A stretch of 39,017 bases of DNA from Candidatus Gottesmanbacteria bacterium RBG_16_52_11. GTDB taxonomy: Bacteria; Patescibacteriota; Microgenomatia; UBA10105; UBA927. Positions 1 to 39,017 of the stretch are shown here, in pieces; position 1 is the stretch's first letter, and the number at the start of each line of letters is the position of its first letter. The stretch lies in the NCBI GenBank assembly GCA_001779095.1, contig MFJD01000008.1, forward strand, positions 1,873 through 40,889, read 5' to 3'. The position numbers were made by a program, and so were the translations under genes. The notes under the pieces were generated by a model, which saw only the letters and a program-made list of their open reading frames with translations, was not told the origin of the DNA and made no database searches.

Positions 1-366
1 GAGAAAGCGGTTTTTTTTGAAAAGTGCCTTGAATTGTCTGCCACTGCCGCAGACGAATCAGGACTGACACCGAAAAAACTGGCGAGCCTGATAGTCAACC
101 GGAAAATCGATACCGCGCATACCAAACCGGCTGTAATTGTCGGGGACATTCTGAAATCCCTGCGGAAAGCCAGTATCGATCCGCAGCTGGTCAAAACAGC
201 CGTGGCAGAAGTTATCCGCGAACAGGCCAAAGCGGCTGCAGACTATAGAAGCGGCAAGGAACAGGCGATAATGTTTCTCATCGGTATGGTCCAGAAGAAA
301 CTCGGGGGCAAGGGCGATCCGGCCGAGGTCCGGAACACAATCGGAAACATGCTAAAATCAGGATAA
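1..366 (+). CDS. gatB: Asp-tRNA(Asn)/Glu-tRNA(Gln) amidotransferase subunit B, C-terminal GatB/YqeY domain (5'-partial)
   Basis: Frame 1 is open from base 1; the end AAADYRSGKEQAIMFLIGMVQKKLGGKGDP matches the GatB/YqeY tail. Confidence 0.8.
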   Translation, partial: EKAVFFEKCLELSATAADESGLTPKKLASLIVNRKIDTAHTKPAVIVGDILKSLRKASIDPQLVKTAVAEVIREQAKAAADYRSGKEQAIMFLIGMVQKKLGGKGDPAEVRNTIGNMLKSG

Positions 367-367
367 C

Positions 368-1507
368 ATGGGGGAGCAGGCGAGTCAGGAATTAATTGGC
401 AGGAAACTCAGAAGCAATTTCGAAACAGCCAAGCGCCGGGAGCACCGGCTCATCGAAAAAACGCTTTCAGTACCGCCGCCCGGTTTAACGGATGCCCAGC
501 ATCGCTACCGGGAGCGGGCGGCCGGTCACCGCCAGAAAGCACTGCAGCTGATTGCCGAAGGCAAAGCGACCACCATCCAGCATGCGCGTGATATGGTTGC
601 CGCGGAAGCCAAGGCCGAACACGAACGCCTGACACTGGACGAAAAAACCCGGCTGTTCCGGTCTACAACATACAGTGCCAATCAGAACAAGGCAATCAAT
701 GAATATCTGGCCGGAGTCAGGTCATACTACAGCGAGCTAAAACTCGATTTTGATAAATTCAGCTGGTTCAATGACCTGATTTCGGATAAATTCGGCGACC
801 TGGTGCTGTCCGAAGTCGGCCGGCAGTTTGCCGCCGTCAAACGGGCGAACGACATCGGCGTCCGCAAGGGCGGTGAGGAACTGCATTTTTTCTTCAATTA
901 CGGCGCACAGACCCAAGCCGAGCTGGCAGCCCAGCGGCTGATGTCAGCCGTCAGGGATAATGTTTTAAGTCAGGTAATCAATATCATCCGGGACGGACAG
1001 CGGACCGTACCGGTGACCTGGGATGGCAGAAAAGTCCCGGAACGCGAGGGCACAGTCATTCTCAGGGATATCACCGGGGCACTTCTGGAGCGGGCAAAGC
1101 CGGGCGGTCTTGACAGGTTCCTACAGACAGGCAAAGGCGAGATTACTCAGAAACTGGAGATAGCCCGCAAATTCGACGGATTCTTCGGCGGAAAACAGGC
1201 ATATGGGGAATTGGAAAGTTATGCCCGGGACGGCAGGCCGTCTGAGCTTTTGACGCCGGATGAGCGTCAGGCGCGAAGCGTTGCGGAAAAGAAAATATCG
1301 GATTTTCTGTCCGGCCTGTTCGGGTCGGTGACATCAAGCGGCGGCATGGTGATTTACGGACCGGAAGACAGGGCTTTCATGCCACCGGGTGAAACGGTGA
1401 CTACAGTGCTCGGAGAGCATGTGAAGAGGTCCAAAAGCGAAGGCCGGGGATTTCTGTCGGTTCAGGTCGGTACCCGCGGTCCGATAAGGACATATCAGGT
1501 GAAATAA
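368..1507 (+). CDS. GGDEF-like (diguanylate cyclase-like) protein with N-terminal coiled coil and a large internal insertion
   Basis: Motifs in order: DEKTRLF (DxLTGL-like), LDFDKFSWFND, GDLVL, RKGGEEL, then late VTSSGGM and KSEGRG. Confidence 0.7.
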   Translation: MGEQASQELIGRKLRSNFETAKRREHRLIEKTLSVPPPGLTDAQHRYRERAAGHRQKALQLIAEGKATTIQHARDMVAAEAKAEHERLTLDEKTRLFRSTTYSANQNKAINEYLAGVRSYYSELKLDFDKFSWFNDLISDKFGDLVLSEVGRQFAAVKRANDIGVRKGGEELHFFFNYGAQTQAELAAQRLMSAVRDNVLSQVINIIRDGQRTVPVTWDGRKVPEREGTVILRDITGALLERAKPGGLDRFLQTGKGEITQKLEIARKFDGFFGGKQAYGELESYARDGRPSELLTPDERQARSVAEKKISDFLSGLFGSVTSSGGMVIYGPEDRAFMPPGETVTTVLGEHVKRSKSEGRGFLSVQVGTRGPIRTYQVK

Positions 1508-1509
1508 TC

Positions 1510-4500
1510 ATGGCGGATTTCGTACATCTTCACGTACACAGCGAGTATTCCCTGCTTGACGGGCTGGGCAAGCTCCAGTCCCTGATCGATACAGCCAAGG
1601 GCATGGGGATGAAAACGCTTGCCTTGACTGATCACGGGGCGATGTACGGTGCTTTCAAGTTTTATCTCCGGGCTACTGAAGCCGGCATCAAACCGATTAT
1701 CGGTGTGGAAACCTACGTTGCCCGCCGTAGCCGGTTCGACAAGGAGTCCAAGGTCGATACCGACCCTTTCCATTTGCTGCTTCTGGCTAAAAACGAAAAC
1801 GGGTACCGGAACCTCTTGAAACTGGTGACTCTGGCACACCTGGAAGGTTATTATTACCGGCCGCGGATTGATTGGGAACTCCTGACCGTATACCACGAAG
1901 ACCTGATCGCAACCAGCGCGTGCCTCCAGGGCCAGGTGCCGTACCTGTTGCGGTACGGAAAACCGGATGAGGCCGAAGCTGTCGCCCGCAATTATGCCGA
2001 ACTGTTCGGTAAGGATCATTATTATATCGAACTCCAGATGCATCCGAATATACCCGAACAGGAGGAAACCAATGAGAAACTTGTAGCATTGGCGCGCAGG
2101 CTGGGATTGCCGCTGGTTGCCACCAATGACGTGCATTACGTTAACGCTGATGATGCGGAAGCACAGGAAATTCTGCTGTGCGTCCAGACCCAGCGGACCA
2201 TCACCGAAAAGAACCGGCCGCTGTCGATGCTCAGTTCGCCGGATTTCTACCTGAAAAGCGCCGGAGACATGACGGAAATGTTTGCCCGGTATCCGGAAGC
2301 GGTCGCCAATACTGTCCGCATCGCCGACATGTGCGATATAAACCTGTCGGTCGGCAAATGGATCCTGCCGGATTTTCCGATTCCGGAAGGAGAAACTCCG
2401 CAGAGTTACCTGCGGACGCTGGTTTATGAGAGGCTGCCGGACCGTTATCCGCAGTTGCCGGCAGAAGTCAAAGACAGGGTGGAATACGAGCTGGATATTA
2501 TAAATACCAAAGGTTATTCCACGTATTTTCTGATCGTCGCCGATTTCGTCAACTGGGCCAAGGATCACGGGATAGCCGTAGGGCCGGGCCGGGGATCGGC
2601 AGCCGGCAGCGTCGTTTCATATATCCTGAGAATTACCGGAGTAGACCCGCTCTATTTCCGGCTGCCGTTCGAACGGTTCCTCAATCCGTACCGTCCGAGT
2701 CCGCCGGACATAGATCTGGATTTTGCGGATGACCGGCGCGATGAGGTGATTGCCTATGTCACCGAAAGGTACGGCGCAGACCGGGTAGCCCAGATCTGCA
2801 CATTCGGAACCATGGAAGCCCGGGGTGCAGTACGCGATGCCGGCAGGGCATTGGGGATGCCTTATGCCCAACCGGACCGGATCGCCCGGCTTATCCCTCC
2901 GGGGTTTCAGGGAAGCCAGATGACCATCGAAAAGGCGCTCACCCAGTCACCGGAACTGGCGCTGGCTTATAAAACAGAACCGGAAACCAAACGGCTCCTG
3001 GATGTAGCCCGCAAGCTTGAAGGCGTTGCCCGACACGTTTCGGTTCATGCTGCCGGCGTAGTCATCGCCGATAAGCCGCTGGTCGAGTATACACCGCTGC
3101 AGCGGGAAAGCCGGGGTGAAAAAATCGTGACCCAGTACGATATGTACACCGTCGGTGAAGACGGGGTGGGACTTCTGAAAATGGATTTTCTGGGGCTGAG
3201 AAATCTGACCATCATGTCCCGGGCGCTCCAGATAATAAGGTCCGCCGAAGGTGAGGATATAGATCTCTCAAAAATCCCGCTTGACGACGCGAAGACATTT
3301 GCCATGCTCTCCAAAGGGGAAACAACCGGCGTATTCCAGCTCGAATCCGCCGGCATGCGCCGCCATATTAAGGAACTGAAACCCACTACGATTTTCGATC
3401 TGATGGCGATGGTTGCGCTGTTTAGGCCGGGACCGATGCAGGTAATTCCCGAATTCATCGCCCGCAAGCACAACCCGAAACGGATAATTTATCCGGATCC
3501 CCGGCTGAAGGATGTGCTGGATCAGTCTTATGGCATTATTGCCTATCAGGATGACGTACTTTTAACGGCGATAACCCTGGCCGGATATTCGTGGGGTGAT
3601 GCTGACAAGCTCCGAAAGGCCGTCGGGAAGAAAATTCCGACGGAAATGAAAAAACAGAAGGAGAAATTCGTGGCTGGCTGCATTAAAAACGGATTATCAA
3701 CCGAGCGGGCCGAAGAAATATTCCATCTCATCGAACCCTTCGCAGGATACGGGTTCAATAAAGCCCATGCCGCCTGTTACGCAATCATTGCTTATCAGAC
3801 GGCCTACCTCAAAGCAAATTACCAGGTCGAATATATGACGGCGGTGCTGACGGCGGAATCCAGAGCTAATACCGGCCCGGCGCGGGACGAGAAAATTACC
3901 AGCATCATTTCCGAATGCCGGCGGATGGGAATTTCCGTGTTACCGCCGCACATCAACAAATCGGAAGTGGATTTTTCGATAGAGGACAACCGGATCAGGT
4001 TCGGTCTTTCGGCTGTCAAGAACGTAGGCACCGCGGCAATCGACAGTATTCTGGAAGCCCGCACCTCCGGCGGAGCTTTCCGCGGACTGACGGATCTTTT
4101 CAGCCGGATTGAAATCGCCAAGGTCAACCGGAAAGTGACGGAAAGCCTGATAAAATCCGGCGCAATGGATGAATTCGGTAACCGGGCAACCCTGCTGGGT
4201 GCTCTGCCCGGTGTTTCCGAACAGGCTCAGAAACGCAGGAAAAATGCCTCGGCGGGGCAGACAGGTTTATTTGACGAGGCATCAAGCGGAGCCGACATAC
4301 CGGCTGACGCCTTCACCGTGACGGAAGAACTGCCGAAATCGGTTCTGTTGGCTTATGAGAAGGAGTTGTTGGGATTTTACCTGACGGAGCATCCGCTGCA
4401 GTCTTATGCCAGCGCGCTGTCGGATCAGGGTGTCCTGCCGCTGTCGGAGGTTACGTCCGGCCGGGTGGGAGAACGCATTCTGATCGGCGGAATTATCACC

Positions 4501-4716
4501 CAGGTGAAGAAGATCACCACGAAAACAGGAAATAACGAAATGGCATTCGTGCGGATTGAAGACCTGCACGGGAATATTGAAATCGTCGTGTTTCCGAAGA
4601 TTTTTGCCCAGACGTCAGCCATTTGGAGGCCGGATACGGTAGTGGTTGTCAGCGGCCGGGTGGATGAGAAGGAAGACCGTCTGACGGTTCTGGCCGACGA
4701 TGCCAAACGTCTCTGA
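1510..4716 (+). CDS. dnaE: DNA polymerase III alpha subunit
   Basis: HLHVHSEYSLLDG PHP start, GPGRGSAAGS, PDIDLDF catalytic motif, KMDFLGL, FNKAHAACY, OB fold, QTGLF clamp motif. Confidence 0.99.
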   Translation: MADFVHLHVHSEYSLLDGLGKLQSLIDTAKGMGMKTLALTDHGAMYGAFKFYLRATEAGIKPIIGVETYVARRSRFDKESKVDTDPFHLLLLAKNENGYRNLLKLVTLAHLEGYYYRPRIDWELLTVYHEDLIATSACLQGQVPYLLRYGKPDEAEAVARNYAELFGKDHYYIELQMHPNIPEQEETNEKLVALARRLGLPLVATNDVHYVNADDAEAQEILLCVQTQRTITEKNRPLSMLSSPDFYLKSAGDMTEMFARYPEAVANTVRIADMCDINLSVGKWILPDFPIPEGETPQSYLRTLVYERLPDRYPQLPAEVKDRVEYELDIINTKGYSTYFLIVADFVNWAKDHGIAVGPGRGSAAGSVVSYILRITGVDPLYFRLPFERFLNPYRPSPPDIDLDFADDRRDEVIAYVTERYGADRVAQICTFGTMEARGAVRDAGRALGMPYAQPDRIARLIPPGFQGSQMTIEKALTQSPELALAYKTEPETKRLLDVARKLEGVARHVSVHAAGVVIADKPLVEYTPLQRESRGEKIVTQYDMYTVGEDGVGLLKMDFLGLRNLTIMSRALQIIRSAEGEDIDLSKIPLDDAKTFAMLSKGETTGVFQLESAGMRRHIKELKPTTIFDLMAMVALFRPGPMQVIPEFIARKHNPKRIIYPDPRLKDVLDQSYGIIAYQDDVLLTAITLAGYSWGDADKLRKAVGKKIPTEMKKQKEKFVAGCIKNGLSTERAEEIFHLIEPFAGYGFNKAHAACYAIIAYQTAYLKANYQVEYMTAVLTAESRANTGPARDEKITSIISECRRMGISVLPPHINKSEVDFSIEDNRIRFGLSAVKNVGTAAIDSILEARTSGGAFRGLTDLFSRIEIAKVNRKVTESLIKSGAMDEFGNRATLLGALPGVSEQAQKRRKNASAGQTGLFDEASSGADIPADAFTVTEELPKSVLLAYEKELLGFYLTEHPLQSYASALSDQGVLPLSEVTSGRVGERILIGGIITQVKKITTKTGNNEMAFVRIEDLHGNIEIVVFPKIFAQTSAIWRPDTVVVVSGRVDEKEDRLTVLADDAKRL

Positions 4717-4734
4717 AACGGCGCGATCTGGCTG

Positions 4735-4763
4735 TTGACTTGAATCCCAGCCCAAAGTAAAAT
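4735..4763 (+). promoter_or_regulatory. sigma70 promoter of the atp operon
   Basis: TTGACT-17 nt-TAAAAT. Confidence 0.65.
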
Positions 4764-4827
4764 TCAGTTGCCCAGTAGCACACTTAACCGGACTGGGATT
4801 TTTAATTTTGGTGAAGTGTAAACTGTT

Positions 4828-5148
4828 GTGGCAAACGACAGGGGAGTCACCAAGCGGTATTCGCTGAAGGCGGACAAATCCGGAAGGTTATCCGCCACTG
4901 AAGACGAAACCAAATCCGACCGGCATACCCGTATCCAGTGGGATGCCCTGTTTCTGTTCAGCGGAGTCGGTTTCGGTATAGTCATTCCCCTGATTGCCGG
5001 AGTTCTGCTGGGGAATTACGCCGACACCAGATTGGGTTCGCGGCCGGTTGCTACCATCACCGGACTATTGATCGGAACCGTATTATCGGTTGCCAGTCTG
5101 ATTTCGACGTTTTCGGCATTTCTGAAAAAAACGAAAACAGGGGACTGA
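4828..5148 (+). CDS. AtpZ/AtpI family ATP synthase accessory protein
   Basis: Two TM helices with GFGIVIPLIAGVLLGNYADTRLG; first gene of the atp operon. Confidence 0.8.
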   Translation: MANDRGVTKRYSLKADKSGRLSATEDETKSDRHTRIQWDALFLFSGVGFGIVIPLIAGVLLGNYADTRLGSRPVATITGLLIGTVLSVASLISTFSAFLKKTKTGD

Positions 5149-5153
5149 TTATA

Positions 5154-6068
5154 ATGTTACACATTTCGCTCGCAGCCGAAACACTTTTTCACCTGGGGCC
5201 GCTACCGGTCACCAATTCGCTGCTGATGACCTGGCTTGTCATGGCAGTCCTGACACTTTTGGCATATGCGGTTACCCGCAATCTTAAGCGCATTCCTACG
5301 TCATTTCAGCTGATATTCGAACTGGCGGTCGGAGGTCTTCATGATTTTTTCGGGCGGATACTTGGGAAATTTACGGATACCCTCTATCCCCTGGTGGCAA
5401 CGCTGTTTCTTTTCATCATACTTTCCAACTGGATGGGGCTGTTGCCGGGCGTAGGTACGGTCGGATTTTACCGGGAAAAAGAGCATGCAGTGAATGTCAA
5501 TCCGCCGCCGCCCGGACACTCCGGGCAGATTTATGTTGCATACGCATCCGAATCGACAGAGCCGGTGACACAAGTTCAGGAGAGAGCGGCGCCCGGTACA
5601 GTTTCCGATCCTGAGGCAGCCGCCAAGGACAAAGATTCCGAACCGTCGCGGATATTCGTGCCGCTTCTGCGGGCTCCGACGGCTGACCTGAACATGACCC
5701 TCGGTCTTGGACTGATTGCATTCTTCACCATCCAATATTTCGGCTTCAAAGCATCGGGTCTGGCCTACGGAAAGAAATTCATCAATCTGACAAATCCGAT
5801 ATTCTTTTTTGTCGGATTTCTGGAAATCATATCGGATATTTCCAAAATCATATCTTTCGCATTCCGGTTATTCGGCAACATATTCGCCGGTGAAGTGCTG
5901 CTGGCTGTAATTGCCTATCTGGCCCCGTTTTTCCTGCCGATCCCGTTTCTGGCGCTGGAACTTTTCGTCGGTCTGATCCAGGCCCTGGTTTTTGCCATGC
6001 TGACGGCAGTTTTCATACAGATGGCAGCCTCGCACGGGGACCACGGGGCAGGTACGGAGCATGCGTGA
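5154..6068 (+). CDS. atpB: ATP synthase Fo subunit a
   Basis: ATG at 5154 (MLHISLAAE); NWMGLLPG, PTADLN, SFAFRLFGNIFAGE with the essential Arg, ELFVGLIQA. Confidence 0.97.
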   Translation: MLHISLAAETLFHLGPLPVTNSLLMTWLVMAVLTLLAYAVTRNLKRIPTSFQLIFELAVGGLHDFFGRILGKFTDTLYPLVATLFLFIILSNWMGLLPGVGTVGFYREKEHAVNVNPPPPGHSGQIYVAYASESTEPVTQVQERAAPGTVSDPEAAAKDKDSEPSRIFVPLLRAPTADLNMTLGLGLIAFFTIQYFGFKASGLAYGKKFINLTNPIFFFVGFLEIISDISKIISFAFRLFGNIFAGEVLLAVIAYLAPFFLPIPFLALELFVGLIQALVFAMLTAVFIQMAASHGDHGAGTEHA

Positions 6069-6104
6069 ACCACTCAGGTGTCAGATAGTATTGTAGTAGG
6101 ATAA

Positions 6105-6353
<249 letters not shown>

Positions 6354-6387
6354 GAAAGGAATTTAAACGGAAGCGAGGTGAGTTCAG

Positions 6388-6876
6388 ATGGAAGCATTAG
6401 GAGTTCAGCCGATATTACTTTTAGCACAGATAATCAACTTCGTCATTATCATGGCGGTGCTTAAGAAGCTGCTTTACAAGCCGGTTATCCGGTTTCTGGC
6501 AAAACGGAAGCAGGAAATCCAGACCGGGCTTGAGTTGTCCCAGAAAATGAAGGAAGAGGATGAAAAACTGAAGGAGAAACAGAAAAAGATGCTGGAGACC
6601 GCGCGTGTGGATGCGCTGGAGATAATCAATAAAGCCAAAAAGGACGCTAAAGCCGATGCCCGGAAAATTCTTGAGGATGCCCAAAGTGAGGCCTCCCGCA
6701 TGATGGAAAAACGGCGCGAAGAAATGGAAGACGAGTACCGGGTCATGCAGAAAAAACTGCAGTCGGAAACCGTGGATCTGGCCGCTGCCATGGTAGAACG
6801 GATTCTGCCGTCACTGATTACGCGGGATGGCCACCGGAAACTGCTGGAGAACCAGTTGAAACAACTGAAACAGTAA
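6388..6876 (+). CDS. atpF: ATP synthase Fo subunit b
   Basis: N-terminal TM AQIINF..LYKP followed by a long coiled coil; SD GAGGTG. Confidence 0.95.
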   Translation: MEALGVQPILLLAQIINFVIIMAVLKKLLYKPVIRFLAKRKQEIQTGLELSQKMKEEDEKLKEKQKKMLETARVDALEIINKAKKDAKADARKILEDAQSEASRMMEKRREEMEDEYRVMQKKLQSETVDLAAAMVERILPSLITRDGHRKLLENQLKQLKQ

Positions 6877-6886
6877 AAATTTGTTT

Positions 6887-7153
6887 ATGAAAAGAAATCG
6901 AAAGGATCCGTTAATTCCGGATACTCCAAATGAGGCCGACACAGCCGTGGTTACCAGCGCTGCACCACTGGACGGCCGGTTGAAATCCTTAGTCAGTTCC
7001 GTGGTCAGCCGGATCGGAACAGTACGGTCGATCGAGTACCGTGTCGATCCGGAAGTCCTCGGGGGGATCCGCATCCGGATCGGAAACCGGGTCCTGGATA
7101 CAAGCCTGAAAAGACAGCTGTCAGAAATTGTAAAAAGCCTGAAGTCAGATTAA
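6887..7153 (+). CDS. atpH: ATP synthase F1 delta subunit, short form (C-terminal domain only)
   Basis: VVTSAAPL, VDPEVLGGIRIRIGNRVLDTSLKRQL; between atpF and atpA; ATG at 6887 (alternative TTG 6881). Confidence 0.85.
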   Translation: MKRNRKDPLIPDTPNEADTAVVTSAAPLDGRLKSLVSSVVSRIGTVRSIEYRVDPEVLGGIRIRIGNRVLDTSLKRQLSEIVKSLKSD

Positions 7154-7162
7154 GCAGATATC

Positions 7163-8674
7163 ATGAAACGCACAGTCAATACGAATATCACCGGACCTCT
7201 GAAAAAGCACCTGGCCGCCTTTACGCCGGAATTTTCCGTCAGTGAAATCGGTACAGTGACATCTGTGGGTGACGGCGTAGCCAAAGTCGATGGTCTGGAA
7301 GGCTGCGGTTATATGGAAATAGTCGAATTTGCCGGTGGCATTAAAGGGGTTGCGATTAATCTGGAAGAAAAATCAGTCGGAATAATTGTAATGGGTGAGG
7401 TGCTGGGTATCCGCGAGGGCGATGAAGTCAGGGCTACCGGACAGATACTGTCGACACCGGTCGGTGACGGGTTCTTAGGCCGGGTGGTTAATCCGCTGGG
7501 TGAACCGGTTGACGGCAAACCTAATGTAGCTACCAAAACCAGATATCCACTGGAAAAAATCGCACCGGGTGTCGTGTTCCGGCAGCAGGTCAACACTCCG
7601 CTTCAGACCGGTATCAAAGCTATCGATGCCATGATTCCGATCGGCCGCGGCCAGCGGGAGCTGATAATCGGGGACCGCAATACCGGCAAAACAGCCATTG
7701 CCGTTGATGCCATCATTAACCAGAAAGGTGAGGATGTGATCTGTATTTACGTAGCCATCGGACAGAAAACTTCCCGCGTAGCGCAGGTGATTAATGCACT
7801 GGAAAAGTTCGATGCCATGTCCTACAGCATCGTAGTGTCGGCCACATCATCGGATCCGGCCTCCTACCAGTACATGGCCCCGTATACCGGTTGTGCCCTG
7901 GCAGAATATTTCCTCGACCGCGGGAAGGATGTCCTGGTCGTATATGACGATTTATCCAAACACGCCTGGGCGTACCGCCAGATATCCCTGATTCTGCGGC
8001 GTCCCAGCGGACGGGAAGCATACCCGGGAGACGTCTTTTATCTGCATTCCCGGCTTCTGGAGCGGGCTGTCCGCCTGAATGACGACCATGGCGGCGGATC
8101 CATCACCGCACTGCCTATTATCGAAACGCTGGCCAATGACCTTTCGGCATATATTCCGACAAACGTCATTTCCATTACTGACGGTCAGATATTCCTCGAA
8201 TCGGATCTTTTTTACGCCGGTCAGCGGCCGGCAATCAATGTCGGGCAGTCGGTTTCCCGGGTCGGATCTTCAGCGCAGATCAAAGCTATGAAAAAGATCG
8301 CCGGCAGCCTCCGGGTTGACCTGGCCCAATACCGGTCACTGGCGGCATTTGCCCAGTTTTCGACGGACGTTGACGAAATTACCAAAAAGCAGATCGATAG
8401 GGGCAGCCGTCTGGTGGAACTTCTGAAACAGCCGCAGTTCGTGCCGATGAGTGTTGAACGTCAGGTGGTTTCAATCTGGGCCGGCACCAAAGGCCACCTG
8501 GATGATATTCCCCTCAGCCGGATCGGCGACTTCGAGCAGCAATTCCTGGATTTTATGGAACGCGAACACCGCAAGATCCTGACCACAATCGCCCGTGACA
8601 AGGCGTTGTCCGAAGAAACCGAGAAACAGCTGAAACAGGCAGTCGAGATCTTCCGGAAAGGATTTGTAGTCTGA
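7163..8674 (+). CDS. atpA: ATP synthase F1 alpha subunit
   Basis: [49 protein letters not shown]. Confidence 0.99.
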
Positions 8675-8680
8675 AAATAT

Positions 8681-9535
8681 ATGGCTAATATCCGGCTGAT
8701 TAAAGGCAGAATTAAAACGGCGAAAAACATCGCCCAGATTACCAAAGCCATGGAACTGGTAGCGGCATCCAAAATGAAAAAAGCCCAGGCTGAAGCCCTG
8801 GCCGGACGGGTATATGCCGGTAAAATTCACGAAATGGTGCACAGCCTGGCAGCCAGGACAGATTCCAAGCATCATCCGCTCCTGACGCCGCCCCGCAGCG
8901 ACGCCGGAAAGTTACTGGTGATACTCGTTTCCACGAACAAAGGTCTGGCCGGAGGTCTGAATACGAATTTATTCCGGTATCTGATGAAGACGGAAACGGC
9001 AGATGCCGGACATGAGTATATAACGCTCGGCAAAAAGGGTGCGGACTTCCTGGTCAGGATCGGCCGGGAAGTAGTGGCGGATTTTTCGGACACTACTCCC
9101 TGGGTCAGTGCGGTACCGCCGGTCATAGAATTGGCTACAGGTAAATTTCTGAGCGGCACTTGCCGGAGAGTTGATATTGTTTATAGTGATTTCATTTCCG
9201 CACTTATTCAGGTACCGACCCGGAAAACCGTGCTACCGCTGTCTCTGGCAAAAGTCGAAAGTCAGGCTGTCAGACCGGCGGATATCGAAATTGAACCTTC
9301 AGTTGAGGAAGTGTTCAGTACCCTTCTGCCGCACTATATCGAAAACCAGCTGCGGGATGCGGTTCTTGAGGCTGAAGCCAGCGAGCATTCCGCCAGAATG
9401 ATTGCCATGCGCAATGCAACCGATAATGCAGTTTCACTGATGCAGGAACTGACACTCGTATATAACAAAGCCAGACAGGAGAAAATTACTTACGAAATAA
9501 CCGATATGATCACCGCCCGGCTGGCAGTCAGCTGA
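8681..9535 (+). CDS. atpG: ATP synthase F1 gamma subunit
   Basis: ITKAMELVAASK, KGLAGGLN, SEHSARMIAMRNATDNA, NKARQEKIT. Confidence 0.99.
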   Translation: MANIRLIKGRIKTAKNIAQITKAMELVAASKMKKAQAEALAGRVYAGKIHEMVHSLAARTDSKHHPLLTPPRSDAGKLLVILVSTNKGLAGGLNTNLFRYLMKTETADAGHEYITLGKKGADFLVRIGREVVADFSDTTPWVSAVPPVIELATGKFLSGTCRRVDIVYSDFISALIQVPTRKTVLPLSLAKVESQAVRPADIEIEPSVEEVFSTLLPHYIENQLRDAVLEAEASEHSARMIAMRNATDNAVSLMQELTLVYNKARQEKITYEITDMITARLAVS

Positions 9536-9543
9536 GACGTTAA

Positions 9544-10963
<1,420 letters not shown>

Positions 10964-10965
<2 letters not shown>

Positions 10966-11075
10966 CGTATATAAGTATATATGTATTCAGGTATATAGGT
11001 ATTAAGGCAAGGTTCAGAATAATTTATTATAACCAAATACCCGGATACCTAGATACTTAAATACCTAAATACCTA
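10964..11075. repeat. Two inverted arrays of five degenerate 8-mers filling the atpD-atpC gap
   Basis: 10964-11003 aacgtata taagtata tatgtatt caggtata taggtatt; 11036-11075 aatacccg gataccta gatactta aataccta aataccta (reverse-complement consensus). Confidence 0.85.
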
Positions 11076-11506
11076 TGGCTACATTCATGCTCGAAATCGT
11101 CACACCCCAGCGGATCGCATTTACCGAAAGCGTTGAAGCCGTCTATGCACCGACACCGGCCGGCAGAGTGGGCATACTGCCGCGTCATATGGCACTGTTC
11201 ACCTCACTTTCAGAAGGGGAAGTTAAAATAAAAACTCCGACCCGGGAGTATTTTCTGGCAATCGGGGGCGGATTCATGGAAGTCACCCGGGATAAGGTTT
11301 CCATTCTTGTCTCCCGCGCAGTTCACGCGGATGAGGTGAATGTATCGGAAATCGAAAAAGCCAGACATGCAGCACAAGAAGCCATCAGCAGGCGCGTAAA
11401 GGGTGAGGAACTGGCAAATGCCCAGGCGATCCTGCGCCGCAGCTTAATCGAACTCCGGGTCGCCCGGCGGCACCGGCGCTACACACCGCCGACGCTCGAA
11501 GTCTGA
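11075..11506 (+). CDS. atpC: ATP synthase F1 epsilon subunit
   Basis: LEIVTP, GRVGILPRH, IGGGFMEV, C-terminal helical hairpin. Confidence 0.97.
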   Translation: MATFMLEIVTPQRIAFTESVEAVYAPTPAGRVGILPRHMALFTSLSEGEVKIKTPTREYFLAIGGGFMEVTRDKVSILVSRAVHADEVNVSEIEKARHAAQEAISRRVKGEELANAQAILRRSLIELRVARRHRRYTPPTLEV

Positions 11507-11529
11507 TTACCGGGGTCTTTTTCAGCTTA

Positions 11530-11559
11530 TTGACACTTCTTGTATCACTACGTTAAACT
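11530..11559 (+). promoter_or_regulatory. sigma70 promoter of the CBS gene
   Basis: TTGACA-18 nt-TAAACT. Confidence 0.55.
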
Positions 11560-11576
11560 CCGCTAACGGAGACCCC

Positions 11577-12065
11577 ATGAATGTCAGTGACGTCATGAGT
11601 AAGAGTGTTACGACCGCACCTCCGACCATGAAACTGAAGGAGGTTTGGAAACTCATTTTCAGTAAAAACATCAACGCCCTTCCGGTCATCGATGCCAATA
11701 AAAAACTGGTCGGCATCGTCACAAAGGATGACCTACTCTCCAAGCTGTATCCGGACTATGACGAATTTATTGCGGATTTCGCTTCAGCAAGCGATTTTGA
11801 GGCAATGGAAAATAAGCTTCAGGAAATCTTAACTTCGACTGCCCGTGATGTCATGAATAAGCGGGTAGTCTTTACCAGGGTGGACACTCCGGCACTGCGG
11901 GCGCTGTCGCGGATGATCGCCCGGCACGTGAATCAGCTGCCGGTACTGGGTGAGGGAGACAGGGTAATCGGCATGGTAACCAAGGGTGATATTTTCCGGG
12001 CATTATTCCAGCAGAAATTCGCAACGATAATTCCGGGTAAAAAGCAGCCGAAACGGAAGTCCTGA
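11577..12065 (+). CDS. CBS domain pair protein
   Basis: Two CBS motifs: LPVID..LVGIVTKDDL and LPVL..VIGMVTKGDI. Confidence 0.93.
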   Translation: MNVSDVMSKSVTTAPPTMKLKEVWKLIFSKNINALPVIDANKKLVGIVTKDDLLSKLYPDYDEFIADFASASDFEAMENKLQEILTSTARDVMNKRVVFTRVDTPALRALSRMIARHVNQLPVLGEGDRVIGMVTKGDIFRALFQQKFATIIPGKKQPKRKS

Positions 12066-12203
12066 TCATTTATAAACCGTGGTACCGGTCTGACCGGTGC
12101 GTTAGCACTCATTAATCATAGTTGCTAACCGGAAAAACTGCCGCCCACTGAGCGGTTAATTGTGTTTGTTATTCGGAAATCCCGCTGATACCGCTGCGCT
12201 CCA

Positions 12204-12232
12204 TTGACGATAGACAGCTGTTTTGGTATCTT
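12204..12232 (+). promoter_or_regulatory. sigma70 promoter of pyrG (leaderless-type)
   Basis: TTGACG-17 nt-TATCTT with extended TG; ATG 5 nt downstream. Confidence 0.55.
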
Positions 12233-12237
12233 TGGCT

Positions 12238-13905
12238 ATGCCCACTAAATACATCTTCGTTTCCGGCGGGGTGATCTCCGGAATCGGTAAAGGAAACGTC
12301 ACAGCCGCCATTGCTCTGCTTCTTCAGAACCGCGGTTTCAGTGTCACCTGCGTTAAGTGTGAAAACTACCTGAATATCGATGCCGGTCTTATCAATCCCG
12401 TAGAACACGGTGATCCATATCTCATGGAGGACGGAACGGAATCCGACATGGACATGGGTACTTATGAAAAATACCTGGGCAAAAACATGCATCGGCACAA
12501 TTTCGTCACCATGGGGCAAATTTATAAGGCAGTCATCGACAGGGAGCGGAGCTTCGGTTATAAAGGCGAGGACGTCGAAGCCATACCGCATGTCACCGAT
12601 GAAATCATCAAAAGGATCGGTGAAGCCGGACAGAAGGAAAAAGCCGATATAGTCATAATCGAACTCGGCGGGACTGCCGGGGAATACCAGAACATGCTTT
12701 ATTACGAAGCGTCACGGATTTTATCAAGGATTAAAACCAACAGCGTCATACATGTGCATGTCAGTTACCTGCCGACACCGATTCACCTGGGTGAACCGAA
12801 AACCAAACCGACACAGCTTTCGGTCCGGACCCTGAACTCAATGGGTATACAACCGGATTTCATAGTTGCCCGGTCAGAAAAGCCGGTTGATGACAGGCGA
12901 CGCGAGCGGTTTGCCCTTTTCTGTAATGTCGATCCGGACCATATCATTAACAGTGTTGATCTGACGACACCATATGAAGCCCCGTTACATTATGCCCAGC
13001 AGAAATTCGATGAAAAGATCCTGACCATGCTGGGACTGCCGCTGGGCAGGCTCAGGCTCGGGGATTGGAAGCAGATGGTAGGCAAAGCCCTGGCCAAAAA
13101 ACGGGATGAGATTACCATTGCCATCGTCGGCAAGTATTTTGCCACCGGTGAATATCAGCTGCGGGACAGTTACGCAGCACTTCTGGATGCGATCAGTCAT
13201 GCCGGATGGGAATCCGGAGTGAAAGCCGTGACCAAATGGATTCAGGCTGAAAAGCTGGAAAAAGGAGACCTCAGTCAGCTGGAAGGCGCGGACGGTATTA
13301 TCGTTCCGATTGGCTGGGGCCCGCGGGGCGTGGAGGGCAAAATCACCGCTGTCGGGTATGCCCGGACGCGGAAAGTACCATACCTGGGACTCTGCTACGG
13401 AATGCAGCTGGCTGTCGTTGAATACGCCAGAAACGTACTCCGGCTCGAAAACGCGCATACTTTGGAATGCGACAGCGATACGGCGTATCCGGTAATCCAT
13501 ATGGTTACCGGTCAGGATGAGATGCTGAAACGGCGGGCATACGGCGGAACGATGCGGCTGGGCCGCTGGGACTGTAAAGTGAAACCCGGGACGATGGCAG
13601 ATGAAATTTATAGCTCCCGGAACGGTTTTTCAGATCCCGGCAAGAAAGTTGTAGGTGAGCGCCACCGGCACCGGTATGAATTCAACAACAAATATGCCTC
13701 GGATTTTGAAAAGGCCGGGCTGGTTCTGGCCGGTCGGTCGGTGGTCGAAAATCTCGTGGAAATCATCGAGCTGCCTAAATCTGAACATCCTTTCTTTTTC
13801 GGAACCCAGTACCATCCCGAATACCGGTCACGCCCGCTGGAACCCCATCCGGTATTCCTGGCATTCATCGAAGCTTGTCGTAAACAGTCCGAACTGGTAA
13901 AATAG
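12238..13905 (+). CDS. pyrG: CTP synthase
   Basis: KYIFVSGGVISGIGKG, ELGGTAG, KTKPTQ, GATase LGLCYGMQ, ERHRHRYE, QYHPE; ATG at 12238. Confidence 0.99.
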   Translation: MPTKYIFVSGGVISGIGKGNVTAAIALLLQNRGFSVTCVKCENYLNIDAGLINPVEHGDPYLMEDGTESDMDMGTYEKYLGKNMHRHNFVTMGQIYKAVIDRERSFGYKGEDVEAIPHVTDEIIKRIGEAGQKEKADIVIIELGGTAGEYQNMLYYEASRILSRIKTNSVIHVHVSYLPTPIHLGEPKTKPTQLSVRTLNSMGIQPDFIVARSEKPVDDRRRERFALFCNVDPDHIINSVDLTTPYEAPLHYAQQKFDEKILTMLGLPLGRLRLGDWKQMVGKALAKKRDEITIAIVGKYFATGEYQLRDSYAALLDAISHAGWESGVKAVTKWIQAEKLEKGDLSQLEGADGIIVPIGWGPRGVEGKITAVGYARTRKVPYLGLCYGMQLAVVEYARNVLRLENAHTLECDSDTAYPVIHMVTGQDEMLKRRAYGGTMRLGRWDCKVKPGTMADEIYSSRNGFSDPGKKVVGERHRHRYEFNNKYASDFEKAGLVLAGRSVVENLVEIIELPKSEHPFFFGTQYHPEYRSRPLEPHPVFLAFIEACRKQSELVK

Positions 13906-13929
13906 CTTTCTGATTCGCTGAGATCGCCT

Positions 13930-14352
13930 ATGGCAATAAAAATCACGTGGACACAGCCGGACAAGCAGGATGCCAAGCCGACCGTCGCCGGAATCGGTGA
14001 CACGGTCAGGGTTCACTACAAACTGATTGAAAAGGAAAAAGTATCCGGCAAGGCAAAGCGGGAAGTGCATGTAACGACACGGGAAAGAATCCAGGTTTTT
14101 GAGGGCATCCTGATTGCTGTCCGGGGTTCCGGATCCGACACGATGATGACGGTCAGACGGATCGGTACCGGTGCGATCGGCATTGAGCGGATTTTTCCCC
14201 TTACATCACCATGGATCAGGAAGCTGGAAGTCAAAAAACGTGCCGATGTCCGCCGGGCTAAGCTGTATTATCTGCGCGCCCGGAAAGGCAGACTGGCGAG
14301 CAAGCTGAATGAAGCCGATGTTCGGAAAAACGCCACGGCAGGTGTTGGGTAA
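13930..14352 (+). CDS. rplS: 50S ribosomal protein L19
   Basis: GDTVRVH, RIQVFEGILIA, GIERIFPL, VRRAKLYYLR. Confidence 0.97.
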   Translation: MAIKITWTQPDKQDAKPTVAGIGDTVRVHYKLIEKEKVSGKAKREVHVTTRERIQVFEGILIAVRGSGSDTMMTVRRIGTGAIGIERIFPLTSPWIRKLEVKKRADVRRAKLYYLRARKGRLASKLNEADVRKNATAGVG

Positions 14353-14692
14353 TAACGGAGAAGACCTGGCAGCTAGCTACCTCACCAAAAACGGGTACCG
14401 CATCTTAACCCGTAATTTCCGGACCAGATTCGGGGAGCTCGATATAGTCTGCCTTAAAGCCGGGACGGTGGTTTATGTTGAAGTCAAAACCCGGATAGGG
14501 AGGCTGTTCGGTACACCGGAAGAGGCTATCACTACCCGTAAGATCAGACGGATACTGACGGCGGCAAACATTTTCCAGTCCGCACATCCGGAACTACCTG
14601 AATCGATACGGCTGGATTGCGTGTCAGTCGAGTTTGATCCAAGTTCGGGAAAACTGGCCCGGCTCGAACACATAGAAAATATAACCCAGTGA
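14318..14692 (+). CDS. yraN: YraN family (UPF0102) putative endonuclease
   Basis: GEDLAASYL..GYRIL.RNFR..GELDIV..VEVKTR..RLDCV; follows rplS; start uncertain (14309 or 14318). Confidence 0.93.
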   Translation: MFGKTPRQVLGNNGEDLAASYLTKNGYRILTRNFRTRFGELDIVCLKAGTVVYVEVKTRIGRLFGTPEEAITTRKIRRILTAANIFQSAHPELPESIRLDCVSVEFDPSSGKLARLEHIENITQ

Positions 14693-14700
14693 GTAATTTT

Positions 14701-14709
14701 TGATATAAT
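14701..14709 (+). promoter_or_regulatory. Extended -10 promoter of the tRNA-Lys locus
   Basis: TGATATAAT (TGnTATAAT) 14 nt upstream of the tRNA-like 5' end at 14724. Confidence 0.65.
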
Positions 14710-14723
14710 GAAGTGTCGTTAAA

Positions 14724-14773
14724 GGGCCCATAGCTCAACGGCAGATCCGCCGGCTGGCGGACTTTTAAGCTAT
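14724..14773 (+). pseudogene. tRNA-Lys 5' pseudo-copy with palindromic hairpin replacing the 5' anticodon-stem region
   Basis: 14724-14745 identical to 15022-15043 (22 nt); 14762-14773 identical to 15052-15063 (12 nt); gcagtagc is replaced by tccgcc-ggct-ggcgga. Confidence 0.9.
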
Positions 14774-15050
14774 GACGACTTGGGTGTACGTTATAATGGA
14801 TGACACCGATAGAATTTATATTAGTCAAACCAATAATCTTGAAAAGAGATTATTACGGCATAGTGGCTACTTAAGTAGCAAGCAGAGTAGTCATACCAAG
14901 AGACGGAAAGGAAAATGGGCAATTAAATATACTGAAAAGTTCAATAACCGCCCAGACGCAATCAGGCGTGAAAAAGAGTTGAAGTCGTACCGAGGAAGAG
15001 AGTATATTAGGCAAATACTTCGGGCCCATAGCTCAACGGCAGAGCAGTAG
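14772..15050 (+). CDS. Small stand-alone GIY-YIG nuclease (UPF0213/YhbQ-like)
   Basis: WVYVI..IYISQTNNLEKRLLRH..HTK..W..AIRREKELKS; YIG reads YIS; start and stop codons both lie in tRNA-derived sequence. Confidence 0.9.
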   Translation: MTTWVYVIMDDTDRIYISQTNNLEKRLLRHSGYLSSKQSSHTKRRKGKWAIKYTEKFNNRPDAIRREKELKSYRGREYIRQILRAHSSTAEQ

Positions 15051-16768
15051 CCTTTTAAGCTATTGGTTGGAGGTTCGAATCCTCCTGGGCTCACTGATAG
15101 TGTTTTTGAAGTGTTGTACTTATCGTTTAGCTCGAAAAGAGGGGCTAAATTGAGTGTTCCATTTTCTAATTCTGTGTAGGTTGGCAGGTCTTCAAAAACT
15201 AGCCCGAACATGGCAGCATTTTGGAAGGGATTAGTGCTTCCGAACAGTAAATCTTTGAGGTGTTCCATGAAGTACTGGGTGTAGTTTATGAGTATCTGAA
15301 TATCAATCTGCTCTTTCTCTTTCTTTTCTCGTACACCCACGAGACTTACCTTCTCATGCTCCAGTTTTTCTATGTCATCCTCAATCAGTTTGATTGTAGT
15401 TGGAAGTGAGAGCATCTTGATTTTATCTTTCAGCTCATGGATTTCATGCTCAATGCTGATAAGTCGTTCGTTGAGTTTGACAGTTACATCTGATACCTGG
15501 TGCTCCCGTTTGTTCCATTCCCCTAGGAATATATCTCTGAATCTTTTTACAAAGCTCTCATCAAAGTCTACATGCTCCATAAACGTCTCTACACGGGTTT
15601 CTAGTGCGTCTACGGGTATTCTGAAGTATTTATGACCACGGCTACAATGGTAAGCAGGGAAGTGTTTACCAGACTTACCCTTTGAAGCGCTGGCAAGTAG
15701 AGGGTTTCTACACGTCGGGCATAAAATATATTGTTTGTACGGGTAGAGTGGATTCTCCTTCTGCTTCCTCAATCTCCAAGGGTCAACCTTGCCTCGATAA
15801 ATCTTCACAGTGTCGCCATCTTCAACAATAGTTATTTTCCCACGATTAGCCCGATTGAACGTGTCTATTGAAACAAGACCAGGAAACTTACATTTTGTTG
15901 GTTCACCATCAAGCCACTTTTCAGTGTTTACACCAGCGTAAATAGAATTCTGAATGTAGCGCTGCATCTGTTTGATGGTAAGTGGTACTCCTCCCATTTT
16001 ATCAATAATTTTTTGCTTATCAGTTTTATCATGGAGCTTTCTCATTCTCGACTTGTAACCAATGGCGTTTACTTGTTCGACAATCTGTAAATCCGTCAAA
16101 GTTCCTTGTTCTCGAAGTTCAAACATCTTGATAAACCACTGAGCTTCTACAGGGTGAGGTGCAAGAATAACTCTCATGCCATGGGTTGTTTCAATCTTTT
16201 CATTCTGATAACCAGGTGGTGCTGGCCTAACACGATAACCCATACGTACATACCTGACTTCCGCACCTATCATCCTTGTAAGAATGTCCCTTACCTCGCT
16301 TTTACCTCTCTCTGCTTCCAACATTTCAGTCACCCAGGTGGGACTATACTCTGACCAGTTATACTTGAGACCAAGATGGTCGAGAGTATTTACTGTTTGC
16401 GTTCCGATTACTCCATACACGTCAATAAATTGAACCCCATACTTAGCAAACTGAGACTTGAGCAATCCATACATCGTAGCTCCGCCTCTCGTGCCCCTGT
16501 CAATGCTTTTTATGAAAGCGTAGCTGATTTTATTGTGGGGATTTTTACAGTGTTCGAGAGCTTTGAGAATAGGTTGTCTATCTAGCTCTCCCGAAGCCGA
16601 CTCAGTGAACTCGAAAAACTTACTAATAGTAATGTTGCGATTGATGGTCAAACCTAATTGTTCTGCCCGCCGGAGTAGTTGCTGTTTCTGGTCTTCGTGG
16701 CTATCACCCATAAGACCTTGCTTGGTAGAAGATACTCGTAAAATACCGATAGCGTATTCTGTTTTCAT
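14891..16768 (-). CDS. Large serine recombinase (integrase); last 65 aa read antisense through tRNA-Lys and the GIY-YIG gene
   Basis: LRVSSTKQ catalytic Ser, ESASG, SIDRGTR, recombinase domain, Zn ribbon CPTC..YHC, coiled coil; tail PGGFEPPT is the antisense T arm. Confidence 0.93.
   Translation of the reverse strand: MKTEYAIGILRVSSTKQGLMGDSHEDQKQQLLRRAEQLGLTINRNITISKFFEFTESASGELDRQPILKALEHCKNPHNKISYAFIKSIDRGTRGGATMYGLLKSQFAKYGVQFIDVYGVIGTQTVNTLDHLGLKYNWSEYSPTWVTEMLEAERGKSEVRDILTRMIGAEVRYVRMGYRVRPAPPGYQNEKIETTHGMRVILAPHPVEAQWFIKMFELREQGTLTDLQIVEQVNAIGYKSRMRKLHDKTDKQKIIDKMGGVPLTIKQMQRYIQNSIYAGVNTEKWLDGEPTKCKFPGLVSIDTFNRANRGKITIVEDGDTVKIYRGKVDPWRLRKQKENPLYPYKQYILCPTCRNPLLASASKGKSGKHFPAYHCSRGHKYFRIPVDALETRVETFMEHVDFDESFVKRFRDIFLGEWNKREHQVSDVTVKLNERLISIEHEIHELKDKIKMLSLPTTIKLIEDDIEKLEHEKVSLVGVREKKEKEQIDIQILINYTQYFMEHLKDLLFGSTNPFQNAAMFGLVFEDLPTYTELENGTLNLAPLFELNDKYNTSKTLSVSPGGFEPPTNSLKGYCSAVELWARSICLIYSLPRYDFNSFSRLIASGRLLNFSVYLIAHFPFRLLV
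15022..15093 (+). tRNA. tRNA-Lys (anticodon TTT), CCA not encoded
   Basis: Acceptor gggccca/tgggctc+A, D arm gctc/gagc, anticodon arm gtagc-cTTTTaa-gctat (TTT at 15054-15056), T arm ggagg-ttcgaat-cctcc. Confidence 0.97.
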
Positions 16769-16968
16769 TTTCTATTTCTATGTTGGTGTTCCATAATAAG
16801 ATTACTAGATTTTACAACAAACTTCAACTGTCCGTTTCGGTAGTCCTCCAGGACTCTATCTATCATCAAGTTAGCCATTATACGCATACGTTCATCCTGG
16901 CTAAGCGTAACCTTGAACTTTGTTTTCTTCTCTACAATCTGGTCAGTGTAAGATTTATTGTTACTCAT
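16765..16968 (-). CDS. Small hypothetical protein coupled to the integrase (candidate directionality factor)
   Basis: ATG at 16968 overlaps the end of the upstream gene; its TGA overlaps the integrase ATG (ATGA). Confidence 0.6.
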   Translation of the reverse strand: MSNNKSYTDQIVEKKTKFKVTLSQDERMRIMANLMIDRVLEDYRNGQLKFVVKSSNLIMEHQHRNRK

Positions 16969-17212
16969 AGCGTTTAGTGTTCCATCTGAGACCACGTTTT
17001 TGGATTTCTTGCATGACGCACCCGTTGTAGTAAGCGGCTGGAGATTTTTTCAACTTCCCTCGACGTTCCATATCTAGTGTGTGGGAACTAAGTTCGTAGC
17101 AAGTTTGAGGGCCAAGTAGATAGATAGCCTTACAATGAAAACCTAAGCCATTGAGGTCATTCAATTTTTCAGCAATAATCCTAGCTTCGGCCTCTATACG
17201 TTCGTGATTCAT
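16961..17212 (-). CDS. Small helical protein resembling DnaD/replication-initiator C-terminal domains
   Basis: IAEKLND..KSPAAYYNGCV; ATGA overlap with the rep gene. Confidence 0.55.
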   Translation of the reverse strand: MNHERIEAEARIIAEKLNDLNGLGFHCKAIYLLGPQTCYELSSHTLDMERRGKLKKSPAAYYNGCVMQEIQKRGLRWNTKRYE

Positions 17213-17772
17213 GTACCTTGCCCTCCCTTCTTTTTTTGGAGGAACGAGTACTTTTCCCGAATCTTGCCTATTGAGTCCGATAGGGGTTTGTTCTTATAAG
17301 AAGGCGATTTTTCTTTGTCTGTCTCAAATCGCGAATATAAATTCTTATCTTTGTTTTCATTATTATTAGTGGTTGTTGGTTGGTTGCTGGTTGGTAATTC
17401 TGATGGTTGTTCGGATGGTTGATTGGCAGCGAGATTCAATCCAAAAATGCCATCCGCCAGATATTCACCAACGGTGTAGCGCTTGGTTGCTCGGATGGTT
17501 CGAATGAGACGGAATCGAACTAACTTCTCATAAGCAGACCTGTATTCACCTTGCGTAAGTCCCAACTCCAGAGATAACTTGATTCTTCCTGTAATAAATT
17601 GACGGGGTAGTAAATGAATGTTTTCACCATTCCAGGCTACATCTCCTTCGACTCTCCTGGCTCTACGGGCAAACTCAGCAAGGAGATGAAATGTTTTAGG
17701 TGATTGCCGAAGCCAATCTGGAATCTCTCGATAGTGGTATATGTAGGTAGATTTACTTGTAGCTGTCTCCAT
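17209..17772 (-). CDS. Phage-type replication initiator (winged-HTH N-terminus)
   Basis: RQFITGRIKLSLELGLTQGEYRSAYEKL resembles the phage replisome-organizer HTH; NQP-repeat linker; SD GGAGG. Confidence 0.7.
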   Translation of the reverse strand: METATSKSTYIYHYREIPDWLRQSPKTFHLLAEFARRARRVEGDVAWNGENIHLLPRQFITGRIKLSLELGLTQGEYRSAYEKLVRFRLIRTIRATKRYTVGEYLADGIFGLNLAANQPSEQPSELPTSNQPTTTNNNENKDKNLYSRFETDKEKSPSYKNKPLSDSIGKIREKYSFLQKKKGGQGT

Positions 17773-18046
17773 ATAAGCCTCCGTTTCGGTATCCGTCTCT
17801 ATTTCTCATCAGCCCCAAAAGCTCCTCCCTTCTGGAGAAAAGCTCTCGTGCCACAGCAGTCCCGCCGTTTACATACTCCTGGACTAACTGCCTGCATTTA
17901 CTGGGGTCTTGAAAAACAAAAGTGAAATGTCGTGGCGTGTCGGGGATAATATCTACAAGGCGGGCTTGATTACAAAGCAGAAAACTACAGACGAGCAAGT
18001 CATCACTTCTATACAACTGATTTTCGGTATCGGTTTGATTTTTCAT
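17753..18046 (-). CDS. DUF5659-like small protein
   Basis: YRSDDLLVCSFLL..LVDI..FTFVF pattern; first gene of the replication operon. Confidence 0.6.
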   Translation of the reverse strand: MKNQTDTENQLYRSDDLLVCSFLLCNQARLVDIIPDTPRHFTFVFQDPSKCRQLVQEYVNGGTAVARELFSRREELLGLMRNRDGYRNGGLYGDSYK

Positions 18047-18063
18047 AGTAAGCGTTAGGCCAC

Positions 18064-18089
18064 AAAAAAAGCAGCTCCTTTGAGCTGCT
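18064..18089 (-). terminator. Intrinsic terminator/attenuator upstream of the replication-integrase operon
   Basis: Minus strand: agcagctc-aaag-gagctgc followed by T7. Confidence 0.8.
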
Positions 18090-18306
18090 CATCAGTTACA
18101 CTCAAACGGTTGTCCTGATGACACACTCAAAGTGTGCATTTCATCAGGGCTAGGGATTTAGGGTTGTCTCTCGAATTACTCTCCGAGGTTTTGCCTTCCT
18201 ATCCTTTTTCCCTTACGAACCGTTTTGGGCCTAGCTAGCGTCTACTTGAAACTTGAGGTTTCGTTCACCTAGCAATATCCGCTTACTTGGCTATTCAATT
18301 TTCAAT
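18090..18306 (-). ncRNA. Candidate structured leader RNA
   Basis: Nested stems 18104-18111/18218-18225, 18114-18121/18141-18148, 18122-18127/18131-18136, between a promoter and a terminator. Confidence 0.5.
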
Positions 18307-18312
18307 AATTTT

Positions 18313-18341
18313 ACTGTAGCAATATATAACTAAAATGTCAA
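18313..18341 (-). promoter_or_regulatory. sigma70 promoter driving the leader and replication operon
   Basis: Minus strand TTGACA-17 nt-TACAGT with extended TG. Confidence 0.7.
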
Positions 18342-18556
18342 TATAGACCGATATGACGGGATAAACCATGTAATAAATATCAGACTCTGAAGTGCTAGAA
18401 GCAGGAAAAGAAACTAGTGAAAGATTCAAGCATCATCAAGGTATCCCGTACCTTCACTCACTTATAATAAGCCACATAGATTTATATATAAATAATCCAT
18501 ATATGATTTATATAAATATAAACAATATAGAGATACGTCCTACTTTTTCGTCTCCA

Positions 18557-18787
18557 TCAGAAGGGCAAGAGCTTGGTCGAAGGTACTCCGAGCGCGGTAG
18601 CAATCTTGAAAATAGTATTGAGTTTTGGATTACGATGACCATTTTCAATTTCGTTTATCGAAGTCAAGTCCATCCCTATATCTAGCGCTAAATCCTCTTG
18701 AGATTTCTTGAGCTTCAATCGTACTGCTCGCACGTTCTCACCAAACGTTCTTCTCACCTCGTTTTCTTTCAATTTACTGCCTGGCAT
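18557..18787 (-). CDS. XRE/Cro-CI family HTH transcriptional regulator
   Basis: FGENVRAVR..SQEDLA..INEIENGHRNPKLNTIFKIATALGV; likely ATG at 18787. Confidence 0.92.
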   Translation of the reverse strand: MPGSKLKENEVRRTFGENVRAVRLKLKKSQEDLALDIGMDLTSINEIENGHRNPKLNTIFKIATALGVPSTKLLPF

Positions 18788-18788
18788 A

Positions 18789-18817
18789 TTGTCTTTATGC
18801 CAAACTGGAGCTATAAT
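18789..18817 (+). promoter_or_regulatory. sigma70 promoter of cargo genes, divergent from XRE
   Basis: TTGTCT-17 nt-TATAAT immediately beside the XRE start codon. Confidence 0.6.
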
Positions 18818-18887
18818 GTCTTTGGCATAAATGCCATATCGAAGCTGAGCGCACACGCAGGCAACTAGTGATAGTTGCTGTTTTTGT

Positions 18888-19409
18888 ATGAAGAAGAAAA
18901 TTGTCATCATTACCGCAATTTTAGTTATGGCGTTACTTGTAGTCGTAGTTAGTCAATCGAAAGAAAAACAGACCACACAGGGCGCTACAGACTGCCAGAA
19001 AGTGGCCATCAATCCACAACCTACCCCTTTTGTGATGAGCGAACCGTTTGACCCGACCAAAGCGCCAGAAGGCAGTGAGTTCTATATGCTCTCCAACCAA
19101 TCGTCTCCCTGGACAAAAGAGTCGTTTGATGTAGACGGGGACGGCGACCCTGAAGACATAATGACTGCAAACCTGGCCATGAATCATACTCCGCACTTAC
19201 TCAAGATTGTAAGAGATAACAAAGTTATCTTTGAAGCTGAAGGTGCGAACATTTATGCAGAAGCTGTAGAAGACGGCGATGGTTTTGTTCTTGGTCTAAC
19301 TACAGACTGGAATACCAATCAAACCAAGCGCACCATGTACGAGTACAAAGATGTCGGTTTTATGCCTACCTGGTATCAAGAAAATTGCAAAACCTATGAC
19401 AATAACTAA
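18888..19409 (+). CDS. Secreted/membrane-anchored hypothetical protein
   Basis: MKKK plus hydrophobic helix; DVDGDGDPE Ca-binding-like motif. Confidence 0.75.
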   Translation: MKKKIVIITAILVMALLVVVVSQSKEKQTTQGATDCQKVAINPQPTPFVMSEPFDPTKAPEGSEFYMLSNQSSPWTKESFDVDGDGDPEDIMTANLAMNHTPHLLKIVRDNKVIFEAEGANIYAEAVEDGDGFVLGLTTDWNTNQTKRTMYEYKDVGFMPTWYQENCKTYDNN

Positions 19410-19617
19410 TCCACTTACAAGTCTTGTTATCTTTACTGTTGCTCTTTTTAGCATTATCCTGGCTTTTGCCATCTGGGGTGCAATGAGCAGTAAGGGCGCA
19501 AGGACTACTCAGTTCAAAGAAAATCTAATAATCGTATTCGGTCTCATCCGTAGTTATTTTGTGTATCTAGTGATAATTGCACTGATAGCTCTGGCATTCC
19601 GCTTTCTAACGAAATAA
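19396..19617 (+). CDS. Small two-TM membrane protein
   Basis: ATG at 19396 overlapping the previous gene; two hydrophobic segments. Confidence 0.6.
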   Translation: MTITNPLTSLVIFTVALFSIILAFAIWGAMSSKGARTTQFKENLIIVFGLIRSYFVYLVIIALIALAFRFLTK

Positions 19618-19667
19618 GCCGCTACCAGGCGTATTTCTGGTATAATCGGGGCGTTACTTAGGATGAA

Positions 19668-20660
19668 ATGAAACAATTATTTACAGGTAAAAAGAAGCTG
19701 ATAACAATACCTCTTGCCATTCTTTTGGGCTTGGCGTTTCTCCCGTTTGCTATTGCTGTTTTGTTAGTTTGGTTAGTAAATAAAAAAGTAAGTAATAAAA
19801 AGACTCGTTACGCTTCATTCGCCACAATAGGTTTATTTACTTTGTTCTTTGGAAGCGCTTGGGTAGTGGCTATGTCTTCACCGAGCAAGCCTACTCAACA
19901 AAAAGAACAACCCACAGTACAAGTTGACCAAAACGTCTCACAGGCGACAAAACCGATAGAACCTGAAACCTCCCCTACAGTCTTCAAAGCACAAACAGCG
20001 CCGAACAATCCTAACCTGGCACTCGCAAAAGTCGTGGCTGTGATTGACGGAGACACAATAGATGTTGACTTGGGCGAGGGAAATGTAAAACGGGTGCGCT
20101 ACATTGGAGTTGATACTCCCGAGAGTGTTGACCCAAAACAACCGGTGCAGTGTTTCAGTAAGGAAGCGACAGCCAAGAACAAAGAGCTGGTTGAAAATGA
20201 AATTGTAGGGCTTGAGAAAGACGTATCTGAGACAGACCGATACGGTAGACTTCTGAGATACGTTTATATGGGCGATTTATTCATCAATCATGTCCTAGTA
20301 TCTGAGGGTTACGCCAGCGCCATTTCGTATCCTCCCGACGTAAAATACCAAGATAAACTACGAGAGGCAGAACAGCAAGCCAGAACATCTTACAAAGGAC
20401 TCTGGGGTTCGTGCAAAACTGCCACACCTATGCCCACAACTTCCACAAGTACAACAAACAACAATACCTCAACTGGAACTACTACGGGCAGCGGTGCATG
20501 TAAGTATTCATGTACGAGTCCTGATAGGGACTGTTCTGATTTTTCATCTCACGATGAAGCCCAGGCGTTTTTCAACTGCTGCGGATTTACGGCTCAGAAT
20601 GACCCGATGAAACTAGATGCAGTTGGTGTGGGTGATGGAATAGCTTGCGAAAATATCTAA
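19668..20660 (+). CDS. Membrane-anchored thermonuclease (SNase family) with C-terminal Excalibur-like Ca-binding domain
   Basis: VIDGDTI, VRYIGVDTPE, DRYGRLLRYVY, KGLWG; DRDCSDF..AQAFF..LD..GDGIACE; TGGTATAAT upstream. Confidence 0.92.
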   Translation: MKQLFTGKKKLITIPLAILLGLAFLPFAIAVLLVWLVNKKVSNKKTRYASFATIGLFTLFFGSAWVVAMSSPSKPTQQKEQPTVQVDQNVSQATKPIEPETSPTVFKAQTAPNNPNLALAKVVAVIDGDTIDVDLGEGNVKRVRYIGVDTPESVDPKQPVQCFSKEATAKNKELVENEIVGLEKDVSETDRYGRLLRYVYMGDLFINHVLVSEGYASAISYPPDVKYQDKLREAEQQARTSYKGLWGSCKTATPMPTTSTSTTNNNTSTGTTTGSGACKYSCTSPDRDCSDFSSHDEAQAFFNCCGFTAQNDPMKLDAVGVGDGIACENI

Positions 20661-20687
20661 GGAGCGACTGAATAATTTCTTATTACC

Positions 20688-23600
20688 CTAACCTTCTTCT
20701 TTTACTTCTAGAGCAATACCGGCATTCTCGTCCTTCAGCTCAAACTTCGTACGCTGAAATACTTTGAGGTGCACACGCTTCTGATATTCTCGATATACCC
20801 CCGCTTTGTCCTTTGTCTCTCCAGTTTGTTTATCTTTTAGAATGTCTGGGTTATCCCGTATCATCGTCTCAAACAGTGATTCCGTCATGGGCTCAATCGA
20901 AAACTTGAATTGTCCATCAGTCTTTTTATCCACTCTCAGTTGATGTATCCGTCCAAACTTCCTAATGTCTATCAAGATAACCTTTTCCTCATCTCCTGGC
21001 CCTGGTACTTGAAAAATAGGAACTCTCATAAATAGTCCATAAAATCCATGTAAGTCTGACTTTTCTGGCACTTGCCAACGCTGCGTGAATTTCTTGCTTC
21101 CATGTAGTTTTTCAGTAACCTTCCAACTACTTACCAAAATTGCATCGCAGTGATAGCCCAGAGTGCGTAATACTCTTATTCTCTCCTCAAGCTCCTCCTC
21201 TATATTTACCGAACTAATGTTTTGTTTTTGTTTTGTTTTTTTATAAATTTCATTGAAAAAATGGACATCATCGCTTTGTCCCATGGATGAGCCATAGTGG
21301 TCTCCGAATCCACCATAATCCTTGCTACTGTTGGCGATAAACAATTCCTTTAGTTCAAGCCTATTGTATCCTAAAGTACCGGTTTTTCTCCCTCTCAGTA
21401 CCACGTCGGTCTCATCCAGAAAAGCCTTTTTAGCCTCAAACAGTTTCCTTATGGTTACGTTTTTTGTCCAGGCTTTCATAAATTCTTCACGGAACTTTTC
21501 TATTGCCTCTTCTTCAAGTTCAGCATCTATGACATGCTGCTCTTCCTTTTCCTTTTGCGCCACTACACCTCTCTCGTGAGCTTGTATCAAAACATCACCT
21601 TTCACTAATTCATCGGTAGTTATGATGCCTTCAAACTTCCCTATGTTATCTTTTATTTTCTGTACCATCTTTTGCAGTTTTTCTTTGACGTAATTTAGAC
21701 CGCCTGAACTAAAGTATTCATCATCCTCCGGCGTAGGAAGTGCGACAAGATTCGCGTTGCCCGCAATTCCGATAGCTTTGATTCCAGCAATACAATAGAA
21801 CTCATCTAACCAACTGTCATCAATCCAGTGACCCTCTTCATCATCAAACTGGTCTGAGTCCCACCAGTGCCACCCATAGGTATCACCAAAGCTCCTTTTA
21901 TCAAGATGAAAGTACAACTCATAAATATCTTTGAATGAACCGAGTGCATAGAACTTGGGCAGGTTCTCAATTCCAAACCTCCCCTTTGTGCTCCCCGCAA
22001 GCCTGCGGCGTAATAGCCACGCTCCAAGGCCAAACTTGATGCCTTTCTTATGTTGCGCAATTAGCTTGTTTATTCCAGCTACCCGTTTTGCTATCGAAAG
22101 CTGTACTTCTAGTTGAGCCTTACGGTCATCATCCTTCTCATGCAGTAAATCAAACTCAATCATATCTACATCATGCCTAGTGCTCCTGAAATCACGAGTG
22201 AGATTCTTGAATAACTTCTCGAATCCACTCATAAACTCGTTGAACGCCTTTGTGTCCGAGTAATCAATCGAGCTTTTTATCAGATGTTGTAATACGAGAA
22301 GTATTTCGATTACATATCCAGCGACAAGTTCCTTGTCTTCATCTGATTCCATCAGATGGTTGAACTTTCGACCTAACTCATAGTCGCTGAACTCTTTTAG
22401 ATGTCGCCATACACGGTCAACGATGAGGCTGTCGTTTGTTTTGTAATGCTGTTTGTAAAAAAGATAGGCGTTGTAATATAGATATACCGCCTGTTTGAAT
22501 AACAAGTGGTCCCTATTACTCATCGAAAGCTTCATCATGCGAACAGGGAAATACAATACATCGGTTATCAAGTCTTTGTTTTGACTTTTTATGGCTTCTC
22601 CAATTACCTCCCTTAGGTTACTTTGAATAAGAACCATGGAACGTGTCTCAAGAAACGCTTCTCTTGAAGCTTTGAAGTCAAAACGTGCACCAATTTTCGC
22701 CAAGGAGCTATATATTATTTCTAAAGCGAGATAAAAGTTATCAAGACTCATCGAAAGGTTTGCTTTTACTCCCTTCGTTATAGCCGATACGGCCTGGTCT
22801 CGAATCAAGTCAAAAGTACTGCCCACATCCTCAGTTCTGGCAGATTCGGCCTCTCTCGTTTTGTAGAGTCTACGGATTCCTTTCTCTATGTCCTTGGAGT
22901 AGTCATCTTCGTGGAGCCTTGCCATAACATTGTCATCGGGCACAACCTCGTATCCAACTTGTTTGGTAATGACCAACTTCTGGCCCTTCCCGCTAATTGT
23001 CTTTTTGAGTCGTTTCACTACATTGGGTATTGCACCAATCTTTATATCTGAAACGAACAACTTCCTCTCGGTTGGTAATCTTATGGGGTAAAGCTCGTCT
23101 CTGAAATCTGAACCAAAACCGATATACCCTTCTTTTTCACCTGTATTCATAAGCAGGTTTCCAGCAATTCGGTGAAATATCTCTTCAACAATAGCCTTCT
23201 TGATGATTCCCTCCAGCGCTTTGTTTGTTGCCTGTATTATTTCACTTGGCTCAACAAGTCGGACAAGCCTCATAAGTAAATAAACAGTTGAGAAGATGGT
23301 GATGCAGAATATCCAAAGCGAGAGACCAGCAAGTAACACAGTCCAACTGTTGCCGTCTTTGTCAACAAACGTAGATATTCCTAACGGTATCAGCGCAACA
23401 AGGTTTACCAACAAGATTTCTTTGTACCGAAGTTTTCTAACGACAAACGAAAACGTTTTAGCGGCAATACTTTCTCCGCTGCGTAGAAGTTCAAAGATAA
23501 ATGTGATGCTAATGAAGGTTACTGCCACTACCGCCGCATCAATCTGCCAGAGAGTTTTCAAAAAAGATGAATCGCCGTGTATCTCGATGAAAGTCTTGAG

Positions 23601-23996
23601 ACTCGGAAAACTACCTATTCCTGACCTCCCCCACACAATTATCAGAAGTAGAGCAGACAAAACCCAGAAAATCATCCCTCCAAGGTTCGATGGGTTCAGC
23701 AAGTTAGCGATTCTCAATTCAAGCCGAGGTGCAATTACTGGCGCAAGCGTAAGGTACACTTGTGATGATAGCCACCGCAACTGATTCTTGAAGAAATAAT
23801 TTACACCACTCAACAATAAAATCCCTGCCACTATTATCAATGCAGTCTGAGGTAACACACTCGCGAATGAGAATATGTAAGCAAGAAGCAGTAGAGAAGC
23901 TACTAAGAAAAGACTCAAAACGAGGTAAAATCTATCTCTATGCTTTTCAAGAAACTGTAAAAACCTTGTGTTTGAAAATAAATAATACCAGCCCAT
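20688..23996 (-). CDS. 1102-aa protein: multi-TM N-terminus (DUF2254-like), helical middle, C-terminal domain of possible HK97 fold
   Basis: Long ORF; several TM helices in the first ~245 aa; domain calls are by eye. Confidence 0.8.
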   Translation of the reverse strand: MGWYYLFSNTRFLQFLEKHRDRFYLVLSLFLVASLLLLAYIFSFASVLPQTALIIVAGILLLSGVNYFFKNQLRWLSSQVYLTLAPVIAPRLELRIANLLNPSNLGGMIFWVLSALLLIIVWGRSGIGSFPSLKTFIEIHGDSSFLKTLWQIDAAVVAVTFISITFIFELLRSGESIAAKTFSFVVRKLRYKEILLVNLVALIPLGISTFVDKDGNSWTVLLAGLSLWIFCITIFSTVYLLMRLVRLVEPSEIIQATNKALEGIIKKAIVEEIFHRIAGNLLMNTGEKEGYIGFGSDFRDELYPIRLPTERKLFVSDIKIGAIPNVVKRLKKTISGKGQKLVITKQVGYEVVPDDNVMARLHEDDYSKDIEKGIRRLYKTREAESARTEDVGSTFDLIRDQAVSAITKGVKANLSMSLDNFYLALEIIYSSLAKIGARFDFKASREAFLETRSMVLIQSNLREVIGEAIKSQNKDLITDVLYFPVRMMKLSMSNRDHLLFKQAVYLYYNAYLFYKQHYKTNDSLIVDRVWRHLKEFSDYELGRKFNHLMESDEDKELVAGYVIEILLVLQHLIKSSIDYSDTKAFNEFMSGFEKLFKNLTRDFRSTRHDVDMIEFDLLHEKDDDRKAQLEVQLSIAKRVAGINKLIAQHKKGIKFGLGAWLLRRRLAGSTKGRFGIENLPKFYALGSFKDIYELYFHLDKRSFGDTYGWHWWDSDQFDDEEGHWIDDSWLDEFYCIAGIKAIGIAGNANLVALPTPEDDEYFSSGGLNYVKEKLQKMVQKIKDNIGKFEGIITTDELVKGDVLIQAHERGVVAQKEKEEQHVIDAELEEEAIEKFREEFMKAWTKNVTIRKLFEAKKAFLDETDVVLRGRKTGTLGYNRLELKELFIANSSKDYGGFGDHYGSSMGQSDDVHFFNEIYKKTKQKQNISSVNIEEELEERIRVLRTLGYHCDAILVSSWKVTEKLHGSKKFTQRWQVPEKSDLHGFYGLFMRVPIFQVPGPGDEEKVILIDIRKFGRIHQLRVDKKTDGQFKFSIEPMTESLFETMIRDNPDILKDKQTGETKDKAGVYREYQKRVHLKVFQRTKFELKDENAGIALEVKEEG

Positions 23997-24145
23997 GTGT
24001 TTCGTTCCGGTTTGTAGCTAATGGGCAGATTCAAGCTGCCCTAATTATACGACTTTTGGCTTGATAGTTCTACTTCATCGGGTAGATTTTGTGTTAATTT
24101 TGTAGTTCATTTTTATTTATCGTATAATCCACTTATAAGATAAAA

Positions 24146-24658
24146 GTGAAAAAGCAATTATTTATTTTTCTTTTGGTGGGACTTGTAATCGGCGGTGCAT
24201 CGGTTTATTTCTCCCTTCAATTCAAACCGATGCCCGTAAAAGAAACCGTTTACAACACAGGAATTGATAGAAAAGCCAACATTCAATTCTCTTGTTCACC
24301 ACTAATTGGTACTACACTTTTTCCTGAAACTCGACCAGGAGATGAGCAGTTTGATGTTGAAGCAAGCGCGGTAAGAGATTCTACGTCCATAGCGCTCGAG
24401 GTTGAAGGTGATACTCTGAAGTTTCTCACAAACACATCCGTTGAAACTGGAAGTATGGAGCCTGCTAAGTTCCAGATTATTGAAAACACAGACAAGAGGC
24501 TTACGGCTCTTGGTCTAACCGAGGGAACTACTGACCGAACCATAAACGCCCTGGTTGTTGATAAGAAAACTGGATTAGGTGTATGGTCGAAAACATCAAC
24601 AACGAGTCTCATCCCAGACGTTCCTAACAGCCAAGCGTATTACTACTCCTGCAACTAG
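24146..24658 (+). CDS. Secreted/membrane-anchored hypothetical protein
   Basis: GTG start, N-terminal TM, two Cys, beta-rich; TATAAT upstream. Confidence 0.75.
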   Translation: MKKQLFIFLLVGLVIGGASVYFSLQFKPMPVKETVYNTGIDRKANIQFSCSPLIGTTLFPETRPGDEQFDVEASAVRDSTSIALEVEGDTLKFLTNTSVETGSMEPAKFQIIENTDKRLTALGLTEGTTDRTINALVVDKKTGLGVWSKTSTTSLIPDVPNSQAYYYSCN

Positions 24659-24825
24659 CAGACTCCTAAGTTCGAGTACCTCAACTAGAAGTAATAATTT
24701 TCACTGCGGACTCTTTCGAGGTCTTATACCCTTTGGGATTCTGAAAAACTGGGTGGGTGGGCCCTATTTCTGACGTTCTCGTGCCTCTGGAAGTTGATAT
24801 ACTAAGATAGGACAAAACACACTAT

Positions 24826-25308
24826 ATGGAAAAACCTAAATTTTCAATTACACACAAAGACGAGGAAATGCTGGAGCTTGTAAAAGATAGTCAACATAAA
24901 ACGTTAGCCATCTGGGCTATTGACTGTGCTGAGAGAGTATTACCATATTTCGAAGAACAATATCCAGAAGACCAACGTCCTCGAAAAGCCATCGAGGCAT
25001 TGCATGAGTGGATAAAATCAGGTATGTTCAGCATGGCTGTTATCCGCAAGGCATCACTTGACTCCCATACTGCTGCTAAGGAAATTGGAAACGATAATCC
25101 AGCTAGTTCCGCTGCCCATGCTGCTGGCCAAACAGTGGCAACTGCACATGTTCCCCGACATGCTTATGGCTCTGCTGTCTATGCCCAACAGGCTATCTTT
25201 AGGGCCACTGACTTGTCCAAAGCCAATTCTGCCGTCACTAAGGAACGAGACTGGCAATACCAACACCTGCTTGAGCTAGGTAGGAATGCTCTAAAACCAA
25301 AACAGTAA
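24826..25308 (+). CDS. Imm5-like putative immunity protein
   Basis: LAIWAIDCAERVLPYFE..PEDQRPRKAIE..AAHAAGQTVATAHV..HA..ERDWQ. Confidence 0.85.
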   Translation: MEKPKFSITHKDEEMLELVKDSQHKTLAIWAIDCAERVLPYFEEQYPEDQRPRKAIEALHEWIKSGMFSMAVIRKASLDSHTAAKEIGNDNPASSAAHAAGQTVATAHVPRHAYGSAVYAQQAIFRATDLSKANSAVTKERDWQYQHLLELGRNALKPKQ

Positions 25309-25312
25309 GCAT

Positions 25313-25423
25313 TTACACGGTAGCATAGGTGTATTGTGGTTGTAGGTCAAACCGCTTGAGGGTATAATAGACACGTTCGAAGTAAGCCAGTAATGAGTTC
25401 CAGTTCTGACTCAACTGGCTCAC
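25313..25423 (-). other. Orphan 3' end of the integrase gene (attP-form C-terminus) at putative attR
   Basis: From the core GTGAGCC the frame reads VSQLSQNWNSLLAYFERVYYTLKRFDLQPQYTYATV-stop, ending 4 nt from the convergent Imm5-like stop. Confidence 0.65.
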
Positions 25424-25446
25424 AAGTAAGTACTTCAGACCGGGTA

Positions 25447-25484
25447 CAACGGCAGATCCGGCGCAGCCGGAATTTTTTAAGCTA
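25447..25484 (+). pseudogene. Second degenerate tRNA-Lys remnant with palindromic hairpin
   Basis: caacggcaga + tccggc-gca-gccgga + (att)ttttaagcta; same tRNA flanks as 14736-14772. Confidence 0.8.
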
Positions 25485-25666
25485 CTTTTAAGTAAACGCA
25501 AGAACATCGTCCTCCTCAATTAATTACGAAGCTTATTCTCCTGTGTTAAATACACGAATAGAGATAAAAATTCAAAGTTAATGAATTTACTATCAATTCA
25601 TAAAATCTTCAAAAGGAATAACTAATAAATACTGCTCTAATCAAACGATTAAGATATAATAATATT

Positions 25667-26305
25667 ATGACAAAACCAAGGAATAAGATTAAATTCATCT
25701 ATCTTGACGTAGGTGGTGTCTCAATATTGGATTTTTCCGGCACTGATCGCTGGGTACGAATGTTAGAGTCTATGGGCGTGACAAGTGATATTTATCCAGA
25801 ATTTATGAATATCTGGAATAGCCATCATAGTGAGATCAATACCATATATGACGTTGAGCTTATGATTAATGAATTTCGTGAAATCGGATTAAATTTACCC
25901 GACGATTACTGCTTTAATGACGAATTTGTTAAGCGCTTTACACCAAATGAAAGTATTACAAAACCAATAAATAAAGCTATAGAATATGGCATAAGTGTTG
26001 GACTACTTACGAATATGTATCAGAGAATGTTCAAAAAAATATCTGATGCAAATTTATTACCCCGAATAAACTTTTATCCAATTATTGATTCAAGCTTACT
26101 TGGTGTAGCAAAACCTGATATAAAAATATATGAAATTGCATTGAAGGAAATAAGTTATAAACCTCAAAATGTATTATTTGTAGATAATTCCATACCCAAT
26201 ATAAAAACTGCACAACTACTGGGATGGCAAACTTACCTTTATAATCCCAGAAATCCGATTAAATCATCAAATGAATTATTAGATATTATAAATATATCAA
26301 GATAA
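25667..26305 (+). CDS. HAD-IA family hydrolase (YihX-like), very AT-rich
   Basis: LDVGGV motif I, LLTN, AKPD, LFVDNS. Confidence 0.9.
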   Translation: MTKPRNKIKFIYLDVGGVSILDFSGTDRWVRMLESMGVTSDIYPEFMNIWNSHHSEINTIYDVELMINEFREIGLNLPDDYCFNDEFVKRFTPNESITKPINKAIEYGISVGLLTNMYQRMFKKISDANLLPRINFYPIIDSSLLGVAKPDIKIYEIALKEISYKPQNVLFVDNSIPNIKTAQLLGWQTYLYNPRNPIKSSNELLDIINISR

Positions 26306-26780
26306 TAAATCATACCGTCTAGTACATCAGAATCTATTCTTCACGAAACAGTATATCCACAAAAATAAACCAAATCTAAATCTTCATTAGATGTTGGAAT
26401 CGGATTTGGCAAACGTGCTTTTTAAATACTTGAATTTTTTTAATGGTTCGCTCACTGATTCCGTTATTTTATCAACTGACCGCTTTGCTATTTTTGTTAA
26501 ATATGTTGACGCATACTATTTTGAGTATATTCAGCATTTCTGTTTAGCATACCGTAATTAATAGTCCCGTAAAACGCAAAATATTCACTTAGATTTCGCA
26601 AATAACTGTAGAAATTACGTACATTTAGGAAAATTGAAGACAGTAATACCTGATTCCGGAGAATGATAGGTATTCTTATACCTTGTCAACGGGAGTCAAG
26701 TATATTATTTTATACTTGGAGCGTAATTTATTTCCGATATTTATTTAGTTTATTCTAAAATCACTGCTGCAATTATTTTA

Positions 26781-29150
26781 TTGCTGGCAGGGTATTATTT
26801 TTGTATTTTCCCCCCGGAACAGGTATTCTCTGCATCATCATATGGTTGGACGAAATTGGTGACTGCACCAGACCAGCAGCATGTATCCGATGTTGCCGTA
26901 GACGCTTCGGGAAATGTCTATTTCACGGGGTCTTTTTACGGAACAGTGAATTTCAATCCTGCCGGTTCTGACGAGTACACGGCCAGCGGTGTCGGAGACG
27001 TATACATAACCAAATACAGCAGTGACGGTACCTATGATTGGACAAAAACGTACGGGGCCGGAGGCTCAGACAGTGGTAGCCATGTCGGGTTTGATAACTC
27101 CGGAAATATGTATTTGCTAGGCGGATTTTCAAATACCGTTGACTTCAATCCCGGAGGAGATGATGGAGTTCTGTCCGATGGCGGATCGCTTAAATCGTTT
27201 TTAATAAAATATACGATTGACGGTACTTTTGTCTGGGTAAAACTGCTGCAGGGCAGTAACCAATTTGAAATTGAAGTTTCAGGCAGTATTTTCTTGGTTG
27301 GTTCTTTTCAGGGCACTAAAGACTTCGATCTTGAGGGGACGGGGGACAGCCATTCGTCCGACAGCTCAACCCGTGACGCATTCATTACCAAACTGGATAC
27401 CGACGGAAACTATTTCTGGACAAAGACCTGGGGCAGCACGGGAGCAGATTATGCTTACAGCATATCTCTGGATAATTCAGAAAATATGTATATATCCGGC
27501 ACCTTTGTGGATACTGTTGACTTCGATCCCGGTAGCGGTACGGACAATCAAGTTTCACTTGGTTTAAGTGATGTATTTTTGACCAAATACAGTAGTGACG
27601 GTACTTATGATTGGACCAAAACGTACGGCACTGCCGACGATGAAAATATTTCCCAAAATTATCTTGCCGTAGAACCCGCCGGCAATTCGTATATTGGGGG
27701 ATATACGAGTCTTTCCGGAAGCTGCATGGCGCCACCGTGCAGCAGCGGATTTCTCCTGAAGTATGACAACGACGGTACACAGGTATGGACAAAGTCGTTC
27801 GACGGTGCCGACTCCAACGCCCCCGGTCCCGTAGCCGCGGACGCATCGGGAAACGTATATTTGGCCGGGTATTTCGGAGAGGGGCTTGACGATTCCGCTC
27901 CTTCTATAGACCTCAACCCCGACGGAACACCACAGGTCAGGACAGGAACCGGAGCCGAGGAAATTTTCCTGGTCAAATACAAGAATGACGGTACATTTGA
28001 TTGGGCTTATACTATTGGCGGCACTACGCCATGGGATCCGGACTGGGGTTATACCTTTTTTGAAACCGCTATACCCAACGACGTCACAGTCACCGACAGC
28101 GGTACCCTCTACATTACAGGTACCCTATCCTCGGGTACGGGCACAGGATTCGTGAAAGATCCGGATGATGTAACTCACACAATAAACGGTATAAACAGCG
28201 ATCTCGACGATTATTACAATGTAATCCTGACAAAAATTTCCGCTGCAGCTTCTCTTTCTGTCAGCTCATCTTCCATTTCCGACTTGCTTAACTCCAATGT
28301 CTTCGAAGCCCAGTCCGATACCGATACGGATGAAATCAACGTCAACCAGGACGTACGAATAACCGTATCATCGGGCAGCAATACCGATGAGGTGCTAATA
28401 AACGACGGTACGGTCATTTCCTCAACAGACGGCTTAAACATCAATCCGAGTCTGCTCGAGGTATCAATACCGGAATTAACACAAATGCAGAATTTAGGCA
28501 GCGACGATTCACTGATAGGGGCTCTGCAGTGGGGAATACCGAGTATCGGGTTACAGTTTAGTGAGCCTATAACAATAAAATCGTACGTCGGTACGCAGTA
28601 TGACGGTGAGACGCTGGAAATAAAAAGATCCATTTCCGGGACTTCGGAATGGACTACGGACGGCATTGTAGCACCCGGTACCTGTGTTGTAGATGATGGC
28701 TATTGTGAGTTCCAGACAACAAAGGCTTCATATTTTGCCGTATTAAGAAATAATGTAATTGAAGCGGCAGTATCGGGCAGTTCTTCAGGTGACGCTTATT
28801 CCTGCGGAGACGTGAAACCCATCGGTGTGCCGGATCTGTTTCAGATAGATACTTATAATGGAAAAGCAGCCCTTTATTTCACGCCGTTAGCGGACACCGA
28901 CAGATATTTTATATCTTTTTCGACCAAATCCTTTGCTGAAGAACACGGAGCGGACATTATTCTCGGTAATCTGGGAGTGCAGTTATTCGAAGCCAATTAT
29001 TTGACTCCTGACACAACATACTATTTTAAGGTACGGGGACAAAACGGCTGCATGCCCGGGGACTGGAGCACTACCATGAAAATTACAACTCCCAACAAGC
29101 ATAAAAAGACTCCAAGTATTTTCTACAAATATTCGTTTTTATTGTTATAA
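26781..29150 (+). CDS. Secreted SBBP-repeat beta-propeller surface protein with C-terminal fibronectin-III-like domain (true start may be upstream)
   Basis: Repeats of VAVDASGNVYFTGSF / TVDFDPG / DVFLTKYSSDG..W; C-terminal LTPDTTYYFKVRGQNGCMPGDWS. Confidence 0.85.
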   Translation: MLAGYYFCIFPPEQVFSASSYGWTKLVTAPDQQHVSDVAVDASGNVYFTGSFYGTVNFNPAGSDEYTASGVGDVYITKYSSDGTYDWTKTYGAGGSDSGSHVGFDNSGNMYLLGGFSNTVDFNPGGDDGVLSDGGSLKSFLIKYTIDGTFVWVKLLQGSNQFEIEVSGSIFLVGSFQGTKDFDLEGTGDSHSSDSSTRDAFITKLDTDGNYFWTKTWGSTGADYAYSISLDNSENMYISGTFVDTVDFDPGSGTDNQVSLGLSDVFLTKYSSDGTYDWTKTYGTADDENISQNYLAVEPAGNSYIGGYTSLSGSCMAPPCSSGFLLKYDNDGTQVWTKSFDGADSNAPGPVAADASGNVYLAGYFGEGLDDSAPSIDLNPDGTPQVRTGTGAEEIFLVKYKNDGTFDWAYTIGGTTPWDPDWGYTFFETAIPNDVTVTDSGTLYITGTLSSGTGTGFVKDPDDVTHTINGINSDLDDYYNVILTKISAAASLSVSSSSISDLLNSNVFEAQSDTDTDEINVNQDVRITVSSGSNTDEVLINDGTVISSTDGLNINPSLLEVSIPELTQMQNLGSDDSLIGALQWGIPSIGLQFSEPITIKSYVGTQYDGETLEIKRSISGTSEWTTDGIVAPGTCVVDDGYCEFQTTKASYFAVLRNNVIEAAVSGSSSGDAYSCGDVKPIGVPDLFQIDTYNGKAALYFTPLADTDRYFISFSTKSFAEEHGADIILGNLGVQLFEANYLTPDTTYYFKVRGQNGCMPGDWSTTMKITTPNKHKKTPSIFYKYSFLLL
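27009..27628 (+). repeat. 47-nt intragenic duplication (27009-27055 and 27582-27628)
   Basis: Both encode TKYSSDGTYDWTKTYG, with three synonymous differences. Confidence 0.85.
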
Positions 29151-29389
29151 AGACTCTGTTTTAATGATCAGTTAAGTCGGAATAATCTTTCCATAATAAC
29201 CGTACATCCGTTGCGCCGATCCCGTATCAGCACAAAAGCCGACGCACACCGGCAATTTCCTGTCCTCAGCAGGACGGAAAATCGTTTCATTTCCGTTCTT
29301 TTACTCCGTCCAGCCTCCTAACTGGTAAATACGGGCCATTATGAGAAAATACGACTGTGGCATAAAAACTCCCGGGTAATAAATTGCAT

Positions 29390-31369
29390 ATGGCCGGAAT
29401 TATTTTATTCAGGATACCGGAAACCGTCTGGTTTGTCCTGTTTGTGACACTGGTAATATATCTTCCGGGAAGATTCGTCAATTTAAGCCTGTCACTTAAA
29501 CCCAAATCTTACCTGCGCCCGTTTCTGGATTTCATGACCGGGATCGTCATGTTCACGCTAACGGCATATGCCTTCGCTTGGCTCAGGGCGGATTTCCTGA
29601 CGCCCGCCGCACTGATTGTGACCGCAGTTATCTCTGTTATCAGGTTTCCATTCGGCAGAATACGTCTTCCCCCGAATTTCTGGTACGTATTTACGTTTCT
29701 GATTGTGTGTGCCGTGCTTTTCAGTCTCCCGCTGACCCTGACCGGAAGGATCGGGGATACGTTTCTTCAAAGAGGTGACGATCTGGTCCATCTTTCCTAT
29801 ATCAACGAATTCAGATTTGCTTTCCCGCCGCAGAATCCGAATCTGGCCGGTACCAGGCTTCTCGGATATCATTTTTTCTATGATTTCCTGGTAGCCAGGA
29901 TTTCGGTAGTGTCGCATATTTCACCGCTGTCAGTTTATTATCAGCTGATGCCGCTGACGGTATCATTCCTTTGGGCTCTGGGGTCATATTCGCTGCTGAA
30001 ACAATGGGCAGGAAATAATGTTACGGCCGTTGCCGGAACGTTACTGATCATGTTCGGAGGGAGTTTCGGCTATATTCTCGGTTTCCTCGGTCATCCGGCT
30101 CCTGATTTAAGCAGCGTATTCGGCATTAACCAGCCGGCTTCGGCGCTCCTGAATGTTCCGTTTGCTTTTTCCGTCCCTCTCATCCTGTCTGTTATCGGAA
30201 TCCTTTTTGAATATTACCGGACCGGTAACCGGAATATTCCTTATCTGCTCATACCGGTTGTCGGAAGTTCCCCGATGTTCAAAATCTATGCCGCAATGAT
30301 TGTGTTTTCCGCAATGGGAATTTTTACCTTAATGGAATTATTCAGAGGTAATTACCGGATTCTGCTGGTCGATTTCGGAATAGCATTGACAGCCGGTCTG
30401 ACATACGGATTATTTTCCGTATCAGGATCGGGTCTCACCTACTACCCGCTTTGGCCGGTTTACCGGATGCTTGAGCTAAATCTTCCGTGGTACGGGTTTA
30501 CCGAAAAGATGTATACATTCACCCGGCTCCATGTCGTCCGGGGCATCATTTCGGTACATGCATACGGATTATTATTATTTTTCGTAGGCAATATAGGGAC
30601 AAGATTTATCGGAATTATACTCATATCCGCTTCGCATCTGGTCAAAAAAAAGCTGCCTTCACGTATTTCTGTGACAGTCATCACAATGGGTTTAGCATCG
30701 GTCGGGATACCCTTATTTTTCATCCAGACGATTAAAGGTTTTGAAATGATCCAAATGACATGGTACTATCCGTTATTCTGCTCCATTCCAGCTGCATTCG
30801 GTATCGGACTTCTGGCCGGAAAAAAATACCCCCTGAAATTCAGGGTTATCACCGGTTCGGTTTTATTTTTCCTAACGGTACCTTCAGCGTATGAAAATTA
30901 TGCCAGATTCATTTATCCGTTGCTATCAATCCCCAGGGTGAGTGTTAACAGTCCGGTCATGAAGGCTATGACATTTCTTCAAACACACGGAACATATGAT
31001 GATACGGTTCTGGAAATCCCCCCAAAGGATTTTAGCAGAGGACAGGATGTCGATAATTGGTACCGGAATGTCTCTACAATGTTTATTCCCGCCCTGGGCA
31101 ACAAGCGGGTTTATATTTCCGATCGGGATGTGGACTATCCGGGACTTGATGTAGGCACGCGGCTTAAGATTTTAGCACAGGTATTGGATTTAGAATTCGG
31201 ATATTCAGGCATTAACCGGTCAGATACGGTAAAAGAAACATACGGGGAGCTCAGGAAAGCCGGTATTAAATACATATATTCGCCGGGACCTCTGGCATCC
31301 TTAAAGGGACTGTCTCAAGCCAGTGAAGTTTTCGGTGAAGCGGGCTATTATATTTATGAGCTTCGTTAA
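29390..31369 (+). CDS. Polytopic membrane protein, probable GT-C-type glycosyltransferase
   Basis: Many TM helices; first loop GDDLVH..PPQNPNLAG..YHFFYD; soluble C-terminal domain. Confidence 0.65.
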   Translation: MAGIILFRIPETVWFVLFVTLVIYLPGRFVNLSLSLKPKSYLRPFLDFMTGIVMFTLTAYAFAWLRADFLTPAALIVTAVISVIRFPFGRIRLPPNFWYVFTFLIVCAVLFSLPLTLTGRIGDTFLQRGDDLVHLSYINEFRFAFPPQNPNLAGTRLLGYHFFYDFLVARISVVSHISPLSVYYQLMPLTVSFLWALGSYSLLKQWAGNNVTAVAGTLLIMFGGSFGYILGFLGHPAPDLSSVFGINQPASALLNVPFAFSVPLILSVIGILFEYYRTGNRNIPYLLIPVVGSSPMFKIYAAMIVFSAMGIFTLMELFRGNYRILLVDFGIALTAGLTYGLFSVSGSGLTYYPLWPVYRMLELNLPWYGFTEKMYTFTRLHVVRGIISVHAYGLLLFFVGNIGTRFIGIILISASHLVKKKLPSRISVTVITMGLASVGIPLFFIQTIKGFEMIQMTWYYPLFCSIPAAFGIGLLAGKKYPLKFRVITGSVLFFLTVPSAYENYARFIYPLLSIPRVSVNSPVMKAMTFLQTHGTYDDTVLEIPPKDFSRGQDVDNWYRNVSTMFIPALGNKRVYISDRDVDYPGLDVGTRLKILAQVLDLEFGYSGINRSDTVKETYGELRKAGIKYIYSPGPLASLKGLSQASEVFGEAGYYIYELR

Positions 31370-31610
31370 AGCCATCCATAAATGTTAACAACGGTGCCGA
31401 ACCTGAGGTTTTTAAGAACATCGGATCGCAGGTTACTTGGCACAGCTGGTCACTGCGTTTCTTTACACATACAAAAACCCGGGGTACGAATCCCACCGCA
31501 CTCAACGTGCCATATTACCGGTTCAGAATTTCCGGATATGGCGGAAATATTTAAGGTAATCAATAATTACCGCTTGAAAATTTTTATAATTTGTAATATG
31601 AATAATACTA

Positions 31611-32987
31611 ATGTTCCGTAAAATTATCAGCACACTCATTACTACCCTCGCAATTCTTTTTATAGGGTCATCAGTTTACGCGCAGACTGCGACCCACGTG
31701 CTGTACGATGATGCACTCCGGAATTCCTGGGTGTCCTGGTCATGGGGTAGTACCGTTAATTTCAATGACACATCGAAGCCCTTAGCCGGTACCAATAACA
31801 TCCGCTGGACAGTAAACAGCGGGTATGCCGGTCTGTACCTGCATAAGGATGGCGGTGTGAATACCTCGGGCTTTTCATCCGTCAGGTTCGCGGTTCAGTC
31901 AGGACAGTCGGGGGACGAATTGTCGGTACTTGCATACGGGGCAAACGACCGGGAAATCGGTCCGCAGCTTTTTCTCACCAATTACGGAGGGAATCCCGTA
32001 ACGGGAAGTTATAAACAGTATGCGATACCGTTGGCTGATCTGGGAGCCGCCAATACACAGCTGTACGGGTTTCAGATCGAGGACGAGACCGGCTCCTCCC
32101 GGCCGGCCATATTCGTCGATTCAGTCGAACTCGCCGGAACCGGCGGCATTGCGCCTACACCGACTCCGACGCCGGCCTCCGGACCTACTCCGACGCCCAC
32201 CCGGACGCCGACACCTGCCCGGACACCGACGCCCACCCGGACGCCGACTCCGGGAATCACTAATACTCCGGTTCCGACACCGGTGGTATCGGCAACGCCT
32301 TCACCCACCCCGCAGCCTGGTAACGGCTTCAACCGCGCCGTTGTGAGCCTTACATTCGATGACGCATCCAAAACCCAATATACGAACGGCTGGCCGGTAC
32401 TTTCAAAATACGGATTCCGGGCGACTTTTTACCTGACTACCGGCAGCCTGGACGGCTACTGGTATATGACACCGGCCATGGTTGTCGCTTTGGCAAACTC
32501 AGGTAATCATATGGGGAGTCACACCATCAACCATCCGGATCTGACAACTCTGACTTACAACCAGGTCGAAAACCAGCTCAGCCAGCCGAAAAACTACCTG
32601 GAAAATCTGCTGGGTGTGGCAGTTAACGATTTCGCAACTCCTTACGGCAGTTATAACGCGATAGTGCTGTCACAGATTATGCGTTATAACCGGTCACACC
32701 GGACCGTAACCAGCGGGTACAATACCAAAAACGGGATGAATTTTTCGCTGCTTAAAGTTCAGAATGTCCTTCGGTCAACGTCCGCCACCCAGATCACCAA
32801 CTGGGTCAATCAGGCCAAATCTGACCGGAGCTGGCTGATTCTGGTATATCATGAGGTGAAACCGAGTCCCTCGCAATGGGATGTAACCTCTGCCACGCTG
32901 GATAGCCACCTGAATGCCCTTAAAAATTCGGGCGCCGCGGTCGTTACGGTCGGACAGGCGATAGCCGAAATATCCCCCCAACTTTAA
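31611..32987 (+). CDS. Secreted polysaccharide deacetylase (CE4/NodB) with N-terminal carbohydrate-binding-like module and Pro/Thr linker
   Basis: Signal peptide VYA|Q; [26 protein letters not shown]. Confidence 0.9.
32152..32315 (+). repeat. Pro/Thr linker-encoding low-complexity repeats
   Basis: ccgacgcccacccggacgccgac at 32190-32212 and 32226-32248. Confidence 0.8.
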
Positions 32988-33052
32988 CTACACGGTAAAT
33001 ACCCGGGAACGATGAGACCGCTTTGGATTGACTGATTTGGTATGATACTGGC

Positions 33053-33427
33053 ATGTATGAATTTCTGGAGGAAATCCGGGACGAAGCGGAGGATTTTTTT
33101 GAAGATATATGGGAATACTTCCTGCACCGGAAACACCCGAAAGTCCGGAAAATCAGGCAGGTTGAGGTTAATGGAGTCCTGACGAAAGTCCGCCCGGCTT
33201 ACCTGTTTGCCGAACGGATCGACAACCTGCTTAAGATGGTTTTCGCGGCATCGATCACGTTTTCCGCATTCATGGCTTCATATCTGGGTTATACCAAACT
33301 TTCTGACCTTCTGGACGTCCTGATCCGGACCTTTGCCGGGCGCATACTGATGATTGTCATCGGTGTCAGCATGCTGCTTTCATCTTTCTGGAAGCTAATA
33401 AACCTCAGGGCTGCTGATACAGCTTGA
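33053..33427 (+). CDS. Hypothetical membrane protein
   Basis: Acidic N-terminus, two TM helices; TGGTATGAT 6 nt before ATG. Confidence 0.75.
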   Translation: MYEFLEEIRDEAEDFFEDIWEYFLHRKHPKVRKIRQVEVNGVLTKVRPAYLFAERIDNLLKMVFAASITFSAFMASYLGYTKLSDLLDVLIRTFAGRILMIVIGVSMLLSSFWKLINLRAADTA

Positions 33428-33461
33428 TATTTCCCCGGATACCGTCATTACGCTTATAAAT

Positions 33462-33650
33462 TCAGGTTTTTTCGGACGGAATGATTATCCAGCAGATGAT
33501 ATAAGGCAGTAGTCCGGGAATTCCGCCGGGGACTAGCGCCAGAAACCAAAGTATCCGGACAACCGATACGTCGATCCGGAAATAATCGGCAAATGCCAGA
33601 CAGACACCCGCCACCTTTCTGCCCCTCGCCGGACGTATAAGTTTTTTCAT
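33462..33650 (-). CDS. PspC domain protein
   Basis: KKLIRP..RKVAGVCLAFADYFRIDVSVVR..YIICWIIIP. Confidence 0.93.
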   Translation of the reverse strand: MKKLIRPARGRKVAGVCLAFADYFRIDVSVVRILWFLALVPGGIPGLLPYIICWIIIPSEKT

Positions 33651-33684
33651 ACAGGTTCAGTATACACGACGGTTTTCGGCCATA

Positions 33685-34482
33685 CTACCTTACGCAAATG
33701 AAACTGCCGACAATTGAAATTTCGGATAATGACGCGTCGCGGCTCACGAATGCCGATGCGCTACCGCCGTCAAGATTGACTGCAGAAACAAAACGCCGGG
33801 ATTCCTGGATGCCGATATCATAGATTACTCCAGGCAGTTCCCCTAAAAGAGGGCCGGAATACATCTGCGTGCTGCCGAAAACCGATAGGAGAATCAGCTG
33901 ACCGTTATTATCAACTGCTGCAACGCTGCGCCTGGATGGCTCATCATTACGGATGATTAGCGGCAGCCGGCTTTCCTGACTTAGTAAAATCGGGCCGGTC
34001 TGGAAAGCCCAATCGACCGGATCCTCCGGCAATTCACTACCTATGCCGTGAATGTCGCCGCTTCGCCAGATATATCCGTTAATCAGCTGGTTAGATTGCG
34101 GGGACGATAGGATATCCGGTCCTGCAGCAAAGTATCCCAGGGGTTTATGGTCGGTAGTATAGAATCCTCCGTTGATGAGTATTTTACAGTTGTACGTCTC
34201 CCGGATCCGTGCGCTTGAGGAAGCCTGCCGGAAGTTGGGTATCAGGATGGTGTCCGCGTCTCTTCCGGCTGCCGCCAGAGCAAATGACCATATAGTACCG
34301 GCAAGCACCCGTCCGGCCGGAATCGGTATTTCCGTCACCGCCGGTTGTGCTGTAGCTGCGGACTCAGGGGGAACGCCCGGTGCAGATACTGAAAAGAAAC
34401 GGATCACAAAAAAAAATATTACCGGAATCAGAATAAGCAGCAGATATTTCAGGGTTTTCTCCGTTCCCGGCGTTTCCGCCAA
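33685..34482 (-). CDS. Phosphodiester glycosidase (NAGPA/DUF2233-like), membrane-anchored
   Basis: INGGFY, QTGPIL, RRSVAA, AVNLDGGSAS; TTG start uncertain. Confidence 0.85.
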   Translation of the reverse strand: MAETPGTEKTLKYLLLILIPVIFFFVIRFFSVSAPGVPPESAATAQPAVTEIPIPAGRVLAGTIWSFALAAAGRDADTILIPNFRQASSSARIRETYNCKILINGGFYTTDHKPLGYFAAGPDILSSPQSNQLINGYIWRSGDIHGIGSELPEDPVDWAFQTGPILLSQESRLPLIIRNDEPSRRSVAAVDNNGQLILLSVFGSTQMYSGPLLGELPGVIYDIGIQESRRFVSAVNLDGGSASAFVSRDASLSEISIVGSFICVR

Positions 34483-35207
34483 ATTGGCGTATCGATAAGC
34501 GGAGCATACAGGTCCTGAGCCGGTGATATAGTAAGTTCCTTAATTTCCCCGGCTGTCGGCGGCAGGTCATTGAAACTGACACCCGGAATGTCGCTAATGA
34601 GTGCCAGCGGAGTCCGTTCGTTTCCTTCACCCATTACCGTTACCGCGGCGGCAGCCAGGCCGTCCAGCATGCTCGCTTTCGTGACCCGGAGCACCTGCCC
34701 GAACAGGTCGGGCGCTCCGATATAGTTTTTCAGAGGTATAAATCCGCACCAGGACAGTCCGAATCCGGTTGTGCCCCATCTTAAAGGCAGCACCCGGCTG
34801 TCGGTGATGATGACACCGGTCCGGGACTGTGGGAATTTCGACCTGAGAACTGCCCAAATATTCCGGGCGCTTTTAAAAGGATCATCAGGCCAGAGGATAT
34901 AGGAGCCGTTGCCGTTGGACTCGTCAATCCCGGCATTCGGTATCAGAATATTGCTTTTCACCGTGAGTACCAATCCGAAGCGCCTGCTAGAGGGCGTGTC
35001 GATATAATAATCTGCTTCGCGTTTGGCCAGGTTTATCTTATCTTCCCGCCGGCCGGCAGGTGCTATCCGGTTTTCAGTCAGGCTGACGATTTTTGAAGTC
35101 ACGGCGAGGATGCTGCGGTCGGGCATGCCGGTTACGAACCGGTTTATGATCCCCTCCATCAGGTCACCGGGGAGGATAATACCGGTCCGGATCGGTTCAA
35201 TTTGCAT
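34449..35207 (-). CDS. CofE-like (F420-0:L-glutamate ligase family) gamma-glutamyl ligase
   Basis: VTSKIVS..E, PNAGIDESN, GVIITDS..PLRWG, DLFG, MGEGNERTP. Confidence 0.9.
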   Translation of the reverse strand: MQIEPIRTGIILPGDLMEGIINRFVTGMPDRSILAVTSKIVSLTENRIAPAGRREDKINLAKREADYYIDTPSSRRFGLVLTVKSNILIPNAGIDESNGNGSYILWPDDPFKSARNIWAVLRSKFPQSRTGVIITDSRVLPLRWGTTGFGLSWCGFIPLKNYIGAPDLFGQVLRVTKASMLDGLAAAAVTVMGEGNERTPLALISDIPGVSFNDLPPTAGEIKELTISPAQDLYAPLIDTPIWRKRRERRKP

Positions 35208-35250
35208 ACGGCTGCCCTGATTATACCGTATGAGCTGTGTGAGAAGGGTA

Positions 35251-35718
35251 TTACCGGTTGCGGGTGGATTTCCGGATCAGTTTGGCGACGTAGACTATTT
35301 CGCGGACCGTGCCGTCATCGGTTTCGATTTCATTTGAACCGCTCAGGCGCTGGTATTCCCGGAGGTAATCGGAAAGCGCCATATCCATTTCCTTAATTTC
35401 GCCCGACAATTCCTTGACCTTTTCGTTGATTTTGACGTTGGCCTGCTGTTTCAGGATTTCGGACCGGGTGGCATTGCGGATTTTCACCGCTTTTTTCACT
35501 TCATCGTCCTGGCCGGTATAAGTTTCGTCGTTGGCAAGTGCAGATGCGAGCATTTCCCGGTGTTTTCTGAGTTCCGATTTCCGTTTATCGATTCCGGTGA
35601 TGTGGCTTTTAATCATCGATTCCAGGTCGGTCAGCACGACTCCGGCTGCGTTAGCGCTTTCCGGAGGACCGGCGACGATATCGGCCTCTTCAACTTCGGA
35701 TCGGATCGTATCAGCCAT
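35251..35718 (-). CDS. Hypothetical coiled-coil protein
   Basis: 155-aa ORF with coiled-coil pattern; TATAGT 7 nt upstream of ATG. Confidence 0.8.
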   Translation of the reverse strand: MADTIRSEVEEADIVAGPPESANAAGVVLTDLESMIKSHITGIDKRKSELRKHREMLASALANDETYTGQDDEVKKAVKIRNATRSEILKQQANVKINEKVKELSGEIKEMDMALSDYLREYQRLSGSNEIETDDGTVREIVYVAKLIRKSTRNR

Positions 35719-35744
35719 ATATTAGACTATAGTAAATTCCCACT

Positions 35745-36377
35745 GTGAAAAGCAAGAGGGATCTGCATATACTTGGAGTGGTATCCGGTATGGACTTCTT
35801 TGAAATCGATTTCTACGGTTATCGCCGGCGGCTACCGCTGACGAATATCAGTTCGGATAAACAGATTGCCACTTTTACCATCATCGGTGATGTGGAATTC
35901 ACCGAAAAAGCCGGACAGGAACTGGAAAAGATACTTCATCAGCAGAATTTAGTCCCTGATTGTTTCGTCGGCCCGGGCACGAATATCGTAAATTTTGTCC
36001 ATCATATGGCCAAACGGGCCGGACACGCACGGTATGTATGCCTGCGGAAATCCATTCGTAATTACATGACAACACCGGAGGTGCAGCTGCCGTGGCGCAG
36101 CGCCCCAAAACATGCCAGGAAGCTGGTAATCAACGGTACCGACGCTGCATACCTGAAGGGGAAAAACGTCGTGCTTCTCGACGATGTTGTATCAACCGGA
36201 GCCACTATGAAAATGTTAAGCCTGCTGATGGAAAAGATCGGTGCCCGGGTGCTCGCACAATGTGCGATATTCAAACAGGGGGATCGTAAATCCGACCGGC
36301 TTATATATTTAGCCATACTGCCGATATTTGTACGGACCAGGACCGGCCTGAAAAAGCTATTGACAGAGGAACGGTAA
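35745..36377 (+). CDS. Type I phosphoribosyltransferase (adenine PRT-like)
   Basis: PRPP motif VVLLDDVVSTGAT; CLRKS; start GTG 35745 or ATG 35790. Confidence 0.9.
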   Translation: MKSKRDLHILGVVSGMDFFEIDFYGYRRRLPLTNISSDKQIATFTIIGDVEFTEKAGQELEKILHQQNLVPDCFVGPGTNIVNFVHHMAKRAGHARYVCLRKSIRNYMTTPEVQLPWRSAPKHARKLVINGTDAAYLKGKNVVLLDDVVSTGATMKMLSLLMEKIGARVLAQCAIFKQGDRKSDRLIYLAILPIFVRTRTGLKKLLTEER

Positions 36378-36388
36378 GGGTTTACTGT
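36360..36388 (+). promoter_or_regulatory. sigma70 promoter of the ECF operon
   Basis: TTGACA-17 nt-TACTGT overlapping the PRTase 3' end. Confidence 0.55.
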
Positions 36389-36556
36389 GGGATTAATAGC
36401 GCAATAGTCTCTATCGTTTGCCGGAGACCGATATTAAATCCAAATGGCAACGACACTACACTATCGTCAGTGTAATAAATCAAGTAGTGTCATAACCTGC
36501 CTCAAAAGTCTTCACAAGTTTACGTTTTCGTTTATAACTGTTCTTCTTTGTTCCCG

Positions 36557-36748
36557 GCATCGTCCTTATCGGCGGTTACCTCCCTATGTGCAGGGTGTTA
36601 AACCGTTATCCCGATTTTAACCGGACTGATGCGGCACTTTAACAAGTTGAAGACTGATAATAAGCCGTAAACGTACCTGTTCCGGTTACGGAATAAACAG
36701 CAGCAGCATGCCCGGTTTTTCCGGCGGATGTGCTCCTGTTGTTTATTC
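36557..36748 (+). ncRNA. Candidate cis-regulatory leader RNA (riboswitch-like, unassigned)
   Basis: Several nested stems and a long 3' hairpin in a ~475-nt gap before a transporter. Confidence 0.45.
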
Positions 36749-36852
36749 TATAACGCATATACGAAAGTGAGGTGCTTATACGGTTAAATATTATTCTAAG
36801 GCCCAAAAGCAAGTTACCTTATCCGACTTAATTCGCATGTGGAGGCATTCAA

Positions 36853-37620
36853 ATGAACGCGTGGATTACTGCCTTACCCGCAACAATCCGTAACAAGCCG
36901 TTTCTGTTCTTTTCGGCGCTTTTGGGGATCGTGGCTTCAGTTGCGATCCGAAACTCCAGCCTGGCGACGCTAATCGTTGCTTTGGTTTGGGGTATAACCT
37001 TCTATCTGGTGGTAAGCTTTTTCTTTGCCTGGGCCCGCAAATCCGGTGCAGGCCAGTTCATGGCCGACTATACCACCCGGGACATCGTCGTAATGGCGGC
37101 GCTTATTGCCGTCGGAGGCGTGGCCAAAGCCTACTGGGGACAGGCACGGCTGCTATTGGAATCCATGTTCGGCCCCTACGCCGTTTTCGTCATCGGTCCG
37201 GGGTTCTACATGTGGGGTGTTCTGGCCTGCATATTGGTCAGAAAACCCCTGTCCGGAACAATCAGCATGGTGCTGGGCGGCGTGGTCGAAATCCTGGCAG
37301 GCAATCCCTTCGGATTACCGGTCCTTCTCTTTAATTTCTGGGAAGGATTCGGCCCTGATTTGGCCTATCAGGGCGTCTTTAGGGGCAAACGGTACGACTG
37401 GCTTCCGGGAATCGTGGGGGGATGGTTCAGTGCGATTTTCGGGCTGTGGTATGGCTGGGTATATTTCGGTTTTAGCCAGTTGCCACTATGGGCCTTCATC
37501 ATCTACCTGCTGGAAGTGTTTGTTGCCGGCATTCTCGGCGGCATTGCCGGGTATCTGCTGGCTAAAGGCCTCGAGGCAATCGGAGTCAAACAACCGGCTC
37601 CGGCGGTTATCGAATCCTGA
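36853..37620 (+). CDS. ECF transporter substrate-binding (S) component, YkoE-like, with N-terminal TM extension
   Basis: TTRDIVVMAAL, LVRKPLSG, VEILAGNPFG, EGFGPDL; SD GGAGG. Confidence 0.85.
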   Translation: MNAWITALPATIRNKPFLFFSALLGIVASVAIRNSSLATLIVALVWGITFYLVVSFFFAWARKSGAGQFMADYTTRDIVVMAALIAVGGVAKAYWGQARLLLESMFGPYAVFVIGPGFYMWGVLACILVRKPLSGTISMVLGGVVEILAGNPFGLPVLLFNFWEGFGPDLAYQGVFRGKRYDWLPGIVGGWFSAIFGLWYGWVYFGFSQLPLWAFIIYLLEVFVAGILGGIAGYLLAKGLEAIGVKQPAPAVIES

Positions 37621-37643
37621 CCGGTACTGCTGCCGATCCGAAA

Positions 37644-37690
37644 GCCGGGTCGTACCTGATTTTCTTTGGGTGCGGCCCGGTATTTTTTCT
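37644..37690 (+). terminator. Intrinsic terminator-like hairpin between S component and ATPase genes
   Basis: gccgggtcgtacc..ggtgcggcccggt (with GU pairs) followed by attttttct. Confidence 0.55.
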
Positions 37691-37709
37691 TTCCACAGGA
37701 AGGTGTGGC

Positions 37710-39017
37710 ATGGGTCTATTAGACCTGGGTAACGTCAGTTTTTTCCATGGGAACAGGCAGATTCTTGATCAGGTAACACTATCTGTCAATGCTGGTGATG
37801 TAATACTGGTTATAGGCCCCACCGGTTCGGGCAAATCGACACTGCTTCAGGTCATGGCAGGAGTTGCCCCCCAAGTCACCGGTGGCCGGATTAAGGGTAA
37901 AGTAACGCTTGAGGGGAGTGATATTCTGCATGATCCGGTTGCCTGCCGGGGGAAAATCGGACTGGTTTTGCAGGATCCTGAGCCGCAGCTAATCAATTTG
38001 ACGGTTGGGGATGAAATTGCATTCGGTCCGGAAAACCTCCGTCTTGACCGAGACGAAATCAGAGCCCGTGTCAGATGGGCAACCGATGCCTGCCGGCTGA
38101 CTGGACTGGAGAATGCACCGGTCTATACCCTTTCCGGCGGCCAGAAGCAGCGGATTGCCATCGCTGCCGGACTGGCTATGAAACCGGACATCCTGCTTCT
38201 TGACGGTCCGATGACGAACCTCGATCCGGTCGGTGCGTCCGAGGTCTTGGACACTATCACCGGCTTACTTGAAGAAAAATCGGTAAAAGCGGTGGTGATC
38301 GTCTCAAACAAGGCCGACACCCTGCTTTCCCTGGTGACCCGGGTAATCGTACTTCAGAGCGGCAGGATAATACTGGACGGTACTCCCGAAGAGGTATTCG
38401 GTAAACACCGGATGTTGCTGATGGGTGCCGGACTTTTTCTGCCTGAGGTCACTTATCTCTGGCCTGATATCCCACAGACTGGTGAAAGCTCTTCTTTGCC
38501 GCGTACCGCGGAACAGGCTATAGCGGCCCTGAAACCGCTTCAGCCGTCACTGAATTTCAACCACCGGCAACCGGCACCGAACAACCATACATCGGTGGTC
38601 ACTGTGAAAGGCCTGGATTTTTCGTATGGCAGCAACCGGGTGCTCCGGGATGTGTCTCTTGAGATAAGGAAGGCAGAGTTTCTGGCAGTCGTAGGCCAGA
38701 ACGGCAGCGGGAAATCGACGCTCATGAGCCTGATTACCGGGCTCAAAAAGCCGCAGTCAGGTGCCATAACCGTGCTGGGGCGGGATACGGTAACGTCCCC
38801 GCCGCAGGGACATGTCGGTTACGTTTTCCAGTATCCGGAACATCAGTTTGTGGCTACAACCGTCGGCGATGAACTTGCCTACGGTCTGAATAACCGGCTG
38901 GATCCTGATGAGGTCACTTTCAGGGTAAATGAGATTCTGACCCTGTTCGGTTTGAATGAGAGGCGTGACGAGTCCCCTTACACGCTCTCTGTCGGGGAAA
39001 AACGGATGCTGTCCGTT
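37710..39017 (+). CDS. ECF transporter fused double ATPase (3'-partial; absent from the ORF track)
   Basis: ATG 37710 after AGGAAGG: MGLLDLGNVSF..GPTGSGKST..LQDPE..LSGGQKQR; second Walker A GQNGSGKST, FQYPEHQF, LSVGEKR. Confidence 0.93.
   Translation, partial: MGLLDLGNVSFFHGNRQILDQVTLSVNAGDVILVIGPTGSGKSTLLQVMAGVAPQVTGGRIKGKVTLEGSDILHDPVACRGKIGLVLQDPEPQLINLTVGDEIAFGPENLRLDRDEIRARVRWATDACRLTGLENAPVYTLSGGQKQRIAIAAGLAMKPDILLLDGPMTNLDPVGASEVLDTITGLLEEKSVKAVVIVSNKADTLLSLVTRVIVLQSGRIILDGTPEEVFGKHRMLLMGAGLFLPEVTYLWPDIPQTGESSSLPRTAEQAIAALKPLQPSLNFNHRQPAPNNHTSVVTVKGLDFSYGSNRVLRDVSLEIRKAEFLAVVGQNGSGKSTLMSLITGLKKPQSGAITVLGRDTVTSPPQGHVGYVFQYPEHQFVATTVGDELAYGLNNRLDPDEVTFRVNEILTLFGLNERRDESPYTLSVGEKRMLSV

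What the first reader, a model, noticed from the sequence alone, without database searches (positions are those of the whole stretch)
14724..15063. GIY-YIG nuclease cassette built from tRNA-Lys sequence and tagged by a TCCGCC-N4-GGCGGA hairpin
Seen: the tRNA 5' half is duplicated (22-nt and 12-nt exact blocks) around a 92-aa GIY-YIG gene. In the upstream copy, 8 nt (gcagtagc) are replaced by a 16-nt hairpin. The nuclease ATG uses the tRNA's ..gctAT and its TAG stop lies 29 nt inside the intact tRNA, so the gene is fused to tRNA sequence at both ends and sits between the TGnTATAAT promoter and the tRNA. No group I intron core, transposase or terminal inverted repeats are visible. Inference: an intron-free, tRNA-targeting minimal selfish element in which the nuclease acts on, or disperses, the short hairpin, analogous to REP/RAYT pairs but using a GIY-YIG enzyme. 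Processing of the tRNA 5' end would also cut off the nuclease stop codon, which could regulate its expression.
Basis: partly seen in the sequence, partly recalled or inferred. Interest (0 to 1): 0.87.

Follow-up and report, generated by a model that had tools for sequence, protein, structure and literature searches.

The report
Small nuclease gene nested in tRNA
A tiny nuclease gene sits between a hairpin-disrupted dead copy of the front part of a lysine tRNA gene and the intact gene, and the same layout recurs at many tRNA genes in related bacteria, which suggests a family of small selfish DNA cassettes that does not seem to have been described.

Summary
A 92-aa GIY-YIG ORF (14772-15050) lies between a partial tRNA-Lys(UUU) 5' copy (14724-14773, with 8 nt replaced by TCCGCCGGCTGGCGGA) and the intact tRNA (15022-15094). 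Its TAG stop ends at tRNA position 29.

It is not a one-off. The same genome has a second cassette at tRNA-Asn and an ORF-less remnant at tRNA-Cys. In 129 GIY-YIG genes from 40 relatives plus this genome, 57 sit directly upstream of a same-strand tRNA and 19 directly downstream. Many carry a hairpin-interrupted partial tRNA copy.

At the syntenic L19/YraN/tRNA-Lys locus, relatives are filled, decayed, remnant or empty. Hairpin family and position follow the nuclease clade rather than the tRNA. The ORFs are under purifying selection. The fold is UPF0213/SLX1-like, with no DNA-binding domain.

Best reading: a homing-like mobile cassette that preserves an essential tRNA by partial duplication, like fungal mitochondrial mobile ORFs.

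The hairpin is also a dispersed repeat (344 copies in 37 of 41 genomes), mostly away from GIY genes. So the idea that the nuclease disperses the hairpin is only partly supported. Cleavage activity, target and mobility are all inferred.

The parts
14701..14709 (+). Extended -10 promoter-like TGATATAAT, 14 nt upstream of the dead tRNA copy. Presumed to be the native tRNA-Lys promoter, now driving dead copy, ORF and tRNA.
   Evidence: Read from the sequence. The same TGnTATAAT sits upstream of the dead copy in relatives and upstream of tRNA-Lys in empty alleles. The -35/-10 scan did not list it.
14724..14745 (+). Dead tRNA copy, block 1: exact copy of tRNA-Lys positions 1-22 (acceptor 5' strand and most of the D arm).
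   Evidence: Two exact matches in the window, none in 100 shuffles.
14746..14761 (.). GC hairpin TCCGCCGGCTGGCGGA (6-bp stem, 4-nt loop) in place of the 8 nt gcagtagc of the intact tRNA. It belongs to a repeat family dispersed across this lineage.
   Evidence: Sequence. 12 copies in the genome against 0 in the reversed control. 37 of 41 genomes in the lineage have it. The hairpin is present in the centroid fold. Two compensatory pairs, both in one relative, L020.
14762..14773 (+). Dead tRNA copy, block 2: exact copy of tRNA-Lys positions 31-42 (anticodon loop and 3' strand of the anticodon stem). Its last two bases form the AT of the ORF's ATG.
   Evidence: Sequence. Block list.
14772..15050 (+). 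92-aa GIY-YIG nuclease ORF, catalytic domain only, UPF0213/SLX1-like. No obvious Shine-Dalgarno sequence. The TAG stop lies inside the tRNA.
   Evidence: ORF list. Pfam PF01541, E 1.3e-10. PDB profile hits 1ywl and 1zg2, then SLX1. AlphaFold2 mean pLDDT 81; the top 11 Foldseek hits are all UPF0213 or Slx1. Conserved Y6, Y16, R26, H30, E55, R66, E67 and K71; this copy has Ser at the nearly invariant Gly18.
15022..15094 (+). Intact tRNA-Lys(UUU), the only tRNA-Lys(UUU) gene found in the assembly. Its first 29 nt overlap the ORF's 3' end.
   Evidence: ARAGORN. Rfam tRNA 72.9 bits.
14309..14692 (+). Context: YraN/UPF0102 gene upstream, preceded by ribosomal protein L19 at 13930-14352. These define the syntenic locus used to compare alleles.
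   Evidence: Pfam. Synteny in relatives.
15100..16768 (-). Context, not part of the cassette: large serine recombinase gene abutting the tRNA 3' end. Probably a separate integrated element.
   Evidence: Pfam Resolvase, E 1.1e-5. Metagenome contigs match from 15091 onward with about 38 differences in 360 nt, but not upstream of that point.

Best explanation
The window holds one member of a family of very small mobile cassettes that live inside bacterial tRNA genes. Each cassette has three parts:
- a catalytic-domain-only GIY-YIG nuclease ORF of about 85-92 codons;
- a partial duplicate of the target tRNA, so that one intact and essential tRNA gene is kept beside a dead partial copy;
- a GC-rich hairpin that interrupts the dead copy in the D loop or replaces part of the anticodon arm.

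In the commoner form, seen here, the order is tRNA promoter, dead 5' copy with hairpin, ORF, intact tRNA. The ORF has essentially no untranslated regions. Its start abuts the dead copy and its stop lies at or inside the tRNA 5' end. It can therefore only be made from the unprocessed tRNA precursor, and RNase P cleavage would leave a stop-less message. The result is low, self-limiting expression that the host cannot silence without losing the tRNA.

Spread is inferred to be homing-like. The SLX1-like nuclease breaks tRNA-gene DNA in an unoccupied allele. Repair then copies the cassette from an occupied allele, using the tRNA and its flank as homology. The hairpin is inherited as part of the cassette lineage. 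It most likely either removes the nuclease's site from the dead copy or splits the direct repeat into short blocks (here 22 + 12 nt) so that the cassette is not deleted by recombination.

Shown: the architecture, its recurrence, allele states at one locus, purifying selection, and the tracking of hairpin by nuclease clade.
Inferred: nuclease activity, its target, the homing step, and the role of the hairpin.
For: Recurrence in the same genome:
- A second cassette lies at tRNA-Asn. Its order is promoter, 19 nt of tRNA, a 39-nt GC hairpin, 8 nt of tRNA, a GIY-YIG ORF with one in-frame TGA, then the intact tRNA.
- An ORF-less hairpin-bearing dead copy lies upstream of tRNA-Cys.

Recurrence in relatives:
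- 38 of 41 genomes have homologs, up to 11 per genome.
- I examined 129 unique GIY genes in 105 fetched loci. Of these, 48 sit just upstream of a same-strand tRNA, 9 lie between two tRNAs, 19 sit just downstream, 46 do neither and 7 are at contig edges.
- With 48 tRNAs in 1.47 Mb, chance adjacency is about 0.4% (my arithmetic).
- Stop codons lie inside the tRNA in 29 of 55 cases. In 12 the stop is the conserved TAG at positions 8-10.
- Exact flanking repeats of 12 nt or more occur in 29 of 55 tRNA-adjacent genes, against 14 of 74 others. Most of those 14 are tRNA 3' ends, the mirror form.

Turnover at the L19/YraN/tRNA-Lys locus:
- 5 filled alleles. One has a GIY pseudogene (L054/L016) and one has a GIY of the Val-type lineage (L053).
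- 1 remnant, with a 27-nt dead copy plus half a hairpin (L056).
- 4 empty alleles (L051, L055, L072, L073).

Lineage tracking:
- In an IQ-TREE of 32 rows, an 11-row clade (95/92) of seven tRNA-Lys/Asn cassettes, three at intron-bearing tRNA-Asn and the window's own all carries TCCGCC-type hairpins.
- The Leu clade (6 rows, 95/89) includes this genome's tRNA-Asn pseudogene and a tRNA-Gln cassette. All of these have CCCGCC...GGCGGG-type hairpins inserted right after G18G19.

Other points:
- Tandem arrays, as expected from repeated break and repair (L141; L203).
- Purifying selection: omega 0.06-0.21 in the 8 pairs that could be computed, out of 11 tried.
- Fold is UPF0213/SLX1.
- Known analogue: fungal mitochondrial mobile ORFs that duplicate a gene end (PMC3630166, passages read).
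- The layout also occurs outside the lineage: L099 on a 129-kb Bacteroidia contig, plus L081, L082 and L084.
Against: - No cleavage, mobility or transcript data exist. The read-laying step found almost no cover for this organism.
- The protein has no DNA-binding domain, unlike characterised GIY-YIG homing endonucleases, so site-specific homing is hard to picture.
- The intact tRNA beside the ORF is identical to the dead copy outside the hairpin. A nuclease that cuts the tRNA gene itself should therefore also cut its own host copy, and I have no tested explanation of immunity.
- tRNA-Val cassettes in three genera are syntenic and diverge about as much as their flanking genes. Together with strong purifying selection, this fits long vertical inheritance, or even a host function, as well as it fits ongoing homing.
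- 46 of 122 non-edge family members are not next to a tRNA.
- In the tRNA-Asn and tRNA-Gln cassettes of the Leu clade, the sequence on both sides of the hairpin is of the new target's type. A single cut-and-copy event does not explain this.
- The window's copy has Ser in place of the nearly invariant Gly of the YIG motif.
Confidence: 0.55

Rival explanations
1. Domesticated or host-serving nuclease. The small GIY-YIG genes are ordinary, vertically inherited genes co-transcribed with tRNAs, for example for repair or resolution of structures at highly transcribed tRNA genes, or for guarding tRNA genes against integrating elements. The dead copy plus hairpin is an old insertion scar now used as a leader that controls expression.
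For: - Omega is 0.06-0.21.
- tRNA-Val cassettes are syntenic across three genera, with divergence like that of the flanks.
- Protein subclades follow tRNA identity across genera.
- The fold is nearest to the housekeeping-type UPF0213 proteins and to SLX1, a structure-specific repair nuclease.
- The hairpin always lies 10-31 nt upstream of the start codon (read), as a leader element would.
Against: - Filled, pseudogene, remnant and empty alleles occur at one syntenic locus, and that locus also holds a different GIY lineage in one genome.
- Copy number ranges from 0 to 11 per genome.
- Pseudogenes exist, in this genome's C1 copy and in L016.
- Tandem arrays exist.
- The Leu-clade cassette occurs at tRNA-Asn and tRNA-Gln.
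- A serine-recombinase element is integrated at this very tRNA despite the nuclease.
Confidence: 0.2
2. The cassette is mobile, but the hairpin is unrelated to it. TCCGCC-N4-GGCGGA is an independent REP-like dispersed palindrome of this lineage. It settles wherever a stem-loop is free to accept it, and dead tRNA copies are simply such places. Cassettes whose repeats happen to be interrupted survive longer.
For: - 344 copies in 37 of 41 genomes, against 1 in the reversed controls.
- 10 of 12 copies in this genome are not in tRNA-derived sequence; 11 of 12 have no GIY gene beside them. They lie in a weak T-box-like leader of serS (two copies), in 5' UTRs, and in one case inside an ORF.
- The hairpin is present in G015, G019 and G038, which gave no GIY match.
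- The count correlation is weak (Spearman 0.32).
- Flanks tend to pair, so the hairpin caps longer stems. Observed mean is 9.5 flank pairs against 7.0 in 1000 random placements, p 0.015.
- One copy lies at a terminator tip in a Cyclobacteriaceae MAG (L198).
Against: - Hairpin family and insertion position follow the nuclease clade, not the tRNA or the genome.
- All 13 cassettes examined in or next to the Lys/Asn clade carry the hairpin or a variant.
- Nearly every recognisable dead copy carries some GC hairpin, and several carry two (L031, L084, L130).
- The same 16-mer family occurs in a GIY cassette assigned to another phylum (L081), although that contig is only 2 kb and could be misbinned.
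- This genome's four RAYT-like genes are each flanked by their own different hairpins, none of them this one.
Confidence: 0.2
3. Assembly artefact or chance. The duplication arises from a mis-join of reads at a repeated tRNA sequence, and the ORF is spurious.
For: The genome is a draft of 18 contigs. No reads of this organism could be laid across the region. Many relatives' GIY genes lie near contig ends.
Against: The same architecture is seen in dozens of loci from 38 independently assembled genomes and in other collections. The ORF has a significant Pfam match and conserved catalytic residues. The two blocks differ by a clean replacement of 8 nt with 16 nt, not by a junction.
Confidence: 0.02

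Closest known systems
Mobile endonuclease ORFs (mORFs) of fungal mitochondria that carry a replacement gene end (Allomyces macrogynus atp6; Glomus atp6, atp9, cox2, nad3)
   Same: A free-standing endonuclease ORF (GIY-YIG in Glomus atp9) sits inside an essential gene. One gene end is duplicated, so a working gene persists beside a displaced dead copy. In some cases the ORF is fused in frame or in phase with the host gene (PMC3630166, passages read).
   Different: The target here is a bacterial tRNA gene, not a protein gene. Either the 5' or the 3' part may be the duplicated one. The ORF is only a bare 85-92-aa catalytic domain. The dead copy carries a lineage-specific GC hairpin. In the window the two copies are identical, so a foreign origin of the working end cannot be shown.
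Phage T4 SegB and other Seg free-standing GIY-YIG homing endonucleases
   Same: GIY-YIG gene without an intron, located among tRNA genes. SegB cleaves the tRNA gene region of related phages and drives inheritance of its own region (PMC2330249, title and abstract seen in the search listing).
   Different: As I recall, Seg proteins are larger and carry DNA-binding domains. From what I saw, no partial tRNA duplication or hairpin is described. No phage homolog of the window protein was found (tblastn against 50,697 phage records, no match).
UPF0213 / YhbQ-type single-domain GIY-YIG proteins and the SLX1 nuclease domain
   Same: These are the best sequence and fold matches: 1ywl at E 1.5e-14 and 1zg2 at 5.7e-14, then SLX1. 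Foldseek top 11 hits, TM 0.54-0.63. Same size and same catalytic residues.
   Different: Homologs of this type from other phyla were not next to tRNAs. Of 43 loci from the species-representative genome collection, only L080, L081, L082, L084 and L099 had a tRNA or dead-copy context. SLX1 works with SLX4 on branched DNA, and no partner is known here.
REP elements and their RAYT (HUH Y1) transposases
   Same: A short GC-rich palindrome is dispersed through the genome together with a nuclease gene that carries a copy next to it. Hairpin family co-varies with nuclease clade.
   Different: The enzyme is GIY-YIG, not HUH. There is one hairpin on one side, not an inverted pair flanking the gene. Most hairpin copies are far from any GIY gene. 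The genome's own RAYT-like genes use other hairpins.
Integrative elements that target tRNA genes and restore them by duplication
   Same: An insertion in a tRNA gene is compensated by a duplicated tRNA segment. One such element, with a serine recombinase, probably sits at the 3' end of this same tRNA.
   Different: There is no integrase in the cassette, which is only about 300 bp. Here the duplicated part is the 5' portion, together with the promoter context.

Membership tests
GIY-YIG nuclease superfamily (Pfam PF01541) | Significant match to the family profile | tested here: met
   E 1.3e-10, 41.9 bits against a cut-off of 22.6.
GIY-YIG nuclease superfamily (Pfam PF01541) | Conserved catalytic residues (Tyr of GIY, Tyr-Ile-Gly, Arg, His, Glu) | tested here: inconclusive
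   Y6, Y16, R26, H30 and E67 are invariant in the 15-sequence alignment and are present in the window protein. The window protein has Ser at the nearly invariant Gly18. Activity was not tested.
GIY-YIG nuclease superfamily (Pfam PF01541) | GIY-YIG alpha/beta fold | tested here: met
   AlphaFold2 mean pLDDT 81.4. Foldseek top 11 hits are UPF0213 (1zg2, 1ywl) and Slx1 chains, probability 1.00.
Free-standing homing endonuclease gene | Presence/absence polymorphism at a homologous site | tested here: met
   At the L19/YraN/tRNA-Lys locus: 5 filled, 1 remnant, 4 empty. This is between genera only; no strain-level data.
Free-standing homing endonuclease gene | Site-specific cleavage of the empty allele near the insertion point | not testable with these tools
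   Needs an enzyme assay.
Free-standing homing endonuclease gene | Separate DNA-binding domain that gives a long recognition site | tested here: not met
   The protein is 92 aa. The Pfam domain covers residues 4-73. The last residues are read from tRNA sequence and are disordered in the model.
Mitochondrial-type mobile ORF with duplicated gene end | Endonuclease ORF flanked by a duplicated part of the target gene, with one working copy kept | tested here: met
   Window. 29 of 55 tRNA-adjacent relatives have exact flank repeats of 12 nt or more.
Mitochondrial-type mobile ORF with duplicated gene end | The working duplicated end is foreign, that is, divergent from the displaced native end | tested here: inconclusive
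   The copies are identical in the window (22/22 and 12/12). They are divergent in L015, L020, L038, L039 and L056, but which copy is native could not be decided.
REP/RAYT-like pair | Nuclease gene flanked by inverted copies of the dispersed hairpin | tested here: not met
   There is a single hairpin, upstream of the ORF.
REP/RAYT-like pair | Hairpin dispersed in many copies in genomes that hold the nuclease | tested here: inconclusive
   12 copies here and 344 across the 41 genomes searched (37 have it). It is also present in 3 genomes without a GIY match, and the correlation is 0.32.
Group I intron with homing endonuclease | Ribozyme core around or beside the ORF | tested here: not met
   Rfam at E <= 0.1 finds only the tRNA in this locus. 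Group I introns do occur in the tRNA-Asn genes beside cassettes in relatives.

The most novel reading that the evidence does not exclude
The SLX1-like GIY-YIG nuclease and its cognate GC hairpin form a two-part mobile system that targets the loops of stem-loop or cloverleaf DNA. The nuclease cuts tRNA-gene DNA at a clade-specific loop position, for example after G18G19. The hairpin is copied into the cut and acts as an immunity tag. The ORF rides between the disabled copy and a regenerated tRNA. The hairpin alone also spreads in trans to other stem tips (T-box leader, 5' UTRs, terminators). This would be a REP/RAYT-like partnership run by a GIY-YIG enzyme, and so a new class of bacterial mobile element, present in several phyla.
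Probability: 0.2. Interest if true: 0.85.

Novelty: new variant of a known kind. Interest (0 to 1): 0.72.

Why it matters
If it holds, this is among the smallest selfish gene cassettes that live inside an essential gene. It is about 300 bp and has no UTRs of its own. It borrows a tRNA's promoter, start and stop signals, and keeps its host alive by duplicating part of the tRNA.

It would extend the mitochondrial "mobile ORF plus duplicated gene end" strategy to bacterial tRNA genes. It would also give the large, functionally unassigned UPF0213-type family of single-domain GIY-YIG proteins a concrete biological setting.

It raises a testable question: how can a nuclease with no DNA-binding domain find its targets? 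One possibility is that it recognises structure in tRNA genes, as SLX1 does on branched DNA.

It also has a practical side for annotation. Partial tRNA copies with GC hairpins next to short GIY-YIG genes are neither errors nor tRNA pseudogenes of unknown origin. Together with the group I introns seen in the same tRNA genes, they mark tRNA loci of small-genome bacteria as crowded sites for selfish DNA.

Tried and rejected
I used the single protein instead.
- Sequencing runs: no RNA holder was listed, and the best DNA holders had 0.17 of the sampled words.
- Laying four runs gave only short contigs on parts of the yraN and recombinase regions, plus many foreign tRNA-Lys matches. No contig spanned the cassette, so these data say nothing about an empty allele or an artefact.
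- A metagenome search with YraN returned 59 loci, all at 53% identity or less. There were no close strains. 48 had no tRNA downstream and 10 were at contig edges. One (L248) had YraN, a GIY gene and tRNA-Pro in that order.
- The phage collection gave no homolog.
- NCBIfam gave no family for the window protein. Three relatives gave only sub-threshold matches to the group I intron endonuclease model.
- The promoter/terminator scan found no terminator. It found one promoter-like site inside the ORF (14979-15008), at chance level (1 found, 1.2 expected).
- The hairpin as an intrinsic terminator was rejected. Only the Lys cassettes have a U-tract after it.
- The hairpin as a sequestered Shine-Dalgarno site was rejected, because its distance to the ATG is 10-31 nt and variable.
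- The leader as a whole does not fold better than shuffles (z -0.67).
- I considered that dead copies end at cloverleaf helix junctions (26/27, 43/44), which would point to a junction-cutting enzyme. The ends range from about 25 to 53, so this is not supported.
- I considered that RAYT-like genes mobilise the hairpin. The four copies in this genome have other flanking hairpins.
- Literature searches found no description of bacterial tRNA-nested single-domain GIY-YIG cassettes. The library lacks most subscription journals, and supplements were not opened.
- Rows not examined: about 30 of the 150 matches listed (the lowest-scoring) and the 18 unlisted ones were not fetched. The careful tree used 31 of the 107 rows plus the pseudogene.
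- My perfect-stem hairpin caller misses imperfect hairpins. Its table was therefore not used for counts.


Full report
**1. What is in the window**

Reading 14300-15500 with ARAGORN and the ORF list gives this order on the plus strand:
- ribosomal protein L19 (13930-14352);
- a YraN/UPF0102 gene (14309-14692);
- TGATATAAT at 14701-14709;
- an exact copy of tRNA-Lys positions 1-22 (14724-14745);
- the palindromic hairpin TCCGCCGGCTGGCGGA (14746-14761);
- an exact copy of tRNA positions 31-42 (14762-14773);
- a 92-codon ORF (14772-15050);
- the intact tRNA-Lys(UUU) (15022-15094).

The 22-mer occurs exactly twice in the window and never in 100 shuffles. The ORF matches Pfam GIY-YIG at E 1.3e-10. 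Its ATG takes two bases from the copied block, and its TAG ends at tRNA position 29. Rfam sees only the tRNA here, so there is no intron.

On the other strand, a large serine recombinase gene abuts the tRNA 3' end. I treat it as a separate integrated element.

**2. It is not a single accident**

The window's genome is 1.47 Mb in 18 contigs. It has four small GIY-YIG genes.
- The one on contig C1 repeats the architecture at tRNA-Asn: promoter, 19 nt of the tRNA, a 39-nt GC hairpin, 8 more nt of the tRNA, an ORF, then the intact tRNA. That ORF has an in-frame TGA where relatives have Trp, so it is probably dead.
- Upstream of tRNA-Cys on C14 there is a hairpin-bearing partial tRNA copy with no ORF.

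tRNA-Lys(UUU) and tRNA-Asn are single genes in this assembly. Each cassette therefore sits at an essential gene.

**3. Relatives**

The protein has homologs in 38 of 41 genomes of the same class, up to 11 per genome. I fetched 105 loci: the 30 best matches, further regions typed in from the list, and this genome's own four. About 30 low-scoring listed matches and 18 unlisted ones were not fetched.

These loci contain 129 unique GIY genes:
- 48 lie just upstream of a same-strand tRNA;
- 9 lie between two tRNAs;
- 19 lie just downstream of one;
- 46 do neither;
- 7 are at contig edges.

Twenty-five tRNA species are involved. With 48 tRNAs per 1.47 Mb, chance adjacency would be about 0.4% (my arithmetic).

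In 29 of 55 upstream cases the stop codon lies inside the tRNA. In twelve it is the conserved TAG at tRNA positions 8-10, and in six the TAG at 19-21.

Exact flank repeats of 12 nt or more occur in 29 of 55 tRNA-adjacent genes. They occur in 14 of 74 others, and most of those 14 are duplicated tRNA 3' ends. These reveal a mirror form: intact tRNA, ORF, hairpin, dead 3' part (L133, L135).

ARAGORN without intron search had missed three tRNA-Asn genes that carry group I introns.

**4. The dead copy and its hairpin**

In the printed junctions, the partial tRNA copy is almost always interrupted by a GC-rich hairpin.
- The hairpin lies in the D loop in Asn, Leu, Val, Arg and Gln cassettes.
- It replaces the anticodon arm, or its 5' strand, in Lys, Tyr, Phe, Gly and Ala cassettes.
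- Some dead copies have two hairpins (L031, L084, L130).

The strict detector found a perfect block of 10 nt or more in 27 of 57 upstream cases. Several others are visibly diverged copies.

For the TCCGCC-type hairpin, 13 cassettes found through their protein, not through the motif, were aligned.
- Pairing is 98.5%, against 27-59% when the partner is slid.
- Only one sequence (L020) supplies the two compensatory pairs.
- The one broken cell is in the pseudogene cassette L016.

The hairpin is thus conserved mainly as a sequence. Covariation support for the structure is modest.

**5. Signs of turnover**

At the syntenic locus defined by L19 and YraN I found:
- five filled alleles (the window, L053, L054, L076, L078);
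- one remnant with a 27-nt dead copy and half a hairpin (L056);
- four empty alleles, where L19 is followed by a TGnTATAAT promoter and the tRNA (L051, L055, L072, L073).

One filled allele holds a pseudogene (L054/L016). Another holds a GIY gene whose best match is the Val-type lineage (L053). Tandem arrays exist (L141; four 84-nt hairpin-bearing dead copies beside the closest outside homolog, L203).

**6. Signs of stability**

The ORFs are under purifying selection. Omega is 0.06-0.21 in the 8 pairs where it could be computed; 3 further pairs were saturated.

The tRNA-Val cassettes of three genera are syntenic. Protein identity is similar in the GIY gene and its flanks, roughly 73-82% against 68-81%.

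A FastTree of 107 proteins clusters tRNA-linked members: 15 label changes against 35 in shuffles, with 0 of 500 shuffles as low. Kin share labels, so this shows clustering only.

**7. Hairpin follows nuclease clade**

I built an IQ-TREE of 32 rows, using 31 of the 107 rows plus this genome's C1 pseudogene read with X at its stops.
- An 11-row clade (95/92) holds seven tRNA-Lys/Asn cassettes, three at intron-bearing tRNA-Asn genes, and the window's own. All carry the TCCGCC-type hairpin, after position 13 in Asn and after position 22 in Lys.
- A 6-row clade (95/89) holds four tRNA-Leu cassettes, a tRNA-Gln cassette and this genome's tRNA-Asn pseudogene. All carry a long CCCGCC...GGCGGG-type hairpin (CCCGTC...GGCGGA in the Gln case) inserted right after G18G19. 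In one of the six (L123) the 5' arm is degenerate.

So tRNA-Asn has been occupied by two cassette lineages, each with its own hairpin family and hairpin position. This is the strongest evidence that cassettes move between tRNA species, and that hairpin and nuclease belong together.

It also poses a puzzle. The few bases between hairpin and ORF are of the new target's type. One cut-and-copy event does not explain that.

**8. The hairpin is also a dispersed repeat**

TCCGCC-N4-GGCGGA occurs 12 times in this genome, against 0 for the reversed pattern. It occurs 344 times in 37 of 41 genomes of the lineage, against 1 for the control.

In this genome only two copies are in tRNA-derived sequence. 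Two lie in a weak, sub-threshold T-box-like leader (30.6 bits against a gathering score of 93) upstream of seryl-tRNA synthetase. Others lie in 5' UTRs, usually capping a longer stem. Flank pairing exceeds random placements only modestly (9.5 against 7.0 pairs, p 0.015).

Three genomes without a GIY match still have the hairpin. The count correlation is 0.32.

The genome's four RAYT-like genes each have their own flanking hairpins.

The hairpin may therefore spread on its own. Whether the GIY nuclease drives that spread is open.

**9. The protein**

The profile of 15 cassette proteins hits the solved UPF0213 proteins 1ywl (E 1.5e-14) and 1zg2, and then SLX1. The AlphaFold2 model has mean pLDDT 81. 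Its 11 best PDB matches are all UPF0213 or Slx1.

There is no room for a DNA-binding domain. The window's copy has Ser at the nearly invariant Gly of the YIG motif.

**10. Beyond the lineage**

Of 43 loci from named genomes of many phyla, most are ordinary UPF0213-type genes with no tRNA nearby. Four show the tRNA, ORF, hairpin-bearing dead copy layout:
- L099, on a 129-kb Bacteroidia contig;
- L082, Fidelibacterota;
- L084;
- L081, in a Cyclobacteriaceae MAG, which even has TCCGCCAGTTGGCGGA. Its contig is only 2 kb and may be misbinned.

**11. Interpretation**

The layout matches the logic of fungal mitochondrial mobile ORFs. These insert into an essential gene and bring a replacement gene end, leaving the native end as a dead duplicate (PMC3630166, passages read). 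It also echoes T4 SegB, a GIY-YIG homing endonuclease in a tRNA cluster (PMC2330249, abstract seen in the listing).

I therefore favour a homing-like selfish cassette, with confidence 0.55. Two matters remain open: how the host copy escapes cutting, and what the hairpin does. For the hairpin, the candidates are removal of the nuclease's site, breaking of the direct repeat, a leader element, or a mobile partner.

A host-serving nuclease (0.2) and an unrelated hairpin colonist (0.2) remain live alternatives.

Four literature searches found no description of this bacterial architecture. The library is incomplete.

Noticed in passing
window 15100-16768 (minus strand) and 15091 onward: A large serine recombinase gene abuts the 3' end of tRNA-Lys. 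Metagenome contigs of 3.5-5.4 kb match from 15091 onward with about 38 differences in 360 nt, but do not match upstream. This suggests an integrated element that uses the tRNA 3' end as its attachment site.
   Followed up: partly
own genome G000:C1:108100-108700 (minus strand; locus L007): A second cassette, at tRNA-Asn(GUU). Its GIY-YIG ORF has an in-frame TGA at the conserved Trp position. Its protein belongs to the Leu-cassette clade, and its long hairpin sits after G18G19.
   Followed up: yes
own genome G000:C14:9440-9800 (minus strand; locus L047): A partial tRNA-Cys copy interrupted by TCCGCCAACTGGCGGA lies behind a promoter-like box, about 80 nt upstream of the intact tRNA-Cys, with no ORF. 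It looks like a cassette that lost its gene.
   Followed up: partly
own genome G000:C16:65335-65552 (locus L049 536-753): A weak T-box-like leader (30.6 bits, below Rfam's gathering score of 93) lies upstream of seryl-tRNA synthetase. It carries two copies of the same hairpin at stem tips.
   Followed up: partly
own genome G000:C1:29953 and C4:155599 (loci L001, L002): Two paralogous structured 5' UTRs, each with the hairpin capping a longer stem 31 nt upstream of a strong Shine-Dalgarno sequence and ATG. The downstream proteins have no assigned function, and no Rfam family matched.
   Followed up: no
relatives: L022 1252-1484, L024 1277-1482, L151 897-1141: Group I introns (Rfam RF00028, 65-79 bits) lie in the tRNA-Asn genes that sit directly beside GIY-YIG cassettes. 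The same tRNA gene therefore carries two kinds of selfish insert.
   Followed up: partly
relatives: L056, L062, L068, L037 (just upstream of tRNA 5' ends): A recurring motif of the form ...ccctgaggagcgaagcgacgaa ends exactly at the tRNA start in several genera. It occurs as three tandem copies in L062. It is unexplained.
   Followed up: no
own genome G000:C1:21139, C14:3199, C3:32076, C6:33059: Four RAYT-like Y1 transposase genes (227-239 aa). Each is flanked on both sides by its own GC hairpin, and none of these is the TCCGCC hairpin.
   Followed up: partly
own genome G000:C3 10849-10927 (minus strand): ARAGORN calls a tRNA with anticodon TTA (it would read UAA) inside a tRNA cluster.
   Followed up: no
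L203 (G041:C35:1-1532) and L141: Tandem arrays. L203 has four 84-nt hairpin-bearing dead tRNA copies next to the closest outside homolog (55% identity). L141 has a tandemly repeated whole cassette.
   Followed up: partly
L248 (metagenome contig): A distant YraN homolog is followed by a GIY-YIG gene and tRNA-Pro, another instance of the layout beside yraN.
   Followed up: no

Follow-up and report, generated by a model that had tools for sequence, protein, structure and literature searches.

A worn tRNA-Lys copy as the probable downstream end of a small GIY-YIG nuclease/tRNA-Lys cassette that recurs in Patescibacteria

The 39,017-nt stretch of the Candidatus Gottesmanbacteria bacterium RBG_16_52_11 genome analyzed here (contig MFJD01000008.1, positions 1,873 to 40,889; hereafter the window) holds one intact tRNA-Lys gene and two incomplete copies of it, each of which carries a different version of a GC hairpin at the same tRNA position. 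This raises the question of how such copies arose, and in particular of what the segment at 25424–25484 represents. This segment is probably the worn downstream end of a small cassette made up of a nuclease gene and tRNA-Lys, in which a GIY-YIG gene of about 90 aa abuts an intact tRNA-Lys gene, with partial, hairpin-bearing tRNA-Lys copies around them. The cassette recurs in more than 100 genomes of the ultra-small Patescibacteria, in which neither the GC hairpin nor its place in the tRNA differs.

Hairpin-bearing copies of tRNA-Lys in the window

The string CAACGGCAGA...TTTTAAGCTA was found at three sites in the window, which are also all of its sites in the 1.47-Mb genome: 14736–14772 (copy 1), 15034–15062 (within the intact tRNA-Lys) and 25447–25484 (copy 2). 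No match was obtained in 100 dinucleotide-preserving shuffles. The second tRNA-Lys remnant recognized in the preliminary description at 25424–25484 is real. The intact gene, a tRNA-Lys(UUU) at 15022–15094 on the forward strand, matched the Rfam tRNA family with 72.9 bits and is the sole UUU copy of the genome and the sole tRNA gene of the window. In copy 2, as in copy 1, tRNA-Lys nt 13–22 and the anticodon loop are repeated, and a 6-bp GC hairpin takes the place of the eight nucleotides GCAGTAGC (nt 23–30) of the intact gene, which comprise the 3' half of the D stem, nt 26 and the 5' strand of the anticodon stem. Both hairpins lie ahead of the anticodon loop and directly after nt 22 (...GGCAGA), in agreement with the shared tRNA position claimed for them before.

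The hairpin of copy 1, TCCGCC-ggct-GGCGGA (14746–14761, forward strand), forms its stem in the MFE fold and belongs to a 16-mer family dispersed throughout the genome. That of copy 2 is TCCGGC-gca-GCCGGA (25457–25471, forward strand), so that the exchange of one stem pair from C-G to G-C, as previously described, can be read directly in both sequences. The loops measure 4 vs 3 nt, and the spacer 3' of the stem is c in copy 1 vs aatt in copy 2. The hairpin of copy 2 is followed by a T-rich tail (25472–25481) and passed a terminator-like rule (6 pairs, tail ATTTTTTAAG), which both copy 1 and the CUU-type units of other loci (tail CTCTTAAG) failed.

The two copies are preserved to different degrees. 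The upstream hairpin unit (copy 1; 14724–14772, forward strand; 64.9 bits with covariance model R1) retains tRNA-Lys nt 1–22, identical to the intact gene at 22/22 positions, followed by the hairpin, the anticodon loop and the 3' strand of the anticodon stem (cttttaagcta); a TATAAT motif is located just upstream. The downstream hairpin unit (copy 2; 25424–25484, forward strand; 33.0 bits with R1, E 1.1e-6) consists of aagtaagtacttc, a decayed 5' part, caacggcaga, the hairpin and attttttaagcta. Outside this core it is decayed: its 5' alignment to the tRNA is restricted to nt 13–22 (shuffle p 0.007), and no significant match to the 3' half of the tRNA was observed downstream of it (p 0.065). The reported likeness between aagtacttc and aaatacttc amounts to 8 of 9 letters, at 10 and 12 nt upstream of caacggcaga, respectively. 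ARAGORN and Rfam called a tRNA at 15022–15094 only, the units being devoid of the D-stem 3' strand and the anticodon-stem 5' strand, and no Rfam family matched at copies 1 and 2. A tRNA intron (group I or bulge-helix-bulge) was rejected as an origin of the hairpin, because eight nucleotides are replaced rather than added and no intron family was found in Rfam.

Copy 1 is joined to the intact tRNA by an ORF for a 92-aa GIY-YIG nuclease (14772–15050, forward strand; PF01541, residues 4–73, E 1.3e-10), whose ATG overlaps the end of copy 1 and whose TAG stop lies in the anticodon stem of the intact tRNA. Pfam revealed no second domain in this protein, which has about 20 residues outside the catalytic domain, and NCBIfam gave no match for it or for the recombinase described below. 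A promoter-like TTGAAG-18-TATATT (14979–15008, forward strand) lies in the 3'-terminal part of the ORF, 14 nt short of the tRNA; with one site vs 1.6 expected, it is noteworthy by its position only. With regard to the term "remnant", the derivation of both copies from tRNA-Lys stands, but both copies are more aptly described as components of a mobile cassette than as remnants pure and simple.

Recurrence of the cassette and subtypes of its stem

An exact-pattern scan of 185,579 species genomes, one per species, yielded at least 119 stretches, mostly from Patescibacteria. Among the matches listed, 80 titles were available, of which 52 named Patescibacteria groups, 22 other phyla (mostly automated "Gammaproteobacteria" assemblies) and 6 no group. 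The Gammaproteobacteria labels are doubtful, since at least one contig so labeled (L049) encodes a GIY protein without any difference from that of G017, which belongs to the same family as the host of the window.

Several arrangements of hairpin unit, GIY gene and tRNA-Lys were distinguished in the 119 loci among the matches listed. Unit-GIY-Lys was the most frequent, with 40 loci by a strict rule and 8 more that the rule missed, and was accompanied by unit-Lys without a GIY gene (31), tRNA-Lys with a unit within 60 nt downstream (21), tRNA with units on both sides (14), Lys-GIY-unit (13) and the complete unit-GIY-Lys-unit (7). Twenty-eight loci, including the 8 that were missed, fell outside the layout rule, mostly because they were cut by the end of the stored stretch or because no tRNA-Lys was called. 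The GIY ORF abutted tRNA-Lys in at least 61 of the 119 loci, upstream in 48 and downstream in 13. Both anticodons were represented among the listed loci (ttt, 57; ctt, 49), and the loop after the hairpin matched the anticodon of the neighboring tRNA gene. Downstream units elsewhere are near-whole tRNA copies that lack the first 3–16 nt, keep nt 31–73 and show the same replacement; in some of them, the palindrome appears again in the T loop (second copy) and in the 5' part (third copy). Tandem arrays of 65–70-nt units were also present.

The same architecture was found in other genera and families (G017, G010, G025, G030, G033 and G275). Its hairpin reads TCCGCC-agct-GGCGGA in G017, CCCGGC-agct-GCCGGG in G010 and TCCGCC-cga-GGCGGA in G030, and in G033 the cassette is located at a tRNA-Lys(CUU), with CTCTTAA 3' of the hairpin. 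The G025 cassette is decayed, with a broken stem and a GIY gene containing two stops. In relatives of the host, the conserved gene order is rplS, yraN-like, tRNA-Lys(UUU) and cofE-like; at this syntenic locus, G008 is without the cassette, whereas G003 holds a remnant only, the end of which looks like the left half of the palindrome. No hairpin unit was detected in G002 within 60 nt upstream of its tRNA. Phylum-wide, the strict pattern matched 2 of 401 genomes, and therefore either the cassette is patchily distributed or the pattern was too strict.

The flanking units were compared with the intact gene to see whether they are halves of a different tRNA. In 12 loci, the 3' strand of the anticodon stem of the upstream unit equaled that of the intact gene in 9, as did that of the downstream unit, and the two units equaled each other in 7, a comparison that does not discriminate between origins. 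In a poorly resolved tree of GIY proteins (89 columns; 10 of 90 branches starred), the Lys-associated genes grouped together with a support of 82, and arrangement changed at least 11 times and anticodon type at least 18 times.

The preliminary description had proposed building a covariance model from both copies and scanning the genome and its relatives. A model built from 50 units was searched in 151 genomes of the same class, and units were present in at least 18 of them, 17 at 49 bits or more, including this genome (G000), and a variant in G530. Many further matches of 43–45 nt at 40 bits or less, among them the single match in G479, were ordinary tRNA-Lys genes. Once ordinary tRNAs and antisense matches to the palindrome had been removed, 28 distinct units remained, in which 167 of 168 stem cells were paired. 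Their stems were TCCGCC/GGCGGA (19), TCCGGC/GCCGGA (5), CCCGGC/GCCGGG (1), TCCGTC/GACGGA (1), CCCTCC/GGAGGG (1) and the broken stem of the cassette with the interrupted GIY gene (1); thus, five of the six types are fully complementary, with double-sided changes at three of the six pairs. The covariation score of the unfiltered alignment, which mixes in other rows and is fitted to the model, was reached by none of 500 shuffles. The stem is fixed by design in the exact-pattern sample, and the covariance-model sample also favors hairpin-like sequences.

The hairpin of copy 2 recurs with its loop included in G539 (L173), a genome of another family, and its stem in G549 and G453. This does not support a compensatory mutation at the locus itself; instead, two pre-existing subtypes are present. 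As both hairpins of the window correspond to subtypes found in other genomes, two cassette lineages are suggested, and two separate arrivals at this locus can be argued for. The proposal that the hairpin was inserted repeatedly at a specific site or is selected for its structure stands in part: complementarity was kept through double-sided changes, but the hairpin is not specific to tRNA and also occurs as a dispersed palindrome, as described in the following section.

An intervening island and a dispersed palindrome

The 10.3 kb between the intact tRNA and copy 2 correspond to an integrated island (15095–25423). It is bounded by a 7-bp direct repeat, GGCTCAC, the left copy of which (15088–15094, forward strand) is the 3' end of the tRNA, and the right copy of which (25417–25423, forward strand) is preceded by gagttccagttctgactcaact, which resembles a tRNA T arm. 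The GC content of the island is about 41% (0.39–0.45) vs about 52% (0.49–0.56) in the flanks, and it encodes a serine recombinase, an SNase-domain protein, an unknown protein of 1102 aa and an Imm5-like protein. The large serine recombinase ORF (14891–16768, reverse strand) contains the PF00239 resolvase domain at residues 6–125, and its frame is open antisense through the tRNA. Homologues of the recombinase adjoin the 3' end of tRNA-Lys in G030 (58% identity) and G007 (41%), in contigs that both stop inside the element. The resolvase domain, the foreign GC content, a right end at 25423–25425 and the GGCTCAC repeat together identify this segment as a serine-recombinase island.

Four public runs were compared with positions 13000–28000 of the window. 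Two contigs of a related element in run X4 were informative, one of 1085 nt that matched the window up to 25425 and also at 24308–24760, and one of 347 nt in which the match ended at 25423 and was followed by 295 nt unlike the window. Their loss of similarity at 25423 and 25425 places the right end of the island at about 25423, just before copy 2. An alternative end at 26450 was discarded, as the repeat GCTCACTGAT (15089–15098 and 26450–26459) on which it was based is near chance level, with three overlapping matches vs about one expected by our estimate for an 18-mer with up to 4 mismatches.

When 15095–25423 is deleted, 24 nt separate the discriminator base of the tRNA from caacggcaga, in agreement with the figure of about 24 nt given earlier for the remnant; the distance from the tRNA end to AGATCC of copy 2 is then 31 nt, inside the range of 10–54 nt observed for other loci. 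From this we infer an ancestral order in which copy 2 followed tRNA-Lys before the island entered, an order that keeps this standing because no island-free allele was recovered. In particular, the empty attB allele suggested as a check, with the tRNA followed directly by the remnant, was not found among the metagenome contigs (0 matches to the exact 32-nt copy-2 pattern) or in the four runs, in which no contig joined across the island within 13000–28000 and X1 and X2 provided pieces of 300–440 nt only, at a depth of about 3. The ancestral remnant-nuclease-tRNA-remnant locus proposed earlier is thus favored by the same layout in other genomes, intact in the seven complete loci, and by the right end of the island, but not by an empty allele. 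Furthermore, since the cofE-like gene is found at 34449–35207 of the window, extra material beyond the island has also accumulated here.

With the commonest loop, AGCT (57 of 174 hairpins), the hairpin TCCGCCAGCTGGCGGA is a perfect 16-bp palindrome, and the next-commonest loops (AACT, AGCC and GGCT) are one substitution away from it. TCCGCC-N4-GGCGGA occurs at 12 sites in this genome vs about 0.1 expected from base composition by our own arithmetic, 10 of them between ORFs, one overlapped by a 90-aa ORF only and one in long ORFs. Only two of the 12 sites are in tRNA-derived fragments. Among the 12 are a 5' fragment of tRNA-Cys located ahead of tRNA-Cys, two positions in a weak T-box-like serS leader and two paralogous leaders; Rfam returned only two tRNAs and the weak T-box match for the 10 other palindrome sites. 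Among 41 relatives, the palindrome was present in 37, with 0–36 copies per genome, while a reversed control gave no copies in 40 genomes and one copy in one. Longer, nested hairpin repeats are built around it in G029. The numbers of palindromes and of GIY genes do not rise and fall in proportion (10 palindromes vs 1 GIY gene in G031; 1 vs 6 in G001). Being dispersed in many copies, mostly intergenic and far above chance, the palindrome in this respect resembles a REP/MITE-like element; no common flanks or target duplications were seen around its sites in this genome.

Proposed working of the cassette and related systems

The segment at 25424–25484 is, in our judgment, probably the decayed downstream hairpin unit of a GIY-YIG/tRNA-Lys cassette that behaves as a selfish element of the homing-endonuclease type, widespread in Patescibacteria. 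Such a cassette would comprise a GIY-YIG gene of about 90 aa, restricted to the catalytic domain, set against an intact tRNA-Lys (UUU or CUU) in either order, and, on one side or on both, an incomplete copy of that tRNA with a GC palindrome of 15–16 nt in place of nt 23–30. What the nuclease does, what it targets, how it homes and what the hairpin contributes are inferred as follows. The putative nuclease would break tRNA-Lys DNA, and repair from a cassette-bearing template would copy the nuclease gene together with tRNA sequence, so that one working tRNA is kept and the displaced or duplicated tRNA pieces are left beside it. By removing strands of the D stem and the anticodon stem, the palindrome would prevent the duplicates from folding as tRNA; by splitting a homology of 43 nt into 22 and 13 nt, it would also reduce recombination with the working gene and might thereby guard against deletion of the nuclease gene or corruption of the working tRNA. 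The duplicates may, in addition, resist the nuclease. As for the stable hairpin, in copy 1 it may reduce transcription that starts at the tRNA promoter and continues into the nuclease gene, or in copy 2, with its T tail, it may terminate the transcript of the tRNA. The coexistence at one tRNA-Lys(UUU) locus of a TCCGGC-type unit (copy 2) and a TCCGCC-type cassette (copy 1 and the intact GIY-YIG gene) indicates that the locus was probably hit twice. In a later step, the serine-recombinase island would have entered the 3' end of the tRNA and moved copy 2 10.3 kb away.

A nuclease-family gene locked to tRNA-Lys, stereotyped tRNA copies, a conserved and covarying hairpin, presence and absence among relatives and tandem arrays all support the homing view, and the palindrome, which is not confined to cassettes, speaks against it. 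Compared with a SegB-like homing element, the GIY-YIG domain is present and the gene lies beside its presumed target, with presence and absence among relatives, but no separate DNA-binding domain was recognized; with the catalytic domain alone and no recognizable DNA-binding module, sequence-specific homing is not assured. Moreover, as the working tRNA keeps nt 23–30, the cassette's own tRNA would also be a target if the nuclease cut there.

Other readings give the palindrome or the units a different part to play. One that we regard as unlikely makes the palindrome itself the site of action of the GIY-YIG protein or of another recombinase, the GIY gene and tRNA-Lys between two palindromes moving by cut-and-paste or as a Campbell-style circle and the dispersed palindromes being landing pads or footprints. 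Cassettes are indeed bracketed by palindromes with GIY and tRNA in either order, and the upstream unit runs from the 5' end to about nt 43 while the downstream unit, without the first 3–16 nt, extends to the 3' end, as expected from integration of a circle; the perfect palindrome would suit a dimeric DNA-binding protein, and the G003 remnant ends in an apparent left half of it. However, the 5' boundary of downstream units is variable (nt 3–16), and the non-palindromic 3-nt loops of the TCCGGC subtype (GCA, GAA, TCA and GGT) look like a constraint on the stem only. None of the scanned loci had palindrome halves separated by an insert, all seven apparent half-sites being point-mutated or cut full palindromes, and no GIY ORF was found within 400 nt of the dispersed palindromes of this genome outside the tRNA-Lys locus. 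The abundance of those dispersed sites, their mostly intergenic position (10 of 12), their inclusion in the nested repeats of G029, in a tRNA-Cys 5' fragment and in the T-box-like serS leader, and the near-empty reversed control would be accounted for by a REP/MITE-like mobile palindrome that landed independently at a preferred spot in non-essential tRNA-Lys duplicates, with no role in the cassette. This we hold to be quite improbable: the same eight nucleotides are always replaced in tRNA-Lys units, at UUU and CUU genes and in many lineages, which is no simple insertion; the tail caggc, an additional conserved feature common to T-loop hairpins, suggests that they were inherited as part of a unit; and the dispersed copies have neither a common flank nor a target duplication.

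The units could also act as RNA, as tRNA-like leaders or decoys that control translation or stability of the GIY-YIG message or present a mimic of the tRNA-Lys anticodon loop to some tRNA-binding factor, such as an anticodon nuclease, although we give this little credence. The upstream unit is probably transcribed, since several genomes have a -10-like TATAAT immediately before it; the hairpin is followed by a conserved anticodon loop that changes in step with the anticodon of the locus; stems covary, while the loops of the TCCGGC subtype vary; and a fold of the window pairs CAUAGCU with AGCUAUG and buries the GIY start codon. That pairing is not conserved in G017, G010 and G030, fold z-scores are unremarkable (-1.6 and -1.1), no Rfam family was matched, and the commonest loop makes a full palindrome at the DNA level. 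Least credible of all is that copy 2 is a part of the island, brought with an attachment region from an earlier host and never adjacent to this tRNA. Low GC does extend past copy 2 to about 27 kb, and GCTCACTGAT offers a second possible repeat, but the latter is near chance as noted above, the two X4 contigs match the window no further than 25423 and 25425, and units 10–54 nt after tRNA-Lys are common in genomes without an intervening island.

A bolder extension, offered tentatively and as something rather unlikely, sees in the GC palindrome the functional terminus of a bacterial mobile element of a novel type. The target of a minimal GIY-YIG nuclease would be either the 16-bp palindrome or the tRNA stretch whose place it takes; the nuclease would carry a module of its own gene and a replacement tRNA-Lys into tRNA-Lys genes and turn every spare tRNA-Lys copy into a dead one marked by the palindrome; the palindromes throughout the genome would then be REP-like landing sites or footprints across a class of Patescibacteria.

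With respect to known systems, the homing-type cassette most resembles SegB of phages T4 and T6. SegB is described as a free-standing GIY-YIG homing endonuclease of tRNA clusters that recognizes the tRNA T-psi-C motif and spreads with neighboring tRNA genes (PMC2330249). It cuts inside tRNA genes, beside which it is enriched, and drives tandem tRNA and segB repeats, helped by microhomology that the start of the tRNA shares with the 3' end of segB; its donor alleles are said to be cut inefficiently (PMC13096335). No isotype preference is reported for it, and the passages considered contain no counterpart of partial tRNA copies with a palindrome for nt 23–30 (PMC2330249, PMC13096335). The two systems share a GIY-YIG gene wedged among tRNA genes, and in the cassette likewise the 3' end of the ORF overlaps the 5' end of the tRNA and tandem arrays of units exist. 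In contrast to the phage-borne SegB so described, the cassette is chromosomal in Patescibacteria and tied to one isotype, tRNA-Lys, and its protein has about 90 aa with the catalytic domain only.

Free-standing GIY-YIG and LAGLIDADG genes of fungal mitochondria, on insertion into a host gene, supply a second version of the gene end that they displace; their targets are protein-coding, and the working gene is kept with the displaced pseudo-copy alongside. There too, as would be the case here, a nuclease gene travels with a piece of its target gene, and we know of no palindrome that replaces part of the displaced copy in that case. Enterobacterial REP sequences, cyanobacterial HIP1 and yeast mitochondrial GC clusters are short GC-rich palindromes that are over-represented, mostly intergenic and conserved within lineages. 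The palindrome studied here is likewise short, GC-rich, strongly over-represented, mostly intergenic and lineage-wide, but differs in its sequence, in its low copy number (at most 36 per genome) and in its fixed replacement inside tRNA gene copies. As for the 10.3-kb island, its resolvase domain, short direct repeat and low GC are those of large-serine-recombinase elements at tRNA 3' ends, and it is a separate element that splits the locus, not the cassette itself.

In the openly accessible full-text articles covered by the search, nothing was found on a bacterial GIY-YIG/tRNA-Lys cassette or on this palindrome, and the cassette seems to be undescribed; the replacement of eight nucleotides by a palindrome in flanking tRNA copies and a 16-bp palindrome iterated across a class are new to us. 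If the cassette works as proposed, it would be a chromosomal, cellular counterpart of the phage SegB-tRNA association, and a clean example from nature of a selfish nuclease gene protecting an essential tRNA and, in a stereotyped manner, inactivating the duplicates of that tRNA. The conserved 16-bp palindrome, found in most genomes of a Patescibacteria class, has a protein site, an RNA hairpin and a mobile mini-element as candidate roles. Cassette loci are also relevant for annotation, as they give rise to fragments resembling tRNAs, to ORFs extending into tRNA genes and to breaks in assemblies.

Further support for the homing view comes from another cassette built on the same plan, but with a different, long D-loop hairpin, which is located at tRNA-Asn in this genome and at tRNA-Lys in G027; the GIY gene of the tRNA-Asn cassette has an in-frame stop.

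Second cassette at tRNA-Asn(GUU) and taxon labels of the matched contigs

Outside the window, the same genome has another cassette built like that at tRNA-Lys; it lies at tRNA-Asn(GUU) (contig C1:108134-108650, minus strand), where a 5′ tRNA copy is followed by the GIY-YIG open reading frame and then by the intact tRNA. The D loop of the 5′ tRNA-Asn copy carries a long GC hairpin as a clean insertion, and the same D-loop variant was observed at tRNA-Lys in G027 (locus L010). The GIY-YIG frame of the tRNA-Asn cassette is interrupted by an in-frame TGA.

Regarding the contigs matched in the exact-pattern scan, 22 of the 80 record titles listed (loci L032-L111) name Gammaproteobacteria, Pseudomonadales, Nevskiaceae, Clostridia or Bdellovibrionales. 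The GIY protein of at least one such contig (L049) is identical to one encoded by a member of the family to which the window's genome belongs, and the non-Patescibacteria names probably reflect mistakes in binning or labelling.

Serine-recombinase island and adjoining genes

The 3′ end of tRNA-Lys is the site of a 10.3-kb serine-recombinase island (window 15095-25423), and the recombinase reading frame remains open antisense across the tRNA, up to position 14891. The cargo includes an SNase-domain protein (19668-20660), an 1102-aa protein without a match in Pfam (20688-23996, minus strand) and an Imm5-like immunity protein (24826-25308). Just inside the right end of the island, a 7-bp inverted repeat, aGCCAGT...ACTGGCTcac (25385-25423), encloses a T-arm-like stretch and may represent a tRNA-like attachment arm of the island.

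Whereas in relatives a cofE-like gene lies immediately after tRNA-Lys, in the window it is found about 9 kb beyond the decayed downstream hairpin unit (copy 2), from which it is separated by further genes of low to mid GC (25424-34448). This segment, whose products include a HAD hydrolase, an SBBP-repeat protein, a 661-aa unknown protein, a polysaccharide deacetylase and an NAGPA-like protein, may be inserted material of older date.

Palindrome copies at other sites

Elsewhere in the genome, the GC palindrome (TCCGCCaactGGCGGA) follows a 14-nt piece that matches the tRNA-Cys 5′ end at 11 positions (contig C14:9600-9640, minus strand). The intact tRNA-Cys(GCA) lies about 80 nt downstream of this piece, and no GIY gene was found near the site. 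Two further copies are located within a weak T-box-like leader 5′ of a seryl-tRNA synthetase gene (C16:65335-65552, L153 436-653; Rfam E 7e-4, under the gathering score). The palindrome also forms the tip of a longer hairpin in two paralogous structured leaders (C1:29953 and C4:155599), approximately 30 nt upstream of genes for 232-aa and 136-aa proteins, neither with a Pfam match.

In the relative G029 (loci L191-L204), the palindrome is set within longer, nested hairpin repeats of several families, as exemplified by gtcatccccgcga-[palindrome]-ggggatctta..., and the repeats have the appearance of MITE- or REP-like elements.
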